64,000 nucleotides of DNA from a virus (taxonomy: Duplodnaviria; Caudoviricetes), in IMG/VR virus record IMGVR_UViG_3300032301_000859, positions 1,306 to 65,305 of that record; one strand, 5' to 3'. Below, in pieces: positions 1 through 64,000 of this stretch (position 1 is the first letter of the stretch; every line of letters begins with the position of its first letter). The position numbers and the translations under genes were made by a program. Below the pieces are notes generated by a model. The model was not told the origin of the DNA. It searched no databases and saw only the letters and a program-made list of their open reading frames with translations.

Positions 1-612
1 AAGGCTGCCAGCATGGAGTCTGACGAATATCAACAAGCATTATTTGAGGCTGCATGGACCAAGTTGAACAGCACACTCAGCTGGATAATGGACAAGCATC
101 AGATAGACAGTCCACAATTCATGAGCATGGTGAAAGGTTGGTTGAAAGACTACAGCGCCAAATTCCTGATCAAGAGCAGACAGGCTGCCTCCTTGGAGGA
201 CATGTTGGACATAGTAGTGTCAGATCCCAGCAAGCATTTGAAAGATGACTTGGATTTTGTGAACTATGTGAACAACTTTGAGTTGAACCAGTTTGCTGAA
301 GACTTTGAAAACTACTTGGGCAAATTGTTCAAGGCGGAGAAGCGTCCATCCGATGCCATATTGGCAAACACTCAACCCTTAAAAACCATGCAAGATGGTA
401 AGGTGCAGATCACTGGGGACAAAATTAACAAGGTGTATTACTTGGTAAACGAGTTAAGACAAGCTGCACAAGCGCATGACATGGATGCAGCTATGGTGGA
501 TCGCATGGAAGACAGTGTGACCACTGCAATGGGTGATTTGATGGGAGAAGATATTTCAGACGATGAGTTTGCACAAATGTTGGAAAAAGTTCATGACATA
601 TTCACCAAGTAG
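1..612 (+). CDS. Hypothetical helical protein, probably the 3' part of a gene starting upstream of the window
   Basis: Frame is open from base 1 (AAG GCT GCC AGC ATG13) to TAG612; acidic helical sequence with no motif recognised. Confidence 0.7.
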   Translation, partial: KAASMESDEYQQALFEAAWTKLNSTLSWIMDKHQIDSPQFMSMVKGWLKDYSAKFLIKSRQAASLEDMLDIVVSDPSKHLKDDLDFVNYVNNFELNQFAEDFENYLGKLFKAEKRPSDAILANTQPLKTMQDGKVQITGDKINKVYYLVNELRQAAQAHDMDAAMVDRMEDSVTTAMGDLMGEDISDDEFAQMLEKVHDIFTK

Positions 613-1732
613 CCGATGGGGCAAGGCGCTGGAAGAGGCGTTTGTGACCAAAAAAGCAGCCCCTGGTCAAGTGGGCTTCAAACAAACACAACTCACAGAT
701 TCACACATCAAGCAGATCATAAATGATACTAGTGCAAAGACTGGTGTGCCTGCGGCCAAAATTCAAGCTGACATGCAAAAGTATATCAGCAAGATTGAAG
801 AGATGAAACAATACAGTTACCTGTTGTATGATACTGCTGCCCGCAATGCAGCAGAGAGTGCTGCATTTGACATGATTGAACACTCTGATCAAGCACATCA
901 TGAAAAATTTGATCCTGTGATATTCATGAAGCTGATAAAGATGATTCAACTGGAACATGATCAATTTTTCCCACTAAGGGCACCAGGTGAAACCAATTAC
1001 ATCTTTGACTTTAGTCCCATATTGCTTCCCAGCAACAAGAAGGAATATGCACAGTGGAATGATGTTATCAAAACAGCAGCAGCCACAGCCAAGGGTCAAT
1101 TTTTGTTTAATGTGCCCTTCATGCAAAAGCTAATGACCTTTGCAGAAGTGGAAGGGCTTAAACCCAAAGGTAAAAAGTATGTATCCAACGGTGGATCCAT
1201 CCCAGATGCATATGCTTACATTGAGTTCCTGATTGTGCATGAACTTTTGCATTACACATATGGGGACTTTGCTGCAAGCAAGAGAATGCCTGAGTTCAGT
1301 CACACTGTGCACAACTATGCATCCGATTACCGTAGCAACTACATGTTGGTTAAGAGTGGTTATGATCAGCTGCCTATAGGATTGTTCTCAGATCACATCA
1401 ACTATGATCGTCAGGGCAAATACAAAGAAATGGTGGCATTAGTGGACTCAGAGCTCAAGAAGATGCCCAAGCCACTACAGGATGTGTTCCTGGATATTGC
1501 AGACATGGATGACCATCCACCTCCGCAACCACCCACACCACCCAAACCTCCTCAACCTCCCAAGCCGCCTGAGCCACCCCAACCATTGAAAGAGGGTGAT
1601 GTGGTAAAAGAGAAGAAGACTGGTAAGTTTTATAAGGTTACAAAAATCAACAAAGACGGTAAGGTGGAAACTGTGGAAGCCACACAAGCAGAAGTGGAAG
1701 CAGCCAGAACACCACAAGCAGGAGGCTACTGA
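563..1732 (+). CDS. Putative zinc metallopeptidase (DUF2201 N-terminal-like) with Pro-rich linker; real start may be ATG593
   Basis: HELLH (HExxH), preceded by TAAATAKG..FNVPF and followed by HNYASDY..NYML, typical of VWA-associated peptidase domains. Confidence 0.72.
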   Translation: MSLHKCWKKFMTYSPSSRWGKALEEAFVTKKAAPGQVGFKQTQLTDSHIKQIINDTSAKTGVPAAKIQADMQKYISKIEEMKQYSYLLYDTAARNAAESAAFDMIEHSDQAHHEKFDPVIFMKLIKMIQLEHDQFFPLRAPGETNYIFDFSPILLPSNKKEYAQWNDVIKTAAATAKGQFLFNVPFMQKLMTFAEVEGLKPKGKKYVSNGGSIPDAYAYIEFLIVHELLHYTYGDFAASKRMPEFSHTVHNYASDYRSNYMLVKSGYDQLPIGLFSDHINYDRQGKYKEMVALVDSELKKMPKPLQDVFLDIADMDDHPPPQPPTPPKPPQPPKPPEPPQPLKEGDVVKEKKTGKFYKVTKINKDGKVETVEATQAEVEAARTPQAGGY

Positions 1733-2763
1733 TGCCCACATTTGATCCATCCGAAATTGAACTTGTGGCTCCACCACCTCCTCCTGGCGAAGGTCCAGGT
1801 GAAGGACCTGGTGGTGGTCCACCTAAACCACCAGGTGATGGTCCGAAACCTCCCGGTGGCGGAGACCCTAAAGATGAGCAACCTGAGCCAGAAATAGACA
1901 TGGACAAAATCCACAAAGAGGTAGAGGACAAGTTAGCTCGTCGTGAGGAAATTGGCACAGAGGAAGAGCTCAAGCAGAAAGACCAGAGTGTGCACGGGCC
2001 AGGTAAAAAATCCACAGGTAAACCTGGCGAAGGCGGGGCCATTGACCTAAAAAGTCGTGAATCTGAGATTTTACAGGTTAAACCCAAGTTTAACTGGAAA
2101 ACTCTAATCAAGAATCTTGTCACAGCCAGTGTGCCACAAACAGACATCACTTATGCAAAGCCCAGCCGTAGAGCAGTCACAGGCATAGCAATAGCTGCAC
2201 AAACTGGTGCAGGTGCGCTCAAGCCTGGTGAAAAGACATTAGAAGAGCACAAAGCTAAACTGGTGTTTGTGTTTGATACGTCAGGCAGCATGTGGGACGA
2301 AGTGCCACGTGTGATGGCAGAGGTTAAAAACCTACTCAAGCAACTGGGCAAGCAGAATGTGGACATGGGTGTTGTGTTTTTTGCTGGGGAGAACAAAAGC
2401 TTTGTGGTAAACATGGGCACAGACACATATGCCCAGGTGGATAAAATCACAAACATAGGTCAACAGGTACCCAAAGATGGTATCAAAAAGGGGTATAGGC
2501 ATGTGTTCAATCTGGGAGCCACAGGTGGTACACAATTCACAGTTAGTATTAGTAACCAGCTGAGTGAACTGGCTGCACAGGGCTACAACATCATGTTGTT
2601 CTCGGATATGGATATTGTGGACAGCAGTAACTTTGTGAATGTGAAACACTTGTGGCAAAACCACAAAGACAAGATGTTCTTGGTTGCAGTAAATGAGGCC
2701 ACTTTCAAGACTGCTTGTAATCTGTTGGGTGTGGTGCCCAGAACATTCACATATTTGACGTGA
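1732..2763 (+). CDS. VWA (von Willebrand A) domain protein with Pro/Gly-rich N-terminus
   Basis: MIDAS motif VFVFDTSGSM, later GGT and FSDMD; TGATG overlap with upstream gene. Confidence 0.85.
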   Translation: MPTFDPSEIELVAPPPPPGEGPGEGPGGGPPKPPGDGPKPPGGGDPKDEQPEPEIDMDKIHKEVEDKLARREEIGTEEELKQKDQSVHGPGKKSTGKPGEGGAIDLKSRESEILQVKPKFNWKTLIKNLVTASVPQTDITYAKPSRRAVTGIAIAAQTGAGALKPGEKTLEEHKAKLVFVFDTSGSMWDEVPRVMAEVKNLLKQLGKQNVDMGVVFFAGENKSFVVNMGTDTYAQVDKITNIGQQVPKDGIKKGYRHVFNLGATGGTQFTVSISNQLSELAAQGYNIMLFSDMDIVDSSNFVNVKHLWQNHKDKMFLVAVNEATFKTACNLLGVVPRTFTYLT

Positions 2764-2769
2764 TCACAC

Positions 2770-3420
2770 ATGCAGATGTCTAAAAAAACACAGGCAGATT
2801 TGATCAAATTAGTCAAACAACACTTTAAGTTAACCAAACTTACAGAAGTGAGTGTGGATGCAACCACTCAGGCTATTAATATTACAGCAGAGGCTGTGGA
2901 ACTAACAGCCAGAGGGCACATACCTATGAAATTGGGTCGTGTGGAGGGTGATTTTTATTGTATCTCATGTGAATTAACCTCTTTAGAAAATGCCCCTCAC
3001 ACTGTGACAGGAAGTTTTTGGTGCGTTAACAATAACTTGACCACATTAAAAGGTGGTCCGCAACATGTGGAAGGTGCTTGGTATGGGTGTGGTATTAATC
3101 CTTTAACAAACTTCGAGGGTGCTCCTGCGGATTTCACAGGATCATTCAGTTATCTTAATCAAGGGTCTAAAAAACAATACCATCTGGAAAATGTGGATGG
3201 GTTACCAGTGCATTGCAGGGCTGTGGAACTGAGTTATCAGAAAGATCTACCCATGTTAAAACTTATAAATCACGAGCCTCATGTTTTTACTGAAACATAT
3301 GATGGTGTTCATCCCATAGAGGGCATTTTGATGAAATATCGCAACCAGGGCAAAGCAGGAGCCTTAAAAGCAGCCATGGAGATGATCAGGGCTGGATACA
3401 AAGATAATGCCAGATGGTGA
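2770..3420 (+). CDS. LRR-like repeat protein, paralog 1 of 5
   Basis: LTSLENAP/LTTLKGGP/LTNFEGAP repeats; C-terminus GKAGALKAAMEMIRAGYKDNARW. Confidence 0.8.
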   Translation: MQMSKKTQADLIKLVKQHFKLTKLTEVSVDATTQAINITAEAVELTARGHIPMKLGRVEGDFYCISCELTSLENAPHTVTGSFWCVNNNLTTLKGGPQHVEGAWYGCGINPLTNFEGAPADFTGSFSYLNQGSKKQYHLENVDGLPVHCRAVELSYQKDLPMLKLINHEPHVFTETYDGVHPIEGILMKYRNQGKAGALKAAMEMIRAGYKDNARW

Positions 3421-3426
3421 TGATAA

Positions 3427-4086
3427 ATGGCCTTAACTGAAACACAAAAAACGCAACTGATTGATCTGTTCCATCGCAATTTCAGCACCAAGGATCTACA
3501 GGATGTGTGGATAGATGATGTGACACATGAACTGAGTGTGAAGGCGCATATGATCACTCTCATGACCATGGGTGAAATACCTGTCAAGTTTGGTCTTGTG
3601 CAAGGTCATTTTATGTGCGCATTCAAAAATCTCAAAAGTTTGAAAAATGCACCACACACAGTCACAGGTAACTTTGGTTGTTATGGTAATTTGTTGACCA
3701 GTTTAGAGGGTGGGCCACAAGATGTGGGCCGCACAGAAATGGGCGGAGGCACATACGCATGCAGCAACAACAATTTGATAAACTTTATGGGTGCACCACA
3801 ACAGTTCACAGGATACTTTGTGGCTGTTAATGAAATGAATGAAGACCTGATGAGTGTGGATGGTTTACCACCAGAGGCAAGACAGGTGGATATAACCTAT
3901 CATGCACACTTACCCCTGTTAAAATTGTTAAACCAAAAACGAGTCACGGTGAGATATGCAGGGTCAGGCCAGGAACATCCTGTGACTGCCATCCTGGAAA
4001 AATATGCAGGCACAGGTAAGCCAGGTGCCATTAAGTGTGCTGTGGAAATGATCCGAGCTGGTTATAAGGATAATGCAAGATGGTGA
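3427..4086 (+). CDS. LRR-like repeat protein, paralog 2 of 5
   Basis: LKSLKNAP/LTSLEGGP repeats; C-terminus GKPGAIKCAVEMIRAGYKDNARW. Confidence 0.8.
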   Translation: MALTETQKTQLIDLFHRNFSTKDLQDVWIDDVTHELSVKAHMITLMTMGEIPVKFGLVQGHFMCAFKNLKSLKNAPHTVTGNFGCYGNLLTSLEGGPQDVGRTEMGGGTYACSNNNLINFMGAPQQFTGYFVAVNEMNEDLMSVDGLPPEARQVDITYHAHLPLLKLLNQKRVTVRYAGSGQEHPVTAILEKYAGTGKPGAIKCAVEMIRAGYKDNARW

Positions 4087-4092
4087 TCAATC

Positions 4093-4764
4093 ATGGCCAT
4101 AACTGAAGCAGAGAAGAAAGAACTAACAGAGTGGTTTTATGCTAGTTATCACACTGTGCAACTGATGCGAGTTTGGGTGGACGAAGAAACACATGCAGTG
4201 AATGTGAAAGCTTTTTCCATCAAGCCCAAATTTAAAAAAAACATACCCTTTAAAATGGGTTTGGTCACAGGCAATTATGAGGCCCATGCATGTGAACTGG
4301 AATCCTTGCATAACGCACCTCACACTGTGATGGGCAGCTTTTTATGCCAAAACAACTACCTGACCAGTTTGGAGGGTGGGCCAAAAAGTGTGGGGTCCGC
4401 TCTGCCCTACGGTGGCACATACAGCTGTTCCCATAACTTACTGAGTAATTTTGAACATGCACCCACAGATTTCTCAGGACATTTCATAGGTACAGAACAA
4501 ATGGGCAAAGGTCTCACAAGTGTGGATGGCATACCCCTTGACTCTAGCTATGTGACCATGAGTGCACCACCCAATCTGCCTCTGCTAAAATTGACACAGC
4601 ACAAGCATACGCTGCATGTGAGTTTGAGATACCCTCATGTGGGTGGCGAAAATAAAAAGCTGACTGAAATCTTTGACACTCATGCAGGTCAAGGCAAAGC
4701 AGGCGCACTGAAAGCCGCTGTGGCCATGATCAAGGCCGGATTCACAGGTAATGCCAGATGGTGA
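4093..4764 (+). CDS. LRR-like repeat protein, paralog 3 of 5
   Basis: LESLHNAP/LTSLEGGP repeats; C-terminus GKAGALKAAVAMIKAGFTGNARW. Confidence 0.8.
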   Translation: MAITEAEKKELTEWFYASYHTVQLMRVWVDEETHAVNVKAFSIKPKFKKNIPFKMGLVTGNYEAHACELESLHNAPHTVMGSFLCQNNYLTSLEGGPKSVGSALPYGGTYSCSHNLLSNFEHAPTDFSGHFIGTEQMGKGLTSVDGIPLDSSYVTMSAPPNLPLLKLTQHKHTLHVSLRYPHVGGENKKLTEIFDTHAGQGKAGALKAAVAMIKAGFTGNARW

Positions 4765-5465
4765 ACACATCACACATAAAACAATTGTTCAAAATATACT
4801 TTTCAGATATTTGGACTACTGAACACCTTAATGATTATGAATATTTGATCCAGCCTGATGGCACCATTCAAGTGCCCAATAGTAATTTGTACATGCGTAA
4901 ACCTACCTCAAATGGCATGCTGCCCGTTAAGTTTGGTATAGTGGGTGGCAGTTTTATACTGGACAAGAGCCGATTGACCACACTCCAAGGCGCACCCACA
5001 GAGGTATTGGGAGATTTCAACTGTAGCAAAAACTTGTTGCCCAGTCTGGTTCATGCACCCGCAAAAGTGCATGGTCACATGGATTGCAGTTATAATAACA
5101 TTACAAGTTTGGAACATTGTCCCACTGTGGGTATATTGGATTGCAGCCACAATCTGCTCACCGATCTCACTCATGCTCCTCCATGTGACCAGCTTTATGC
5201 ACACAACAATCCCATGGAATCATTTAAACATACACCTGATCACATAGGCACTGTGGTGATAAGTTATGGTGCCACACTACCACTATTGGGATTATTAAGC
5301 GTGCCAAAGATTGAACTAGAGACCACTAATGATTTCCCCAACAGATTGGCACTTTTACCCATTGAACGCATATTGAACAAATACACTAGACAAGGCAGGG
5401 CAGGTACACTCAAGTGTGCTGCTGAATTGGTGAGAGCAGGATACAAGGATAACGCCAGATGGTAG
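4758..5465 (+). CDS. LRR-like repeat protein, paralog 4 of 5
   Basis: LTTLQGAP/DCSxNxLxxL repeats; C-terminus GRAGTLKCAAELVRAGYKDNARW. Confidence 0.8.
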   Translation: MVNTSHIKQLFKIYFSDIWTTEHLNDYEYLIQPDGTIQVPNSNLYMRKPTSNGMLPVKFGIVGGSFILDKSRLTTLQGAPTEVLGDFNCSKNLLPSLVHAPAKVHGHMDCSYNNITSLEHCPTVGILDCSHNLLTDLTHAPPCDQLYAHNNPMESFKHTPDHIGTVVISYGATLPLLGLLSVPKIELETTNDFPNRLALLPIERILNKYTRQGRAGTLKCAAELVRAGYKDNARW

Positions 5466-6082
5466 ACACAGATCAGATTGAAAGACTCATGTACAATTAC
5501 TTTGAAGATGCATATTTGCAACGCATCACACCAGATGATTATGCGATAGATTCGGATGGTGCAGTGCATGTGAAAATAGACGTCTGCATGGTCAAAAGTA
5601 CACCCAACAGGATGTTACCTGTTCAGTTTGCAGTGGTGGATGGTAATTGCATGTTGTCAGACAGACAGCTCAAGAGCTTGAAGGGTGCTCCACACACAGT
5701 TAACGGAGATTTTGATTGCAGTTACAATTTACTCACAAGTCTGAAGCATGCACCCACAAATGCTATTGAATTATTGTGCAACAACAATCTGTTAACCAAT
5801 CTGACTGATGCACCTGCATGCCAGTTGCTGTGGGCCACTAGAAATCCTTTTCAAAGCTTCAAACACACCCCTGATCATATTTCAGAGGTGGTTATATCAT
5901 ATGCACCAGACCTACCCTTGTTGGGACTGTTGAGTGTGGGTAAAATTATGTTTGAACAGGATTCTGATCTAATTCAGCTGACAGAAATCCTTAACAGACA
6001 CACACAGCAGGGCAAAGCAGGTCAGCTCAAGTGTGCAGCAGAACTGATCAGAGCAGGATTCAAATCTAACGCATACGTTTAA
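5459..6082 (+). CDS. LRR-like repeat protein, paralog 5 of 5
   Basis: LKSLKGAP/DCSYNLLTSL repeats; C-terminus GKAGQLKCAAELIRAGFKSNAYV. Confidence 0.8.
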   Translation: MVDTDQIERLMYNYFEDAYLQRITPDDYAIDSDGAVHVKIDVCMVKSTPNRMLPVQFAVVDGNCMLSDRQLKSLKGAPHTVNGDFDCSYNLLTSLKHAPTNAIELLCNNNLLTNLTDAPACQLLWATRNPFQSFKHTPDHISEVVISYAPDLPLLGLLSVGKIMFEQDSDLIQLTEILNRHTQQGKAGQLKCAAELIRAGFKSNAYV

Positions 6083-6145
6083 ATCTTGACACATGTGTGG
6101 ATCACTAATATATTACTATTAATAGTATAGGCTGGAATCATACTA

Positions 6146-6973
6146 ATGCGATTTACTCTGATCTCTGATGTGCATGTGGACAGCAATAAGTGGGATTGGA
6201 ATCTGTTACAGGATTGTGATCCCACAATACCCATGGTGGTGGCAGGGGACATCAGCAATGATGTGATGGAAACCAGTTTGTGGATCAAACAGCTGAGACA
6301 CATGTTCCCCAAGGTGATCTGGGTGGCAGGAAATCATTGCATGTATAACCTGGGCTTTCACCAGACCAGGGTGTATAATGCAGCCTGGGAAGCTGAGTGG
6401 CCTTACCCCCGTAATGTGGCAGAGATTTATGATCACTATACACGCTGGTGTGAGGCACATGATGTGCACTTCCTACACCGCTCTAGTGTGGTTGTACACG
6501 GTGTGCAGTTTGTGGGGGTAACAGGTTGGCACAACTTTGATGCAGCCTCCCATCTGAGATTTGAAGATCAGACACAGGCTTGGCAGGATCACATGATGGA
6601 CAGCAGATACATCAACTGGGGTGTGAACACAATTAACGACTGGAAACCTGTGCTACAAGCTGCACTGGCAGATGCTGATTATTTGCGGGCAGCAGTAACT
6701 CAGAATGATATGCCCAAGGTCATCTTGAGCCATCACATTCCACACCGAAACTTGGTTAAGGTCGCCAATCACATGTGGAATCTGCTCAACGGTTCCTTCC
6801 TGAACACAGAACTGGAAACTGTGCGGCATTCAAGTGTGAAGGCATGGTGTTATGGCCACACTCACTTCAGAGACGATCGTGTGATTGATGATATTCGTCA
6901 TGTGAATAATGCCCGAGGTTATCCCAGAGAGAATTTATCTTGGCAGCCTGTGGAAATCGAGGTCATTATCTAG
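6146..6973 (+). CDS. Calcineurin-like metallophosphoesterase
   Basis: SDVH, AGDI, GNH, SHH and YGHTH motifs in canonical order. Confidence 0.9.
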   Translation: MRFTLISDVHVDSNKWDWNLLQDCDPTIPMVVAGDISNDVMETSLWIKQLRHMFPKVIWVAGNHCMYNLGFHQTRVYNAAWEAEWPYPRNVAEIYDHYTRWCEAHDVHFLHRSSVVVHGVQFVGVTGWHNFDAASHLRFEDQTQAWQDHMMDSRYINWGVNTINDWKPVLQAALADADYLRAAVTQNDMPKVILSHHIPHRNLVKVANHMWNLLNGSFLNTELETVRHSSVKAWCYGHTHFRDDRVIDDIRHVNNARGYPRENLSWQPVEIEVII

Positions 6974-6985
6974 CATAAATATCGC

Positions 6986-7420
6986 ATGCGCGATTTAATC
7001 AATCTGATAGAACAATCACAACAAAAAGAGCAGCCACTTGTGCGTGCTGCCTTCCTGTATCTGCCACCCACAGGCGATAAGACTGACTTTGCACAATGTG
7101 GCAGTTGCACCTTTTTTATGCCTGGCAAACAACGATGTTCATTGTTTGGGGCTCATGACAAGGTGGTCTCCAATGCCAGTTGTGGTCTGTATATCCAAGG
7201 TAAGCCACATGATGATCAAAAGATACTAAACAACGTGACCCCTGAAAATGCAGGGTATAACTTGGGTCAGGTCAGATGTGAAAACTGCAATTGGTTGGAT
7301 GGTCACACCTGTACATTATTCAAAATGTTGAGTGAGAAGATGCCAGACGTGTTTGATCTGGATCCAGATGTGGATCCACATGGTTGCTGCAATGCTTGGC
7401 AAGGCGAGCCCCAGACTTGA
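6986..7420 (+). CDS. Cys-rich protein with two HiPIP-like (putative 4Fe-4S) motifs
   Basis: CGSC..F...C.LF...V....C..Y and CENC....C.LF...V...GCC.AW. Confidence 0.55.
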   Translation: MRDLINLIEQSQQKEQPLVRAAFLYLPPTGDKTDFAQCGSCTFFMPGKQRCSLFGAHDKVVSNASCGLYIQGKPHDDQKILNNVTPENAGYNLGQVRCENCNWLDGHTCTLFKMLSEKMPDVFDLDPDVDPHGCCNAWQGEPQT

Positions 7421-7452
7421 TCAGGGTGGTCACACCCACACCTGACCACCCA

Positions 7453-8218
7453 TCACATGATGCGTCGCAACTTCCTGTTACGGATGGGACTGTGCATTCT
7501 GAATGCACCCATCACAGGCTTTGAATACACAGTCTGCCATCCTGCACCATCTGGCATATCATACACACTCATGTATCCACCAGGTAAGATTTCAAAGGGC
7601 TTAGTGATCTTGCCCATGTGATCATATTTGGCCATGGCTTGACGTTTGTTGAACCACCAAGGATACACAAAGTCACTCACCAGCACATCACCAACCATGT
7701 AGCTGTATGCCTCATGCTCACATGCATCACACACACACTTCATATGACCACAATCTGCCACCACCATACCAATTCTCTTCAAACACACACAAGCTCACAT
7801 ATGGATCTGCCATCATTTCCAGCAGCTCATGACTGAATGTGTTGCTCCAGGTGTATCCATATTTTTCACTATCACCCACAAACACCTTACCCACAGGTCT
7901 GCCTTGCATGTCTTGGCTGTGATATCCTAATGCCCCAGGGTAGTCAGTGGTGTCTTCCAAAGTAATAACCCAAGCTGAGTCTGGTAAAGGAGCCAGGAGG
8001 TCATGCAATTTAAGTTCAGCTGTGGTGCCCCAGATGGGTTTCCAGTCTCTCTCCAATTGCACATGCAAGGCATCCATCACATGCTGTACTTGATCATTAC
8101 TGACCAGGGTGCTGCGATTTTGCACTATGATCATGTGATTTTTGGGTGTCATGATTCCACTTGGTGAGATCATTACGCCAGTTGGGTCCATGTTGATGAG
8201 TTCGGATAATGTTGTCAT
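7453..8218 (-). pseudogene. Single metalloprotease-like gene split by a frameshift in a (TG)n tract
   Basis: Upstream ORF (HELLEMMADP) ends ..SYEVCV*; downstream ORF carries CDACEHEAY..VLVSDFVYP; removing two TG units gives continuous SYEVCDACE. Confidence 0.72.
7728..7738. repeat. (CA)5C dinucleotide tract at the frameshift junction
   Basis: cacacacacac read directly. Confidence 0.9.
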
Positions 8219-8383
8219 GAAAATATTTAAAATTTAATCAGGGTTGTCAAATCACACAGGAGTATGATGATATAATAATAAATTGAAATTTATCATTCTG
8301 CACATTGACTTAGATAATTACTGCTATATCCCAGATATGAAGGTATAAATAACGTCATAAGTATCCCCTAGAAGGCGGCACAT

Positions 8384-9193
8384 ATGACAGTAGATCTTAA
8401 GAAATTTAAAAAGACATACAATTACCTATACAGAGTAACCAATAAGCTTAACCATAAAATCTATATTGGCTGCCATCAAACAGACAATTTAGAGGATGGG
8501 TATCTTGGATCTGGTAAAGCCATTAAAAAAGCTATCCACAAATATGGCCCCGAAAACTTTGAAAAAACTATTCTGGAATACTTTGATAATGCAGAAGATA
8601 TGTTTATGGCTGAAGCCAAAGTAGTCACTAGAGAGTTTATCAAAGGCGCAGACAACTATAACATAGCAGAAGGAGGCAAAGGTGGCTACAAAGGTGAAGA
8701 GTGCTACAGTAATCCTATAAGGAATACTAAACTGTCCATAGCCAACCAAGGAATAGCCACAGCCGTAGATCAGTCAGGCACAGTTTTACGAGTATCAAAG
8801 ACGTATCCCAGATGGCTCACAAAAGAGTTAGTGGGCCATACTATCGGACGCTCTACAGTTAAGGATGTTAATGGTAAAATTTATAAGGTGTCGGTGGATG
8901 ATCCACGTGTCTCTACCGGAGAACTTGTAGGAATCACCAAGGGATTAGCCATGGTCAAGGACAGTCAAGGTAACAGATATCAAGTGTCCAAGGATGATCC
9001 TAGGATTAAATCCGGAGAACTAGTGGGTATAACCAAAGGTTCACAACAGTCTGCTGATAGCAATCACAAACGTGCACAGAGTATGTTGGGTAGGAAGATG
9101 CCACAACCCATGGTCACATGTCAATTCTGTGGAAAAACTACTAGTAGGACAAATATAATCCGATGGCATAAAAAATGCGGACCTCAAGATTGA
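8384..9193 (+). CDS. Free-standing GIY-YIG (Seg-like) homing endonuclease
   Basis: YLYRVTNKLNHKIYIG..H..DGYLGSG; three ~30-aa repeats (VKD..G..Y.VS.DDPR..GELVG.TKG); C-terminal CxxC..H..C. Confidence 0.85.
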   Translation: MTVDLKKFKKTYNYLYRVTNKLNHKIYIGCHQTDNLEDGYLGSGKAIKKAIHKYGPENFEKTILEYFDNAEDMFMAEAKVVTREFIKGADNYNIAEGGKGGYKGEECYSNPIRNTKLSIANQGIATAVDQSGTVLRVSKTYPRWLTKELVGHTIGRSTVKDVNGKIYKVSVDDPRVSTGELVGITKGLAMVKDSQGNRYQVSKDDPRIKSGELVGITKGSQQSADSNHKRAQSMLGRKMPQPMVTCQFCGKTTSRTNIIRWHKKCGPQD

Positions 9194-9223
9194 CCTGCCA
9201 GGCGTGATCTTGTATAATAAATA
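9190..9223 (+). promoter_or_regulatory. Composite dnaK promoter: sigma70-type plus overlapping TAAATA late-type box
   Basis: TTGACC(9190)-17-TATAAT(9213); TAAATA at 9218-9223. Confidence 0.65.
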
Positions 9224-9228
9224 TGAAA

Positions 9229-9295
9229 CCTAGAGCATCAGACGCTTATACAAGGTCATAGCTCTAGTCTTGCTTTTAAAAGGAGAAATAATATG
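9229..9295 (+). promoter_or_regulatory. ROSE-like RNA thermometer candidate in the dnaK leader
   Basis: CTAGAGC/GCTCTAG stem, then TCTT-G-CTT..AAG-GAGA hairpin with UUGCU pairing over the SD. Confidence 0.55.
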
Positions 9296-11146
9296 ACTTG
9301 TATTGGAATTGATCTTGGAACCGGTAACTCTTGCGTGGCCATCATGGAAAATGGCCTACCTCGTGTTATAGAAAACGCAGAGGGTGCCCGCACGACACCC
9401 AGTATTATTGCATTCACAAACAACGAGATCCTAGTAGGACAATCTGCCAAAAGGCAGGCAGTCACCAATCCTGAACGCACACTCTATGAAATCAAACGTC
9501 TAATTGGTCGTAGATTTGATGATACTCTTGTTCAACAAGATGCTCGTGTGCTCCCCTATAATGTGGTAGAAGCTGAAAACGGGGATGCATGGGTAGAGGT
9601 GCAAGGCAAAAAAATGAGTCCTCAAGAGCTATCTGCGAAGATCCTGATTAAAATGAAGGAATCAGCTGAATCTCATCTGGGTAGGAAAGTCACACAAGCT
9701 GTAATTACTGTGCCAGCTTACTTCTCAGACTCACAACGTCAAGCAACCAAGGATGCAGGCACCATTGCAGGTCTGGAGGTGTTGAGAATTATTAACGAAC
9801 CCACGGCCGCAGCTCTAGCCTATGGCCTGGACAAACGTAACGGCGGTAAAGTGGTTGTGGTGGACGCAGGTTCAGGAACGCATGATGTGAGCGTGCTGGA
9901 AATTGCAGACGGTGTGTTTGAAGTGTTGAGCACAAATGGTGACACACACTTGGGTGGTTCCGACTTTGATGCTCGTATCATGGAGCACATTGTGGCAGAA
10001 TTCCGCAAAGTGGAACACATGGACCTCACCACAGACAAGATGGCCATGCAGCGTGTTAAAGAAGCTGCTGAAAAGGCCAAGATTGAACTGAGTAGTGCAC
10101 AGGACACAGAAATCAATCTGCCCTACATCACAGCAGATGCATCCGGTCCCAAGCATTTGGTGACCCGCATCACACGCAGCCAATTTGAACGTATGACTGA
10201 CGATCTGGTCAAACGTCTGATTGAGCCTTGCAAGGTGGCTTTGCGTGATGCACAACTGGATATCAGTCAAGTAGAGGAAGTCATCTTGGTGGGTGGGACC
10301 ACCCGTATTCCTGTGGTGCAACAGGCTATCAAGGACTTCTTTGGCAAAGAGCCCAATCGCAGTGTGAACCCTGATGAAGTGGTGGCCATGGGTGCTGCTG
10401 TGCAGGCAGGTGTGTTGCAGGGCGATGTGAAGGATGTGTTGCTGCTGGATGTGACTCCACTCAGTTTGGGAATTGAAACTCTCGGCGGCGTGTTCACTCG
10501 TCTGATTGAAAAGAACAGCACCATTCCCACCCGCAAGGAACAAGTGTTCAGCACTGCTGAAAATAACCAGAGCACTGTTACAATACGCGTGTTCCAGGGT
10601 GAGCGGCCCATGGCAGCAGACAACAAGAGCCTGGGTCAGTTTGAACTCACTGGTATTGCACCTGCTCCACGTGGTGTGCCACAGATTGCAGTCTGCTTCA
10701 ATATTTCAGTAGATGGAATCGTGGAAGTTAGTGCAAAAGATCTAGCCACAAACAAGGAACAAAGTATCAGCATCAAATCCAATGGTGGGTTAAGTCAAGA
10801 TGAGATCGATGAGCTAATTAAAGCTGCTGAAGTCAATGCACAAGCGGATGCAGCCAAGAAGGCTAGAGCTGAAGCACGCAACAACGCAGAGTCACTTGTG
10901 CATAGCACTCGTCAATCTCTTGATGACCATTCAGATAAGTTGCCTGATGACGTGAAGGCAGAAGTAGAGGAAGCATTAACAGCGTGTTCTGCAATACTGA
11001 ATGACAGTGATGCAGGCACTGAATCCATAAATGAGGCTTATACTGAACTACTAAACAAGAGCATGAAGATCGGGGAACTGCTATACAAGGCCCAACAAGA
11101 GGCTGAGGCAGCCAATCCTGGCGATAGCAACGCTACAGCAGCCTAA
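9293..11146 (+). CDS. dnaK: Molecular chaperone DnaK (Hsp70)
   Basis: [64 protein letters not shown]. Confidence 0.97.
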
Positions 11147-11175
11147 AGCCTAGCTTGCAGTCGTTGTAAACTTGA

Positions 11176-11208
11176 AATGGGTGGTTCACAGTAACCACCC
11201 ATTTTTTT
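11176..11208 (+). terminator. Intrinsic terminator after dnaK
   Basis: AAATGGGTGGTT-cacagt-AACCACCCATTT followed by a T run. Confidence 0.85.
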
Positions 11209-11248
11209 GTTTAAATATCGAGTGACATAAAAACTAGGATGTGGTAAT

Positions 11249-11485
11249 ATGCAAATGGTTCCAGTGACTCTCAACGGTAAATCTGCTCTGGTGGAGGAAT
11301 TGGTTGTCTCCTGGATTGCTCGCAAAACCGAACTCACCAACCAGATATCAGACCTGCGTGTAGTTTTGAAAGACGCTGAGCCAAACACTGAACATCATCA
11401 GCAAGTTTTCAGTAGAATCCGGGTCATGGAAACTGAACTGGTGAACTTGAATCGTCGCATTTGGGCCAAAGCCCAATTCATTTGA
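11249..11485 (+). CDS. Hypothetical small coiled-coil protein
   Basis: 78-aa ORF after a TAAATA box, heptad-like C-terminal half. Confidence 0.6.
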   Translation: MQMVPVTLNGKSALVEELVVSWIARKTELTNQISDLRVVLKDAEPNTEHHQQVFSRIRVMETELVNLNRRIWAKAQFI

Positions 11486-11554
11486 TACAGACCTGCGGCT
11501 GCTGGAGGAACATGATCAACAGCTGCCTGATCTTCACACAAGTTATGTCTATAC

Positions 11555-11580
11555 AAGGCAGCTGATTCAGCTGCCTTTTT
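11555..11580 (+). terminator. Intrinsic terminator
   Basis: AAGGCAGCTG-att-CAGCTGCCTT-TTT. Confidence 0.8.
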
Positions 11581-11583
11581 CTG

Positions 11584-11611
11584 TTGACAATATGATAAAT
11601 CATGTTATTAT
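11584..11611 (+). promoter_or_regulatory. sigma70-type promoter, 16-bp spacer
   Basis: TTGACA-16-TATTAT with CATGT before the -10 box. Confidence 0.65.
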
Positions 11612-11638
11612 TCCCTAGTAAGCACAAGGATTATCCAT

Positions 11639-12079
11639 ATGCGTAGTAGCCAACTCAAGACTCCCACTGTTTCCAGCAAGGTGTCCACTGACCAATGCAA
11701 GAAGTTTATTGTGGACTTTGTTACACGCAATCCCAGTCTGATCATGAGCATTTATGGTGAGTCTGAATATCCTGAGGATCAGGAAGAGCTGGATCAGCTC
11801 ATGAAAGTGGCTGTCAAGCCTGGTAATTGGTCACGTACCCAGCGTTATATGATCACAAGTGATAGCAATAACTGCCCCACCAATTATGACTATAACCGCA
11901 AGCGTGATGTGAGCGTGGATGCATACAGTGTGGATCGTGATGGCACCTATGAAATCCCTATTGAAAGAATTACCTGGGTGCGAGAGTTTGATCTCAAGCC
12001 ATCAGAAGGCGCAGTAGCCTTTGCAGTGCTGGAAGATGTGGATGGTCATCTGCACATGGGTCCTTATATGGGCGACTGA
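11639..12079 (+). CDS. Hypothetical protein
   Basis: 146-aa ORF with AAGGA SD downstream of a promoter. Confidence 0.75.
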   Translation: MRSSQLKTPTVSSKVSTDQCKKFIVDFVTRNPSLIMSIYGESEYPEDQEELDQLMKVAVKPGNWSRTQRYMITSDSNNCPTNYDYNRKRDVSVDAYSVDRDGTYEIPIERITWVREFDLKPSEGAVAFAVLEDVDGHLHMGPYMGD

Positions 12080-12113
12080 CTTGTGCTCAACGTGTAGCTA
12101 GTAAAACCCACGT

Positions 12114-12647
12114 GTGCCACCCTTTTTTAGAGGTCTTGCAACTGTGCCAGAGTTTATTGTTTGCAGCAAGAGCCAGGTCAAGAAAACCGTCAAGCGATTT
12201 GAAGCCACCCATCTGGTAACCACACTGGATGTGGGGGACAGCATTTTCCGTCCTGTGAGTATTCCACCCCTCCATCATCTGCGCCTAAGCTTTGATGACG
12301 AGGAGGACCCACAAAGGCCCCATGCTCCTCAGTTGTTTCATGCTGAATCAATTCTGAATTGGGGCAGTCAACTACCACCTGATGCAAGAGTTGTCATCCA
12401 TTGTTTTGCGGGACAATGTCGCAGCACCGCCGTGGGGTTGGCTTTATGGTTGCAGGCAAATGGACTGCACAAGTTTGATGAGGCTCGTGCATGGCTGCTG
12501 GATCATAGGTCCTCAGCCTGCCCCAATCTGCTGTTGGCCAAGTATTTTGACCAACTGTTGCTCCTGGATGGTACGTTCTTGAGTTTTTGTGACAAAATTG
12601 GAGAGGACTGCATGGCCCGTTGGTGGAAGAACAACGTTCCTGATTGA
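12114..12647 (+). CDS. Protein-tyrosine/dual-specificity phosphatase-like protein
   Basis: CX5R signature VIHCFAGQCRS; HLRLSFDD; PNLLL. Confidence 0.8.
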   Translation: MPPFFRGLATVPEFIVCSKSQVKKTVKRFEATHLVTTLDVGDSIFRPVSIPPLHHLRLSFDDEEDPQRPHAPQLFHAESILNWGSQLPPDARVVIHCFAGQCRSTAVGLALWLQANGLHKFDEARAWLLDHRSSACPNLLLAKYFDQLLLLDGTFLSFCDKIGEDCMARWWKNNVPD

Positions 12648-12762
12648 TTACAAACAGCTTACAACACACCGCATAACGCAGCTAGGGTATATGAGCAAAG
12701 GCTCTTACATACAAATTGGAGCCAGCCGTCCCTATTCAAACAATAGTTCTTGGCTTTCCGTG

Positions 12763-13532
12763 TTACGTCTCGGATGCTGGAGGGTGTGGCTTATCTATTT
12801 GGGTATGGGATGACATTAAATTTGTCAATTGCTCTTGAGATATCGGATCAAGTTTAAATGCTTTTCTAACAATATTGATTGCATTTAATTTGTTCCCTAC
12901 TATTCTCCAATCATTTTCCCAATGGGAAAATGCACGAACAAAATACGATTTACTTCTTTTGTAGCTTCTTTCGTATTCAAGTCTTGCAAAAATCTCTGCA
13001 CAACTGGTAAAGCAGCTATTTGTGTAGGAGTTAATCCAGATCCATCAGGATTATGCATAGTAAGGGCATCTGCTATGGCAGTCTTTAAGGCATAAGGCAC
13101 TGATTCTTTACTCTTTGCCCTATTTGGGAAGTATCTGGTTAACACCCTACCTACTTTCCATATGATAGACTGTTCTGTAAAGTTAGGAAACAGTTTTTGA
13201 ATTTCTGGTAATCTAGCAAGTTGCTTTTGTGTTAGAGGTGGAGAATTTGGGTCATGAGATGCAAATGCATTTTCAATACTTTGTTTCAATTGATCTACTA
13301 GACCACCTCTTTTGCCTCTATCTTTAAAATGCCTACTTAAGATATTGTTTACCTTATCTTTGGTCTGTTTATCAGTAAGTCCAGGCATAAGATTTCTAAG
13401 ACTGGGTATGTTTATTAGTTCTACAGCCGATATGAATTTACCATTTAATTCACTACTGTCAAGGGTTTGACCTATTAATTGTTTAAGTTTTTCAGCTGTC
13501 TTTTCAGATTCAAATAATTCACTAATCTTCAT
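12763..13532 (-). pseudogene. Nuclease-deleted paralog of the neighbouring endonuclease: open ORF 13532->12900 plus an out-of-frame C-terminal remnant 12921->12763
   Basis: Starts MKISEL; three helical repeats; remnant WENDWRIVGNKLNAINIVRKAFKLDPISQEQL matches WESNWRSKAGKLNAINEIRKAFDLDPITQDEL of the neighbour. Confidence 0.75.
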
Positions 13533-13594
13533 CTCCGTCTCCACACACAGTTTGATATTTACCCAACTAGCACATAATCTGAATAAGCAGACAT
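13516..13594. repeat. Direct repeat copy A (promoter, SD and first codons)
   Basis: cgtctccacacacagtttgatatttacc.aactagcacataa.ctgaata shared with 14899-14982. Confidence 0.9.
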
Positions 13595-13688
13595 GGCAGA
13601 TGTTATCCAAGGCAATTATATACAAAGTGGGACCAACTCTTGCCACTTAGTTTCTATAATGCAAAACTAAAGTTTTTAGATTCTTATG

Positions 13689-14915
13689 TCATTTCTTGGC
13701 AGTCGGATGTTTGGGTTCATTTACTTGAGTATCAGATAGCAGTAAATCCTTCAGTTCGTCTTGGGTGATTGGATCAAGATCAAAAGCCTTTCTGATTTCA
13801 TTTATAGCATTCAATTTACCTGCTTTGGATCTCCAATTGCTTTCCCACACTACAACTACTTGATATCCTTGGCTTATAAGGTAATCAATTTTGGCCTTGT
13901 CTTTAAGCCAAATCTCACCCACAGTAAATCTAGTGTTGGGTATTTGTTGTGTGGGATCTTTGAATCTTTTGGGATTAGCATGCCAGAGATCACCAAAAAA
14001 CTCAATTGCTATTTTAGGCTTGGAAGCATGCAAGCCATCTATGTTGTAAAACAGCCTACCTTCTCTAGCTATTTTGAAATTTCGTTGTATGCCCACAATG
14101 CCTATCTTTTCAAGTTTATCAAATAAATCGTTTTCTGCTGCACTTACATTAGGATCTTTGGGCCTAGTTGCCATATGTTTTTGCAGCAATTCTGTATAAT
14201 AGTTGGGCAACACCCTTAGCCTGTTATATACAGCAGTTTCGCTTCTACCCAATGTGGATGCTATTTGTCCAAATGTTTGACCTTCTGCAAATTTTTCCTG
14301 GGCATATTCAACGTCTTTATCAGTTAAATTGGTTTTTTTCCTTTTCCTATCCGCATAATAAGTGTCTAAAATCATAGATATTCTATTGATAGATGAATCG
14401 TCTGTATTACCATAAAGCTCAAGGGCCACTTCTTTTTTAGATTTTCCTTGATCATATCCTGTTTTTGCAGCAACTATTTCTTCTTGTGTTACAGGAATAT
14501 TGATTTTTTTGTTAGATCTTTCGTGGTAATGGCTATACAGGATTTCGTTAACTCGCTGAATGGTTTTTTTGTCTGTTTTATCATATAGCTCTATGGCAAT
14601 TTGTTTACTGCTGTAGCCATCATCCTTGAGTTTTTTAACAGCTTCAACTTCATCATCAGTTGTGGGCACCATTATTTTTCTTTTGGGCCGGTCAGGCCAG
14701 TGCTGCTGTAATATCCATCCCACTTTTATCTCGGCTTTTTTTGGATCCATAGGTCCCAGTAATCTGGATACATCAGGCAGAGATGCTATTTCCCGATTTG
14801 TTCTAAACGAGTTGTTCACAGGATTTATATAACTGGATTTGATTATGTCTTTTAGATCTTGAGAAATAGGAAACCCTTTGGCTTCTTTGATATGCAACAA
14901 TTCACTTATCTTCAT
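13689..14915 (-). CDS. HTH-repeat protein with C-terminal Vsr/DUF559-like (EDxHD-type) endonuclease
   Basis: SAAE..LF..L, IDG, AIEFFGDLWHANP, KD..K..YL..QGYQVVVVWE; four helical repeats N-terminal. Confidence 0.8.
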   Translation of the reverse strand: MKISELLHIKEAKGFPISQDLKDIIKSSYINPVNNSFRTNREIASLPDVSRLLGPMDPKKAEIKVGWILQQHWPDRPKRKIMVPTTDDEVEAVKKLKDDGYSSKQIAIELYDKTDKKTIQRVNEILYSHYHERSNKKINIPVTQEEIVAAKTGYDQGKSKKEVALELYGNTDDSSINRISMILDTYYADRKRKKTNLTDKDVEYAQEKFAEGQTFGQIASTLGRSETAVYNRLRVLPNYYTELLQKHMATRPKDPNVSAAENDLFDKLEKIGIVGIQRNFKIAREGRLFYNIDGLHASKPKIAIEFFGDLWHANPKRFKDPTQQIPNTRFTVGEIWLKDKAKIDYLISQGYQVVVVWESNWRSKAGKLNAINEIRKAFDLDPITQDELKDLLLSDTQVNEPKHPTAKK

Positions 14916-14982
14916 TTGCGTCTCCACACACAGTTTGATATTTACCTAACTAGCACATAAGCTGAATATACAAAGCAGACAT
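14899..14982. repeat. Direct repeat copy B
   Basis: Near-identical to 13516-13594. Confidence 0.9.
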
Positions 14983-14989
14983 AGACATC

Positions 14990-15435
14990 ACGGTAAAGAA
15001 CTCCGTGGGCGGAAGGGATGGTCTCCATCAGGAACGCAAACAAATCAGCCCATTTCTGCTGGCTGGACCGGGAAGCACCGCTGCCTCCAGCATATGAAAA
15101 TCTACCAGTGCGAACCCGGAATATGATGACCACAGTAGGGGAATGGGTCGCTTCAAATTATCTTTCAAATGTGATGCATTTGATTAAATGGGTGGCTCTG
15201 GTCTGAGCTGATCAACCACCAGGAACATGTGTGTCACACAAGGCATGCACATGTTTTACCGCTGTGAGGTGATAAACCTCAGATAGCACATGATTTGCGA
15301 AAGCGAACACAGGTACCGGACAACCGCCTGTGGAGACAAACTCTCGAAATGTGGCCTTGTGTCCTGATCACTGCGTACCAAGATCTGGTTTATCTTTCCG
15401 GGTCATGCCGGGAAGATAGTCTCCTTCCTCCAGCA
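14990..15435 (+). ncRNA. Candidate large structured ncRNA, family unassigned
   Basis: No convincing ORF; at least 8 hairpins; GAAA tetraloop and G-U pairs favour the + strand; CpG-rich relative to the window. Confidence 0.55.
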
Positions 15436-15464
15436 CCCAATGATTAATAATTAAGCTGATAGTA

Positions 15465-15812
15465 TCAGTCTAAATGTTTGGTATTCCATAAACGCATGAG
15501 AATGCCTGCTAGTGCATTGGCTTCATTCTCTATATCACTTCCAGTCACACCATCAGCACCAGTTAATGGTGAAATTTGAGCCTGGGCTAGATGTACCAGC
15601 TCGTGGGCCAGCGTCCTCAAGCAATCTGTGGGATGACGATCTTTGCAACTGATCACAATCTTGTGTGTTTTAAAATCATAATAACCAAAACTGACCTGCG
15701 ATCCCACCTGAATGGGTTTATTAATCAACTGCACATGAATCTTGCCGCGCAGATTCAGCTTGGGCCTGCACCATTCAATAAACTCGCTGCATTGATTTCG
15801 ATAATCATTCAT
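15465..15812 (-). CDS. Small HExxH metallopeptidase-like protein
   Basis: LRTLAHELVHLAQ ... ENEANALAG; TAAATA-N5-ATG start. Confidence 0.8.
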   Translation of the reverse strand: MNDYRNQCSEFIEWCRPKLNLRGKIHVQLINKPIQVGSQVSFGYYDFKTHKIVISCKDRHPTDCLRTLAHELVHLAQAQISPLTGADGVTGSDIENEANALAGILMRLWNTKHLD

Positions 15813-15842
15813 GTGGTTATTTACTTATCTCATGCTCACAGA

Positions 15843-15874
15843 AAAGGGTCATGATCTCACAATCATGACCCTTT
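15843..15874 (-). terminator. Intrinsic terminator (possibly bidirectional)
   Basis: AAAGGGTCATGAT-ctcaca-ATCATGACCCTTT. Confidence 0.8.
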
Positions 15875-15891
15875 GTGTGGAAAACCCGCAG

Positions 15892-16080
15892 TTACTTTTG
15901 CTTGGAACTTGGTTGTGAGAAGGTTTCCATGATGCCAAATGCATCCTTGTATGGGTTATTCTTGACCACTTCAGTCACAAATTCCTGTGTGCTCTTCACA
16001 AAGGTCATGTGGGTGTTGTACACCATATTGGTCATGGTGGTCAGGTAGTCTGAATAAACTTGAAATAGGTTGTTGGTCAT
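15892..16080 (-). CDS. Small helical hypothetical protein (phasin-like pattern)
   Basis: AAGGAG SD before ATG16080; amphipathic helix pattern only. Confidence 0.55.
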   Translation of the reverse strand: MTNNLFQVYSDYLTTMTNMVYNTHMTFVKSTQEFVTEVVKNNPYKDAFGIMETFSQPSSKQK

Positions 16081-16243
16081 GATATGTACTCCTTGGTTGG
16101 GGTTAAAAAAGTTATTTAGTGGAACTTTGCTGCACCGCACAATAAGTATTAATTGTAAATCATGAGATGTCAAATAAACAAATTGTGTGGTTTACTGGGG
16201 AAATCTCCTTGACAAACATCCTACTATACATTTAAATATCTGT

Positions 16244-16293
16244 AGTGGACTATGGACTGTCTCAACCCACTTTAAACATTCTGCGCAGTCATC
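16244..16293 (+). promoter_or_regulatory. Putative H-type pseudoknot leader of queD
   Basis: AGTGG/CCACT stem; loop GACTG complementary to downstream CAGTC; begins 5 nt after TAAATA. Confidence 0.45.
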
Positions 16294-16319
16294 AAACATC
16301 GCTCAACAGGAGACAAGAG

Positions 16320-16802
16320 ATGGCTAAATGGATTAGCACAAAGACTTATAGGCAGATTGGGCCTGTGGCTTACCGCCAATGGAGAGCAGATAGTCATTGC
16401 AAATTTTTGCACGGATACGCGCTCAGCTTCCACCTAGAATTTGAGTGTGACACACTGGATGCTCGGAACTGGTGCATGGATTTCGGTGGTTTACGCCCTC
16501 TCAAAGAGAAACTAGAAGAATGGTTCGATCATACTCTCTTATTGGCACTTGATGATCCTCAGTATGCTGAGATCAAGAAATTAGGGGATCTGGGTCTGGC
16601 CAAGATAACTGAAGTTGAGAAAACAGGATGCGAAGGTATATCGGACTTCCTGTACAAATACATTAACGGTGTGTTCCTTCCTCAATGCGGGGCATCTGAA
16701 GCTGAACGAGTTTGGTGCAGTATGGTGCAGGTCCGTGAGACAGATGCCAATATGGCCATGAGGGTGGGCCACAGGGAAGATGGTGAGGAACTGTTCTCGT
16801 AA
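16320..16802 (+). CDS. queD: QueD-like 6-carboxytetrahydropterin synthase (PTPS family)
   Basis: SHCKFLHGYAL, WCMDFGGL, FDHTLL, GCE, VRETDAN; AGGAGA SD. Confidence 0.85.
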   Translation: MAKWISTKTYRQIGPVAYRQWRADSHCKFLHGYALSFHLEFECDTLDARNWCMDFGGLRPLKEKLEEWFDHTLLLALDDPQYAEIKKLGDLGLAKITEVEKTGCEGISDFLYKYINGVFLPQCGASEAERVWCSMVQVRETDANMAMRVGHREDGEELFS

Positions 16803-16823
16803 TAAATCCCTGAAATTTCCTGG

Positions 16824-16851
16824 TTGACAATCTGGATGATCATGCTACAAT
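16824..16851 (+). promoter_or_regulatory. sigma70-type promoter, 16-bp spacer
   Basis: TTGACA-16-TACAAT with CATGC. Confidence 0.7.
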
Positions 16852-16907
16852 GCCCTTGTTGTGCTAATAGAGCAAGGGAGCAGCATGTGCATCAAGGAGT
16901 TTGGTTC

Positions 16908-17324
16908 ATGACCCACAAGGATGACACCATCATGGACATGCTGAAAACCATGGCTGAAGACAACCAGAATGAGTTTAGGGCCAGATTGGCTGCTTGTATC
17001 ACATACAAGGGCAAGATTGTGAGTGTGGGGCTTAACAGACCCAAGAGCCATCCTTTTCAACTGCTGTATGGAAAAAACAAGGACAGTTTGTTTCTGCATG
17101 CAGAGGTTGATGCCATTTACAAGGCCACCAAGAGGCTGGATGCTCATGAGCTCAGCAAGAGCACACTTTATGTGGCGCGGGTCAAGCGTGTGAGTAGTGT
17201 GCACAAGGGTTTCATAAATGGCCTGGCTAGGCCTTGTGTGGGATGTGCTAGGTGTATTGCCAACTTTGGTATCAAAAAGGTGGTTTATACTACTGAACAT
17301 GGCTTTGATGTAGTTGAGTCTTGA
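16908..17324 (+). CDS. Zn-dependent cytidine/deoxycytidylate deaminase-like protein
   Basis: HAE ... PCVGC; IKKVVYT; AAGGAG SD. Confidence 0.82.
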   Translation: MTHKDDTIMDMLKTMAEDNQNEFRARLAACITYKGKIVSVGLNRPKSHPFQLLYGKNKDSLFLHAEVDAIYKATKRLDAHELSKSTLYVARVKRVSSVHKGFINGLARPCVGCARCIANFGIKKVVYTTEHGFDVVES

Positions 17325-17328
17325 CTGA

Positions 17329-17532
17329 GTGGCCATATTACCTTATCAGGTCATAGTGGCGGGTGACGAACGTTACCATCAAGTGAAATCTTGGTGTCTT
17401 ATACACTGGCCTTACACCCAGGGCGCCACCTGGTGCGAAATGTGCACAGGCTGTGATCAGAGAGGCAGAGTATTCAAGTTTTGGTTTCAACGACAAGAAG
17501 ATTTTCTACTATATCAAATCACTTGGACATAA
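17329..17532 (+). CDS. Small hypothetical protein
   Basis: WC...F.F....DF..Y..TW pattern, shared loosely with 30106-30333. Confidence 0.55.
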   Translation: MAILPYQVIVAGDERYHQVKSWCLIHWPYTQGATWCEMCTGCDQRGRVFKFWFQRQEDFLLYQITWT

Positions 17533-17623
17533 CAAATCATACTGTATTTGGTTACAAGATGGTTCTTACTAAGCGAATTTATAAATAGTTTGCAAACTAC
17601 TGAAATTCATCAAGGAGCATCTT

Positions 17624-18796
17624 ATGCCCACAGCCAACATCATGCCCACCTACTACAGAGTAACCTGGAACGGTGCGTCACCCACTGACTACAATGCGCT
17701 CACTCTCAATCAGGCAGGTGGGTTAGACAACTGCGCACCTGAAAAGTATTTGAGGATCACCAAAGCTGTGGGCAGTCAGGCAGCCGCCGCCGTGGCTGAT
17801 CTGGACACCATCCAGATAAATGGTGTCACCATCCAGTTCACAACAGCTGGTGGCGTAAACCTAGCAGGTATTATCAGCACCATAAATGCTGCACAAAGTG
17901 AGACCCAAGTGTTGGCTGTGGAATCCCCCAGCACATACCTAACATTGATAAATGCAGCAGGATGGGAAGGTTATCCTATTACACTAGTGGATGTGACAGG
18001 TGGAGTGGTGGTCACCAAACTGGGTCTTGCAGAAACCACATACACAACAGGCTTGTTCCAACAAGGTGGTTCACTCACACTGCCACTCACCAATCTGGAC
18101 AATGTGAAGATAAATGGTGTTACAATCACATTTGTGACTGGTGCCCTCAATGAGGTAGGTGTTGTGGCCACTATTAACGCAAGCACCATGCTCACAGGTG
18201 TCACAGCTCAAAGTGCAGGTGTGGGTATTGCACTAATCAGCGTGAACGGCCAGCCCTTTACCCTGAGTGCAGGCACAACAGCAGGCACATGGGGCAACCT
18301 GGGTTTCACAGTGGGTAACAAGGGTGGCAGCATTGTGTCCAGTGTGGACAATTTGACCCTTGCACAGAGCCTGGACAAAGAGCGTGCAACCATGAGATGG
18401 GATGCAGTGGTGTTTGAACTGGGTTGGTTGATCAGCCCCATCATGCTGGCAGAGATTTACAAGACTGGCAACCTGAATGGCACAGCACCTGTGTCAACCT
18501 TGGCCTTCACAGTGGGTTACGACAGACCAGCCTACCTGAGCACAGAAGATGAACTCAACGCCGGGGTCCAGCTCACAGGCGCAGCTTGCATCAAGAGATT
18601 GATTGCCAGAGCACTCACTCAAAGTTATGTGGGCAATCAGGAAATATTTGATCCCACACTCACCAGCGTGGGGAACACCTGTGTGAGAGTGAACCCATTG
18701 CAGATCTTGAGTGTGACCTCAGCAGCACTGGATGCAGTGGCAGATATTGTCACCGTGGAAGCCAACATAACTGTCACACAAATCAACAACGTGTGA
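17624..18796 (+). CDS. Putative virion structural protein
   Basis: Thr/Gly/Ala-rich; duplicated I.INGVTI.F module; ATAAATA box and AAGGAG SD. Confidence 0.65.
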   Translation: MPTANIMPTYYRVTWNGASPTDYNALTLNQAGGLDNCAPEKYLRITKAVGSQAAAAVADLDTIQINGVTIQFTTAGGVNLAGIISTINAAQSETQVLAVESPSTYLTLINAAGWEGYPITLVDVTGGVVVTKLGLAETTYTTGLFQQGGSLTLPLTNLDNVKINGVTITFVTGALNEVGVVATINASTMLTGVTAQSAGVGIALISVNGQPFTLSAGTTAGTWGNLGFTVGNKGGSIVSSVDNLTLAQSLDKERATMRWDAVVFELGWLISPIMLAEIYKTGNLNGTAPVSTLAFTVGYDRPAYLSTEDELNAGVQLTGAACIKRLIARALTQSYVGNQEIFDPTLTSVGNTCVRVNPLQILSVTSAALDAVADIVTVEANITVTQINNV

Positions 18797-18824
18797 TTGA
18801 CTGAACACACAATCAGGTTAAACT
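18797..18824 (+). promoter_or_regulatory. sigma70-type promoter, 16-bp spacer (clpX)
   Basis: TTGACT-16-TAAACT. Confidence 0.55.
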
Positions 18825-18860
18825 TGTGGAACGCAAACAGATAAAATATTTTCAACTCAT

Positions 18861-20120
18861 GTGCTCCACAAGGAACCTTATCTTTTGACAGCCAACATCA
18901 AAATCTTACACACATGCAGTTTTTGTGGAAAAAATCAAACACAGGTCAAAACACTTGTGAGCGGTAACGGTGCATTCATTTGTAATGAATGTGTGGAACT
19001 TTGTTTGGAAGCAATAGTACCCAAAGCAAATGCGTCGCCAGCCACCAAAACCATATCTTGGACTCCGCCACAGATAGTTAAACATCTGGACGCACATGTG
19101 ATTGGCCAAAACCATGCCAAGAAGATCCTGAGTGTGGCCATATATAACCACCTTAAGAGAATTGAACATCCAGAAGTGGACGGTGTGCAAATTGATAAAA
19201 GCAATGTGCTCATGATTGGTTCATCAGGTGTGGGTAAAACTCACATGGTGAGTGCATTGGCTAAGATTTTACAAGTTCCGTTTGCTGTGGTGGATGCAAC
19301 CAGTCTGAGTCAGACTGGGTATGTGGGCTTAGACCCTGAGGAATGTTTGGTGCGTCTGTATCAGAGTGCAGAACAAGATCTGGCCAGGGCCCAACAAGGT
19401 ATCATTTTTATTGACGAAATTGATAAGATTGGTCGCAAGAGCGGTGAGAATGTGAGCACCACCCGTGATGTGAGCGGTGAGGGCGTGCAACAGGCATTGC
19501 TAAAGATTATAGAAGGCAATGATGTGAAATTCTCACCAGCAGGTGGTCGTAAGAACCCCAACGGAGAATTTGTCACCATGAACACCCGGAATGTGTTGTT
19601 CATCTTGGGCGGTGCATTTGATGGTTTAACTTCCATTATTGGTCACCGCATTAAAGACAAAACTGCACAAGTGGGCTTCAATGCACAAGTACAAGACAAA
19701 GAGTCAGAACTAGAACACCAACAATTGCTACCCCAAGTGGACACAGAAGACCTTATTTCTTTTGGTATGATTCCTGAGCTAATTGGTCGTGTGCCTGTGA
19801 TCCTGCCTTTTGAAAATTTGGATGTGCACATGCTTAAACGCATATTGGTGGAACCACAGAATGCAATTGTCAAACAATTTCAAGCCATGTTCAAGCTGGA
19901 AGGAATTCATTTGGAAGTTCTGGAGGATGCGCAAACTGAAATTGCCCAACAAGTGCTGCGCACAAAGACTGGTGCTCGTGGCTTGCGGCGAGTCATGGAG
20001 CGCATACTCACAGACAGTCTGTATGAAGTTCATGAGCTCAAAGCCAAGTTGGTGCGGGAAATCCATATCACACCAGAATGCGTGACACAAAACCAATCTC
20101 CACATTATGTGATTGACTAA
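18861..20120 (+). CDS. clpX: ATP-dependent Clp protease ATP-binding subunit ClpX (start possibly TTG ~18885)
   Basis: C4 Zn finger CSFCGK..ICNECV, Walker A GSSGVGKT, FIDEIDKI, RDVSGEGVQQALLK, VGF loop, TGARGLR. Confidence 0.96.
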   Translation: MLHKEPYLLTANIKILHTCSFCGKNQTQVKTLVSGNGAFICNECVELCLEAIVPKANASPATKTISWTPPQIVKHLDAHVIGQNHAKKILSVAIYNHLKRIEHPEVDGVQIDKSNVLMIGSSGVGKTHMVSALAKILQVPFAVVDATSLSQTGYVGLDPEECLVRLYQSAEQDLARAQQGIIFIDEIDKIGRKSGENVSTTRDVSGEGVQQALLKIIEGNDVKFSPAGGRKNPNGEFVTMNTRNVLFILGGAFDGLTSIIGHRIKDKTAQVGFNAQVQDKESELEHQQLLPQVDTEDLISFGMIPELIGRVPVILPFENLDVHMLKRILVEPQNAIVKQFQAMFKLEGIHLEVLEDAQTEIAQQVLRTKTGARGLRRVMERILTDSLYEVHELKAKLVREIHITPECVTQNQSPHYVID

Positions 20121-20172
20121 AGAAAAAACACATGCATAATACAAATTATATAAAAAGGATACCAAACTGAAC

Positions 20173-20688
20173 ATGTCATCAACTCATACCCTGGCTAATG
20201 AACGCATTCGAGTGCCGCAAGTGCGCTTGATTGACCATAGGGGCGAAAACGTGGGAGTGGTTTCCACTAGGGACGCCCTTCACCAAGCCAGGCAACATGG
20301 TTTAGATCTTGTGGCTATCAACACTCAAACTCAGCCCATGGTGGCCAAGATTGTGGAACTCAACAAGTGGCTGTATGAGCAAAAACTTGCAGAAAAAGCC
20401 AGGCTCAAAAAAAGTCGTGAGAATGAGATCCACATCAAAGAAGTACAGATGCGACCTGTGACTGATGATCATGATATTGAGACCAAAGCACGCATGGCTC
20501 GTGGTTTTCTGGACACCAATTGTAAGGTGAAAGTGGTTATCAAATTCCGTGGGCGTGAAATGAGTCATCGTGATCTGGGTGAACAAGTTATGATCAAGTT
20601 TTTGGGTCTTGTGGGTGAACATCGTCAAGAACGTGTGCCTCAGCATCAGGGCAACACCTACAGTGTGTTGTTGATGCCTATCAAATGA
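20173..20688 (+). CDS. infC: Translation initiation factor IF-3
   Basis: NERIR..QVRLID, GLDLV, IKEVQMRP, KVKVVIKFRGRE. Confidence 0.93.
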   Translation: MSSTHTLANERIRVPQVRLIDHRGENVGVVSTRDALHQARQHGLDLVAINTQTQPMVAKIVELNKWLYEQKLAEKARLKKSRENEIHIKEVQMRPVTDDHDIETKARMARGFLDTNCKVKVVIKFRGREMSHRDLGEQVMIKFLGLVGEHRQERVPQHQGNTYSVLLMPIK

Positions 20689-20742
20689 GCAGACTGTGTG
20701 TGGCCATGATCCATTCATGGCCACACACATCTAAATATGTGC

Positions 20743-21294
20743 ATGACAGCACAACGTATATATTACCACGCCACATTTGATTTGATAACCAAATTTTGGC
20801 CTCTCACCCACTTTGGTACCTATAAATCAGCAATCAGTCGTATAATTGATGTACTGGATGACGTGCATGACGATGCAAGTCCTTTTTATGACAGAGATGT
20901 GTTGTTGTATCCAGTTAGGTTGAACATACAGAACCCCCTCAAGACCATAGACTTGTATAATGAACGTCCATATGTGGTTCCAGAAGTGGCGTCATATGTA
21001 TTGAACAAGTACAAAAAATTCATGGATGCAGAACAAAAAGACGCCTGGTATAAATTGTTAAATGTGACCACCACTCCCAAAAATACAAAAAAGTTGGCAG
21101 AAATCCTGGAAAGCATGGGTGTGGATGGTTTGACATATCGTAACAAAGTGGAAGATCCTGGGCATTACAGCATGATCAACTTGCATTCCAACCAAGTATC
21201 CATCATGGGCAAGCCCCTAACAATTCCAGCCAAAGAGCTTTATAAAATGCCAAAACGGGCTATTTGGGAATCTGATGCACGTCCCAACAACTAG
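20743..21294 (+). CDS. ADP-ribosyltransferase-fold (polyvalent-protein type) candidate
   Basis: YYHAT...HFGT, YPVRLNIQNPL, GVDGLTYRNKVE..S.I.L.SNQV. Confidence 0.5.
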   Translation: MTAQRIYYHATFDLITKFWPLTHFGTYKSAISRIIDVLDDVHDDASPFYDRDVLLYPVRLNIQNPLKTIDLYNERPYVVPEVASYVLNKYKKFMDAEQKDAWYKLLNVTTTPKNTKKLAEILESMGVDGLTYRNKVEDPGHYSMINLHSNQVSIMGKPLTIPAKELYKMPKRAIWESDARPNN

Positions 21295-21548
21295 GAACCA
21301 GGGCTTTTGTAACATAATGCAATCCTGAATCACATCAAGGATCAACCAGGTACAGTATTTGAAATGTGGCATGCACACATTCTGGACACCACCTTTTTCC
21401 CCAAACATGTGCATGTACCCCAAAGGGGATTTTACACCTGGCCTGCTCACAGATATACACATATATGTGCATGACGTCTGAATAGTTGTTGACTATGATC
21501 ACGGTATATCACACACTCCAAGTGTGATAGTTAAGGGATAATCACAAT

Positions 21549-21776
21549 ATGGAAGATCAGTTTAATCACGGTAAAAAAGGGTTGTATGTACGAGTACTTA
21601 ACAACAACCTGGAAGGCGCAATGAGCAAGCTCAAAAAGCTTATTCAGACTGAAGGCGTCACAAAAGAGTTGCGTAAGCGTAGATACTATGAAAAACCTAC
21701 CACTAAGCGTCGTAGACAACAAGCAGAAGCCAAGATCCGGTGGTTGCGAAAGAAAAGCACACTAGATTTGTGGTGA
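21549..21776 (+). CDS. rpsU: Ribosomal protein bS21
   Basis: V.V.NNNLEGAM.KLKK...EGV.KELRKRRYYEKP..KRRR. Confidence 0.9.
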   Translation: MEDQFNHGKKGLYVRVLNNNLEGAMSKLKKLIQTEGVTKELRKRRYYEKPTTKRRRQQAEAKIRWLRKKSTLDLW

Positions 21777-21777
21777 A

Positions 21778-21895
21778 TCACAGAGAGTGATCACATTCGC
21801 CGACCATGGGAATGTGGAGTTTGGGGCTGCCTGATAATCTTCAAGGAAGGGGGGCTGTGACTTTGTCATAACAATGCGGGCCCAAACCTCTGTGA
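21778..21895 (+). ncRNA. Candidate ~120-nt multi-helix RNA
   Basis: End-to-end stem TCACAGAG/CTCTGTGA; CACATTC/GAATGTG; GTTTGGG/CCCAAAC; further short hairpins. Confidence 0.5.
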
Positions 21896-21897
21896 AT

Positions 21898-21930
21898 AGG
21901 CGACTGGATTTTATATTCAGTCGCCTTTTC
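21898..21930 (+). terminator. Intrinsic terminator
   Basis: AGGCGACTG...CAGTCGCCT-TTT. Confidence 0.8.
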
Positions 21931-21985
21931 TGTGACACAAACTTGAGAAGTTCCCCGGATTCTCCAAGAGTTTAAAATAATGGAC

Positions 21986-22015
21986 TTGACATATTGGAAG
22001 AGTTCTGTATAAATA
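21986..22015 (+). promoter_or_regulatory. Composite hsp20 promoter
   Basis: TTGACA-16-TATAAA, overlapping TAAATA at 22010-22015. Confidence 0.65.
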
Positions 22016-22020
22016 TTCAT

Positions 22021-22103
22021 GGTAGGAAATTTTTTCCCACTACATGGATGCCTATGTAGGGTCCATGATTAAAAATCTCGCTTTAGAAAGGAGACCTTAA
22101 ATG
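22021..22103 (+). promoter_or_regulatory. ROSE-like RNA thermometer candidate in the hsp20 leader
   Basis: ATGGA-CCT/AGG-TCCAT hairpin, then TCTC-G-CTT..AAG-GAGA with UCGCU over the SD. Confidence 0.65.
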
Positions 22104-22568
22104 CGTAATGCAACTTTATCTCTCAACACTTATCTGGATGACGTACTGCGCGATCTAAATCGTGTGGCAGTGGGCTACGAACCCACCATGCGCATGCTGG
22201 ACACACTGCGTCATAACCCTAACCAGGGATTTCCTCCATACGACTTGGAAAAGGTTAGCGATACAGAATATCGTCTCAGTATGGCAGTGGCTGGATACAG
22301 TGCTGAAAACTTGGAAATTGTGGAACATGACGGTGTGCTCACAATCACAGGTAAAGTGACTAGTGAACCATTGGGTACATACCTGTACAAGGGTATTGCT
22401 GGCCGCTCATTCAAGCGCAGCTTCTACATGGATCAGTATGTGTATGTGAAGGACAGTCAGCTAGCTAACGGTGTACTCACAATCAATTTTGTGAAGGAAG
22501 TGCCTGATGCACTAAAGCCTCGTAAGATTGAAATTGGCACATCTGCAGCACCCACTATTGAAGGCTGA
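22101..22568 (+). CDS. hsp20: Small heat-shock protein (Hsp20/IbpA-like)
   Basis: FPPYDL, Y.L.MAVAG, YLYKGIA.RSFKRSF, L.NGVL.I, PRKIEI. Confidence 0.95.
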   Translation: MRNATLSLNTYLDDVLRDLNRVAVGYEPTMRMLDTLRHNPNQGFPPYDLEKVSDTEYRLSMAVAGYSAENLEIVEHDGVLTITGKVTSEPLGTYLYKGIAGRSFKRSFYMDQYVYVKDSQLANGVLTINFVKEVPDALKPRKIEIGTSAAPTIEG

Positions 22569-22589
22569 TTGTTAATTTATTCTGCAAGG

Positions 22590-22619
22590 AAAGGGCGGAT
22601 TTCTCCGCCCTTTCTGTTT
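22590..22619 (+). terminator. Intrinsic terminator
   Basis: AAAGGGCGGA-tttc-TCCGCCCTTT-ctgttt. Confidence 0.85.
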
Positions 22620-22711
22620 GACTGTGGGATCAAATAGTTTAATATTGTTTACACACTTACAAAAAATGGTGTGAAAATACATCATTTAATTTTCATTAAT
22701 TGGAATTTTTT

Positions 22712-23236
22712 ATGAAAATCATTAACATATTCAGCGGTCCTGGTTCAGGTAAAAGTACTACCGCCGCAGGCCTATTTTATCAGATGAAATGCTTGGGTTT
22801 AGAGGTTGAGCTTGTCACAGAATATGCAAAAGACATGGTTTGGGAACACAGACACAATATTCTGGAAGATCAAATATACATCTTTGCTAAACAACAACGT
22901 AGGATTTCCAGGCTGCGTGAACACAAAATGGACTGGGTGATCACAGACAGTCCCATTCCATTGGGATTATGTTACATGAAAGCTGAACAACAGAATCTTG
23001 CTTTCACACAAGTGGTCATGCATGTGTTTAACAGTTATGAAAATCATAACTTCTACTTGAAGCGCAATGTGGAATACAATCCCAATGGACGTAATCAAAA
23101 AAATGTGAGTGAGGCTCAAGATGTGGACGATAAATTGGTGCACATGCTCACACAAAATCATATCACATGTGATCTGATCCAGGGCGGTGAACATGCAGTG
23201 AGGAATATACTTGCATGTTTGCAAATAGTCAAGTAA
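22712..23236 (+). CDS. P-loop NTPase (NadR/Ttd14-type AAA_28-like kinase)
   Basis: GPGSGKST; VITDSP; RNQ. Confidence 0.8.
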   Translation: MKIINIFSGPGSGKSTTAAGLFYQMKCLGLEVELVTEYAKDMVWEHRHNILEDQIYIFAKQQRRISRLREHKMDWVITDSPIPLGLCYMKAEQQNLAFTQVVMHVFNSYENHNFYLKRNVEYNPNGRNQKNVSEAQDVDDKLVHMLTQNHITCDLIQGGEHAVRNILACLQIVK

Positions 23237-23251
23237 ACTTATATAACACAC

Positions 23252-23596
23252 ATGATTCAGGATCTCATATGTACCATGACTGAACAAACTGAAGTGGTCT
23301 CAGACAACCACACACAAACCACACATAAACCACCCAGCATGTGGGATGTGGTGTTTTATAACGACAACAAGACTTTTTATGAATTTGTGATTTTGGTTCT
23401 CATGCAATTGTTTGGGAAAAGTTATGAACAGGCAGCAGAACTCACCAAACAAATACATGACGAAGGAAAGCGTCCCGTGGCCACATACACATATGAAATT
23501 GCACAAAGCAAGAAGGATGAAACCGTCACATTGGCTAGAGCCAATGGGCATCCACTGCGTGTGGAACTTGAACCACAGGGAAATGTAAATGCTTAA
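23252..23596 (+). CDS. clpS: ClpS N-degron adaptor
   Basis: V..YND..T..EFV..VL..LF....A..L...IH.EG; ARANGHPL. Confidence 0.88.
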   Translation: MIQDLICTMTEQTEVVSDNHTQTTHKPPSMWDVVFYNDNKTFYEFVILVLMQLFGKSYEQAAELTKQIHDEGKRPVATYTYEIAQSKKDETVTLARANGHPLRVELEPQGNVNA

Positions 23597-24098
23597 TTTA
23601 AAGGGTTGGCGCACACACCCACAAGCTGTGCCCATACAACGAGCTACCCAAGGGAGTGCATGTTGGGATGTGAGTGCTTGTTTGATATCTGATCAAAAAG
23701 TTAATGTGATCACAAGCTGGAACGAAAGTATTGCCAGGAGCATACAAGAAGGTCGGTTGACATTATTTTCTGGAGAACGAGCACTAATACCATCAGGTTG
23801 GATCTTTGATATTCCCCACACACACAGTATGAGGTTGCACCCAAGGAGTGGACTGGCTTGGAAACAAGGCATTAGCTTGGCCAATGCAGAAGGTGTAATT
23901 GATGCAGACTATATTCAAGAGACCTTTGTGTGTGTTTTAAACATGACAGACGTGTCACATGTTATTAAACACGGTGATCGTATTGCACAACTTGAGTTGG
24001 TGCCTGTGTGGGATCTGCGATTTGAAGAAGTTGATGTAGCTCCCAGTCAAAAAACAGATAGACAAGGCGGGTTCGGTAGCACAGGTGTGAATACATGA
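23589..24098 (+). CDS. dut: Trimeric dUTPase
   Basis: GSACWD, PRSGLA, GVIDADY, GDRIAQL, RQGGFGSTG. Confidence 0.95.
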   Translation: MLNLKGWRTHPQAVPIQRATQGSACWDVSACLISDQKVNVITSWNESIARSIQEGRLTLFSGERALIPSGWIFDIPHTHSMRLHPRSGLAWKQGISLANAEGVIDADYIQETFVCVLNMTDVSHVIKHGDRIAQLELVPVWDLRFEEVDVAPSQKTDRQGGFGSTGVNT

Positions 24099-24358
24099 AA
24101 TTATACATGTTGATTGCATGTGGCATGATATTAACTGCTTGTGCAGCACCAGGCCATGCTTACTATACACAACCACACACATACACATATAAACCTGACA
24201 TATATTATTACCATGCTCCCAGAACTTATGTGCCACCACCAGTCGTGATTGTTCCCAGATACAGTTATCCGCGCTACAATCGCCCCATTTATCCACGACA
24301 CAATTACCAACGCCCATCTTACCCCCATCGGTACTATAACAATTATAGGAGATATTGA
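24095..24358 (+). CDS. Tyr/Pro/Arg-rich putative lipoprotein
   Basis: Lipobox-like LTAC after a hydrophobic stretch; low-complexity YP repeats. Confidence 0.55.
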   Translation: MKLYMLIACGMILTACAAPGHAYYTQPHTYTYKPDIYYYHAPRTYVPPPVVIVPRYSYPRYNRPIYPRHNYQRPSYPHRYYNNYRRY

Positions 24359-24732
24359 TCATGTTACCATATGCTGAACAGTTTTTAACTCACGCTCAGA
24401 GCAATCAATGGTTCCTGAGATTTTTTGTGGATGCCAATGATCTGACCCATTATCCAGAAAAGCAGGTTCACATGGAATGGTTTGAACAGCAAGGATTGCA
24501 GCTTACCCAGGTGAGAACTCATGAATTTGATTTGAACGAAACCAACTTTTATCATGTGAATTTTGCAAGTGCTCAAGATGCCAGACTAACTGCTTATTCT
24601 GCAAAGTTTGAAACATTTGAGGGTCTCAGCACGCAGCCTGACATCTATCAGCTTTATGAATGGAGTTATACTGATTGGTGTGATCAAGGGTTGAAACAAG
24701 CATGGGAAAGCCGCCAGGCAACCTCTGCTTGA
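24355..24732 (+). CDS. Hypothetical protein
   Basis: 125-aa ORF coupled to the upstream gene. Confidence 0.65.
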   Translation: MIMLPYAEQFLTHAQSNQWFLRFFVDANDLTHYPEKQVHMEWFEQQGLQLTQVRTHEFDLNETNFYHVNFASAQDARLTAYSAKFETFEGLSTQPDIYQLYEWSYTDWCDQGLKQAWESRQATSA

Positions 24733-24887
24733 CAATCTGATCCACCGCGCCATTGTGGGTTAACAGAACAATACACAGTTTGAGCTTGAATACATGTGTG
24801 AGACTGTTTGACAACACTATTATTTCATGTTAGCCCCAGTTTGCTCGTTTGTGCTGATGAATTACTTTATCAAAGGAGTTTAGGCAA

Positions 24888-25160
24888 ATGTTGATTCATG
24901 AAGATGATATCTACGCCATAAACGGTAATGGCTATCTGGACATGGATGCCATCCTGGAATGGAATCTTCCAGCAGCTGAGGTAGAATTGGCTGCTCTACG
25001 TTTGATTGCCAGGGCAAACAGTTTGGAAAACCAATCTAAACAATTGCGAGGTAATGCAAACATCTCACAATCCGCATTTCTTCACATGCAGGCCAATATC
25101 TGGCGGGCCGCAGCGTGCGTGGCTAACAGTAATACCGTGGTCAGATATTACAAGAATTGA
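24888..25160 (+). CDS. Hypothetical protein
   Basis: AAGGAG SD; 90 aa. Confidence 0.65.
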   Translation: MLIHEDDIYAINGNGYLDMDAILEWNLPAAEVELAALRLIARANSLENQSKQLRGNANISQSAFLHMQANIWRAAACVANSNTVVRYYKN

Positions 25161-25205
25161 TAGGACACAATAATTGTCAACATTACTGTTACACAAAGAT
25201 AGTCG

Positions 25206-25233
25206 TTGACACATGGTGAGACCATGCTATTAT
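25206..25233 (+). promoter_or_regulatory. sigma70-type promoter, 16-bp spacer
   Basis: TTGACA-16-TATTAT with CATGC. Confidence 0.7.
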
Positions 25234-25263
25234 GCTCACATACACAGCAAGGAGTCCAGTATC

Positions 25264-25560
25264 ATGAGTGTTGGCAAGTACAGCCCCACGGTGAGCACGT
25301 GGTATCGCAGGGATCAGAAGTGGCATGAACTCCACTGTGAACCTGATGCATGGATTGATCGAGATGGTTATGACAGCTATGGCTATCATCATGAAACTGG
25401 ACAGGATCGCGCAGGCCACACAGAGTGGGACTATCTGGGCGATGGTAAGTGGGTGGATGCTGGCACTCCTCATGAACAGTTTGTGTATGATCTCTACGAT
25501 AGTGTGGCCTGTGACTGGCGCAACTGTGCGTTCCCTTGGGAAAAACTGGTTGACGAGTGA
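25264..25560 (+). CDS. Hypothetical protein
   Basis: AAGGAG SD; DGYDSYGY motif. Confidence 0.7.
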   Translation: MSVGKYSPTVSTWYRRDQKWHELHCEPDAWIDRDGYDSYGYHHETGQDRAGHTEWDYLGDGKWVDAGTPHEQFVYDLYDSVACDWRNCAFPWEKLVDE

Positions 25561-25606
25561 ACTACTCACAACAGGTTAGCGCGACGAACTAATAAGGAAC
25601 CCTTCC

Positions 25607-27142
25607 ATGAACACAGTGCCTGCAATTTGGCCTTATCAGCAAGCTGAGCGTGTGCAAGACAGAATCACCCAGTTGGGCAAGACTCAGGCAGTGTTTGAAA
25701 CTGGGTATGGTCCCAGTGGATTGCCCCACCTGGGCACCTTTGCAGAAGTGGCCCGCACCACCTGGGTGCGCAAAGCATTTGAGAAGCTAACTCACATGCC
25801 CACTCAACTGATTGCATTTAGCGATGACATGGATGCACTCAGAAAGGTTCCCCAAAATGTTCCTCATCCAGAAATTCTTGAATCATATGTGGGTCGCAAG
25901 CTGAGTTCCATTCCTGATCCTTGGCAAACTCACAGCAGTTATGCAGCGCACAACAATGCAGAGCTAACAAAGTTTTTGGACCAGTATGGGTTTGAATATG
26001 AATTCCTGAGCAGTACCACATGCTATCAGACAGGCCAGTTCAATACAGGCCTTTTACGCATGGCTGCGTGTCATGATGAGATTTGTGATTTGGTGCGACC
26101 CACTCTCAAGCAAGAGCGCCGTAACACATACTCACCTTTCCTGCCCATCCACCCTGTGACAGGGGAAGTCATGCAGGTGAGAATCGAGAAAGTGCATGTG
26201 GAAGACCGTGTGTTGGTTTGGCAGGATCCCCACGACCTCACTTGGTATCAAACCCTGATCACAAATGGTGCTTGCAAGGCTCAATGGAAGGCAGACTGGG
26301 CGCTGCGCTGGTATGTGTTGGGTGTGGACTTTGAGATGAGTGGCAAGGATCTCATGGACAGTGTCACACTCAGCAGCAAGATTTGCAGAGTGCTGGGGGC
26401 TGAACCACCTGTGAGCATGACTTATGAATTGTTCCTGGATGAGGCAGGACACAAGATCAGCAAGAGTGTGGGCAATGGTGTGAGCATGACAGAATGGTTG
26501 CGTTATGCTCCTGCAGACAGTTTGTGTCAATTCCTGTTCCCTAATCCTGGTCGCGCTCGCCGTATTCAGGTCAGTCAGATTCCACAAACTGTGGATGAGT
26601 ATCTCTCAAATGTAAATCGTTTGGTGGAAAGTGAAGATGTCACGAACCCTGCCTATCATATTCTGGGTGATCGTGCACCACAGGCCACAGATGTGAGTTA
26701 TCAGATGATCTTGAATCTGGTGAGTGTGTTGAACACCACTTCCACACAAATGGTCCTGGAGTTCCTGCAACGATATCATGTGGATATCATACCAGATCAT
26801 GTGTTGACGGAATTGGTGCAGTGTGCTATTAACTATTTTGAAGACCACATGCTGCCCCACCGTGTGTTTGCAACTCCCACTCCTGCTCAAGCTGCGGCCA
26901 TTCTGGATTTAAGGAACATACTAGCCACACTGGACGAAAACAGTGCTGTGGATGAAATTCAATATCATGTGTTTGAAGTGGGCAAGGCACATGCATTTGA
27001 TCCACTACGTGACTGGTTTGCATGTCTGTATCAGGTGCTACTGGGTCAGCATCAGGGTCCCAGGTTTGGTGGATTTGTGCATTTGTATGGTGTGCAGAAC
27101 ACTGTGTGTCTTATGGATGCCAAGTTGTTAAACCATATTTGA
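25607..27142 (+). CDS. lysS: Class I lysyl-tRNA synthetase
   Basis: FETGYGPSGLPHLGTF (HIGH), FSDDMD.LRKVP, KAQWKADW, KISKSVGNG (KMSKS), GPRFG. Confidence 0.95.
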   Translation: MNTVPAIWPYQQAERVQDRITQLGKTQAVFETGYGPSGLPHLGTFAEVARTTWVRKAFEKLTHMPTQLIAFSDDMDALRKVPQNVPHPEILESYVGRKLSSIPDPWQTHSSYAAHNNAELTKFLDQYGFEYEFLSSTTCYQTGQFNTGLLRMAACHDEICDLVRPTLKQERRNTYSPFLPIHPVTGEVMQVRIEKVHVEDRVLVWQDPHDLTWYQTLITNGACKAQWKADWALRWYVLGVDFEMSGKDLMDSVTLSSKICRVLGAEPPVSMTYELFLDEAGHKISKSVGNGVSMTEWLRYAPADSLCQFLFPNPGRARRIQVSQIPQTVDEYLSNVNRLVESEDVTNPAYHILGDRAPQATDVSYQMILNLVSVLNTTSTQMVLEFLQRYHVDIIPDHVLTELVQCAINYFEDHMLPHRVFATPTPAQAAAILDLRNILATLDENSAVDEIQYHVFEVGKAHAFDPLRDWFACLYQVLLGQHQGPRFGGFVHLYGVQNTVCLMDAKLLNHI

Positions 27143-27155
27143 AGGAAACTTAATC

Positions 27156-27335
27156 ATGTTCAACTTTCAAGAAATTGAAAAGACCATCAACTGCCTGCGC
27201 ACTCAAGCAGCACAGTTGGAGGCCACTGCACTCATGCTGGAAGCTAGTATTCAGCCACTCAAACAGTATGAGCAAATGATCAAGCTGGGAGAACAGATTA
27301 CTCAGGCCTGGATGTTGCCATTCAAAACCAAGTGA
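27156..27335 (+). CDS. Small helical hypothetical protein (59 aa, below the ORF-track cutoff)
   Basis: GAAGGA SD; MFNFQEIEK...PFKTK*. Confidence 0.55.
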   Translation: MFNFQEIEKTINCLRTQAAQLEATALMLEASIQPLKQYEQMIKLGEQITQAWMLPFKTK

Positions 27336-27412
27336 TCTGAGTGCAAGTAAATAACAGTCACACAGTATACCCTGATCAACTGTCCGAGGGTAAAACTGAG
27401 TAAATTAAAGGG

Positions 27413-27440
27413 TTGACAACCACAATAATTCGTGTATTAT
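27413..27440 (+). promoter_or_regulatory. sigma70-type promoter, 16-bp spacer
   Basis: TTGACA-16-TATTAT. Confidence 0.7.
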
Positions 27441-27466
27441 GACCATATTAACAAAGAGGAGTGCAC

Positions 27467-27672
27467 ATGCGGGCTGATATGGCCAAGGTGATTGTGGAGC
27501 GTCCACGCAGAAAAGGGTATACTACCCGTGCAGGCAGGTCTTGTGACGTGGATAATCTGCCCAGCACACAGGGTATGCGAACCCATTTGGGCCCTATGTG
27601 ACCACCTACTGTGCCCACAAACGTCAGCTGAACCATGCTGAACTCAAGAAATGTGGAGTCTCCAATGACTAA
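27467..27672 (+). pseudogene. Probable internally deleted gene remnant
   Basis: GAGGAG SD; MRADMAKVIVERPR..GMRTH then stop; a second frame gives ..YCAHKRQLNHAELKKCGVSND*. Confidence 0.45.
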
Positions 27673-28054
27673 ACCTGTGAAAGGCTATGTGGGCTGGTTG
27701 CTGCCTGTTACAGAACGTGTGCGGCTACTGGCGGAATTTCCGCAACAGTTTTCCACACTTGTGGCACATCATTGCACTCTCAAGTTTGGTGTGGATGCAA
27801 GTTATAAGCTACCTGATGAGACAGATGCACAAGTGGTGGGTGAAGCCATTGATCCGTCAGGTGTACAAGCCCTTGTGCTCAGGATTGGTGGCTCAACCAG
27901 CAGGCCTGGTCACGGAATTTATCATATTACTTGGAGTCTGGCACCTGGACGCAAGCCCATGGAAAGCAATCAGGTCATTGAGAAATTTGGTTGGCGGCCA
28001 GCTGGACCAGTCATGGTGTCTCTTGTACCGAAGTTTTTCCCCATGGGCAGTTGA
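27665..28054 (+). CDS. 2H phosphoesterase-fold protein
   Basis: Two HxT motifs: AHHCTLKFG and YHITWSL. Confidence 0.72.
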   Translation: MTKPVKGYVGWLLPVTERVRLLAEFPQQFSTLVAHHCTLKFGVDASYKLPDETDAQVVGEAIDPSGVQALVLRIGGSTSRPGHGIYHITWSLAPGRKPMESNQVIEKFGWRPAGPVMVSLVPKFFPMGS

Positions 28055-28065
28055 TAATATATGTG

Positions 28066-28093
28066 TTGACAGCCAGATTGTTCATGCTATAAT
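28066..28093 (+). promoter_or_regulatory. sigma70-type promoter, 16-bp spacer
   Basis: TTGACA-16-TATAAT with CATGC. Confidence 0.75.
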
Positions 28094-28291
28094 TTGATCA
28101 TGAAAAGGATATACAACAACATGCTTCATACTGTAAAAAGTTTTCTGAGTGTGGGTGCAGGATGTGTGACCGTTGCAGCATTCTCATACCTTATTCATGT
28201 GGATTGGCAGTTAATGCTGGTGGCCCTGTATGATGCCACACATGGTCGTTGCATTCCCACTATTGAGATCCTGTTGGCGGATCGTGCATGA
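28094..28291 (+). CDS. Small hydrophobic hypothetical protein
   Basis: 65 aa with one hydrophobic segment. Confidence 0.45.
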   Translation: MIMKRIYNNMLHTVKSFLSVGAGCVTVAAFSYLIHVDWQLMLVALYDATHGRCIPTIEILLADRA

Positions 28292-28611
28292 CACAGAAAC
28301 TAAACATGGATGATTGGAAACGTCGTCACATTCATGCAGCAGGTGCACAAGGTTGGTGCTTGAGTGAAGTGGGAGTGCCCAGGAGTGGACATTGCCTGGA
28401 ACTTCAATACATTAATGATGCAGTTAGTGTGAGTGAGGAGTGGGGTATATTCATTCCTCAGTTGGCCCATGATCTGGATGCTGTGGAAATCATGCACGCT
28501 TCCTGGCTAGCAGGAGAAGATCATGCCCAGTTGGCGTATCAGCTGCTCAAGATACACAGTCCCAGGGAATTTGAATATTGGCACATGCACATGTGGCTGG
28601 CTGCTGTGTAG
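28288..28611 (+). CDS. Hypothetical protein
   Basis: 107 aa; ATGA overlap. Confidence 0.65.
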   Translation: MTQKLNMDDWKRRHIHAAGAQGWCLSEVGVPRSGHCLELQYINDAVSVSEEWGIFIPQLAHDLDAVEIMHASWLAGEDHAQLAYQLLKIHSPREFEYWHMHMWLAAV

Positions 28612-28658
28612 ACTGATTCGTATGATGGCAGTAGGGTAAGCAAGAGACCAACCTTTGG

Positions 28659-28686
28659 TTGACAACTGAGTATATCATGCTATAAT
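28659..28686 (+). promoter_or_regulatory. sigma70-type promoter, 16-bp spacer (cca)
   Basis: TTGACA-16-TATAAT with CATGC. Confidence 0.75.
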
Positions 28687-28711
28687 CACGAGGTAAGCCC
28701 AGGAGTTAACC

Positions 28712-29884
28712 ATGCAAGATCCAAATTCCATTCTGAATCCAGCACTGTGGTCCCTGCGTGATGCATTTAGGGCTCAAGGATTTGACATAAAATTGGTTGG
28801 GGGTTGTGTGAGAGACCTCATGCTGGGTCTCACACCCAAGGATGTGGACTTGCACACAGATGCAACACCTGACGAGTGTGTGCTCATCTACCAAGCTGAG
28901 GGTGTGCGGTTTGAAGAAACAGGGCTCTCACATGGCACCATTAGTGTGATCTTTGATCATGTGGCTTATGAGATCACCAGTCTGAGGACAGACACAGAAA
29001 CGGATGGCAGGCATGCTGTGGTCTCATATACTCGTGACTGGCATACAGATCTTCTTCGTCGGGATTTTCGATTCAATGCCATGAGCATGAGCTTTGAAGG
29101 TGACATCCTGGACCCTTTTGGGGGTCAGGCAGATCTTGCGGCAGGTGTGGTCAGGTTTGTGGGAGATGCTGAAACCAGGATCAAGGAAGATTACCTGCGC
29201 ATCCTGCGTTGGTTCAGGTTCCGTGGCAGGTTTGGTATGCACATGGATGCCGCTGCAGAGCATGCAGTGCGTACTCATGCTCATGGACTGGAACAAATCA
29301 GTCGTGAACGCATTTGGAGTGAGGTCAGCAAGATACTGTCAGGCGACCATGCAGTGCAGCTCATGAAAGACATTCATGACCTGGGTGTGGACAAACACGT
29401 GGACATGCATCATGCCCTTGAATGCACCAGTGTTTGTGCAGACGATGTTAATCTGGCAGTTCATGAACAAACACGCAATCCTGTCACCATGCTGGTGGCG
29501 GTGTGTGACCACCATGCAAAACAAATTCTTAAAATATGGAAAGCAAGTTCAGCAGAGATCAAACTGGCAGAGTTTTTGTACAGCAATCTGAACAATGATC
29601 CTTTCCGTCTTATGGCTGTAGAGGATGTGAGCAGAGATTGGGCTATAGAACTGTGTGTGCTGAATAATGCATTAAATGATTCACATGTGTCGGATGGTGG
29701 CTTCATGAAGGCAGTGCTGGAGGAATGGGAAGTGCCTGTGTTTCCAGTAACAGGACGTGACTTGATTGAGATGGGCATGATACCTGGGCCACGCATGGGT
29801 CAAATGCTCAAGGACCTCAAGCACAGGTGGGCCAACCAGGAATACCAAATCAGTAAGCAGGATCTGCTACAACTTGTGTTTTAA
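28712..29884 (+). CDS. cca: tRNA nucleotidyltransferase (CCA-adding/poly(A) polymerase family)
   Basis: LVGGCVRD...KDVD, RRDFRFNAM, RIKEDYLRILR..RF, ISRERIW.E, FPVTGRDL. Confidence 0.92.
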   Translation: MQDPNSILNPALWSLRDAFRAQGFDIKLVGGCVRDLMLGLTPKDVDLHTDATPDECVLIYQAEGVRFEETGLSHGTISVIFDHVAYEITSLRTDTETDGRHAVVSYTRDWHTDLLRRDFRFNAMSMSFEGDILDPFGGQADLAAGVVRFVGDAETRIKEDYLRILRWFRFRGRFGMHMDAAAEHAVRTHAHGLEQISRERIWSEVSKILSGDHAVQLMKDIHDLGVDKHVDMHHALECTSVCADDVNLAVHEQTRNPVTMLVAVCDHHAKQILKIWKASSAEIKLAEFLYSNLNNDPFRLMAVEDVSRDWAIELCVLNNALNDSHVSDGGFMKAVLEEWEVPVFPVTGRDLIEMGMIPGPRMGQMLKDLKHRWANQEYQISKQDLLQLVF

Positions 29885-29927
29885 GATTGGACATTAAACT
29901 AATTAATTGTGAAAAGGAGCATATATC

Positions 29928-30104
29928 ATGTTTGGATTTTTTATTGGTTGGGGTGTATTTTGGCTGTTGATTTGGGCAGCCGTCACCTTGGCAGGTTTTG
30001 CGTATCGTAATCAAGACATTTGCAATACAGGTCAATTCATGAGTGCAATCAGCATAATCTATTTGATTGCAGTTATTGTGGGCAAGTTGGCAGCAGGCAT
30101 CTAA
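29928..30104 (+). CDS. Small two-TM membrane protein (58 aa)
   Basis: AAGGAG SD; two hydrophobic segments. Confidence 0.55.
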   Translation: MFGFFIGWGVFWLLIWAAVTLAGFAYRNQDICNTGQFMSAISIIYLIAVIVGKLAAGI

Positions 30105-30105
30105 C

Positions 30106-30333
30106 ATGCCCAGGGATCGTCACATCAACATACATTATGAGTGTGATATGACAGAGTGGGAAGTGAATATCACACATGTGATCACATGGTGCGCACATCA
30201 TGTGCAAGGTGCATGGAACTTGGTTGCAGATAGTGGTGCTAGTGCTGCTAGAGGCACAGGAGAACACAAGTTGATATTTTTGTGTGATGACTTAAGGGAC
30301 ATGACTAAGTTTAAATTGTGCTGGCAACCCTAA
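30106..30333 (+). CDS. Small hypothetical protein
   Basis: WC...W...F......FKL.W pattern. Confidence 0.55.
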   Translation: MPRDRHINIHYECDMTEWEVNITHVITWCAHHVQGAWNLVADSGASAARGTGEHKLIFLCDDLRDMTKFKLCWQP

Positions 30334-30381
30334 CCTATGTGAGCTATGTGTAGTAGTAAATAGGTTAACACCTGTAAACGC

Positions 30382-31419
30382 ATGAGATGTCACATGAGAG
30401 CTTTTCAATTAAAAGAAAACAGTCAGCCACCCGACCTGGATGAAATTCCTTCTTCCTGGACAGGCAAAGTTGCTTTTTTACAACAGCATGTGCCCTTAAC
30501 CAGTGTGTTCAAGGCCAACCACAACACTTGGTATAAGTTAAACAAAGCCTCAGACTATGCATACTACGGTGCAGTTTATACTGGATTACCTGTGCCTGCA
30601 AACTTGCAAACCTCTGAGCATGAAATTTATTTGTTATTGAGTCAGGATCAAACATTCGCCTCAGCGGTGGCTGTCACATCAGGTCACACACTGGTAATGT
30701 ATAGAGCCAAACTGTGGCAATCAAATAAACTATTGTCTGAATTAATGCAACGTATTGGTGTTAAGGACAGTCACATAAGTGAATTGGTGGATCACAGACG
30801 CCTCATGGTGGTAAACGGTGAGGCCATGCCCACCAGTAAAATGTTCCTGCAAAATCAAATTGCCGCATTATCAGATGGCACACCTGTATATGAAATGACT
30901 CCACAAGCTCGCGATGTGCTGGATGTTTGGAATTTTCAAAAAAACTGGCCCAGCGCAGACAAGATCTTATATGTGAGTGGTGCAGATGATTCAGCTGCAT
31001 ACTTCGCAATTAAAAACAACAAGATCATGGGTAAAGGTCCTGCTCACAACAAAAACAAGCTGTTGAAAATTGAGCGTGAATTGATCAAAATACCTGAACT
31101 GCAATTGACTGCATCCATGCCTGTAAAAGTTAAACCAGGTGGTGCATTTCACAAAATGCTCACCTATGTGGCATCCCATCCTGGTGCAAATCGCTCAGAT
31201 GTGTTTAAAGGGGGGTTAGGCAGATCAAGTGCATTTGGTGCAGGTGATATCAATTCTACCTCTTCCCTGGATGGAACAGCCATACAGGCAGGATTACTTA
31301 CTGTATATGATCCTGCTGTATCCAATGGATACTCCTATGAGCTCACTAACATAGGTAAACTGGTACTGGCCAGACTGAATGCTGGCAAGCCTGTGGATGT
31401 CATGGGCATGATTAAATGA
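30382..31419 (+). CDS. Hypothetical protein, possible C-terminal winged helix
   Basis: 345-aa ORF; ML.YV..HPG..RSD....Y.LT..G. Confidence 0.7.
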   Translation: MRCHMRAFQLKENSQPPDLDEIPSSWTGKVAFLQQHVPLTSVFKANHNTWYKLNKASDYAYYGAVYTGLPVPANLQTSEHEIYLLLSQDQTFASAVAVTSGHTLVMYRAKLWQSNKLLSELMQRIGVKDSHISELVDHRRLMVVNGEAMPTSKMFLQNQIAALSDGTPVYEMTPQARDVLDVWNFQKNWPSADKILYVSGADDSAAYFAIKNNKIMGKGPAHNKNKLLKIERELIKIPELQLTASMPVKVKPGGAFHKMLTYVASHPGANRSDVFKGGLGRSSAFGAGDINSTSSLDGTAIQAGLLTVYDPAVSNGYSYELTNIGKLVLARLNAGKPVDVMGMIK

Positions 31420-31507
31420 TCATGCTCACACTGTTGACTTAGTCTTCAGTATCCGCCATACACATACATCGACACTCAAGAATCCACTCAGATCAGGTAT
31501 TCACATA

Positions 31508-32416
31508 ATGTTAAAATTGCCTTACCAGTTGCGCAGAAGTTTCTGCGCTGTGCCTGTTCACACAACAGAACAAATCGTGGTTGCAGGTGCCAGTTTTGAT
31601 GGTGCTACATCGTTTAGGTCTGGTTCCCGAATGGGGCCACATGCTATAAGGGATGCCAGCCTCATGCTTACTGATGGTGTACATGAAAAGTTTCCTGTGG
31701 ATATTACACAAACTGTGGCAGATGTGGGTGACTGGGTAATTGGCACACACAACATGGACATGGTGCTCACTCAGATTGAACACCAACATCAACAGCTTGC
31801 ACTACAGGGCATCCATGTGGTCACTCTGGGCGGAGATCACTCCATCACATTGGGTATCTTGCGTAGCCTGTATAAGATTCATGGTAAGATGGCAGTGTTG
31901 CACTTTGATGCGCATTGTGACACCTGGTCAGATCATTTTGGTGAAACTTATGGCCATGGCACTTGGTTGCGCAATGTGATTCAGGAACAATTGGTGGATC
32001 CCACACAGGTGCTCAGTGTGGGCTTGCGATCCCCTGTGGACTCACAAACCAAAGCGTGGCTTACCCAGCAGGGTGGCCACAATATGAGTGCCAGGACCGC
32101 AGCCAATCTAACACCTGTACAAATGAGCCAATGGATACAGGACAAACTTCATGGTAATATTCCAGTTTATCTGAGTTTGGACATTGATTGTCTGGATCCT
32201 GCTCATGCACCTGGCACAGGTACTCCTGAGATTGGTGGTTTAACCACCATGTGGTTGAGTTCCGTTCTGGATAATGTATTTTCCACACACATGCCCTGGG
32301 TGGGTATGGATATGGTGGAAGTCGCACCTGCTTATGATCATGGTCAGATAACTGCACTAGCAGCAGCCACATTTGTGTGGCAATATTTGAGTATGCTCAG
32401 TTACAAAAATATGTAA
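31508..32416 (+). CDS. speB: Agmatinase (ureohydrolase family)
   Basis: FD.ATSFRSG.R.GP, LGGDHSIT, HFDAHCD, GHGT, SLDIDCLDP.HAPGTGTPE.GG, DMVEVAP.YD. Confidence 0.92.
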   Translation: MLKLPYQLRRSFCAVPVHTTEQIVVAGASFDGATSFRSGSRMGPHAIRDASLMLTDGVHEKFPVDITQTVADVGDWVIGTHNMDMVLTQIEHQHQQLALQGIHVVTLGGDHSITLGILRSLYKIHGKMAVLHFDAHCDTWSDHFGETYGHGTWLRNVIQEQLVDPTQVLSVGLRSPVDSQTKAWLTQQGGHNMSARTAANLTPVQMSQWIQDKLHGNIPVYLSLDIDCLDPAHAPGTGTPEIGGLTTMWLSSVLDNVFSTHMPWVGMDMVEVAPAYDHGQITALAAATFVWQYLSMLSYKNM

Positions 32417-32449
32417 TGAATTCAGTGTGAAAGTATTTGAATATTTTAG

Positions 32450-32477
32450 TTGACATCCTGAACACTCATGCTACAAT
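32450..32477 (+). promoter_or_regulatory. sigma70-type promoter, 16-bp spacer
   Basis: TTGACA-16-TACAAT with CATGC. Confidence 0.72.
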
Positions 32478-32503
32478 GCACTTGTTCAACAGGAGCATAT
32501 GGC

Positions 32504-32788
32504 ATGTCCTACGTGTTGGTAAACAAGCAGTCCCAAGTGCGACACAATCAGCTGCCCAAGTCAGGCAGTAGCTACAAGAGCGAAGCTGCTGCCAAGGCTG
32601 CACTCACTCGCTATCGTGGTGGCCCTATGTCCCTGGGCGATGATTGGTGCATCATGTCCATGGCAGAATATCAAGCACAAGTGCCCATGATGACTGTGAC
32701 CAACTTGATGACTGGCAAGCCCCTCACCATTCCTGCAGACACTCCTTGGGCTTGCAATCCTAGCTCAGAAACCTATTGGAGCATGTGA
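32504..32788 (+). CDS. Hypothetical protein
   Basis: AGGAG SD; C-terminal TPW.CNPS.ETYWSM. Confidence 0.7.
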   Translation: MSYVLVNKQSQVRHNQLPKSGSSYKSEAAAKAALTRYRGGPMSLGDDWCIMSMAEYQAQVPMMTVTNLMTGKPLTIPADTPWACNPSSETYWSM

Positions 32789-32851
32789 AAATATGGTTGA
32801 CAACTTTTGTCTCCATGTTAAACTGCCCATAACAGAAGGGAAACCAAACTC

Positions 32852-34972
32852 GTGAAGATTAATGCGAATGTGGATGTTATTGAGCGTGGTGGGGTCTCAG
32901 AAGGCCGCAGTTTTTCACTTAATTTCAATGAAAAGATCGCCAGGATGCTCAGCAAGGGCATCTATCAGAATGTGATCCGAGCCCCCATTCGCGAGCTGGC
33001 CTGTAATGCACTGGACAGCCATCGTGCTGCTCACAAGCGTGATGTGCCCATCCGTGTGCATCTGCCCAACAACCTGGAGCCCTACTTTGAGGTGCAGGAT
33101 GAAGGTGTGGGCTTGAGTGATGAGGGTATCTACAATCTGTTCACTTGTTATGGTGGTAGTGACAAGGATCACTCCAACGAGGCAATTGGAGGCTTTGGTC
33201 TGGGCAGTAAAGCTCCTTTTGCCTACACCAACACCTTTACAGTCACAAGTGTGCATGAGGGCATCAAGCGTCATTATGTGATGCACAAAGATGAAATGGG
33301 AAAACCGCATGTGACCCCCATGGGTCATGGTGCCACCCCTGAATGCAACGGTGTCACAGTGCAAGTGCCTGTGAAGCCCACAGACTTTGAAGCCTTCCGT
33401 GAAAATGCACAGGAGACTTTCCGTTGGTTTGAACTGGCACCCATAGTGTCAGGCAACAGTCGCTACTCGCTACCCAAGTTGACTTTTGTGTCTGGTTTTG
33501 AGCACTCGCAGTGGAGTCTGTATCAGGCAGATAATGATTATTATAATCGCGGCCAAGCAGTGGTGGTCATGGCAAATGTGGCCTATCCGCTGCGTGCTGA
33601 CAGCCTGAATGATAAGTACAAGCGGCTGAGCAAATATCCCATCATTATCCGTGTACAGAACGGTGAGCTGGAACCAGCTGTGAGCCGTGAAGACCTAAAC
33701 TATGATGAGCAGACAGTACAAGTGCTGGAAACTTATCTGAGTCGAATCATGCTGGATCTCAAACACAGTGTAGAATCTCGTATTTCCACTGCCAGCACCA
33801 TGTGGCAGGCTCGTGTGGAACTGCTGCAACTCAAGAATGGCCGTTCCACATCTGACATACTAACAATGCTGGGTCAAGCAGGTTACACACCCACATGGCA
33901 GTCTCAGCCTGTGCCCAGTAATGGCTATATTGACTGGGGAACCACGTTCAACAAGGAGAATCCACTACCTAGCATCACAATAGTAAGTGAATTTTATCGT
34001 GGTCGCCACACCAAGGATATTCAAGTGGGTGCTAAAACCCAGTTTGTGCTCATGGATTGTTCTGACGCCATTTCCAGATGTCGAGAAGCATTCTATAACA
34101 ATCAGAGTAGCAAACGTGTGTATTTGATTGGGGGTGTGAGCCAAGACACTGTGACTGGACACAAGATCTGGAACGCCACTCATTGTGGTCAAGTTGCACT
34201 CATGTTGCAAGAGATGGGCAATCCTGAAACTATCCTGGCCAGCAGTCTGGACAAGCCTCAAAAAAAGATCATGACCTTCAAGGGCAGAATCTGGGCTGGA
34301 AATGGTAACACTTATTATAAGAGCAATAAGAGTGCAAACTGGAAACAGGAAGAGCAACTCACAACTGCCCAGGGTGGTTACTATGTGACCATGGAGGGAC
34401 TCACACCCAAGAAGGGGGATCTAGAGTTAGATCTGACCACCATGCTGTCATGTGCCAAGGATTTGGGCATCCTGCCTTTGGGTACACGAGTTTGGGGTAT
34501 CAACAAGACCAACACCAAACTGATCGAAAAGAATCCTGCATGGGTGGAAATCCATGCTCACATCACAAAACACACACAACAGTTGATCCAAATGAACAAC
34601 CTGGCACAGGCCATTCATGACAGGGATCAGACCAATGAAGCAAATGGTAGGGTGTGTGGTGGTGCGGAAGAATGGATTAAGGCAGTTGGTCACATGACCA
34701 ATGTTTTGGGTGTGTATGTGCGTGAATGGTCACGCATGGCAAAGAATGTGAACAGTCAGATTGATACCAATGTGCTGCGCAAGCTGTCTCGTGCAGTGGG
34801 TGTTCAGATCGACTTTACCACAGTGGCCAATCCAGTGGACTTGACACCTTTATGGACACAAGTGCTAAACACTTATCCACTAATCAGGTATGCAGTTCGC
34901 ATGTACCCCACTGGTGTGGAATTTCAGATGTTCATGGATTATATAAATCTGGTTGACACATCAAAAAATTAA
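32852..34972 (+). CDS. rIIA: rIIA-like protein (GHKL/HATPase N-terminus)
   Basis: IRELACNALDS, DEG.G, YGGS.K..SN..IGGFGLGSK.PF.Y; followed by an rIIB-like gene. Confidence 0.88.
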   Translation: MKINANVDVIERGGVSEGRSFSLNFNEKIARMLSKGIYQNVIRAPIRELACNALDSHRAAHKRDVPIRVHLPNNLEPYFEVQDEGVGLSDEGIYNLFTCYGGSDKDHSNEAIGGFGLGSKAPFAYTNTFTVTSVHEGIKRHYVMHKDEMGKPHVTPMGHGATPECNGVTVQVPVKPTDFEAFRENAQETFRWFELAPIVSGNSRYSLPKLTFVSGFEHSQWSLYQADNDYYNRGQAVVVMANVAYPLRADSLNDKYKRLSKYPIIIRVQNGELEPAVSREDLNYDEQTVQVLETYLSRIMLDLKHSVESRISTASTMWQARVELLQLKNGRSTSDILTMLGQAGYTPTWQSQPVPSNGYIDWGTTFNKENPLPSITIVSEFYRGRHTKDIQVGAKTQFVLMDCSDAISRCREAFYNNQSSKRVYLIGGVSQDTVTGHKIWNATHCGQVALMLQEMGNPETILASSLDKPQKKIMTFKGRIWAGNGNTYYKSNKSANWKQEEQLTTAQGGYYVTMEGLTPKKGDLELDLTTMLSCAKDLGILPLGTRVWGINKTNTKLIEKNPAWVEIHAHITKHTQQLIQMNNLAQAIHDRDQTNEANGRVCGGAEEWIKAVGHMTNVLGVYVREWSRMAKNVNSQIDTNVLRKLSRAVGVQIDFTTVANPVDLTPLWTQVLNTYPLIRYAVRMYPTGVEFQMFMDYINLVDTSKN

Positions 34973-35014
34973 GTTATATTATAAACACGAGCCAAACACA
35001 GGAGCAATTGGCAA

Positions 35015-36412
35015 ATGACACTACCGTTTATGATGAGCAAGGACGCTATCACTGTCATGGTGAATGGAAAAACAACCACAGTGCGTGAAGGACACATCAA
35101 CTTTTCTGTGCTGCGTGAAGCCATCCGTGCAAAGGATTGGGATGCAATTCCTGATCTGGTAACCCCTGTGCATGTGATTGAGAAGTTTGCAGCGGGTCGT
35201 GTCACAGTCCAAGCTGGTGAAGTCATGTTGGATGGTGCGGCCATTCATAATGCAGTCACTCGCCGCATCCTGGACATGGTGAGCGAGGGGTTCGACGCTG
35301 AGCCACTCATGAAGTTCCTGGAACGGCTCATGTTGAATCCCAGTCGTACTGCTGTGGAAGAACTATACCTTTGGTTGGAAGGCACACGCTTGCCCATCAC
35401 TGAGGATGGTTGCTTCATGGCATATAAAAAGGTTAATTATGACTACATGGATTTTTACACTGGCAAGGTGCTCAACAAGCCAGCCACCATCATGACTGAG
35501 AGTGATCTGGCGTATATTCAGACCCCACAGAGTAACGTGACTGTTACAGTGGAAAACGATGTGACTGTGTTGCAGATGCCACGCAACCAGGTGGACGACA
35601 ATCGTGACCGTACCTGCTCACAGGGCTTGCATTTTTGCAGCTTGAGCTACCTGCCTGCATATCATGGTGGTAAGGGTCGCATCTTGTTGGTCAAGATTGA
35701 TCCAGCTGATGTGGTTAGCATTCCTTCTGACTATGATAATGCCAAGGGCCGTGCCTGGCGCTATCAGATCATGGGCGAGCATGCACAGGGTGAGCAGACT
35801 GAAGCCTACAGTACCTCAGTTGCAAGTGACACAGGGGAAGCACGCACTAGTTCACGTACCACAAATACAGTGTCAGAACTTGATACTTGGGTCATGGGTG
35901 TTAACTTTGGCACTGTGGAGCGTGCTGCTCAGGTACGGTCACTCATGAATGATTGTATGAACCAGAATGGCGATTTTTGTACTCCTGCTCAGGCTCGTGT
36001 GAATGGCTTTGATCATGCTTGGCACAATAAGGAACCAGATCTGACAGACTATACAGGTGGTCACATCCGTGAAGCTGTGGAATATGCACAGGCCTATTTT
36101 GAGGGTTATGATCGTTGCTGTGGTAATGCTCCACAGTTGCAAGTTTATGTGAGTGAACCAGTGACTGCCGCTGATGAATATGAACCAGCAAATGTGGCTC
36201 AGCGAGATGAAATCATGCGTGTACTGAATGCACCCATCACAGGCTATGAAGAGTTGTATGGTGAAGTGAATGGTGAATGCGACGGTGAGGAAGACGGTGG
36301 GTCAGATTCAGACTATCCTGTTCGAAACTTTAATCTGGAATATGCGCTAAATGGTGACATGGACTACCGTGAGGCTTATATCCGGGCATATGTGAGTGCA
36401 TTCAACTCATAA
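35015..36412 (+). CDS. rIIB: rIIB-like protein with acidic C-terminal extension
   Basis: FLERLM.NPS..AV.ELY, ITEDGCF.AYK.V, MPRN.VDD....CS.GLH, KIDPADVVSIP.DY..AKGR. Confidence 0.9.
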   Translation: MTLPFMMSKDAITVMVNGKTTTVREGHINFSVLREAIRAKDWDAIPDLVTPVHVIEKFAAGRVTVQAGEVMLDGAAIHNAVTRRILDMVSEGFDAEPLMKFLERLMLNPSRTAVEELYLWLEGTRLPITEDGCFMAYKKVNYDYMDFYTGKVLNKPATIMTESDLAYIQTPQSNVTVTVENDVTVLQMPRNQVDDNRDRTCSQGLHFCSLSYLPAYHGGKGRILLVKIDPADVVSIPSDYDNAKGRAWRYQIMGEHAQGEQTEAYSTSVASDTGEARTSSRTTNTVSELDTWVMGVNFGTVERAAQVRSLMNDCMNQNGDFCTPAQARVNGFDHAWHNKEPDLTDYTGGHIREAVEYAQAYFEGYDRCCGNAPQLQVYVSEPVTAADEYEPANVAQRDEIMRVLNAPITGYEELYGEVNGECDGEEDGGSDSDYPVRNFNLEYALNGDMDYREAYIRAYVSAFNS

Positions 36413-36432
36413 CTGACCCTGTAGCAAAAACT

Positions 36433-36466
36433 GAACCCCACTGTGGTAACTCACAGTGGGTTTCAT
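36433..36466. terminator. Bidirectional terminator between convergent genes
   Basis: CCCACTGTG-gtaact-CACAGTGGG flanked by A/T runs. Confidence 0.7.
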
Positions 36467-36470
36467 GTGT

Positions 36471-36632
36471 TTACGGCCAGTCCACACCCAGCAGGTTGAT
36501 ACTCAACACTGTGAATTGAGCGCCCACTTTAGCCGCCACTTGTTCCATGAGATTTTGATGCTTGTCTAATGCGAACACCAATACTTGAAGTTTCTGATCA
36601 GGAGTTTTCACACTCACCACAAAGTAGGCCAT
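36471..36632 (-). CDS. Small hypothetical protein (53 aa), paralog of 37809-37997
   Basis: GGAG SD; MAYFVVSVKTPD..LVFA..HQ.L...LSI aligns with MLYYVVNIRLPD..LMFA..HQ.L...LSI. Confidence 0.6.
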   Translation of the reverse strand: MAYFVVSVKTPDQKLQVLVFALDKHQNLMEQVAAKVGAQFTVLSINLLGVDWP

Positions 36633-36721
36633 ACTTGCTCCTGTTCACATCCATGCTAGGTCATGATCATATTTAACCTTTCTAAATTGACAATTATAAT
36701 TGACCTCCCTAATATGTAAGC

Positions 36722-44696: not shown

Positions 44697-47600
44697 ATGT
44701 ATTCAGGTTACAAATCATCCTCACACACCACCATTGGTGGTAATACCATTAGCACTAATGATGGTACAACCACACACAATTGGCAATTTGGTGTGGATGG
44801 TAGGCTAACATTTCCTGATTCCTCAGTTCAAACAACAGCATACACTGGACAATCAAGTGGCACCAGTGGAACCACAATAGGTGAAAGTGGCTACTCAGGT
44901 GAAAGTGGATTTTCAGGTATTAGTGGATTCAGCGGTGCAGCAGGTACAAGTGGCTTCTCAGGTATAAGTGGCTACTCAGGTATTAGTGGCTACTCAGGTA
45001 CAAGTGGCTACTCAGGTACAAGTGGTGTAAGTGGATTCTCAGGGAGTAACAGTGTTGTTGATGTGTTCAGACAGGATTTCCCGCCCGCAGCAAACAATGG
45101 CACATTGTGGTTCAACACAGCAGAAGGCAGAATGTACATCAAGTACACAGATGTGTGGGTGGATGCAAGTCCCCTAGTGATGCCACAGCCTGATCCTGAT
45201 CTAGATGTGAACAGCGTGACATTTGCAGATGCTAGTGTGCAAACCACAGCATTTGTGGGCACAGCAGTGGTGGACAGATTGACAAATGGAACTAGAGAAG
45301 TTGTGCTAAACAGTGCGGGGGATTTGCTGAGTTCCAACGACATTATCACTGTGCAGGGTGGCAGATTTGTAAAAGATTGTGGTGATAGTGGTAGCACAAC
45401 CAGCATGAGGTGGATCAATATACCTGATGATCAAGAAGTGGAAATAATCCGTATCTTCACTGGTGATCCTGCGGGAGTGGGGGATGCTGAAAGATTACAG
45501 CTAGCTGTGGAGTGGCAAACAGCCACACAAAGTGGCCTGAGCATCACCGCATTTGATCGCACAGCTGGTGCTATTCAACACACCTGGGAATTTCGGGGAG
45601 ATGGTGCCACCATATTTCCCACACTTACTGTGCCCATAAGCGATAACGCTAATCCCAACGGCACTGGACAAACATTAAAATTTAGTGACCCCACACAGCA
45701 AGCAATCATTTTTGGACCAGAAAGCACTTCGGCCAACAACACTGCGGAACGTATCATCATCCAAGGTGCTCCTGGCTTCACAGGCACCACTGGTGAAGGT
45801 GGGGATGTGTATTTGTGGGCTGGTCCAGGTGGCAGCACCAATGGCGGCGGTGGAGACATCAAGGTGCGTGCTGGTCAAGGCACCGGTACTGGATCTGGAG
45901 GTTATTTGAACTTTCAAGCAGGTGACAGTGGCACAGGCGCTGGTGGATACATCAATATTGAAAGTGGTGAAAGTGCAACTACTGGCTCAGGTGGTTATAT
46001 CAATATTAATGCACGCAATGGTGGTAACATCAATCTGTATGCGACCCAAACAGGCACAATTGCTCTACACACTGACAGCAGTGATTGGACATTTGGTGCC
46101 ACAGGACAAATGACCTTCCCAGAAGGCACTGTGCTGTCAGAATTTATTCAAGTGTCACCAGCTGTGAACACTTTTGGAATTTTCGCCAACACAGTGCCAG
46201 GCAGAAGCGTGACTGTGAGAACATCTCCTGGAGCCACCAATAAAGATTGGGTGTTTGGTGCAGATGGTAGCACAACTTTCCCAGATAACACCATACAAAA
46301 CGCCAACTTTTTAAATGTAACAACCAATTATGTGCCCCTGTACAGCAATCAGTTTAATGGCATTGCAAGTATAGCAATAGCTGATAGCCCCACTTTGAGA
46401 TTGGGTGATGCCACTGCATGGACCATTGAATCTTGGGTGTACATGACTGCCTATCCTGTGAGTGGTGCCATGACCATCATAGACAAAGACACTGTGGTGG
46501 GTGTAAACTATCAAACCTACATGTTAAATGTGGCCAACAATGGACGAGCAGCCATCTACACAGGATTTGGTGGTGGAGGCAACAATAATCCCACTGGCAA
46601 GAGTGTGGTAAGTTCAGTCAATCTACCTTTGAATGAGTGGGTGCATTTGGCCGCAGTATGGGATGGTGCAGACATGACCCTGTATCAGGGTGGTGTGAGC
46701 GTGGGCACAGTGGCAGCAGCCACCACACCCATCACAGGAGAGGGTGGAAGACCTGTTACTATTGGCAGATCAGATACAATCAATAGTTTTACTGGTAAGA
46801 TCAGCAATGTGCGCATTGTGAAGAACACTGCCGTTTACACTGGTGCATTTACTCCCAGTACTAGCCCACTCACATCAATTCCCAACACCAGTTTGTTGAC
46901 CTGTAATGCTTCTGCAATCAATGTGGGTACAAGTATTTCTGTCGTGATAATAAATGACAGTCCTTGGGGCGCATATAACGACAAGACTTGGGTATTTGGG
47001 ACAGATGGTACTTTAATAGTGCCAGGAGATATTGTGGACAGTGAAGGTGCCAGTTTAGTAATTGCCACACCAGATAACACATGGATTGTTGATCCAAGTA
47101 ATCTGGGAACTTACATAGCTGATGGCAGTTTACTCAGACCTTTTAAAACTATCACAGCGGCGCTAGCGTATATTGAAGCACTTATCGCAAACAATAGTTT
47201 AGTAATTGTTATAAACGGCAGTGTGGTTGAAAATCCCCAGTTTATTTCCTTACTCAGCGGTGTTACAGAAAACATAACATTAACTCGTGGAAATATCTTT
47301 ATCTGTGGCAATACTCCTAATGCTGGCCATGTGCCTATTTGGATAACCGGACATGTGACTATTACTCCTGCGGACAACGGAGTAAATGCCATAAACGTCA
47401 ATAGATTTGGTATGTTTAACATTGCAGTTAAAACGAATGAAGCATACCACAGTATTGAGATGAATGGCACTAATCCGTCCAAGCTGTATTTAGATGGTGT
47501 ATATTGCTATCAAGCAAATTCTACCAAGAGTTGTGTTTATACAGATAATACTGGTACTGGTAGTAGAGTAGAAATGACTGATTGCACCATGGCTAGAGCT

Positions 47601-48035
47601 AGTGGTTCTGTGTATCTAATAGACATTCAACGTGGATTTTGTAGTATAAACAATCTGGAAACCAACGGTATCGGACAAGTGCTTAATCAAGCAAACAATT
47701 CTACAGGTACTGTGATCAATAGTAAACTTGATGCGGACACAGGTGCTGTTGTCACCTTAAGTGGGACAGCACAATGGGGTATGGGTGTGTGTATTCTTAA
47801 CAACACTGGAGTAGGTGCTAATACCTATGGTATTACAATGAGTAACAATGCACTTATGCAATTTGGTGTATGCACATTTAACATACCTGTGGGAGATGGT
47901 TCTAATCGTGCTATTAATGGTACTGCTACCAACACAGTATTTTATTCAAGCCCAATATTTCAATATGGTTCAACCAACAAGATATCAACTGAGATTACAT
48001 TGATTCCGTTAGCTACAACGTTTTCGGCAGTATAA
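44697..48035 (+). CDS. Mosaic tail-fibre/structural protein with collagen-like G-x-S repeats and a LamG domain
   Basis: SGYSGESGFSGISG run; WTIESWV..W.HLAAV..F.GKISNVRI (LamG); repeated W.FG.DG..TFP modules. Confidence 0.8.
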   Translation: MYSGYKSSSHTTIGGNTISTNDGTTTHNWQFGVDGRLTFPDSSVQTTAYTGQSSGTSGTTIGESGYSGESGFSGISGFSGAAGTSGFSGISGYSGISGYSGTSGYSGTSGVSGFSGSNSVVDVFRQDFPPAANNGTLWFNTAEGRMYIKYTDVWVDASPLVMPQPDPDLDVNSVTFADASVQTTAFVGTAVVDRLTNGTREVVLNSAGDLLSSNDIITVQGGRFVKDCGDSGSTTSMRWINIPDDQEVEIIRIFTGDPAGVGDAERLQLAVEWQTATQSGLSITAFDRTAGAIQHTWEFRGDGATIFPTLTVPISDNANPNGTGQTLKFSDPTQQAIIFGPESTSANNTAERIIIQGAPGFTGTTGEGGDVYLWAGPGGSTNGGGGDIKVRAGQGTGTGSGGYLNFQAGDSGTGAGGYINIESGESATTGSGGYININARNGGNINLYATQTGTIALHTDSSDWTFGATGQMTFPEGTVLSEFIQVSPAVNTFGIFANTVPGRSVTVRTSPGATNKDWVFGADGSTTFPDNTIQNANFLNVTTNYVPLYSNQFNGIASIAIADSPTLRLGDATAWTIESWVYMTAYPVSGAMTIIDKDTVVGVNYQTYMLNVANNGRAAIYTGFGGGGNNNPTGKSVVSSVNLPLNEWVHLAAVWDGADMTLYQGGVSVGTVAAATTPITGEGGRPVTIGRSDTINSFTGKISNVRIVKNTAVYTGAFTPSTSPLTSIPNTSLLTCNASAINVGTSISVVIINDSPWGAYNDKTWVFGTDGTLIVPGDIVDSEGASLVIATPDNTWIVDPSNLGTYIADGSLLRPFKTITAALAYIEALIANNSLVIVINGSVVENPQFISLLSGVTENITLTRGNIFICGNTPNAGHVPIWITGHVTITPADNGVNAINVNRFGMFNIAVKTNEAYHSIEMNGTNPSKLYLDGVYCYQANSTKSCVYTDNTGTGSRVEMTDCTMARASGSVYLIDIQRGFCSINNLETNGIGQVLNQANNSTGTVINSKLDADTGAVVTLSGTAQWGMGVCILNNTGVGANTYGITMSNNALMQFGVCTFNIPVGDGSNRAINGTATNTVFYSSPIFQYGSTNKISTEITLIPLATTFSAV

Positions 48036-48066
48036 TCAATAGTAATAAATATGAATAGGACATAAC

Positions 48067-48270
48067 ATGGCAATCACATTTCCCGCAAATCCTGAAACAG
48101 GACAAGAATACGTGGCAGACAACACTGTCACATATCAGTGGACTGGCACCCTGTGGAGCACACTGGTGCCCTGGGACAACAGGCAGTCAGTGTACGTGGC
48201 CGAGGGCGGAGGTGCTGATCAGACATTCAATGAAAATTTCGACAACATCTTAGATGGGGGCACAGCCTAA
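48067..48270 (+). CDS. Small fibre-associated structural protein
   Basis: MAITFPANP..GQ.Y...Y.W.G..W; ends DGG. Confidence 0.7.
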   Translation: MAITFPANPETGQEYVADNTVTYQWTGTLWSTLVPWDNRQSVYVAEGGGADQTFNENFDNILDGGTA

Positions 48271-48271
48271 C

Positions 48272-51200
48272 ATGACAACAAGAATTAAACTGCGCAGAGA
48301 TACTGCACAAAACTGGACCACCAGTAACCCTATCTTGGCTTTGGGTGAACCAGGTTTGGAAACAGACACTGGCCAGATCAAATATGGTGACGGTGTGACT
48401 CGTTGGGTTGATCTTGCATATGCAGGAGCCAATGCCTTGAGCAACGTGGGTGCAATCACTGTGGAAACGGGTGATGCAGACCGTTGGTTTGTGCGTTTGC
48501 GCAGAGAAGACGGCACACAGAATCCAGATCAGGAAGGTGTTGTGGTCTTTAGTACCAACTATGACCAGTCAGGCAATGTGATTGCGGTGGCCGCACTTCA
48601 GCTGGACAATTACGGTGTGGCAGTATTCAAATTTACTCCTGCAGGGGAATTGGTTTGGAAGAAAAGCTTGGATGCTGTGGACAGCTCATACTATGTGACC
48701 AGTAATGCACTTGTGGATGGTGACAATAACATCATTTGTGCGCTGGCTCAAGAAAACGATGTGGCTGTGATTGTGAAAATCAACGGCACTACTGGTGCTG
48801 TGTTATTCAGTGAGCGTGTGGATTTCAACACAGGATACACACTCACAAGCATTGCTGTGGACAGTGGAAACAACATCATAATTGGTGGTTACTTCTATTT
48901 TGCATCAGCTAATACAGCATTTGTGGCTAAACTGAATCCCACTGCCACCAGCATCCTTTGGCAAAAGTCATTGACTGGAGACAACAGTGAATCCTACATC
49001 AACTCTTTGGTTGTGGATTTCAATGATGCCATAATTGTGGCAGGCAGCGCACAGTATGTGCACACAGTTGACGGGCAACCTGTCACAGATTACACCATGT
49101 TGGTGGCCAAGCTCACCAGCACAGGCACACTCAGTTGGCAGAAGACTGTTGCACTTGAAGCAATTAATGAAGGCATGGCGTCAGGCATAAGTGTGGACAG
49201 TGTGGGCAATGTGTATGTGACTGGCACTTATTATGTGGATAATCCTGGTATTTTCCAACCCTGGACCAGCAGTCTTAAAACAAATGCTGCTGTGATATTC
49301 AAAATGAGCACACTGGGGGCCATAGTTTGGGATCGCAGAGTGGGTCCTGGAGAATGTAACTGGGTGGGTATTAGCTCCGCGGTGGGCGATGATGGTGACC
49401 TGTATGTGTATGCTAGCACTTATCAACTAAATCCCGCAGGTATTGTGGACATCAACAACGGTGTGTGGAATGCTACAATGGCTTTGGCCAGATATAACAA
49501 GCTGACTGGTGCTGTGATTTGGCAAAGATATTTTGACAATCCACACGCACAAGAATTTCCAGCAATGTATGACTCTGCACCTTGGGGAGGACTGGCTTCA
49601 GATTTGATGAGTGTGCAAGGTGACAAGATTCTGATTGGTGGTGCTGTGAGATTGGGTGAAAGCGATGCAGATCAGCAAGCACCCTGGGGCAATTATCGTT
49701 ACTTTAACCAAGGTTTCGTTGCACAATTTGACACAGATGCCACGCTCTGGTCAGCTGAGGGTTGGAGTTTGAAGCCCAGCCGTATTCCAGGTAAATTGAC
49801 CAACACATTGGTGGCCCTCTCAGGTCCCTTGCAACTACAAAACGATATTGCTATCACCGCAGACGGTTCAGCAAACGTGCCTTCACTCAATGTGGGTGTG
49901 AGCGTGAGACGTGCTAGCAGCAAGGTGAACACCTGGACATTTGGCAAAGACGGCACATTAACCAATCCTGCAGACAGCAACATCAAGCTGCAACAGACCC
50001 AGTTGGGTTATGCCACCATGTATGGATTGTGGACCAATAATACCAATGACATCTGGTATGAGTGTGTGTGCCACGACGCAGAAGGGTATGCTTATGCAGT
50101 GAGCAGTAATAACTGGCTCAGCAACAGAGCTCACATTCACAAGTATACACCAGAAGGTCAAGTGGTTTGGACCAGACAATTGTTTAGTGGCAGTGGTGCT
50201 TCGTTCGATGTGACTGTCACAGACGGTGTGTACACTGCTGCGGTTGTGGACACAGGTGGAGAGGGCTATAAGGTGGGGGACCGAATCATTCTGAGCGGGT
50301 CAGACCTGGGTGGTAATAACACTAACTCCCTCACGTTACAAGTGGCCACCATCACCAATGTGACTGATTTTATTGGTGAAGTTGCCACAGTCACCATTGA
50401 GTCGGGCACAGCAAATCCCAGTTTGACAGGTGTGAATAATTATTTTGATATAGGGGACTTTAACGACAACGCTAAGTGTGATGTTAAGAGCATGGCATTG
50501 GATCCTGTGTCTGGAAATATTGTGTTGGTTGTCACAACACCCACTACTCTGGCTGATGTGAACTTTGATTCTGATTGGACAGAAACAGTTGCATTGATAA
50601 TTGACAATGGTTCAGGCACCGTTATCAGCACAACCACACTCACAGACGAAGGCGACCTCTACGCTTATGATGTTTCTGTTAGTGCCACTGGTAAGGTGGC
50701 AATTGTGGGAGAAAAGTTTAACGAGTATAATGAATATGGTGCTGTGACCCCCTTGGCGGGCAGCGGAGTTGACCAGCTGCGAGTTATTAAATCAGACATT
50801 GATGCAGAACACTTCCCAGGAGATGGTTTCAGCCAAATTAGTGATTGGTGGATCACAGGCAGTGCAATACTAGATCAAGTGCAAGTGACAAGTGTTAATT
50901 CATACACTAACTTGACTGGCACATTGACTCGCCCAGGTTCAGGTGCAGTGTTCAGTGTGGATGTTGTGGGCACTTCATATACCACAATCAATGCCACTAA
51001 CGCAGGATCTGCATATTTGGCAGGACAAAAGTTCAAGATCACTGGCGACTTGTTGGGTGGCACAACCCCCACAAACGATTTAACATTTACTGTGGGAGTG
51101 GATGGTAGCGGCAGCATAAATCTTGTTGTGAATCCCACAGGAACTGCCACAGGTGCTGATCAAACTTACACCCTACTCTCAGGCACCAAAGTAAACGGCA

Positions 51201-52852
51201 CCGGCGCTTCATTCAACATAAACTTCAATGCTATTACTGGTGCACTTGAAACAGGAAATGTGAACACAGCAGGCCAAGACTACTTGGTGGGAGATGTGAT
51301 CACTGTGCCAGGCACAAGTTTGGCAGGGGGAACTGTGCCCACAAACAACATCACAGTCACTATTACTGATGTGAATGGCACACAAGTTGCTAATCCACAA
51401 ACATTCAGTGGCACAACTGCATCCACGCACTTGTTGATAAACACTGATGACACAGTGGACTTTGCAGCAGTGGGAGACACATTTGGGATCAGGCAGAATG
51501 TGGGCGGCGAAGCATTTGTTTGGACTCCAGACTTTAACAAGGCTATTGGCGGTCCCACCGGTGATTGGTTTAGTGGCGTCACATGGAACGCTGCAGGCAC
51601 AAATTTGTATGCTGTGGGTTCTGGACGCTACGAGGTCAACTATTATCAAGCTTTGGTGGTCAAGTATTCCAGCACTGGCACACTTGTGGAGAGCAAGTAT
51701 ATTAACAACAACATGGGTGACAACGGTGCTGACAGTGGTGCAGTGGCTCTCATGGCCAACGATGCCATTGTGGTTGTTTATGACATGTACAACACTTACA
51801 GAGATGAGACTAACGAGGTATTGGTAACAAAATTGGACAGCAATCTGAACATCATATGGCAACAGTTTATTGGTGTGGAGAGTACTGATGGTTGGGTAAG
51901 CCCTAACAGTAACATCAGTGTGGCAGTTGATCCTGCAAGTGATGAAATCCTGATTGCCTGGTACACTACAGATTATAGTGATTTATTTGATGATGATGCC
52001 GTTCACATGATCAAACTGGACACAGATGGTGAAGTGCTCTGGAAGAGAATGTTTGGTATTCACGAAAGCGACACTCGCATGTGCTATAATGGTTGGGGCA
52101 ACAAAGCTCTCAGCATACATGGTGATCAGTTCACTTTGGTGGGTTATACTGACGGTGCAGACGATGACACTGATAATGCCTTCATAGTCACATTACCTTT
52201 GGATGGCACAGGTGTAGGCGAACATGGTCTTTGGACTTATGTGGAACCCAACGATGACAGAATCAAAGTTTGGAGACTTTCTGGCAGAACCAGCGTCACA
52301 TTCACTCCCACTGTGCACACAAATGGCATCACAGCCACACCCAACATCAAGTATTACTACACCAATTATCCACAAGAAGAATTCACATTTTATCCTGTGG
52401 ATATCCGTAGTGAGGAAGGTGGTGCTATTGAGTTTGCTGATGGTAGTAAACAGACATTCAGCACTGCTATTGTGCCACAAGTTAAAATCAGTGCTGGTAG
52501 GTATACCTTGAGACCAGAAGATTCAGGTAGACACATCCTTATTGAAGCTAGCAACTATTCTGTGATTATCCCCAACTGGCAATCAGTAACCTTGCCAGTG
52601 GGATATACTGTGAGTATTGTGAACATCAGCAACAGTGATGCTTATGTGACAAACGAGTCTTCTAACAATCTGAGAGGTGAAATATGGTTGAGCAATGGTG
52701 ATATGAAGACTCCTGCTATTGGATTCTCGGATACCGGTTCAGGACAGATGATCACCCTGATCAAGATCAAAGAAGGCACTGAATCAGATGATGCTGAGAA
52801 CCACGGCGATATCTGGATGGTGGCTGCTGCTGACTACTACAACAACGATTAA
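48272..52852 (+). CDS. Large virion protein: Mtd_N-like N-terminus, beta-propeller repeats and inserted beta modules
   Basis: IKLRRDTAQNW...NP.LA.GEPG.ETDT...KYGDG; repeated V.K....G.L.W.K blades. Confidence 0.82.
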   Translation: MTTRIKLRRDTAQNWTTSNPILALGEPGLETDTGQIKYGDGVTRWVDLAYAGANALSNVGAITVETGDADRWFVRLRREDGTQNPDQEGVVVFSTNYDQSGNVIAVAALQLDNYGVAVFKFTPAGELVWKKSLDAVDSSYYVTSNALVDGDNNIICALAQENDVAVIVKINGTTGAVLFSERVDFNTGYTLTSIAVDSGNNIIIGGYFYFASANTAFVAKLNPTATSILWQKSLTGDNSESYINSLVVDFNDAIIVAGSAQYVHTVDGQPVTDYTMLVAKLTSTGTLSWQKTVALEAINEGMASGISVDSVGNVYVTGTYYVDNPGIFQPWTSSLKTNAAVIFKMSTLGAIVWDRRVGPGECNWVGISSAVGDDGDLYVYASTYQLNPAGIVDINNGVWNATMALARYNKLTGAVIWQRYFDNPHAQEFPAMYDSAPWGGLASDLMSVQGDKILIGGAVRLGESDADQQAPWGNYRYFNQGFVAQFDTDATLWSAEGWSLKPSRIPGKLTNTLVALSGPLQLQNDIAITADGSANVPSLNVGVSVRRASSKVNTWTFGKDGTLTNPADSNIKLQQTQLGYATMYGLWTNNTNDIWYECVCHDAEGYAYAVSSNNWLSNRAHIHKYTPEGQVVWTRQLFSGSGASFDVTVTDGVYTAAVVDTGGEGYKVGDRIILSGSDLGGNNTNSLTLQVATITNVTDFIGEVATVTIESGTANPSLTGVNNYFDIGDFNDNAKCDVKSMALDPVSGNIVLVVTTPTTLADVNFDSDWTETVALIIDNGSGTVISTTTLTDEGDLYAYDVSVSATGKVAIVGEKFNEYNEYGAVTPLAGSGVDQLRVIKSDIDAEHFPGDGFSQISDWWITGSAILDQVQVTSVNSYTNLTGTLTRPGSGAVFSVDVVGTSYTTINATNAGSAYLAGQKFKITGDLLGGTTPTNDLTFTVGVDGSGSINLVVNPTGTATGADQTYTLLSGTKVNGTGASFNINFNAITGALETGNVNTAGQDYLVGDVITVPGTSLAGGTVPTNNITVTITDVNGTQVANPQTFSGTTASTHLLINTDDTVDFAAVGDTFGIRQNVGGEAFVWTPDFNKAIGGPTGDWFSGVTWNAAGTNLYAVGSGRYEVNYYQALVVKYSSTGTLVESKYINNNMGDNGADSGAVALMANDAIVVVYDMYNTYRDETNEVLVTKLDSNLNIIWQQFIGVESTDGWVSPNSNISVAVDPASDEILIAWYTTDYSDLFDDDAVHMIKLDTDGEVLWKRMFGIHESDTRMCYNGWGNKALSIHGDQFTLVGYTDGADDDTDNAFIVTLPLDGTGVGEHGLWTYVEPNDDRIKVWRLSGRTSVTFTPTVHTNGITATPNIKYYYTNYPQEEFTFYPVDIRSEEGGAIEFADGSKQTFSTAIVPQVKISAGRYTLRPEDSGRHILIEASNYSVIIPNWQSVTLPVGYTVSIVNISNSDAYVTNESSNNLRGEIWLSNGDMKTPAIGFSDTGSGQMITLIKIKEGTESDDAENHGDIWMVAAADYYNND

Positions 52853-52861
52853 GGATCCACA

Positions 52862-55531
52862 ATGAGCATTATGCTAACATTAATAGGTGCTGTTGTCAGT
52901 AGTGGCAGTGGTGCTCCTCCGACTCCCACTTATACACTGACGCCAGCGGCCAACAATGTCAATGAAGGTAGTAGTTTGACGTTTACAGTGGGTGGCACTA
53001 ACATTGTTGACGGAACTTATTATTGGACTATAGAAACTGGCAGTGTTGAGTTTGGCACACAAAGTGGAACGGTTAGTGTTACAAGTAATAGTGGCACATT
53101 CTCAGTAACACCTGATGCTGATGCTACCACTGAAGGCTCAGAGTTATTCACAGTTAGCCTTCGTTCCAGTAGTATTAGCGGCACAATATTAGCAACTAGC
53201 GCGGACGTTACTATCAATGACACAAGTCTGGATCCTACATCAACTTATGAAATTACACCAACGGCCGACAATGTTGATGAAGGTAGTAGTTTAGAATTCA
53301 CAGTTAGTGGAACTAATATACCAGATGGAACCTATTACTGGATTGTGACTAACAGTGGTGATTTTGGCACGAGCAGTGGCGAAGTAGAAATTACCAGCGA
53401 CGCAGGATCTTTTACCGTAACGCCTACCGCTGACGAAAACACCGAAGGTAGTGAAACATTTACAGTTCAACTTCGTTCAGGCAGTATTAATGGTACATTG
53501 TTAGCGACCAGCGAAACAGTTTATATCAATGATACCAGTCTAACACCAGTTCCACCATTCAGTATGGCGTTTACAGGTGCTCGTAGATTAGCGGTGGGAG
53601 GTAATCCAAGCGATTGGAACTTGGGTACAACCTGGACACTGGAGTGGTGGTCCAAGACTACAACTCCAAGTACCAGTGTGAGAACTGTAATGGGGCAAGC
53701 ACCTTCAGCAGGTAGTATTGATGTATACTACCAAAACGGAAACGGCTTGGCAATGAGTAATGGTACAGCACTCGCGGCTGAACCCCCAGTGGGCGGAGTG
53801 CCATTTGGTGATGTTACTAAAACAAGCGATAATCAAGGATGGGGCAACGATCAGGTTGGTAATAACTTAGCCACCTCAGGTGGAACAGGATCTGGACTTA
53901 CTGTGAATGTAGCTGATGGTGGCAGTGGTTATTCTAACATTGTTATAAACACACCAGGTAGTGGATATACCAACGGAGATGAGATAACTGTTACAAGTGT
54001 TGATGAATCTATAAGTGAAACATTTACTATCACAGCATCTGTACGTGGTATATGGACCCATGTGGCAATATCCAGTGATGAGGGATTGGTAACAGTCTAT
54101 TACAATGGTATTGAACAAAATGCAGCACAGAGAGATCTTTCATTGACTGATGCTAGCCTAGACCTTTACATTGGACGCCGTGGTAATAACAACTTCCAAT
54201 ACTTTGACGGTAACCTGGCTCTAATCAGAATCAGCGATACTGCCAAATATCCAGCAAACTTTAGCCCTTCAATATCCTATGGAGTTGAAGCAGATACTCA
54301 ACTGTTCTTGGGTCTAACTGATCCGTTCACTGATCTATCTCAATATGAGTTGAATGGCATTGACACCAGTGCGTATAATGGTGGTACATTGTATTTTTCT
54401 AAATCAACATATCCTAATTTAGATAAACAAGTTCAAGCAGGCAATACCGTAACAAAGGTTAGCGACTCCTCAACTTCAGTAACCACTGGAGCAGTGTTCA
54501 CAGCAGATCCTGATAATTGGGGAATAAATGTTTCACCTAGTATGGATGCAATTACAGTAAACTTTAGTGGTGCTAGACACACTATCACCAACACTGGTGT
54601 TGTGCGCACAAACGATGTTCCAAGTTTCCAAAGTTTACAGTTTAATAATCCTCAACAAGATTTCTTAATGGTGCCGGCCAGTTCAGACTGGAACTTGGAC
54701 AATAACTGGACCATAGAGTTCTGGATTAGATCTAATAATAATTCTGCTGATAACATCAATATTCCAGGCGGACAATGGGGCTTGATCAACCAAGGTGGTT
54801 GGTATTACGGTATGCCCAATGACAACTGTATATTAGTTGGGCTCGCTGCCGGTAACCTAACCATTAATCAAAGTGCTACTGATGCTATTGAATTTACCGA
54901 ACCCACAACACGAGTATGGACTCATATAGCCATTGTCAATAACGGTGGAGGCTCTGCACAGAAAGTATATTACAACGGTGTTGAGCAAGCAAAAGTTTCC
55001 GGCAGCTATACAACAAACGGCAAGACAAATACCTCTGATAATTTATATATTGGTCGACTTGCTCCGAACTACAACGGCTATTTTGATGGCAAAATGGCCA
55101 TGGTTAGAATCAGCAGCACAGCCAAGTATGCCGCGGCATTTACACATACAACAACTTATGGTGTTGAAGCAGATACTGTGTTGTTCTTGGGCAAAGTTAA
55201 TTCCTTAAATGACACTAGTGCCAGTGATCATGACCTTGCTAACAACGGTGTTACCACAAGCACAAGTTTCCCAGGCACATTTATTGGATTAGCACATCCT
55301 TACAGTGGTGGCACCTTTGGTACTACCTATTGTCTTGCAAATAATCCTAGATTCGCTGAGGCTGCGGCTATACCGATCGGTGCTAGAATAACCAGCAACA
55401 TAGCAGGCTTTGGTACTAGAACTGTGGTAGCCAGCGCCATCATAGGTAATGACAGAACCATATCATACGATTCTACTGGTTTAACTGGTGTCACCAGCAC
55501 TTCACATGTGTTTAACTTTTACTGGGACTAA
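52862..55531 (+). CDS. Virion structural/adhesin protein with two Calx-beta-like and two LamG domains
   Basis: Duplicated TP.A.NV.EGSSL.FTV.G.NI.DGTYYW..D..TEG.E.FTV.LR; two W.H.AI...YFDG..A..RIS. Confidence 0.82.
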   Translation: MSIMLTLIGAVVSSGSGAPPTPTYTLTPAANNVNEGSSLTFTVGGTNIVDGTYYWTIETGSVEFGTQSGTVSVTSNSGTFSVTPDADATTEGSELFTVSLRSSSISGTILATSADVTINDTSLDPTSTYEITPTADNVDEGSSLEFTVSGTNIPDGTYYWIVTNSGDFGTSSGEVEITSDAGSFTVTPTADENTEGSETFTVQLRSGSINGTLLATSETVYINDTSLTPVPPFSMAFTGARRLAVGGNPSDWNLGTTWTLEWWSKTTTPSTSVRTVMGQAPSAGSIDVYYQNGNGLAMSNGTALAAEPPVGGVPFGDVTKTSDNQGWGNDQVGNNLATSGGTGSGLTVNVADGGSGYSNIVINTPGSGYTNGDEITVTSVDESISETFTITASVRGIWTHVAISSDEGLVTVYYNGIEQNAAQRDLSLTDASLDLYIGRRGNNNFQYFDGNLALIRISDTAKYPANFSPSISYGVEADTQLFLGLTDPFTDLSQYELNGIDTSAYNGGTLYFSKSTYPNLDKQVQAGNTVTKVSDSSTSVTTGAVFTADPDNWGINVSPSMDAITVNFSGARHTITNTGVVRTNDVPSFQSLQFNNPQQDFLMVPASSDWNLDNNWTIEFWIRSNNNSADNINIPGGQWGLINQGGWYYGMPNDNCILVGLAAGNLTINQSATDAIEFTEPTTRVWTHIAIVNNGGGSAQKVYYNGVEQAKVSGSYTTNGKTNTSDNLYIGRLAPNYNGYFDGKMAMVRISSTAKYAAAFTHTTTYGVEADTVLFLGKVNSLNDTSASDHDLANNGVTTSTSFPGTFIGLAHPYSGGTFGTTYCLANNPRFAEAAAIPIGARITSNIAGFGTRTVVASAIIGNDRTISYDSTGLTGVTSTSHVFNFYWD

Positions 55532-55989
55532 TGTTTGAACACCGCAGTCTAGCAGTTGACGCATGCCTAGCAGAGCAAGTTGTCCGACTCTACAGAGATC
55601 TGGACAACGCTAGAGGGGGTGCTTATGGTACTTGGCACAGCCGTAGAATCCGCATCAACCCCTATCCATGGTTTGACGCTACATTTCTCAGAGTGGCAGC
55701 TAGCATATGTGACTTAACCATAGACGAATGGTGGTTTAACTGCGGTGAACCTGGTGATGAATACAGGTGGCACACTCACAACCCTTACAAATGGGCAGCG
55801 GTGCTCTACATCCAGATGCCTGAAAATGCAGGAGCCATAGAGTTCAAAAGGAAAGGGGAGTTTCAAGCCATCCTACCCAAGGCGGGAGATTTCCTGTTGT
55901 TTCCAGGTAATTTGGCCCATAGAGTGCATAAAAATCTAAGCACGTCACATAGAATAAGTGCAGCTTTCAATCTCAATCCCATTAAGTAG
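55531..55989 (+). CDS. 2OG-Fe(II) oxygenase
   Basis: WHTH..AAVLY...AG.I.F..FPG.L.HRV..RIS.AFN. Confidence 0.85.
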   Translation: MFEHRSLAVDACLAEQVVRLYRDLDNARGGAYGTWHSRRIRINPYPWFDATFLRVAASICDLTIDEWWFNCGEPGDEYRWHTHNPYKWAAVLYIQMPENAGAIEFKRKGEFQAILPKAGDFLLFPGNLAHRVHKNLSTSHRISAAFNLNPIK

Positions 55990-55993
55990 TAGC

Positions 55994-56749
55994 ATGCAAT
56001 CCATAAACAAACACAGTGTGGCCCTACTCATATTACAGCTAATAGCTCATGTGGCACTTGTGAGCATGTTGTTTTGGGCCACCTGGCCCTACTGGCTGCT
56101 CACATTTATGGGATATTTCCTCATGAGCTGTATAGGTGTGAGCATAGGTTATCACAGACTGTTTTCACATCGCAGCTTTACATCTCCACCATGGTTTGAA
56201 AAGCTGTGTGTGGGCGCAGGTAATCTGGCAGGCATAGGCAGCAGCATGAGTTGGGTGGCTGCACACAGAGCACATCACCATCACACAGATCAAAGTGATC
56301 AGGATCCACACTCACCTCACCATCATGCATGGTACAAGGTGATATGGTTCAGCATGTTTGCACCTGTGCATGTGCGTTATGTGAAAGACCTTATGCGTGA
56401 TCCCATGCATGTGTGGTGGCACAAGAATTACTTTTTGGTGCATGTGGCAGTGGGATTAATCTTGTGTGCGATAAGTCCTTGGGTGATGATCAGTTTATAT
56501 CTGGCACCTCAAGCCCTCACCTGGAGCATGGGTGGCATACTGAATTTGGTGCATCATACTTGGGGATCCAGGCCACATCATGTTCGGGATCGCAGCACCA
56601 ACCATTGGGTGTTTGGTGTGTTGTATTGGGGAGAAGGTTGGCACAACAATCACCATGCTGATCCCAAGAACTATCAATTTGGTCAACACTGGTGGCAGGT
56701 GGATGTGGGAGCTAAAATAATAAGTTGGGTGAATAAAGGATCCGGGTAA
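55994..56749 (+). CDS. Membrane fatty acid desaturase (delta-9-like)
   Basis: His boxes YHRLFSHRSF, HRAHH, GEGWHNNHH; DPHSP. Confidence 0.92.
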   Translation: MQSINKHSVALLILQLIAHVALVSMLFWATWPYWLLTFMGYFLMSCIGVSIGYHRLFSHRSFTSPPWFEKLCVGAGNLAGIGSSMSWVAAHRAHHHHTDQSDQDPHSPHHHAWYKVIWFSMFAPVHVRYVKDLMRDPMHVWWHKNYFLVHVAVGLILCAISPWVMISLYLAPQALTWSMGGILNLVHHTWGSRPHHVRDRSTNHWVFGVLYWGEGWHNNHHADPKNYQFGQHWWQVDVGAKIISWVNKGSG

Positions 56750-57012
56750 GACTAGCAAGAAGGGCATCCTTAATTTGGTGCGCGGCGGCGCAATCAGAGC
56801 CAGTCCCTGGAGAACATTCAACAAACATAGCGAGCTGAATGATGGCAAAGTAGATCAGCTCAAGGTGGTCTACAAGAACTGTGAACTGCGTGCGGATGAG
56901 ATCAGGGCTTTCAGTCTTCAATCATAATATATGCAGGGATGGAAGATTAAATCTCCCCATACTGTTACTTTCAGCGATGTTTTACCATTAATATGAGTAT
57001 TAAATATGGAGT

Positions 57013-58461
57013 ATGGACAGGATGAATCTAATTTTACTCTTGGTGGCATTATGCCTGAGCGGAGTGAGTGCATACTATAGTATCGTGGGTTTGGCAGCCA
57101 TCTTTGTGGCCAGTTTTTGGCCTGTGTTAATTTTGGCCACAGTACTGGAAGTGGGAAAGTTGGTGTTAGTGAGTTGGTTATACAATAACTGGCGATCCAC
57201 TCCATGGCCAATCAGAACTTATTTGGCTGGTGCTGTGCTGGTGCTCATGCTGATCACCAGTTTGGGTATATTTGGATTCCTGAGCAAGGCTCACAACCAG
57301 GATCAAGTGATCACGCAACAGTCAGAACTTCAGATCAATCAGGTCACCACTCAGCTGGAAATCAAACAGCAACAGCTTTCAGAAACCAGATCTGTATGGG
57401 AACAGCTTAACAGAAGCATCAATATTCAGCTGGATGCCAACCGTGCACAACAAGCCCTGGCCAACAGGCGCACACAACAAGCTGAACGGGAACGGTTGCA
57501 AACACGCATGCAAGAACTGCAAGCTGAAATTGTACAACTCAATCAACAACGTACTCAGATGCAATCCACACAAACTGTGCAAGATTCCAAGCTGGGGGCT
57601 GTTAGGTATGTGATTCAATTGTTTGACCCTGATGCAAACCCTCAGGACGCAATCAAATGGATAATTTTGGTTTTGGTGTTGGTGTGTGATCCATTAGCAG
57701 TACTCATGTTGATGGCTGCTAGCCAAAGCCTTAAGAAACCGGATGATGTAAATGACTCACAACAACCACGTGTGCACATGTCTTCCATGCTTAAATGGGA
57801 CCCTGCACAACACAAAATCATGGTGGCAGATGGTCAGGGCGCATGGCGTGAATGGTCACCCCCACCAGCCCATGTGGATGTTCCACACCCTGCACCACAA
57901 TCACAAGACGTTAGTAAATTGGTGGAAATGAGTGTGAGCGAACTGCTCAAACAGCGCCCTGCATTAGAGTTTGAAGAGTTCATGAACATGATTAATACCC
58001 AGTTACAGGGGAAGCCAGATCACATGGATCCTGAACAACTACAAAAGTTGATTGAGGCCACTTTGGAATCTTGGATGAACAAAACACTCACTGTGACATA
58101 TTCAGCAGATCAACAAGACATTGACAAAATTGTGGAAAAGGCTATTCCATACACTGTTCACAAGCAACAGGATTCAGATGCTGTAGCCGCTGGTGAGATT
58201 CCAATGGTTGTGCAACAACCAGCTATCGTACAGCCACTTGATCACATTTCACCACTAGTACCATCAAACACACAAACCCCTGAACCCATTATACCCAGGG
58301 ATTCAGCAACTACCCCACAGCAATCATCCATTCAACCAGAAGTTCCTCAATTAATTCCAGAGCCAAACACAGCGGATTCCACGGTTTCAGACAGACGCAC
58401 GTTTAATTATTTTGGTGAAAAACGCATGAGAGGTGGTAAAATGCGTATTCCTATCAAATAA
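57013..58461 (+). CDS. Membrane-anchored coiled-coil protein with Pro/Gln-rich tail
   Basis: SAYYSIVGL..IF..LEVGKL..SWL..W; DP.AV; hydrophobic helices. Confidence 0.75.
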   Translation: MDRMNLILLLVALCLSGVSAYYSIVGLAAIFVASFWPVLILATVLEVGKLVLVSWLYNNWRSTPWPIRTYLAGAVLVLMLITSLGIFGFLSKAHNQDQVITQQSELQINQVTTQLEIKQQQLSETRSVWEQLNRSINIQLDANRAQQALANRRTQQAERERLQTRMQELQAEIVQLNQQRTQMQSTQTVQDSKLGAVRYVIQLFDPDANPQDAIKWIILVLVLVCDPLAVLMLMAASQSLKKPDDVNDSQQPRVHMSSMLKWDPAQHKIMVADGQGAWREWSPPPAHVDVPHPAPQSQDVSKLVEMSVSELLKQRPALEFEEFMNMINTQLQGKPDHMDPEQLQKLIEATLESWMNKTLTVTYSADQQDIDKIVEKAIPYTVHKQQDSDAVAAGEIPMVVQQPAIVQPLDHISPLVPSNTQTPEPIIPRDSATTPQQSSIQPEVPQLIPEPNTADSTVSDRRTFNYFGEKRMRGGKMRIPIK

Positions 58462-58477
58462 TATCACTAAGTATTAT

Positions 58478-59002
58478 ATGAGCACATTAAAAGAACTCAC
58501 CTGGCACGCACATAAAAGAGCTGAAAAAACCAACATCATGAAGGAGTTATTGACAGACACCATCAGTGCCAGTCTGTATTGTGATTTGGTGTACACAAAG
58601 TATTTGATATATTCCACAATTGAACACAGGATTCAATTTGAGAATGCATGTGTGTACAGAGCTCAAGCTGCATTTAATGATTGGCAGAGGATGAAAGACA
58701 GCATGCCTAGATGCATGCCATGCTTGGATGCTTATGTGGACCATTTGGCATGTATTTCAGTGACTCAATTATGGGCTCATGTGTATGTGCATTACCTGGC
58801 TCCTCTGTATGGTGGGCAAATCATCAAGAAAAAGATTGAACACAGACTGCCTGTTTCGTTATATGAGTTTGAAGACCCTGTGAGTGCTATTGCAGAAATA
58901 AGAAGTCATCTCACACCAGATTTGGCCGCAGAGGCCAATATGGCTTTTGAAAGCACCATCACATACTATAACAACCTATGGGAACAACATCACACATCAT
59001 GA
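58478..59002 (+). CDS. ho1: Heme oxygenase
   Basis: LKE.T..H..AE; AH.YV.YL..L.GGQ.I; EAN.AF. Confidence 0.9.
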   Translation: MSTLKELTWHAHKRAEKTNIMKELLTDTISASLYCDLVYTKYLIYSTIEHRIQFENACVYRAQAAFNDWQRMKDSMPRCMPCLDAYVDHLACISVTQLWAHVYVHYLAPLYGGQIIKKKIEHRLPVSLYEFEDPVSAIAEIRSHLTPDLAAEANMAFESTITYYNNLWEQHHTS

Positions 59003-59628
59003 CCAGCTTTGTGGAATTGATCAGTCAGACAGCTGACAAATTTGAACACATTATCCAAACTCACTGTGACAATCTTAAGCTGATACCCACGGAGGACTTT
59101 GGTTGGCAGAACACCAGATGGAGTAGCAGTCAATTCCGAATGGCTCATGTGGAGCGATTCACACAACCCAAATTTAGTGTGCTGCACATGGTGATATTCC
59201 CACATGTCATGGACCCCAGTCCCATATTTGGTTTTGACATAATAGCAAGTGACACAAAGGCCACAGGTGTGTTTTTTGACAGAAGTCCCACACTTGAATG
59301 TTGGGGTCCCATCACAAACAAGACATTTACCCAAGAAAGAGTGCGCCCAGAATGGGGCACCATCTTTAGTGATCATTGGATAGCATGCAAGCCCACATAC
59401 ACAGAAGCTGAAGAAATATGTGCGCTGGCATGTGATACACTTGCAGATTATTTGGTCAGGCTGATCCAAACTCATTCTGCCCACCTGCATGATATTATTC
59501 AAGCGCAGAATAACTACTCTTTGAAGCAACGTGAAAACATCCACACTACAACCGTCATACGCAAGTTGTTAGGTGAAGAACGAGGTACTCATTTCATAAA
59601 TGAAATATTATTTCCTGTGATCAAATAA
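58999..59628 (+). CDS. Ferredoxin-dependent bilin reductase (PcyA/PcyX-like)
   Basis: R.AH.E, LH..IFP...PIFG.DI, F.D.SP, PEWG.IFS, Q..YS.KQ.EN..T..L; ATGA-coupled to ho1. Confidence 0.88.
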   Translation: MTSFVELISQTADKFEHIIQTHCDNLKLIPTEDFGWQNTRWSSSQFRMAHVERFTQPKFSVLHMVIFPHVMDPSPIFGFDIIASDTKATGVFFDRSPTLECWGPITNKTFTQERVRPEWGTIFSDHWIACKPTYTEAEEICALACDTLADYLVRLIQTHSAHLHDIIQAQNNYSLKQRENIHTTTVIRKLLGEERGTHFINEILFPVIK

Positions 59629-59632
59629 TTTA

Positions 59633-59660
59633 TTGACGCAAGTGAATTTAATGTTATTAT
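59633..59660 (+). promoter_or_regulatory. sigma70-type promoter, 16-bp spacer (sigma gene)
   Basis: TTGACG-16-TATTAT. Confidence 0.65.
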
Positions 59661-59700
59661 GCGTAATAACTTATGTTATACCTGAACTGGAAACAACCAC

Positions 59701-61092
59701 ATGAAGCCAACTGTCACAAGTGAACGCAATCGTGATCGCGATGCAACCAAAATCTATCTTAAGGAAGTCAGTCATACCCCTTTGCTAACACATGATCAAG
59801 AGAAACAGTTAAGTCAACAAATTGAACATGTGAAAACTGAGCAGATTTTGTGCATGCTGAGCTTGAAGGCATGTCGTGAACGCTTCACACAGGCTGTTGC
59901 GGATGCGCTTGCTGGCAAGCCTGAAATCATGTTGAGTGTGGATTCAGGCCAGCCATTGGATATCAAACTAAAAGATCAACTGACTCAACTGCATGCACTC
60001 ATCACACAGCAGACTGTGTCAGATCATGTCAAAGACCAAATTGCAGACTGTGTGCGAGAGCTTCCACTACAGTTGAAATTCATAGCAGAGCTGATTCAGA
60101 TTGTTCAGCCCATCATGCAACAGATTACTGCATGCCAAGGAGCTTTAATGCGCTTTGCAATCAGCCAAAACATCTCACGTGAACAGTTCCTGGCCAACTA
60201 TCAGAGTTTGACGCCTGCCCTGATCTGGCAACAGTTTGAGACCACTCATGCGGCACAGGTGAACACATTCAAACAGGAAATTGATAGAGTGAGTGAGCTC
60301 ATGGGTGTGAGTGCACAAGAACTACAAATAAAGCATGCCCATCTGCGTCAGCTACAGCGGCAGAAGGAAAAGATTGTGGAGCACATGCTCAAGAGCAACT
60401 TGCGCCTGGTGGTGAGTGTGGCCAAGCGATACATCAATGTGAGTTCCACTCCACTATTGGACTTGGTACAAGAAGGTAATATTGGCCTATTAAAGGCAAT
60501 TGAGAAGTTTAATTGGCGCATGGGTTTCCGATTTAGCACATATGCCACCTGGTGGATCAAGCAGTGTGTGCTCAAGGCTCTCAATGAGCAGCATCGCATT
60601 ATTAGAGTGCCCAGCCACATGACAGATTTGGTCAAGCGTGTGAGCCGTGCTCGCGATGAACACATCAAACAAGTGGGTTATGAACCTTCTCCGGAAGAGA
60701 TTGCAGTAATCTTGGAAGTGGATGTGAACACAGTAAACCGTGTGTGGACAGTGGCACAAGGCACCATCAGTCTGGAAACGCCCATTGGTTCAGAAGATGA
60801 TCAAAACTTGGGTCATGTGATTGAAGATCCCAATGGCATGAGAGCATTTGAACTGGTGAGTGAAGTGGATCAGGTGAACGCAGTTTGTGATGTGCTTTCA
60901 GAGCTCACACCCAAGGAAGAGCGTGTGATTCGCATGCGATTTGGCATTGGTATGGACCGTGAGTGCACCCTGGAGGATATTGGTCAGGTGTTTGGTGTCA
61001 CACGTGAGCGTGTGAGACAGATTGAGTTCAAGGCACTGCACAAACTTAAGCAGCCTGATCTGGCACGCAAGCTGCAAGAAGCCACAGAATGA
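59701..61092 (+). CDS. rpoD: RpoD-like sigma70 factor lacking region 1.1
   Basis: YLKE...PLLT..E; NLRLVVSVAK.Y; DLVQEGNIGL.KA.EKF; FSTYATWW; TLE.IG..F.VTRERVRQIE. Confidence 0.93.
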   Translation: MKPTVTSERNRDRDATKIYLKEVSHTPLLTHDQEKQLSQQIEHVKTEQILCMLSLKACRERFTQAVADALAGKPEIMLSVDSGQPLDIKLKDQLTQLHALITQQTVSDHVKDQIADCVRELPLQLKFIAELIQIVQPIMQQITACQGALMRFAISQNISREQFLANYQSLTPALIWQQFETTHAAQVNTFKQEIDRVSELMGVSAQELQIKHAHLRQLQRQKEKIVEHMLKSNLRLVVSVAKRYINVSSTPLLDLVQEGNIGLLKAIEKFNWRMGFRFSTYATWWIKQCVLKALNEQHRIIRVPSHMTDLVKRVSRARDEHIKQVGYEPSPEEIAVILEVDVNTVNRVWTVAQGTISLETPIGSEDDQNLGHVIEDPNGMRAFELVSEVDQVNAVCDVLSELTPKEERVIRMRFGIGMDRECTLEDIGQVFGVTRERVRQIEFKALHKLKQPDLARKLQEATE

Positions 61093-61122
61093 TTTGACAT
61101 TTGGATCAGACGCCCTGCAAGC

Positions 61123-61371
61123 TTGCAAAAAGCTAACCAGGGTGTCACCATGACAAAAAAGATTAGACCCCAGAATAAATGCGTGATCACATGCACAGAC
61201 ACCAACCAACGTGTGAAAGCCCAACTGATTCGAAAAACTGACATGGATCTGAGTGTTGAATTACCCACAGGCTATGTGATGAATTTGCAAAAAAAGGACA
61301 TCAAGCGTAAGATGTATGTGTGCCAGATAGGCACATGGGAATTCATTAGTGATGGTTGGTTGCAGGCTTAA
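61123..61371 (+). CDS. Hypothetical protein
   Basis: ~80-aa ORF. Confidence 0.6.
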   Translation: MQKANQGVTMTKKIRPQNKCVITCTDTNQRVKAQLIRKTDMDLSVELPTGYVMNLQKKDIKRKMYVCQIGTWEFISDGWLQA

Positions 61372-61709
61372 CCATACACAAATGCAGTGCCAGTAGCATT
61401 GAAGGCTGTGGCACCTTGCTCACTCTGCACATATAGTTGGTCTCCCACATTCACAAATATGTTACTCAGGATCACAGTTTGTCCAGCGGTTATGGGTGTG
61501 TCATACAACAAATATTGAGCATCTGATATCACATCTGCAGCAGGTTTAGCTAATAATCTGACCCTGTCTTGATATGTTTCATTGTTGGCCATGAACACAT
61601 TAACACATGCTGGATTATTCGCTGTTATGGTGATCAAGAGTGTGAGCACACCAGGTTCAGGCTGGATACTACCAAACAGATCAGGTTGTAGATCTAATGA
61701 ACCGCTCAT
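61368..61709 (-). CDS. Hypothetical (probably structural) protein
   Basis: Beta-rich; YLLYD..I....GD.LYV; coupled to the fibre gene. Confidence 0.65.
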   Translation of the reverse strand: MSGSLDLQPDLFGSIQPEPGVLTLLITITANNPACVNVFMANNETYQDRVRLLAKPAADVISDAQYLLYDTPITAGQTVILSNIFVNVGDQLYVQSEQGATAFNATGTAFVYG

Positions 61710-64000
61710 GGAGTGATGGATTTATTCATGAGTGTTTGTACTTGGGTGTTCAGTACTGTTAGTGTGTCTGTCAATGTTTGTATGTTGATGCCCATGTCTT
61801 TTAAAGTATCAATTTGTTTTTGTTGTTCTTGCATTGCAGCAACTAAATGCACAACAATCTTACCATAGTCAACACCTTGTGGTTTAATTGAACCGTCTTC
61901 ATTTACAGCGTCTTTTTTACCACTCACTGCGTTTGGTATAATCTCTTGTAATTCGTGCGCAATAAAACCTTGGCCATCAGTACCGTTTGCATTCCATTTA
62001 TATTTGGAAGGTTTCAAGGACTTAATTGTCTCTAGTGCATTAGTCATTGGTTGAATACTGTTTTTCAGACGATAATCTGAACTTGTGCCATAATTAGTGT
62101 ATAGACCATTTGTGTTTATAAATCCAACTTGACCATTTGAATTATTAAACACAATTTGGCTAACCTCACCGCCAGCGGCTTTTGAAAAAACGCTTGCTGA
62201 CTGGTTAGGAGCAAGTTGCACTGAATTTCCGGTATAGTTGTATATGTAATCATTATTAGTTCCTGCCCCTACTAACACGACGGCATCGGCTCGCACATTA
62301 GTAGAAGTATAAAATCCACCGGTAGCAGCCATCTGGCCATCTGAGGTAACATTCTTATTGAACACGACATTAGTGCCGTTCCATGTCATGTATACAGCAC
62401 CCAGAGCTTCCATGAAGTAGTATTGATTGGTATTTATCACAAAATTTGCTGCTCTAACTTGACCTGTGCAAATACCACCAGTCAAGGGTAATGCATATGA
62501 TGAATAGTTATCAGAGTGTATCAGTATACTGGATGCATTGATTCCTCCAGCACCAATGTCTAAATATGCACCTCTGAAGGGGTTGCCCCCATCAAATATA
62601 CGCAATTTGTTACCCACAGTGTCTATGATCACATTACCGATTAGAGTACTATTGGATGCTTTTGTGAGTGTGAGTTCTCCACCTTCTGAGCCACTTTGTG
62701 CTCTGATCGTCAAGTAGTTTGTGCGAACTTCTCCTGCCACATCCAACATGGATCCAGGTGTGGTGGTGCCAATACCCATTAATCCTGTTTCGGTAACTCT
62801 CAATCTCTCTGTGCCAGCAGTTGATAATGTGAATATGCCTGCAGTTCCAGAGCTTGATAGTCTCACATCATAATCTTCGGATGCGAGGTTTTTAAAGTCA
62901 ATGTATGCACCTGAGCTACGGATGATTTCCAGATTACCATCTGCGTTGATTTGAACACCTGATGTGGTGTCTGATGCCACAGTAGTGTTTATTGCAACAG
63001 CTTGGGTGCCCAATTTAAATATAGCTGTGCCTGCAGATGGTGTGTTTATAGATGCTGTACCACCGCCTGAAGTAAACACTGCTGTTTTACCAGTCAATTG
63101 GGTGGTAAACTCACTTTGTGTGTCAGATATTAGTACTCTACCCACAGTATTGGTGGCAATACCCACTTGATTTGCTGCAGGTGCAAAAAGTCCTGTTGCC
63201 ACTGGCAGCTGATATGTGGGTAATCCTGGTGTTGCTGCTGTGCTAAACGGTATGTTGCTTAGTCCACCACTGCCTGTGTAGCCCACGCTGCCAGTATATC
63301 CCAATAAGCCTCTGCTGCCTGCGTATCCCACTGAGCCCACACCTTGACTGCCTGTGTATCCCACATCGCCTGTGAACCCGGTGCCGCCTCTGCTACCAGT
63401 ATATCCCACACTGCCAGTGAATCCCACGCTGCCTGTGTAGCCCACACTGCCTGTAAATCCTGTTTCACCTCTGCTGCCTGTGAATCCCACACTGCCCGTA
63501 TAGCCTAAATCCCCTCTGCTGCCTGTGAATCCTGTATCACCTCTGCTGCCTGTATACCCCACGCTGCCCGTATAGCCTCTGCTGCCTGTGTAACCCACAG
63601 CAGCATAGCCTCCATCTATACCTCTGCTGCCTGTATAACCCACAGCAGCATACCCACCATCTAGGCCTTTGCTACCTGTATAACCCACAGCAGCATATGC
63701 ACCTGAGCTGCCTGTATAACCCACAGCAGCATACCCACCATCTAGGCCTTTGCTACCGGTGTATCCTGTGCCCCCTCTGCTACCTGTATAACCCACAGCA
63801 GCATATGCACCTGAGCTGCCTGTATAACCCACAGCAGCATACCCACCATCTAGGCCTTTGCTACCTGTGAATCCACGACCAGCATACCCACCATCTATTC
63901 CCTGACTACCTGTATAACCCACAGCAGCATACCCACCATCTAGGCCTTTGCTACCGGTGTATCCTGTGCCCCCTCTGCTACCTGTATAACCCACAGCAGC
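61706..64000 (-). CDS. Tail fibre with collagen-like GYTGS repeats and C-terminal S74 intramolecular chaperone (5' part beyond the window)
   Basis: SDYRLKNSI...L..I..LKP..Y.W..GFIAHEL....P.AV; frame open to base 64000. Confidence 0.88.
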   Translation of the reverse strand, partial: AAVGYTGSRGGTGYTGSKGLDGGYAAVGYTGSQGIDGGYAGRGFTGSKGLDGGYAAVGYTGSSGAYAAVGYTGSRGGTGYTGSKGLDGGYAAVGYTGSSGAYAAVGYTGSKGLDGGYAAVGYTGSRGIDGGYAAVGYTGSRGYTGSVGYTGSRGDTGFTGSRGDLGYTGSVGFTGSRGETGFTGSVGYTGSVGFTGSVGYTGSRGGTGFTGDVGYTGSQGVGSVGYAGSRGLLGYTGSVGYTGSGGLSNIPFSTAATPGLPTYQLPVATGLFAPAANQVGIATNTVGRVLISDTQSEFTTQLTGKTAVFTSGGGTASINTPSAGTAIFKLGTQAVAINTTVASDTTSGVQINADGNLEIIRSSGAYIDFKNLASEDYDVRLSSSGTAGIFTLSTAGTERLRVTETGLMGIGTTTPGSMLDVAGEVRTNYLTIRAQSGSEGGELTLTKASNSTLIGNVIIDTVGNKLRIFDGGNPFRGAYLDIGAGGINASSILIHSDNYSSYALPLTGGICTGQVRAANFVINTNQYYFMEALGAVYMTWNGTNVVFNKNVTSDGQMAATGGFYTSTNVRADAVVLVGAGTNNDYIYNYTGNSVQLAPNQSASVFSKAAGGEVSQIVFNNSNGQVGFINTNGLYTNYGTSSDYRLKNSIQPMTNALETIKSLKPSKYKWNANGTDGQGFIAHELQEIIPNAVSGKKDAVNEDGSIKPQGVDYGKIVVHLVAAMQEQQKQIDTLKDMGINIQTLTDTLTVLNTQVQTLMNKSITP
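63290..64000. repeat. Coding tandem repeats (18/27/36/45-bp units)
   Basis: Identical 45-mer cctgtataacccacagcagcatacccaccatctaggcctttgcta at 63630, 63711, 63819, 63909. Confidence 0.92.

Follow-up and report, generated by a model that had tools for sequence, protein, structure and literature searches.

The locus described here raises a double question, namely what is encoded by a stretch of about 450 nucleotides (positions 14990-15435) lying between an endonuclease-like gene and an ImmA-like gene of an uncultured phage, and whether it has any functional tie to the endonuclease. The window, meaning the whole stretch of DNA that was analysed, comprises 64,000 nucleotides of the IMG/VR record IMGVR_UViG_3300032301_000859, and the sequence and coordinates of 14990-15435 match their description in an earlier note, which had read this stretch as an unassigned large structured non-coding RNA on the + strand, possibly paired with the adjacent nuclease. 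The RNA part of that reading is upheld: the helices covary, the position of a putative promoter is conserved, and no Rfam, tRNA or tmRNA match was obtained. We consider it very probable that 14970-15443 (+) is the gene of a structured RNA and that it is independent of the nuclease; the family to which it belongs is new, uncatalogued and carried by uncultured jumbo phages. The main features of the locus are the following:

12900-13646, - strand: second endonuclease-like gene, truncated, carrying at 13547-13594 a copy of the 50-nt region upstream of the intact gene.
13689-14927, - strand: free-standing homing-endonuclease-like gene for a protein of 412 aa with HTH repeats and a C-terminal nuclease, divergent from the RNA gene.
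14935-14963, + strand: putative sigma70-type promoter of the RNA gene (-35 TTGATA at 14935-14940, 17-nt spacer, -10 TAAGCT at 14958-14963).
14970-15443, + strand: structured non-coding RNA gene of about 470 nt (conserved core 14984-15443; homology spans 14992-15443).
15465-15812, - strand: ImmA-like (HExxH) gene of 115 aa, convergent with the RNA gene and its conserved right-hand neighbour in neighbourhood A.

The + strand of the stretch folds better than its shuffles (z = -3.96, with 0 of 100 shuffles as good), while the fold of the - strand is not better than shuffles (z = -0.93). In addition, since G-U outnumbers A-C by 115 to 15 in the paired cells of the alignment of 21 homologues, the + strand is taken to be the RNA. 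The same strand had been proposed earlier from G-U pairs and a GNRA loop, an argument of which the G-U part stands and the GAAA loop falls, the hairpin bearing it (15295-15306) varying freely. No conserved ORF was found across the homologues, and 78 of the 86 indel runs between close pairs are not a multiple of three. At least 12 helices are kept by compensatory changes across the family, together with about 10 invariant sequence blocks, mostly in junctions and internal loops. The persistence of CpGs despite their general depletion, also noted before, holds weakly, the observed/expected ratio being 0.62 in the RNA vs 0.38 in the window, which falls in the top 6% of equal-sized windows. None of the RNA sequencing runs searched contains the stretch. 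In a single low-share run, compared over 13000-17500, the sole match was a contig of a relative (252 nt, at 15155-15379), which has no bearing on expression either way.

The family comprises about 30 jumbo-phage contigs of IMG/VR and, found via the neighbouring gene, six metagenome contigs. Thirty of the 32 IMG/VR stretches which matched a first pattern carry homologues (28 about full length and 2 ending at the contig end), with nhmmer E values from 1e-16 to 1e-65, and an independent pattern recovers 17 of these loci and, in addition, two truncated copies. Two diverged copies occur in each of four large contigs, and in a contig of 328 kb two copies lie 106 kb apart. The carrier phages are related to RaK2/121Q-like jumbo phages via the virion proteins phrog_12928 and phrog_13138, and encode a sigma factor, chaperones and translation-related enzymes of their own. 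Neither the window RNA nor the L177 copy has a BLAST match among 50,697 phage records. A covariance model of the 5' domain (R1) and the pattern with 3 mismatches both found nothing in the cultured Escherichia phage 121Q or Sinorhizobium phage Phosso, and R1 found no RNA in 100 further loci encoding more distant ImmA-like genes. Three repeats of 121Q (90233-91319, 247438-247798 and 326509-327553) resemble the family neither in nhmmer or covariance-model searches nor in their motifs; three short strings (CAGTGCGA, TAAAGAACTCC and AGAGCAACC) are common to both, in a different order. Pattern matches in six high-GC bacterial MAGs or genomes cover the pattern segment only and were taken as chance. 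A Planctomycetota MAG (L200) gives one weak 16-bit match. The family is probably larger than counted, and about 45 closer homologues of the ImmA-like neighbour, outside this count, exist in JGI, ENA and Logan.

Alignment A5 contains 21 RNA homologues, its 5', central and 3' domains being treated as A6, A7 and A8, and the compensatory changes which the earlier note had proposed to look for in collected homologues were found there. In the 5' domain 98.3% of the cells pair and 19 of the 28 pairs change on both sides, and in the central domain 89.7% of the cells pair and 28 of 32 pairs change on both sides; none of 500 shuffles reaches this in either domain, a control which overstates significance somewhat as the homologues are related. 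Controls with slid partners are without that weakness, and in them about 30% of the 5'-domain cells pair. In the 3' domain, whose variable hairpins are imperfectly aligned so that its pair statistics are conservative, 85.4% of the cells pair and 12 of 19 pairs change on both sides. The architecture, helix by helix, is as follows:

14989-15007, + strand: H1, the 5' hairpin CACGG/CCGTG with a 9-nt loop (A6 helix 1; 100% of cells pair, 4/5 pairs change both sides).
15008-15041, + strand: the GGCGGAAGGGA block, hairpin H2 GATGG/CCATC (15017-15029; 2/4 pairs covary) and the TCAGGAACGCAAAC block.
15045-15066, + strand: H3, hairpin TCAGCC/GGCTGG (A6 helix 4; 5/6 pairs change both sides, 95.7% of cells pair).
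15068-15119, + strand: H4, with outer stem CCGGG/CCCGG (15068-72/15115-19) and inner stem CGCTG/CAGTG (15079-83/15106-10) (A6 helices 5 and 6; 4/5 pairs covary in each).
15123-15153, + strand: H5, a variable hairpin, absent from L172, L196 and L170 in alignment A5.
15155-15183, + strand: conserved AAATTATCTT, then hairpin H6 (15165-72/15176-83; A7 helix 1; 6/8 pairs covary, 95.9% of cells pair).
15191-15220, + strand: H7, with outer stem GGTGG/CCACC, a conserved CTCTG bulge and a short inner stem (A7 helices 2 and 3; 3/5 and 3/3 pairs covary).
15222-15257, + strand: H8, a long variable hairpin (A7 helix 4; 10/10 pairs change both sides).
15259-15286, + strand: invariant CCGCTG, hairpin H9 TGAGGT/ACCTCA (15265-81; A7 helix 5; 6/6 pairs covary) and the purine segment Z, AGATAG (15281-86).
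15287-15353, + strand: H10, a multi-branch with closing stem CACAT/ATGTG and variable hairpins at 15295-15306 and 15333-15345, supported by homologue comparison.
15308-15332, + strand: H11, CACAGG-TACCGGACAACCG-CCTGTG, conserved, inside H10 (5/7 pairs covary).
15391-15418, + strand: H12, the 11-bp 3' hairpin, with segment X as lower 5' strand and segment Y as 3' strand (A8 helix 3; 7/11 pairs covary).
15420-15443, + strand: 3' tail, TCTCCTTCC, whose complementarity to GGAAGGGA is limited to window-type members, with a widely conserved CACCCAA.

The GGCGGAAGGGA and TCAGGAACGCAAAC blocks are identical in 21 of 21 sequences, and also in the members found by synteny and by the independent pattern, and the CCGCT before H9 is identical in all members. 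H4 has a conserved internal loop and a terminal loop with a pyrimidine-rich segment, W (15097-15106), the apex TGTGAnGCA of H6 is conserved, and the H11 loop, with consensus GTACCGAGCAACCGCC, is nearly invariant, its invariant GGTACC being a palindrome. The lower three pairs of H12 fail in 6-7 of the 21 sequences, and the pairing register of the 3' tail varies across the family. Seven of the eight helices named from the window sequence alone are kept by covariation, namely GATGG/CCATC, GGTGG/CCACC, AACATGTG/CACATGTT (15224-15255), TGAGGT/ACCTCA, the hairpin at 15295-15306, CACAGG...CCTGTG and the 11-bp stem. The eighth, TGCTGG/CCAGCA (15057-15092), is not supported, its bases belonging to H3 and to the H4 hairpin. 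Two further pairings predicted from the window and L004 alone, a long-range helix CAGGA-ACGCA/TGTGT-CCTG and a closing helix GGAAGGGA/TCTCCTTCC, are not kept across the family. Pairings GGCGG/CCGCT and GCG/CGC, which involve invariant bases only, are possible.

As regards transcription, a TTGNNN hexamer followed 16-18 nt on by a TAnnnT-like hexamer precedes the first hairpin at a constant distance in 12 of 18 variants, and lies 7-8 nt further upstream in three more, in flanks which are otherwise unalignable. Single matches are not significant, the support coming from the conserved position, and a consensus promoter scan found none. From this position we infer that the gene has its own sigma70-type promoter; the RNA would start near 14970, and the transcript ends given here are likewise predicted. 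No canonical terminator was found after the RNA.

The comparison with known families was made at several levels. At the gathering thresholds of Rfam 15, which covers GOLLD, ROOL, OLE, HEARO, raiA, pRNA, 6S, SRP and riboswitches among others, no match was obtained in the whole window or in 16 homologous loci (105 kb). Even at E<=10, the Infernal check against Rfam suggested by the earlier note gave nothing for the window or L177, and two chance hairpin matches only for L170. ARAGORN found no tRNA or tmRNA in the window or in 30 loci, and the covariance models agree with the earlier statement that no tmRNA, RNase P or group I/II signature is recognisable. The literature searched describes no RNA of this kind. 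Likenesses to T-loops, kink-turns, SRP, T-boxes and cobalamin riboswitches were rejected, as there was no covariance-model match and the topology did not fit. A group I/II intron was also rejected, since the neighbours in the three contexts are complete genes, convergent or unrelated, and no Rfam intron matches.

Bacterial RNase P RNA of type A deserves separate mention, its size being similar to that of the phage RNA and the phage carrying tRNA-related enzymes. The strings GACCGGG...GCGAACCCGGAATA of the window RNA presumably resemble CR-I and CR-V of E. coli M1, and GAGCAACCGCC and GGTAAA strings of the M1 specificity domain, these likenesses being taken as a lead only. However, the strings outside the P4-like helix stand in different structural contexts in the phage RNA, and the GGTAAAGAACTCC loop is not conserved within its family. 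RNase P RNA was rejected, with no covariance-model match at E<=10, and with the sole P4-like helix (15068-72/15115-19) closing a hairpin of about 45 nt and not a specificity domain.

The RNA does show the traits of the large 'ornate' orphan non-coding RNAs, a loosely defined kind, in being longer than 400 nt and non-coding, with many covarying helices and many conserved unpaired nucleotides. GOLLD (RF01998) and ROOL (RF03087) are large 'ornate' RNAs of phages, prophages and bacteria, with cryo-EM structures in PMC12286853, where GOLLD, ROOL and OLE are reported to form RNA-only multimers. Like GOLLD and ROOL, the phage RNA exceeds 400 nt, has many helices, is highly conserved, probably forms its own transcription unit without a fixed protein partner gene, and may, judging from its complementary segments, make long-range or intermolecular contacts. 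Unlike them, it has no sequence or covariance-model similarity to either, does not lie beside tRNA genes and is so far confined to uncultured jumbo phages with RaK2/121Q-like virion genes.

The gene neighbourhoods, whose comparison had also been proposed in the earlier note, were examined at about 20 distinct RNA loci and fall into three unrelated contexts (A, B and C) with no protein in common. The ImmA-like gene, which has a weak Pfam match to DUF6782 and homologues named 'ImmA (M78 family)' in their sources, adjoins the RNA in 10 context A loci and is near it in L175. A common protein partner was sought across the neighbourhoods and rejected, the ImmA-like (c0) and phrog_10980 (c6) neighbours being unrelated and c20 and c21 looking like spurious ORFs. 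The closest relative of the window, L003, has lost most of the RNA gene:

12118-15360, no strand: segment deleted in L003, with the junction at a shared GTGTG microhomology; L003 keeps the last ~94 nt of the RNA gene.

Because most of the gene is deleted there and no second copy was seen in the 65-kb fragment of L003, these phages may be able to do without the RNA, or at any rate without it at this locus.

Under the reading we prefer, the gene would stand alone and give a stable RNA of about 470 nt from its own sigma70-type promoter, and the RNA would act in trans via a compact, possibly pseudoknotted tertiary fold, serving either as a scaffold that binds protein or RNA or as a catalytic core. 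Action in trans through its fold, in the manner of GOLLD and ROOL, seems to us rather probable; the case is made by analogy and exclusion, no function-defining motif or partner protein having been found. The RNA is best taken as neither a guide nor a cis-regulator nor a DNA signal.

Candidate tertiary contacts are offered by two complementarities. W, in the H4 loop, is complementary to the H12 3' strand (Y) in most members, and Z, after H9, to the lower 5' strand of H12 (X), both with co-varying variants (for Z:X partly by eye on A5). Cognate duplexes are more stable than non-cognate ones for W:Y (-9.4 vs -7.2 kcal/mol) and for Z:X (-6.0 vs -4.0), with no difference for the control W:Z (-3.4 vs -3.2); about one third of the non-cognate partners do no worse than the cognate one. 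Both pairings compete with the local H12 stem, and in 7 of 19 sequences they are weak. Such pairings may represent pseudoknots within one molecule, another conformer or contacts between copies.

Two other accounts of the RNA's activity have to be weighed, both of which we consider unlikely. According to the first, the RNA would be a ribozyme, acting in trans as an RNA processor or processing itself out of a longer transcript. Its size, its many invariant unpaired nucleotides and its candidate pseudoknots are typical of large ribozymes, and its 3' end, with no terminator, may come from processing. RNA-end or RNA-modifying enzymes lie within one to three genes of it in all three neighbourhoods (a DSP-type phosphatase and a NUDIX protein in A, a SpoU methylase in B and an Rv2179c-like 3'-5' exoribonuclease in C), and the window phage encodes LysRS and a CCA-adding enzyme, but the nearby enzymes are widespread in jumbo phages and not the same from one neighbourhood to another, and tRNA genes are absent from the window and the 30 loci. 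Moreover, no RNase P, group I/II or small-ribozyme match appears in Rfam at E<=10, the P4-like CCGGG/CCCGG helix encloses only about 45 nt, and there are no flanking exons, the neighbours being convergent or unrelated.

The phi29 packaging RNA forms a ring, and ROOL and GOLLD form cages; the second account is that the present RNA also self-assembles, as a homo- or hetero-oligomer, the loop-to-strand complementarities being intermolecular contacts. W:Y and Z:X co-vary and yet compete with a good local hairpin, as expected of contacts in trans or of a strand swap, although intramolecular pseudoknots or a conformational switch fit the same complementarities, which are weak in a third of the sequences. 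The invariant palindrome in the H11 loop, the two diverged copies in four contigs and the position of the neighbourhood B gene directly after two virion-protein genes are all in line with assembly, as is the precedent of the RNA-only multimers described in PMC12286853; homology to pRNA, ROOL or GOLLD is lacking, and the proposal is purely inferential. A bolder combination, about which we remain doubtful, would make this a new class of giant-phage RNA that catalyses a reaction or self-assembles into an RNA particle through the W:Y, Z:X and GGTACC contacts, its gene being in addition the homing target of a Vsr-like endonuclease.

A very improbable alternative is that the conserved entity acts as DNA (a replication origin, packaging site or recombination hotspot) or as a cis-acting UTR of a neighbouring mRNA. 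The stretch is indeed large and gene-free between convergent and divergent genes, and a recombination breakpoint and a deletion end fall inside it, but endonuclease homing and a microhomology deletion explain these breakpoints. Furthermore, the compensatory changes preserve Watson-Crick and G-U pairing for one strand only (115 G-U vs 15 A-C), the fold signal is confined to the + strand, and the same element, with its own promoter-like site, recurs among unrelated genes in three neighbourhoods. The origin RNA which had been among the first suggestions has no support either, the pairing being of the RNA type with G-U pairs.

The neighbouring endonuclease remains to be placed. Its gene matches Pfam HTH_38, phrog_3339 'homing endonuclease' (E 2e-5) and phrog_13076 'endonuclease' (E 9e-4). 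Pfam finds HTH domains only in the protein, a PDB sequence search gave no nuclease, and neither detected the Vsr fold. Of about 20 distinct loci, only two, those of the window and L091, have the endonuclease gene next to the RNA; L004, L090, L092 and L093 lack it at their RNA loci, as do all loci of contexts B and C. The two copies, at the same place, are 98% identical in amino acids, as against 62% for the ImmA-like neighbour and 92% in nucleotides for the left flank. The similarity extends over one tract:

13694-15043, no strand: tract of 94-100% nucleotide identity with L091, which takes in the endonuclease gene with the shared promoter region and ends ~70 nt into the RNA gene.

Beyond it, identity to L091 is 76% over the following 50 nt and, past 15093, mostly 40-50% (72% in one bin), the outer flanks being 92% (left, 11655-12714) and 74% (right, 15490-15690) identical. 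A tract of near identity that continues for about 70 nt inside the RNA gene is what homing with co-conversion would leave. The truncated gene next door carries a copy, 87% identical, of the region upstream of the intact one, and both proteins fall in cluster c19.

Free-standing homing endonucleases such as T4 seg/mob stand beside conserved target genes. The window gene resembles those of phages in its sporadic presence, in being near-identical between diverged genomes, far above the flanking genes, in its intergenic position beside a conserved gene, in its co-converted flank and in the decaying copy next door. It differs from T4 seg/mob in that its neighbour, possibly its target, is a structured-RNA gene and not a protein gene. 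The endonuclease is probably a mobile homing gene, a parasite of the locus and not a partner of the RNA; it would have inserted beside the RNA gene and would spread by gene conversion, dragging the 5' end of the RNA along.

The RNA-nuclease system of the earlier note, in which the RNA would be guide or scaffold for the adjacent HTH/Vsr protein, is hardly credible, for the adjacent, divergent arrangement in the window and L091 and the upstream region with the RNA promoter that both endonuclease-like genes share have to be set against presence at only 2 of about 20 distinct loci, the phrog_3339 match, 98% identity between diverged phages, a co-converted tract whose end falls within the RNA gene and a second, truncated copy in decay. 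No variable or hypervariable guide-like segment was seen, and the guide scaffold has no support either; as compared with the omega-RNA of IscB/TnpB or tracrRNA-type RNAs, there is no consistent co-occurrence, the segments that vary are paired stems, and the two termini are conserved. Taken as a whole, an independent RNA gene with a trans-acting fold and a homing neighbour is the explanation to which we incline.

Bacterial and phage RNAs above 400 nt with dense covariation are rare. The large RNAs that are understood (ribosomal RNAs, RNase P, group I/II introns and tmRNA) do fundamental jobs, and the orphans OLE, GOLLD, ROOL and raiA are much studied, since they hint at unknown RNA biochemistry or at RNA-only architecture. 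To these large orphan RNAs the phage RNA adds a well-supported, compact member of about 470 nt, specific to uncultured giant phages. The family comes with a ready alignment, about 10 invariant blocks and testable long-range pairings, and the RNA is of a size that suits in vitro transcription, chemical probing and cryo-EM. Its locus also provides a clean case of a probable homing endonuclease which has settled by a structured-RNA gene, moving a part of the latter from one phage to another.

The RNA at approximately 14970-15443 (+) belongs to a real, previously uncatalogued family of structured RNA genes of about 470 nt in uncultured jumbo phages. In the window, 14928-15464 holds no credible ORF and is flanked by two minus-strand genes, one encoding the 412-aa HTH/nuclease (13689-14927) and the other a 115-aa ImmA-like protein (15465-15812). 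Folded as single-stranded RNA, the plus strand gives z = -3.96, with none of 100 shuffles equally good, and the minus strand does not fold better than its shuffles (z = -0.93).

Via the ImmA-like neighbour, IMG/VR contigs were reached that carry a copy of precisely 14992-15443 at 72% identity, which is more conserved than the adjoining ImmA-like protein itself (64% identical), and a metagenome scan with this protein family yielded six further RNA-bearing contigs. A first pattern, GGCGGAAGGGA, 8-20 nt, CAGGAACGCA, joining two blocks invariant in all members then collected, matched 32 IMG/VR stretches; 30 were homologues by nhmmer (E 1e-16 to 1e-65), 28 of them about full length and 2 ended by the contig edge, and the remaining two were the L004/L005 contigs, already known carriers. 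A second pattern, taken from a different region of the RNA, recovered 17 of the same loci and two copies cut off by a contig end, which shows that the way in which members were collected does not account for the invariance of the first blocks; one further stretch was not confirmed by the model. Four large contigs each carry two diverged copies, 106 kb apart in a contig of 328 kb, and about 21 distinct sequences in all make up alignment A5. A weak end-to-end match to the 5'-domain model in a Planctomycetota MAG contig (JAAYBA010000383.1, L200:3114-3215; 16 bits, rough E 0.012, only 102 nt) is probably due to chance.

With two sequences only, 30 of the 117 predicted pairs were already altered on both sides, and the 21-sequence alignments extended this to each domain, the 3' domain being less well aligned than the others:

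Pairing and covariation by domain
5' domain (A6): 98.3% of cells paired; 19 of 28 pairs altered on both sides; reached by 0 of 500 shuffles
Central domain (A7): 89.7% of cells paired; 28 of 32 pairs altered on both sides; reached by 0 of 500 shuffles
3' domain (A8): 85.4% of cells paired; 12 of 19 pairs altered on both sides; 0 of 500 shuffles for cells paired and covariation score

As a control, sliding the 3' partners of the 5' domain by 1-3 columns lowered pairing to 28-36%. No conserved reading frame was found in the homologues, where, among close pairs, 78 of the 86 indel runs have lengths that are not multiples of three. The sequence features quoted in the earlier note are all present in the window, and of its eight helices seven covary, the exception being TGCTGG/CCAGCA. 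Its plus-strand call was also borne out, since G-U outnumbers A-C by 115 to 15 in paired cells, which identifies the transcript as the plus strand; the GAAA loop that it had cited lies in a hairpin that varies freely. From 5' to 3', the architecture is as follows:

14989-15007 (+), hairpin H1, the first element
15017-15029 (+), hairpin H2, overlapped by the invariant GGCGGAAGGGA that follows H1
between H2 and H3, invariant TCAGGAACGCAAAC
15045-15066 (+), H3
15068-15119 (+), H4, two stems around a conserved internal loop
after H4, H5, variable
between H5 and H6, AAATTATCTT
15165-15183 (+), H6, with a conserved TGTGAnGCA apex
15191-15220 (+), H7
15222-15257 (+), H8, long and variable
between H8 and H9, invariant CCGCTG
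15265-15281 (+), H9
15287-15353 (+), multi-branch H10, including H11 with the nearly invariant loop GTACCGAGCAACCGCC
15391-15418 (+), H12
after H12, a tail ending in CACCCAA

Co-variation extends to two long-range complementarities. The terminal loop of H4 matches the 3' strand of H12 (AUCUUCC/GGAAGAU, UAUUCUCC/GGAGAAUA, GCUCUCC/GGAGAGC, AUAUCUCC/GGAGAUAU and CAUGCUCUCC/GGAGAGUAUG being the variants), and the purine run after H9 matches the lower 5' strand of H12 (variants read by eye on A5). In both cases cognate duplexes are stabler than non-cognate ones, a control segment pair showing no difference. Both would have to form in competition with the local H12 stem, and in roughly one sequence in three they are weak; they are therefore rated as candidates only, whether for an intermolecular contact, a pseudoknot or a switch.

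Regarding the transcription unit, the upstream flanks are not alignable between neighbourhoods, and the argument for a promoter is positional, each single match being weak: in 12 of 18 variants, TTGNNN and, 16-18 nt after it, a TAnnnT-like hexamer stand at a constant distance from H1, and three other variants have the two hexamers 7-8 nt farther upstream. In the window, the putative hexamers are:

14935-14940 (+), TTGATA
14958-14963 (+), TAAGCT

A generic promoter scan found none. Downstream of the RNA no canonical terminator was found, so processing may generate the 3' end.

The earlier note had proposed an RNA-nuclease system with the divergent 412-aa endonuclease. Only the window and contig L091 have this gene next to the RNA, their two copies being 98% identical in protein. 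It matches a phage homing-endonuclease family, and beside it lies another endonuclease-like gene, truncated and preceded by the same 50 nt. DNA identity between these two contigs is 92% in the left flank, and the genes on the right share only about 60-74%. Nucleotide identity is 94-100% from 13694 to 15043, ending about 70 nt inside the RNA gene, then drops to 76% over the following 50 nt and, beyond 15093, lies mostly at 40-50% (72% in one bin). The pattern is that expected of homing with co-conversion, which would explain the adjacency without any functional tie. The link between nuclease and RNA is coincidental, a matter of selfish-element biology. In another phage, an ORF of the same endonuclease cluster (L174:1644-2543, 299 aa) lies about 1 kb 3' of the RNA copy, flanked by a pair of paralogous ORFs, each about 300 aa long (cluster c41; 689-1633 and 2594-3487), and may represent a separate homing event; with the RNA on the plus strand, it spans 4114-5013 and its neighbours 5024-5968 and 3170-4063.

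In L003, the closest relative, window positions 12118-15360 (3.2 kb) are deleted at GTGTG microhomologies (L003:1740-1843), which takes out the phosphatase gene, the two endonuclease genes and all of the RNA gene except a 94-nt 3' remnant. No second copy was found in its 65-kb fragment; the RNA may be dispensable, or the 85% of that genome not sampled may hold a backup.

Three unrelated neighbourhoods surround the RNA, the window being of type A:

A: DnaK, DSP-type phosphatase, two small genes, RNA, convergent ImmA-like gene
B: PhoH, two virion proteins, RNA, phrog_10980, SpoU methylase
C: two small membrane-like genes, RNA and, further on, an Rv2179c-like exoribonuclease

No protein common to the three was found; the RNA-end or RNA-modifying enzymes nearby are suggestive, and differ between contexts. 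The adjacency to the ImmA-like gene is not strict, since in one phage a PfkB-family kinase gene (L092:4496-5398) is inserted between them. In neighbourhood C, the two "ORFs" directly 3' of the RNA (L168:8037-8727, or 1805-2495 with the RNA on the plus strand) have implausible, low-complexity translations, as in the same region of L184 and L195; the roughly 700 nt concerned may also be non-coding, perhaps containing another RNA or a long 3' extension.

Comparison with known RNAs agrees with the earlier statement that no tmRNA, RNase P or group I/II signature is recognisable. No tRNA or tmRNA was found, and the Infernal search against Rfam 15 that had been suggested reached the gathering score for no family, whether over the window or over 16 homologous loci; relaxing the cut-off to E<=10 added nothing relevant. 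An intron was rejected, the flanking genes being complete, unrelated or convergent, as were string resemblances to RNase P, on topology and the lack of a model match. Escherichia phage 121Q (NC_025447.1; L209-L226) contains three ORF-free stretches (90233-91319, 247438-247798 and 326509-327553), 73-80% alike, none of which resembles the family by HMM, covariance model or motif. The copy at 326509 contains CAACAGTGCGATGAGCAAAAGAAACCCG, TAAAGAACTCC and AGAGCAACC, which are reminiscent of strings of the RNA and of the RNase P specificity domain, though their order differs. No such RNA is described in an IMG/VR-wide survey, which has no candidate longer than 151 nt (PMC10690425), in a 2026 review of jumbo-phage biology (PMC13282480), or in the abstract of a cryo-EM paper on ornate RNAs (PMC12286853).

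The IMG/VR record (65.3 kb, of which the window covers 64 kb) is 16% complete according to CheckV, and therefore represents only part of a phage genome several hundred kb long. Besides DnaK, a QueD-like enzyme, a deaminase and a DNA polymerase III alpha fragment, the window encodes:

18861-20120, ClpX
25607-27142, class I lysyl-tRNA synthetase
28712-29884, CCA-adding/poly(A)-polymerase-type nucleotidyltransferase
32852-34972, HSP90-like ATPase
59701-61092, full-length sigma70 (regions 1.2 to 4)

CpG is strongly depleted across 1-64000 (observed/expected 0.38; GpC normal, 1.09; G+C 44.8%), an uncommon trait in phages that may stem from host mimicry or from avoiding restriction or modification sites that contain CpG. 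Two virion-protein families adjoining other copies of the RNA tie its carriers to RaK2/121Q-like jumbo phages. In these phages, the RNA most likely exerts its effect in trans by way of a compact fold; more exciting possibilities, if true, would be catalysis or self-assembly.
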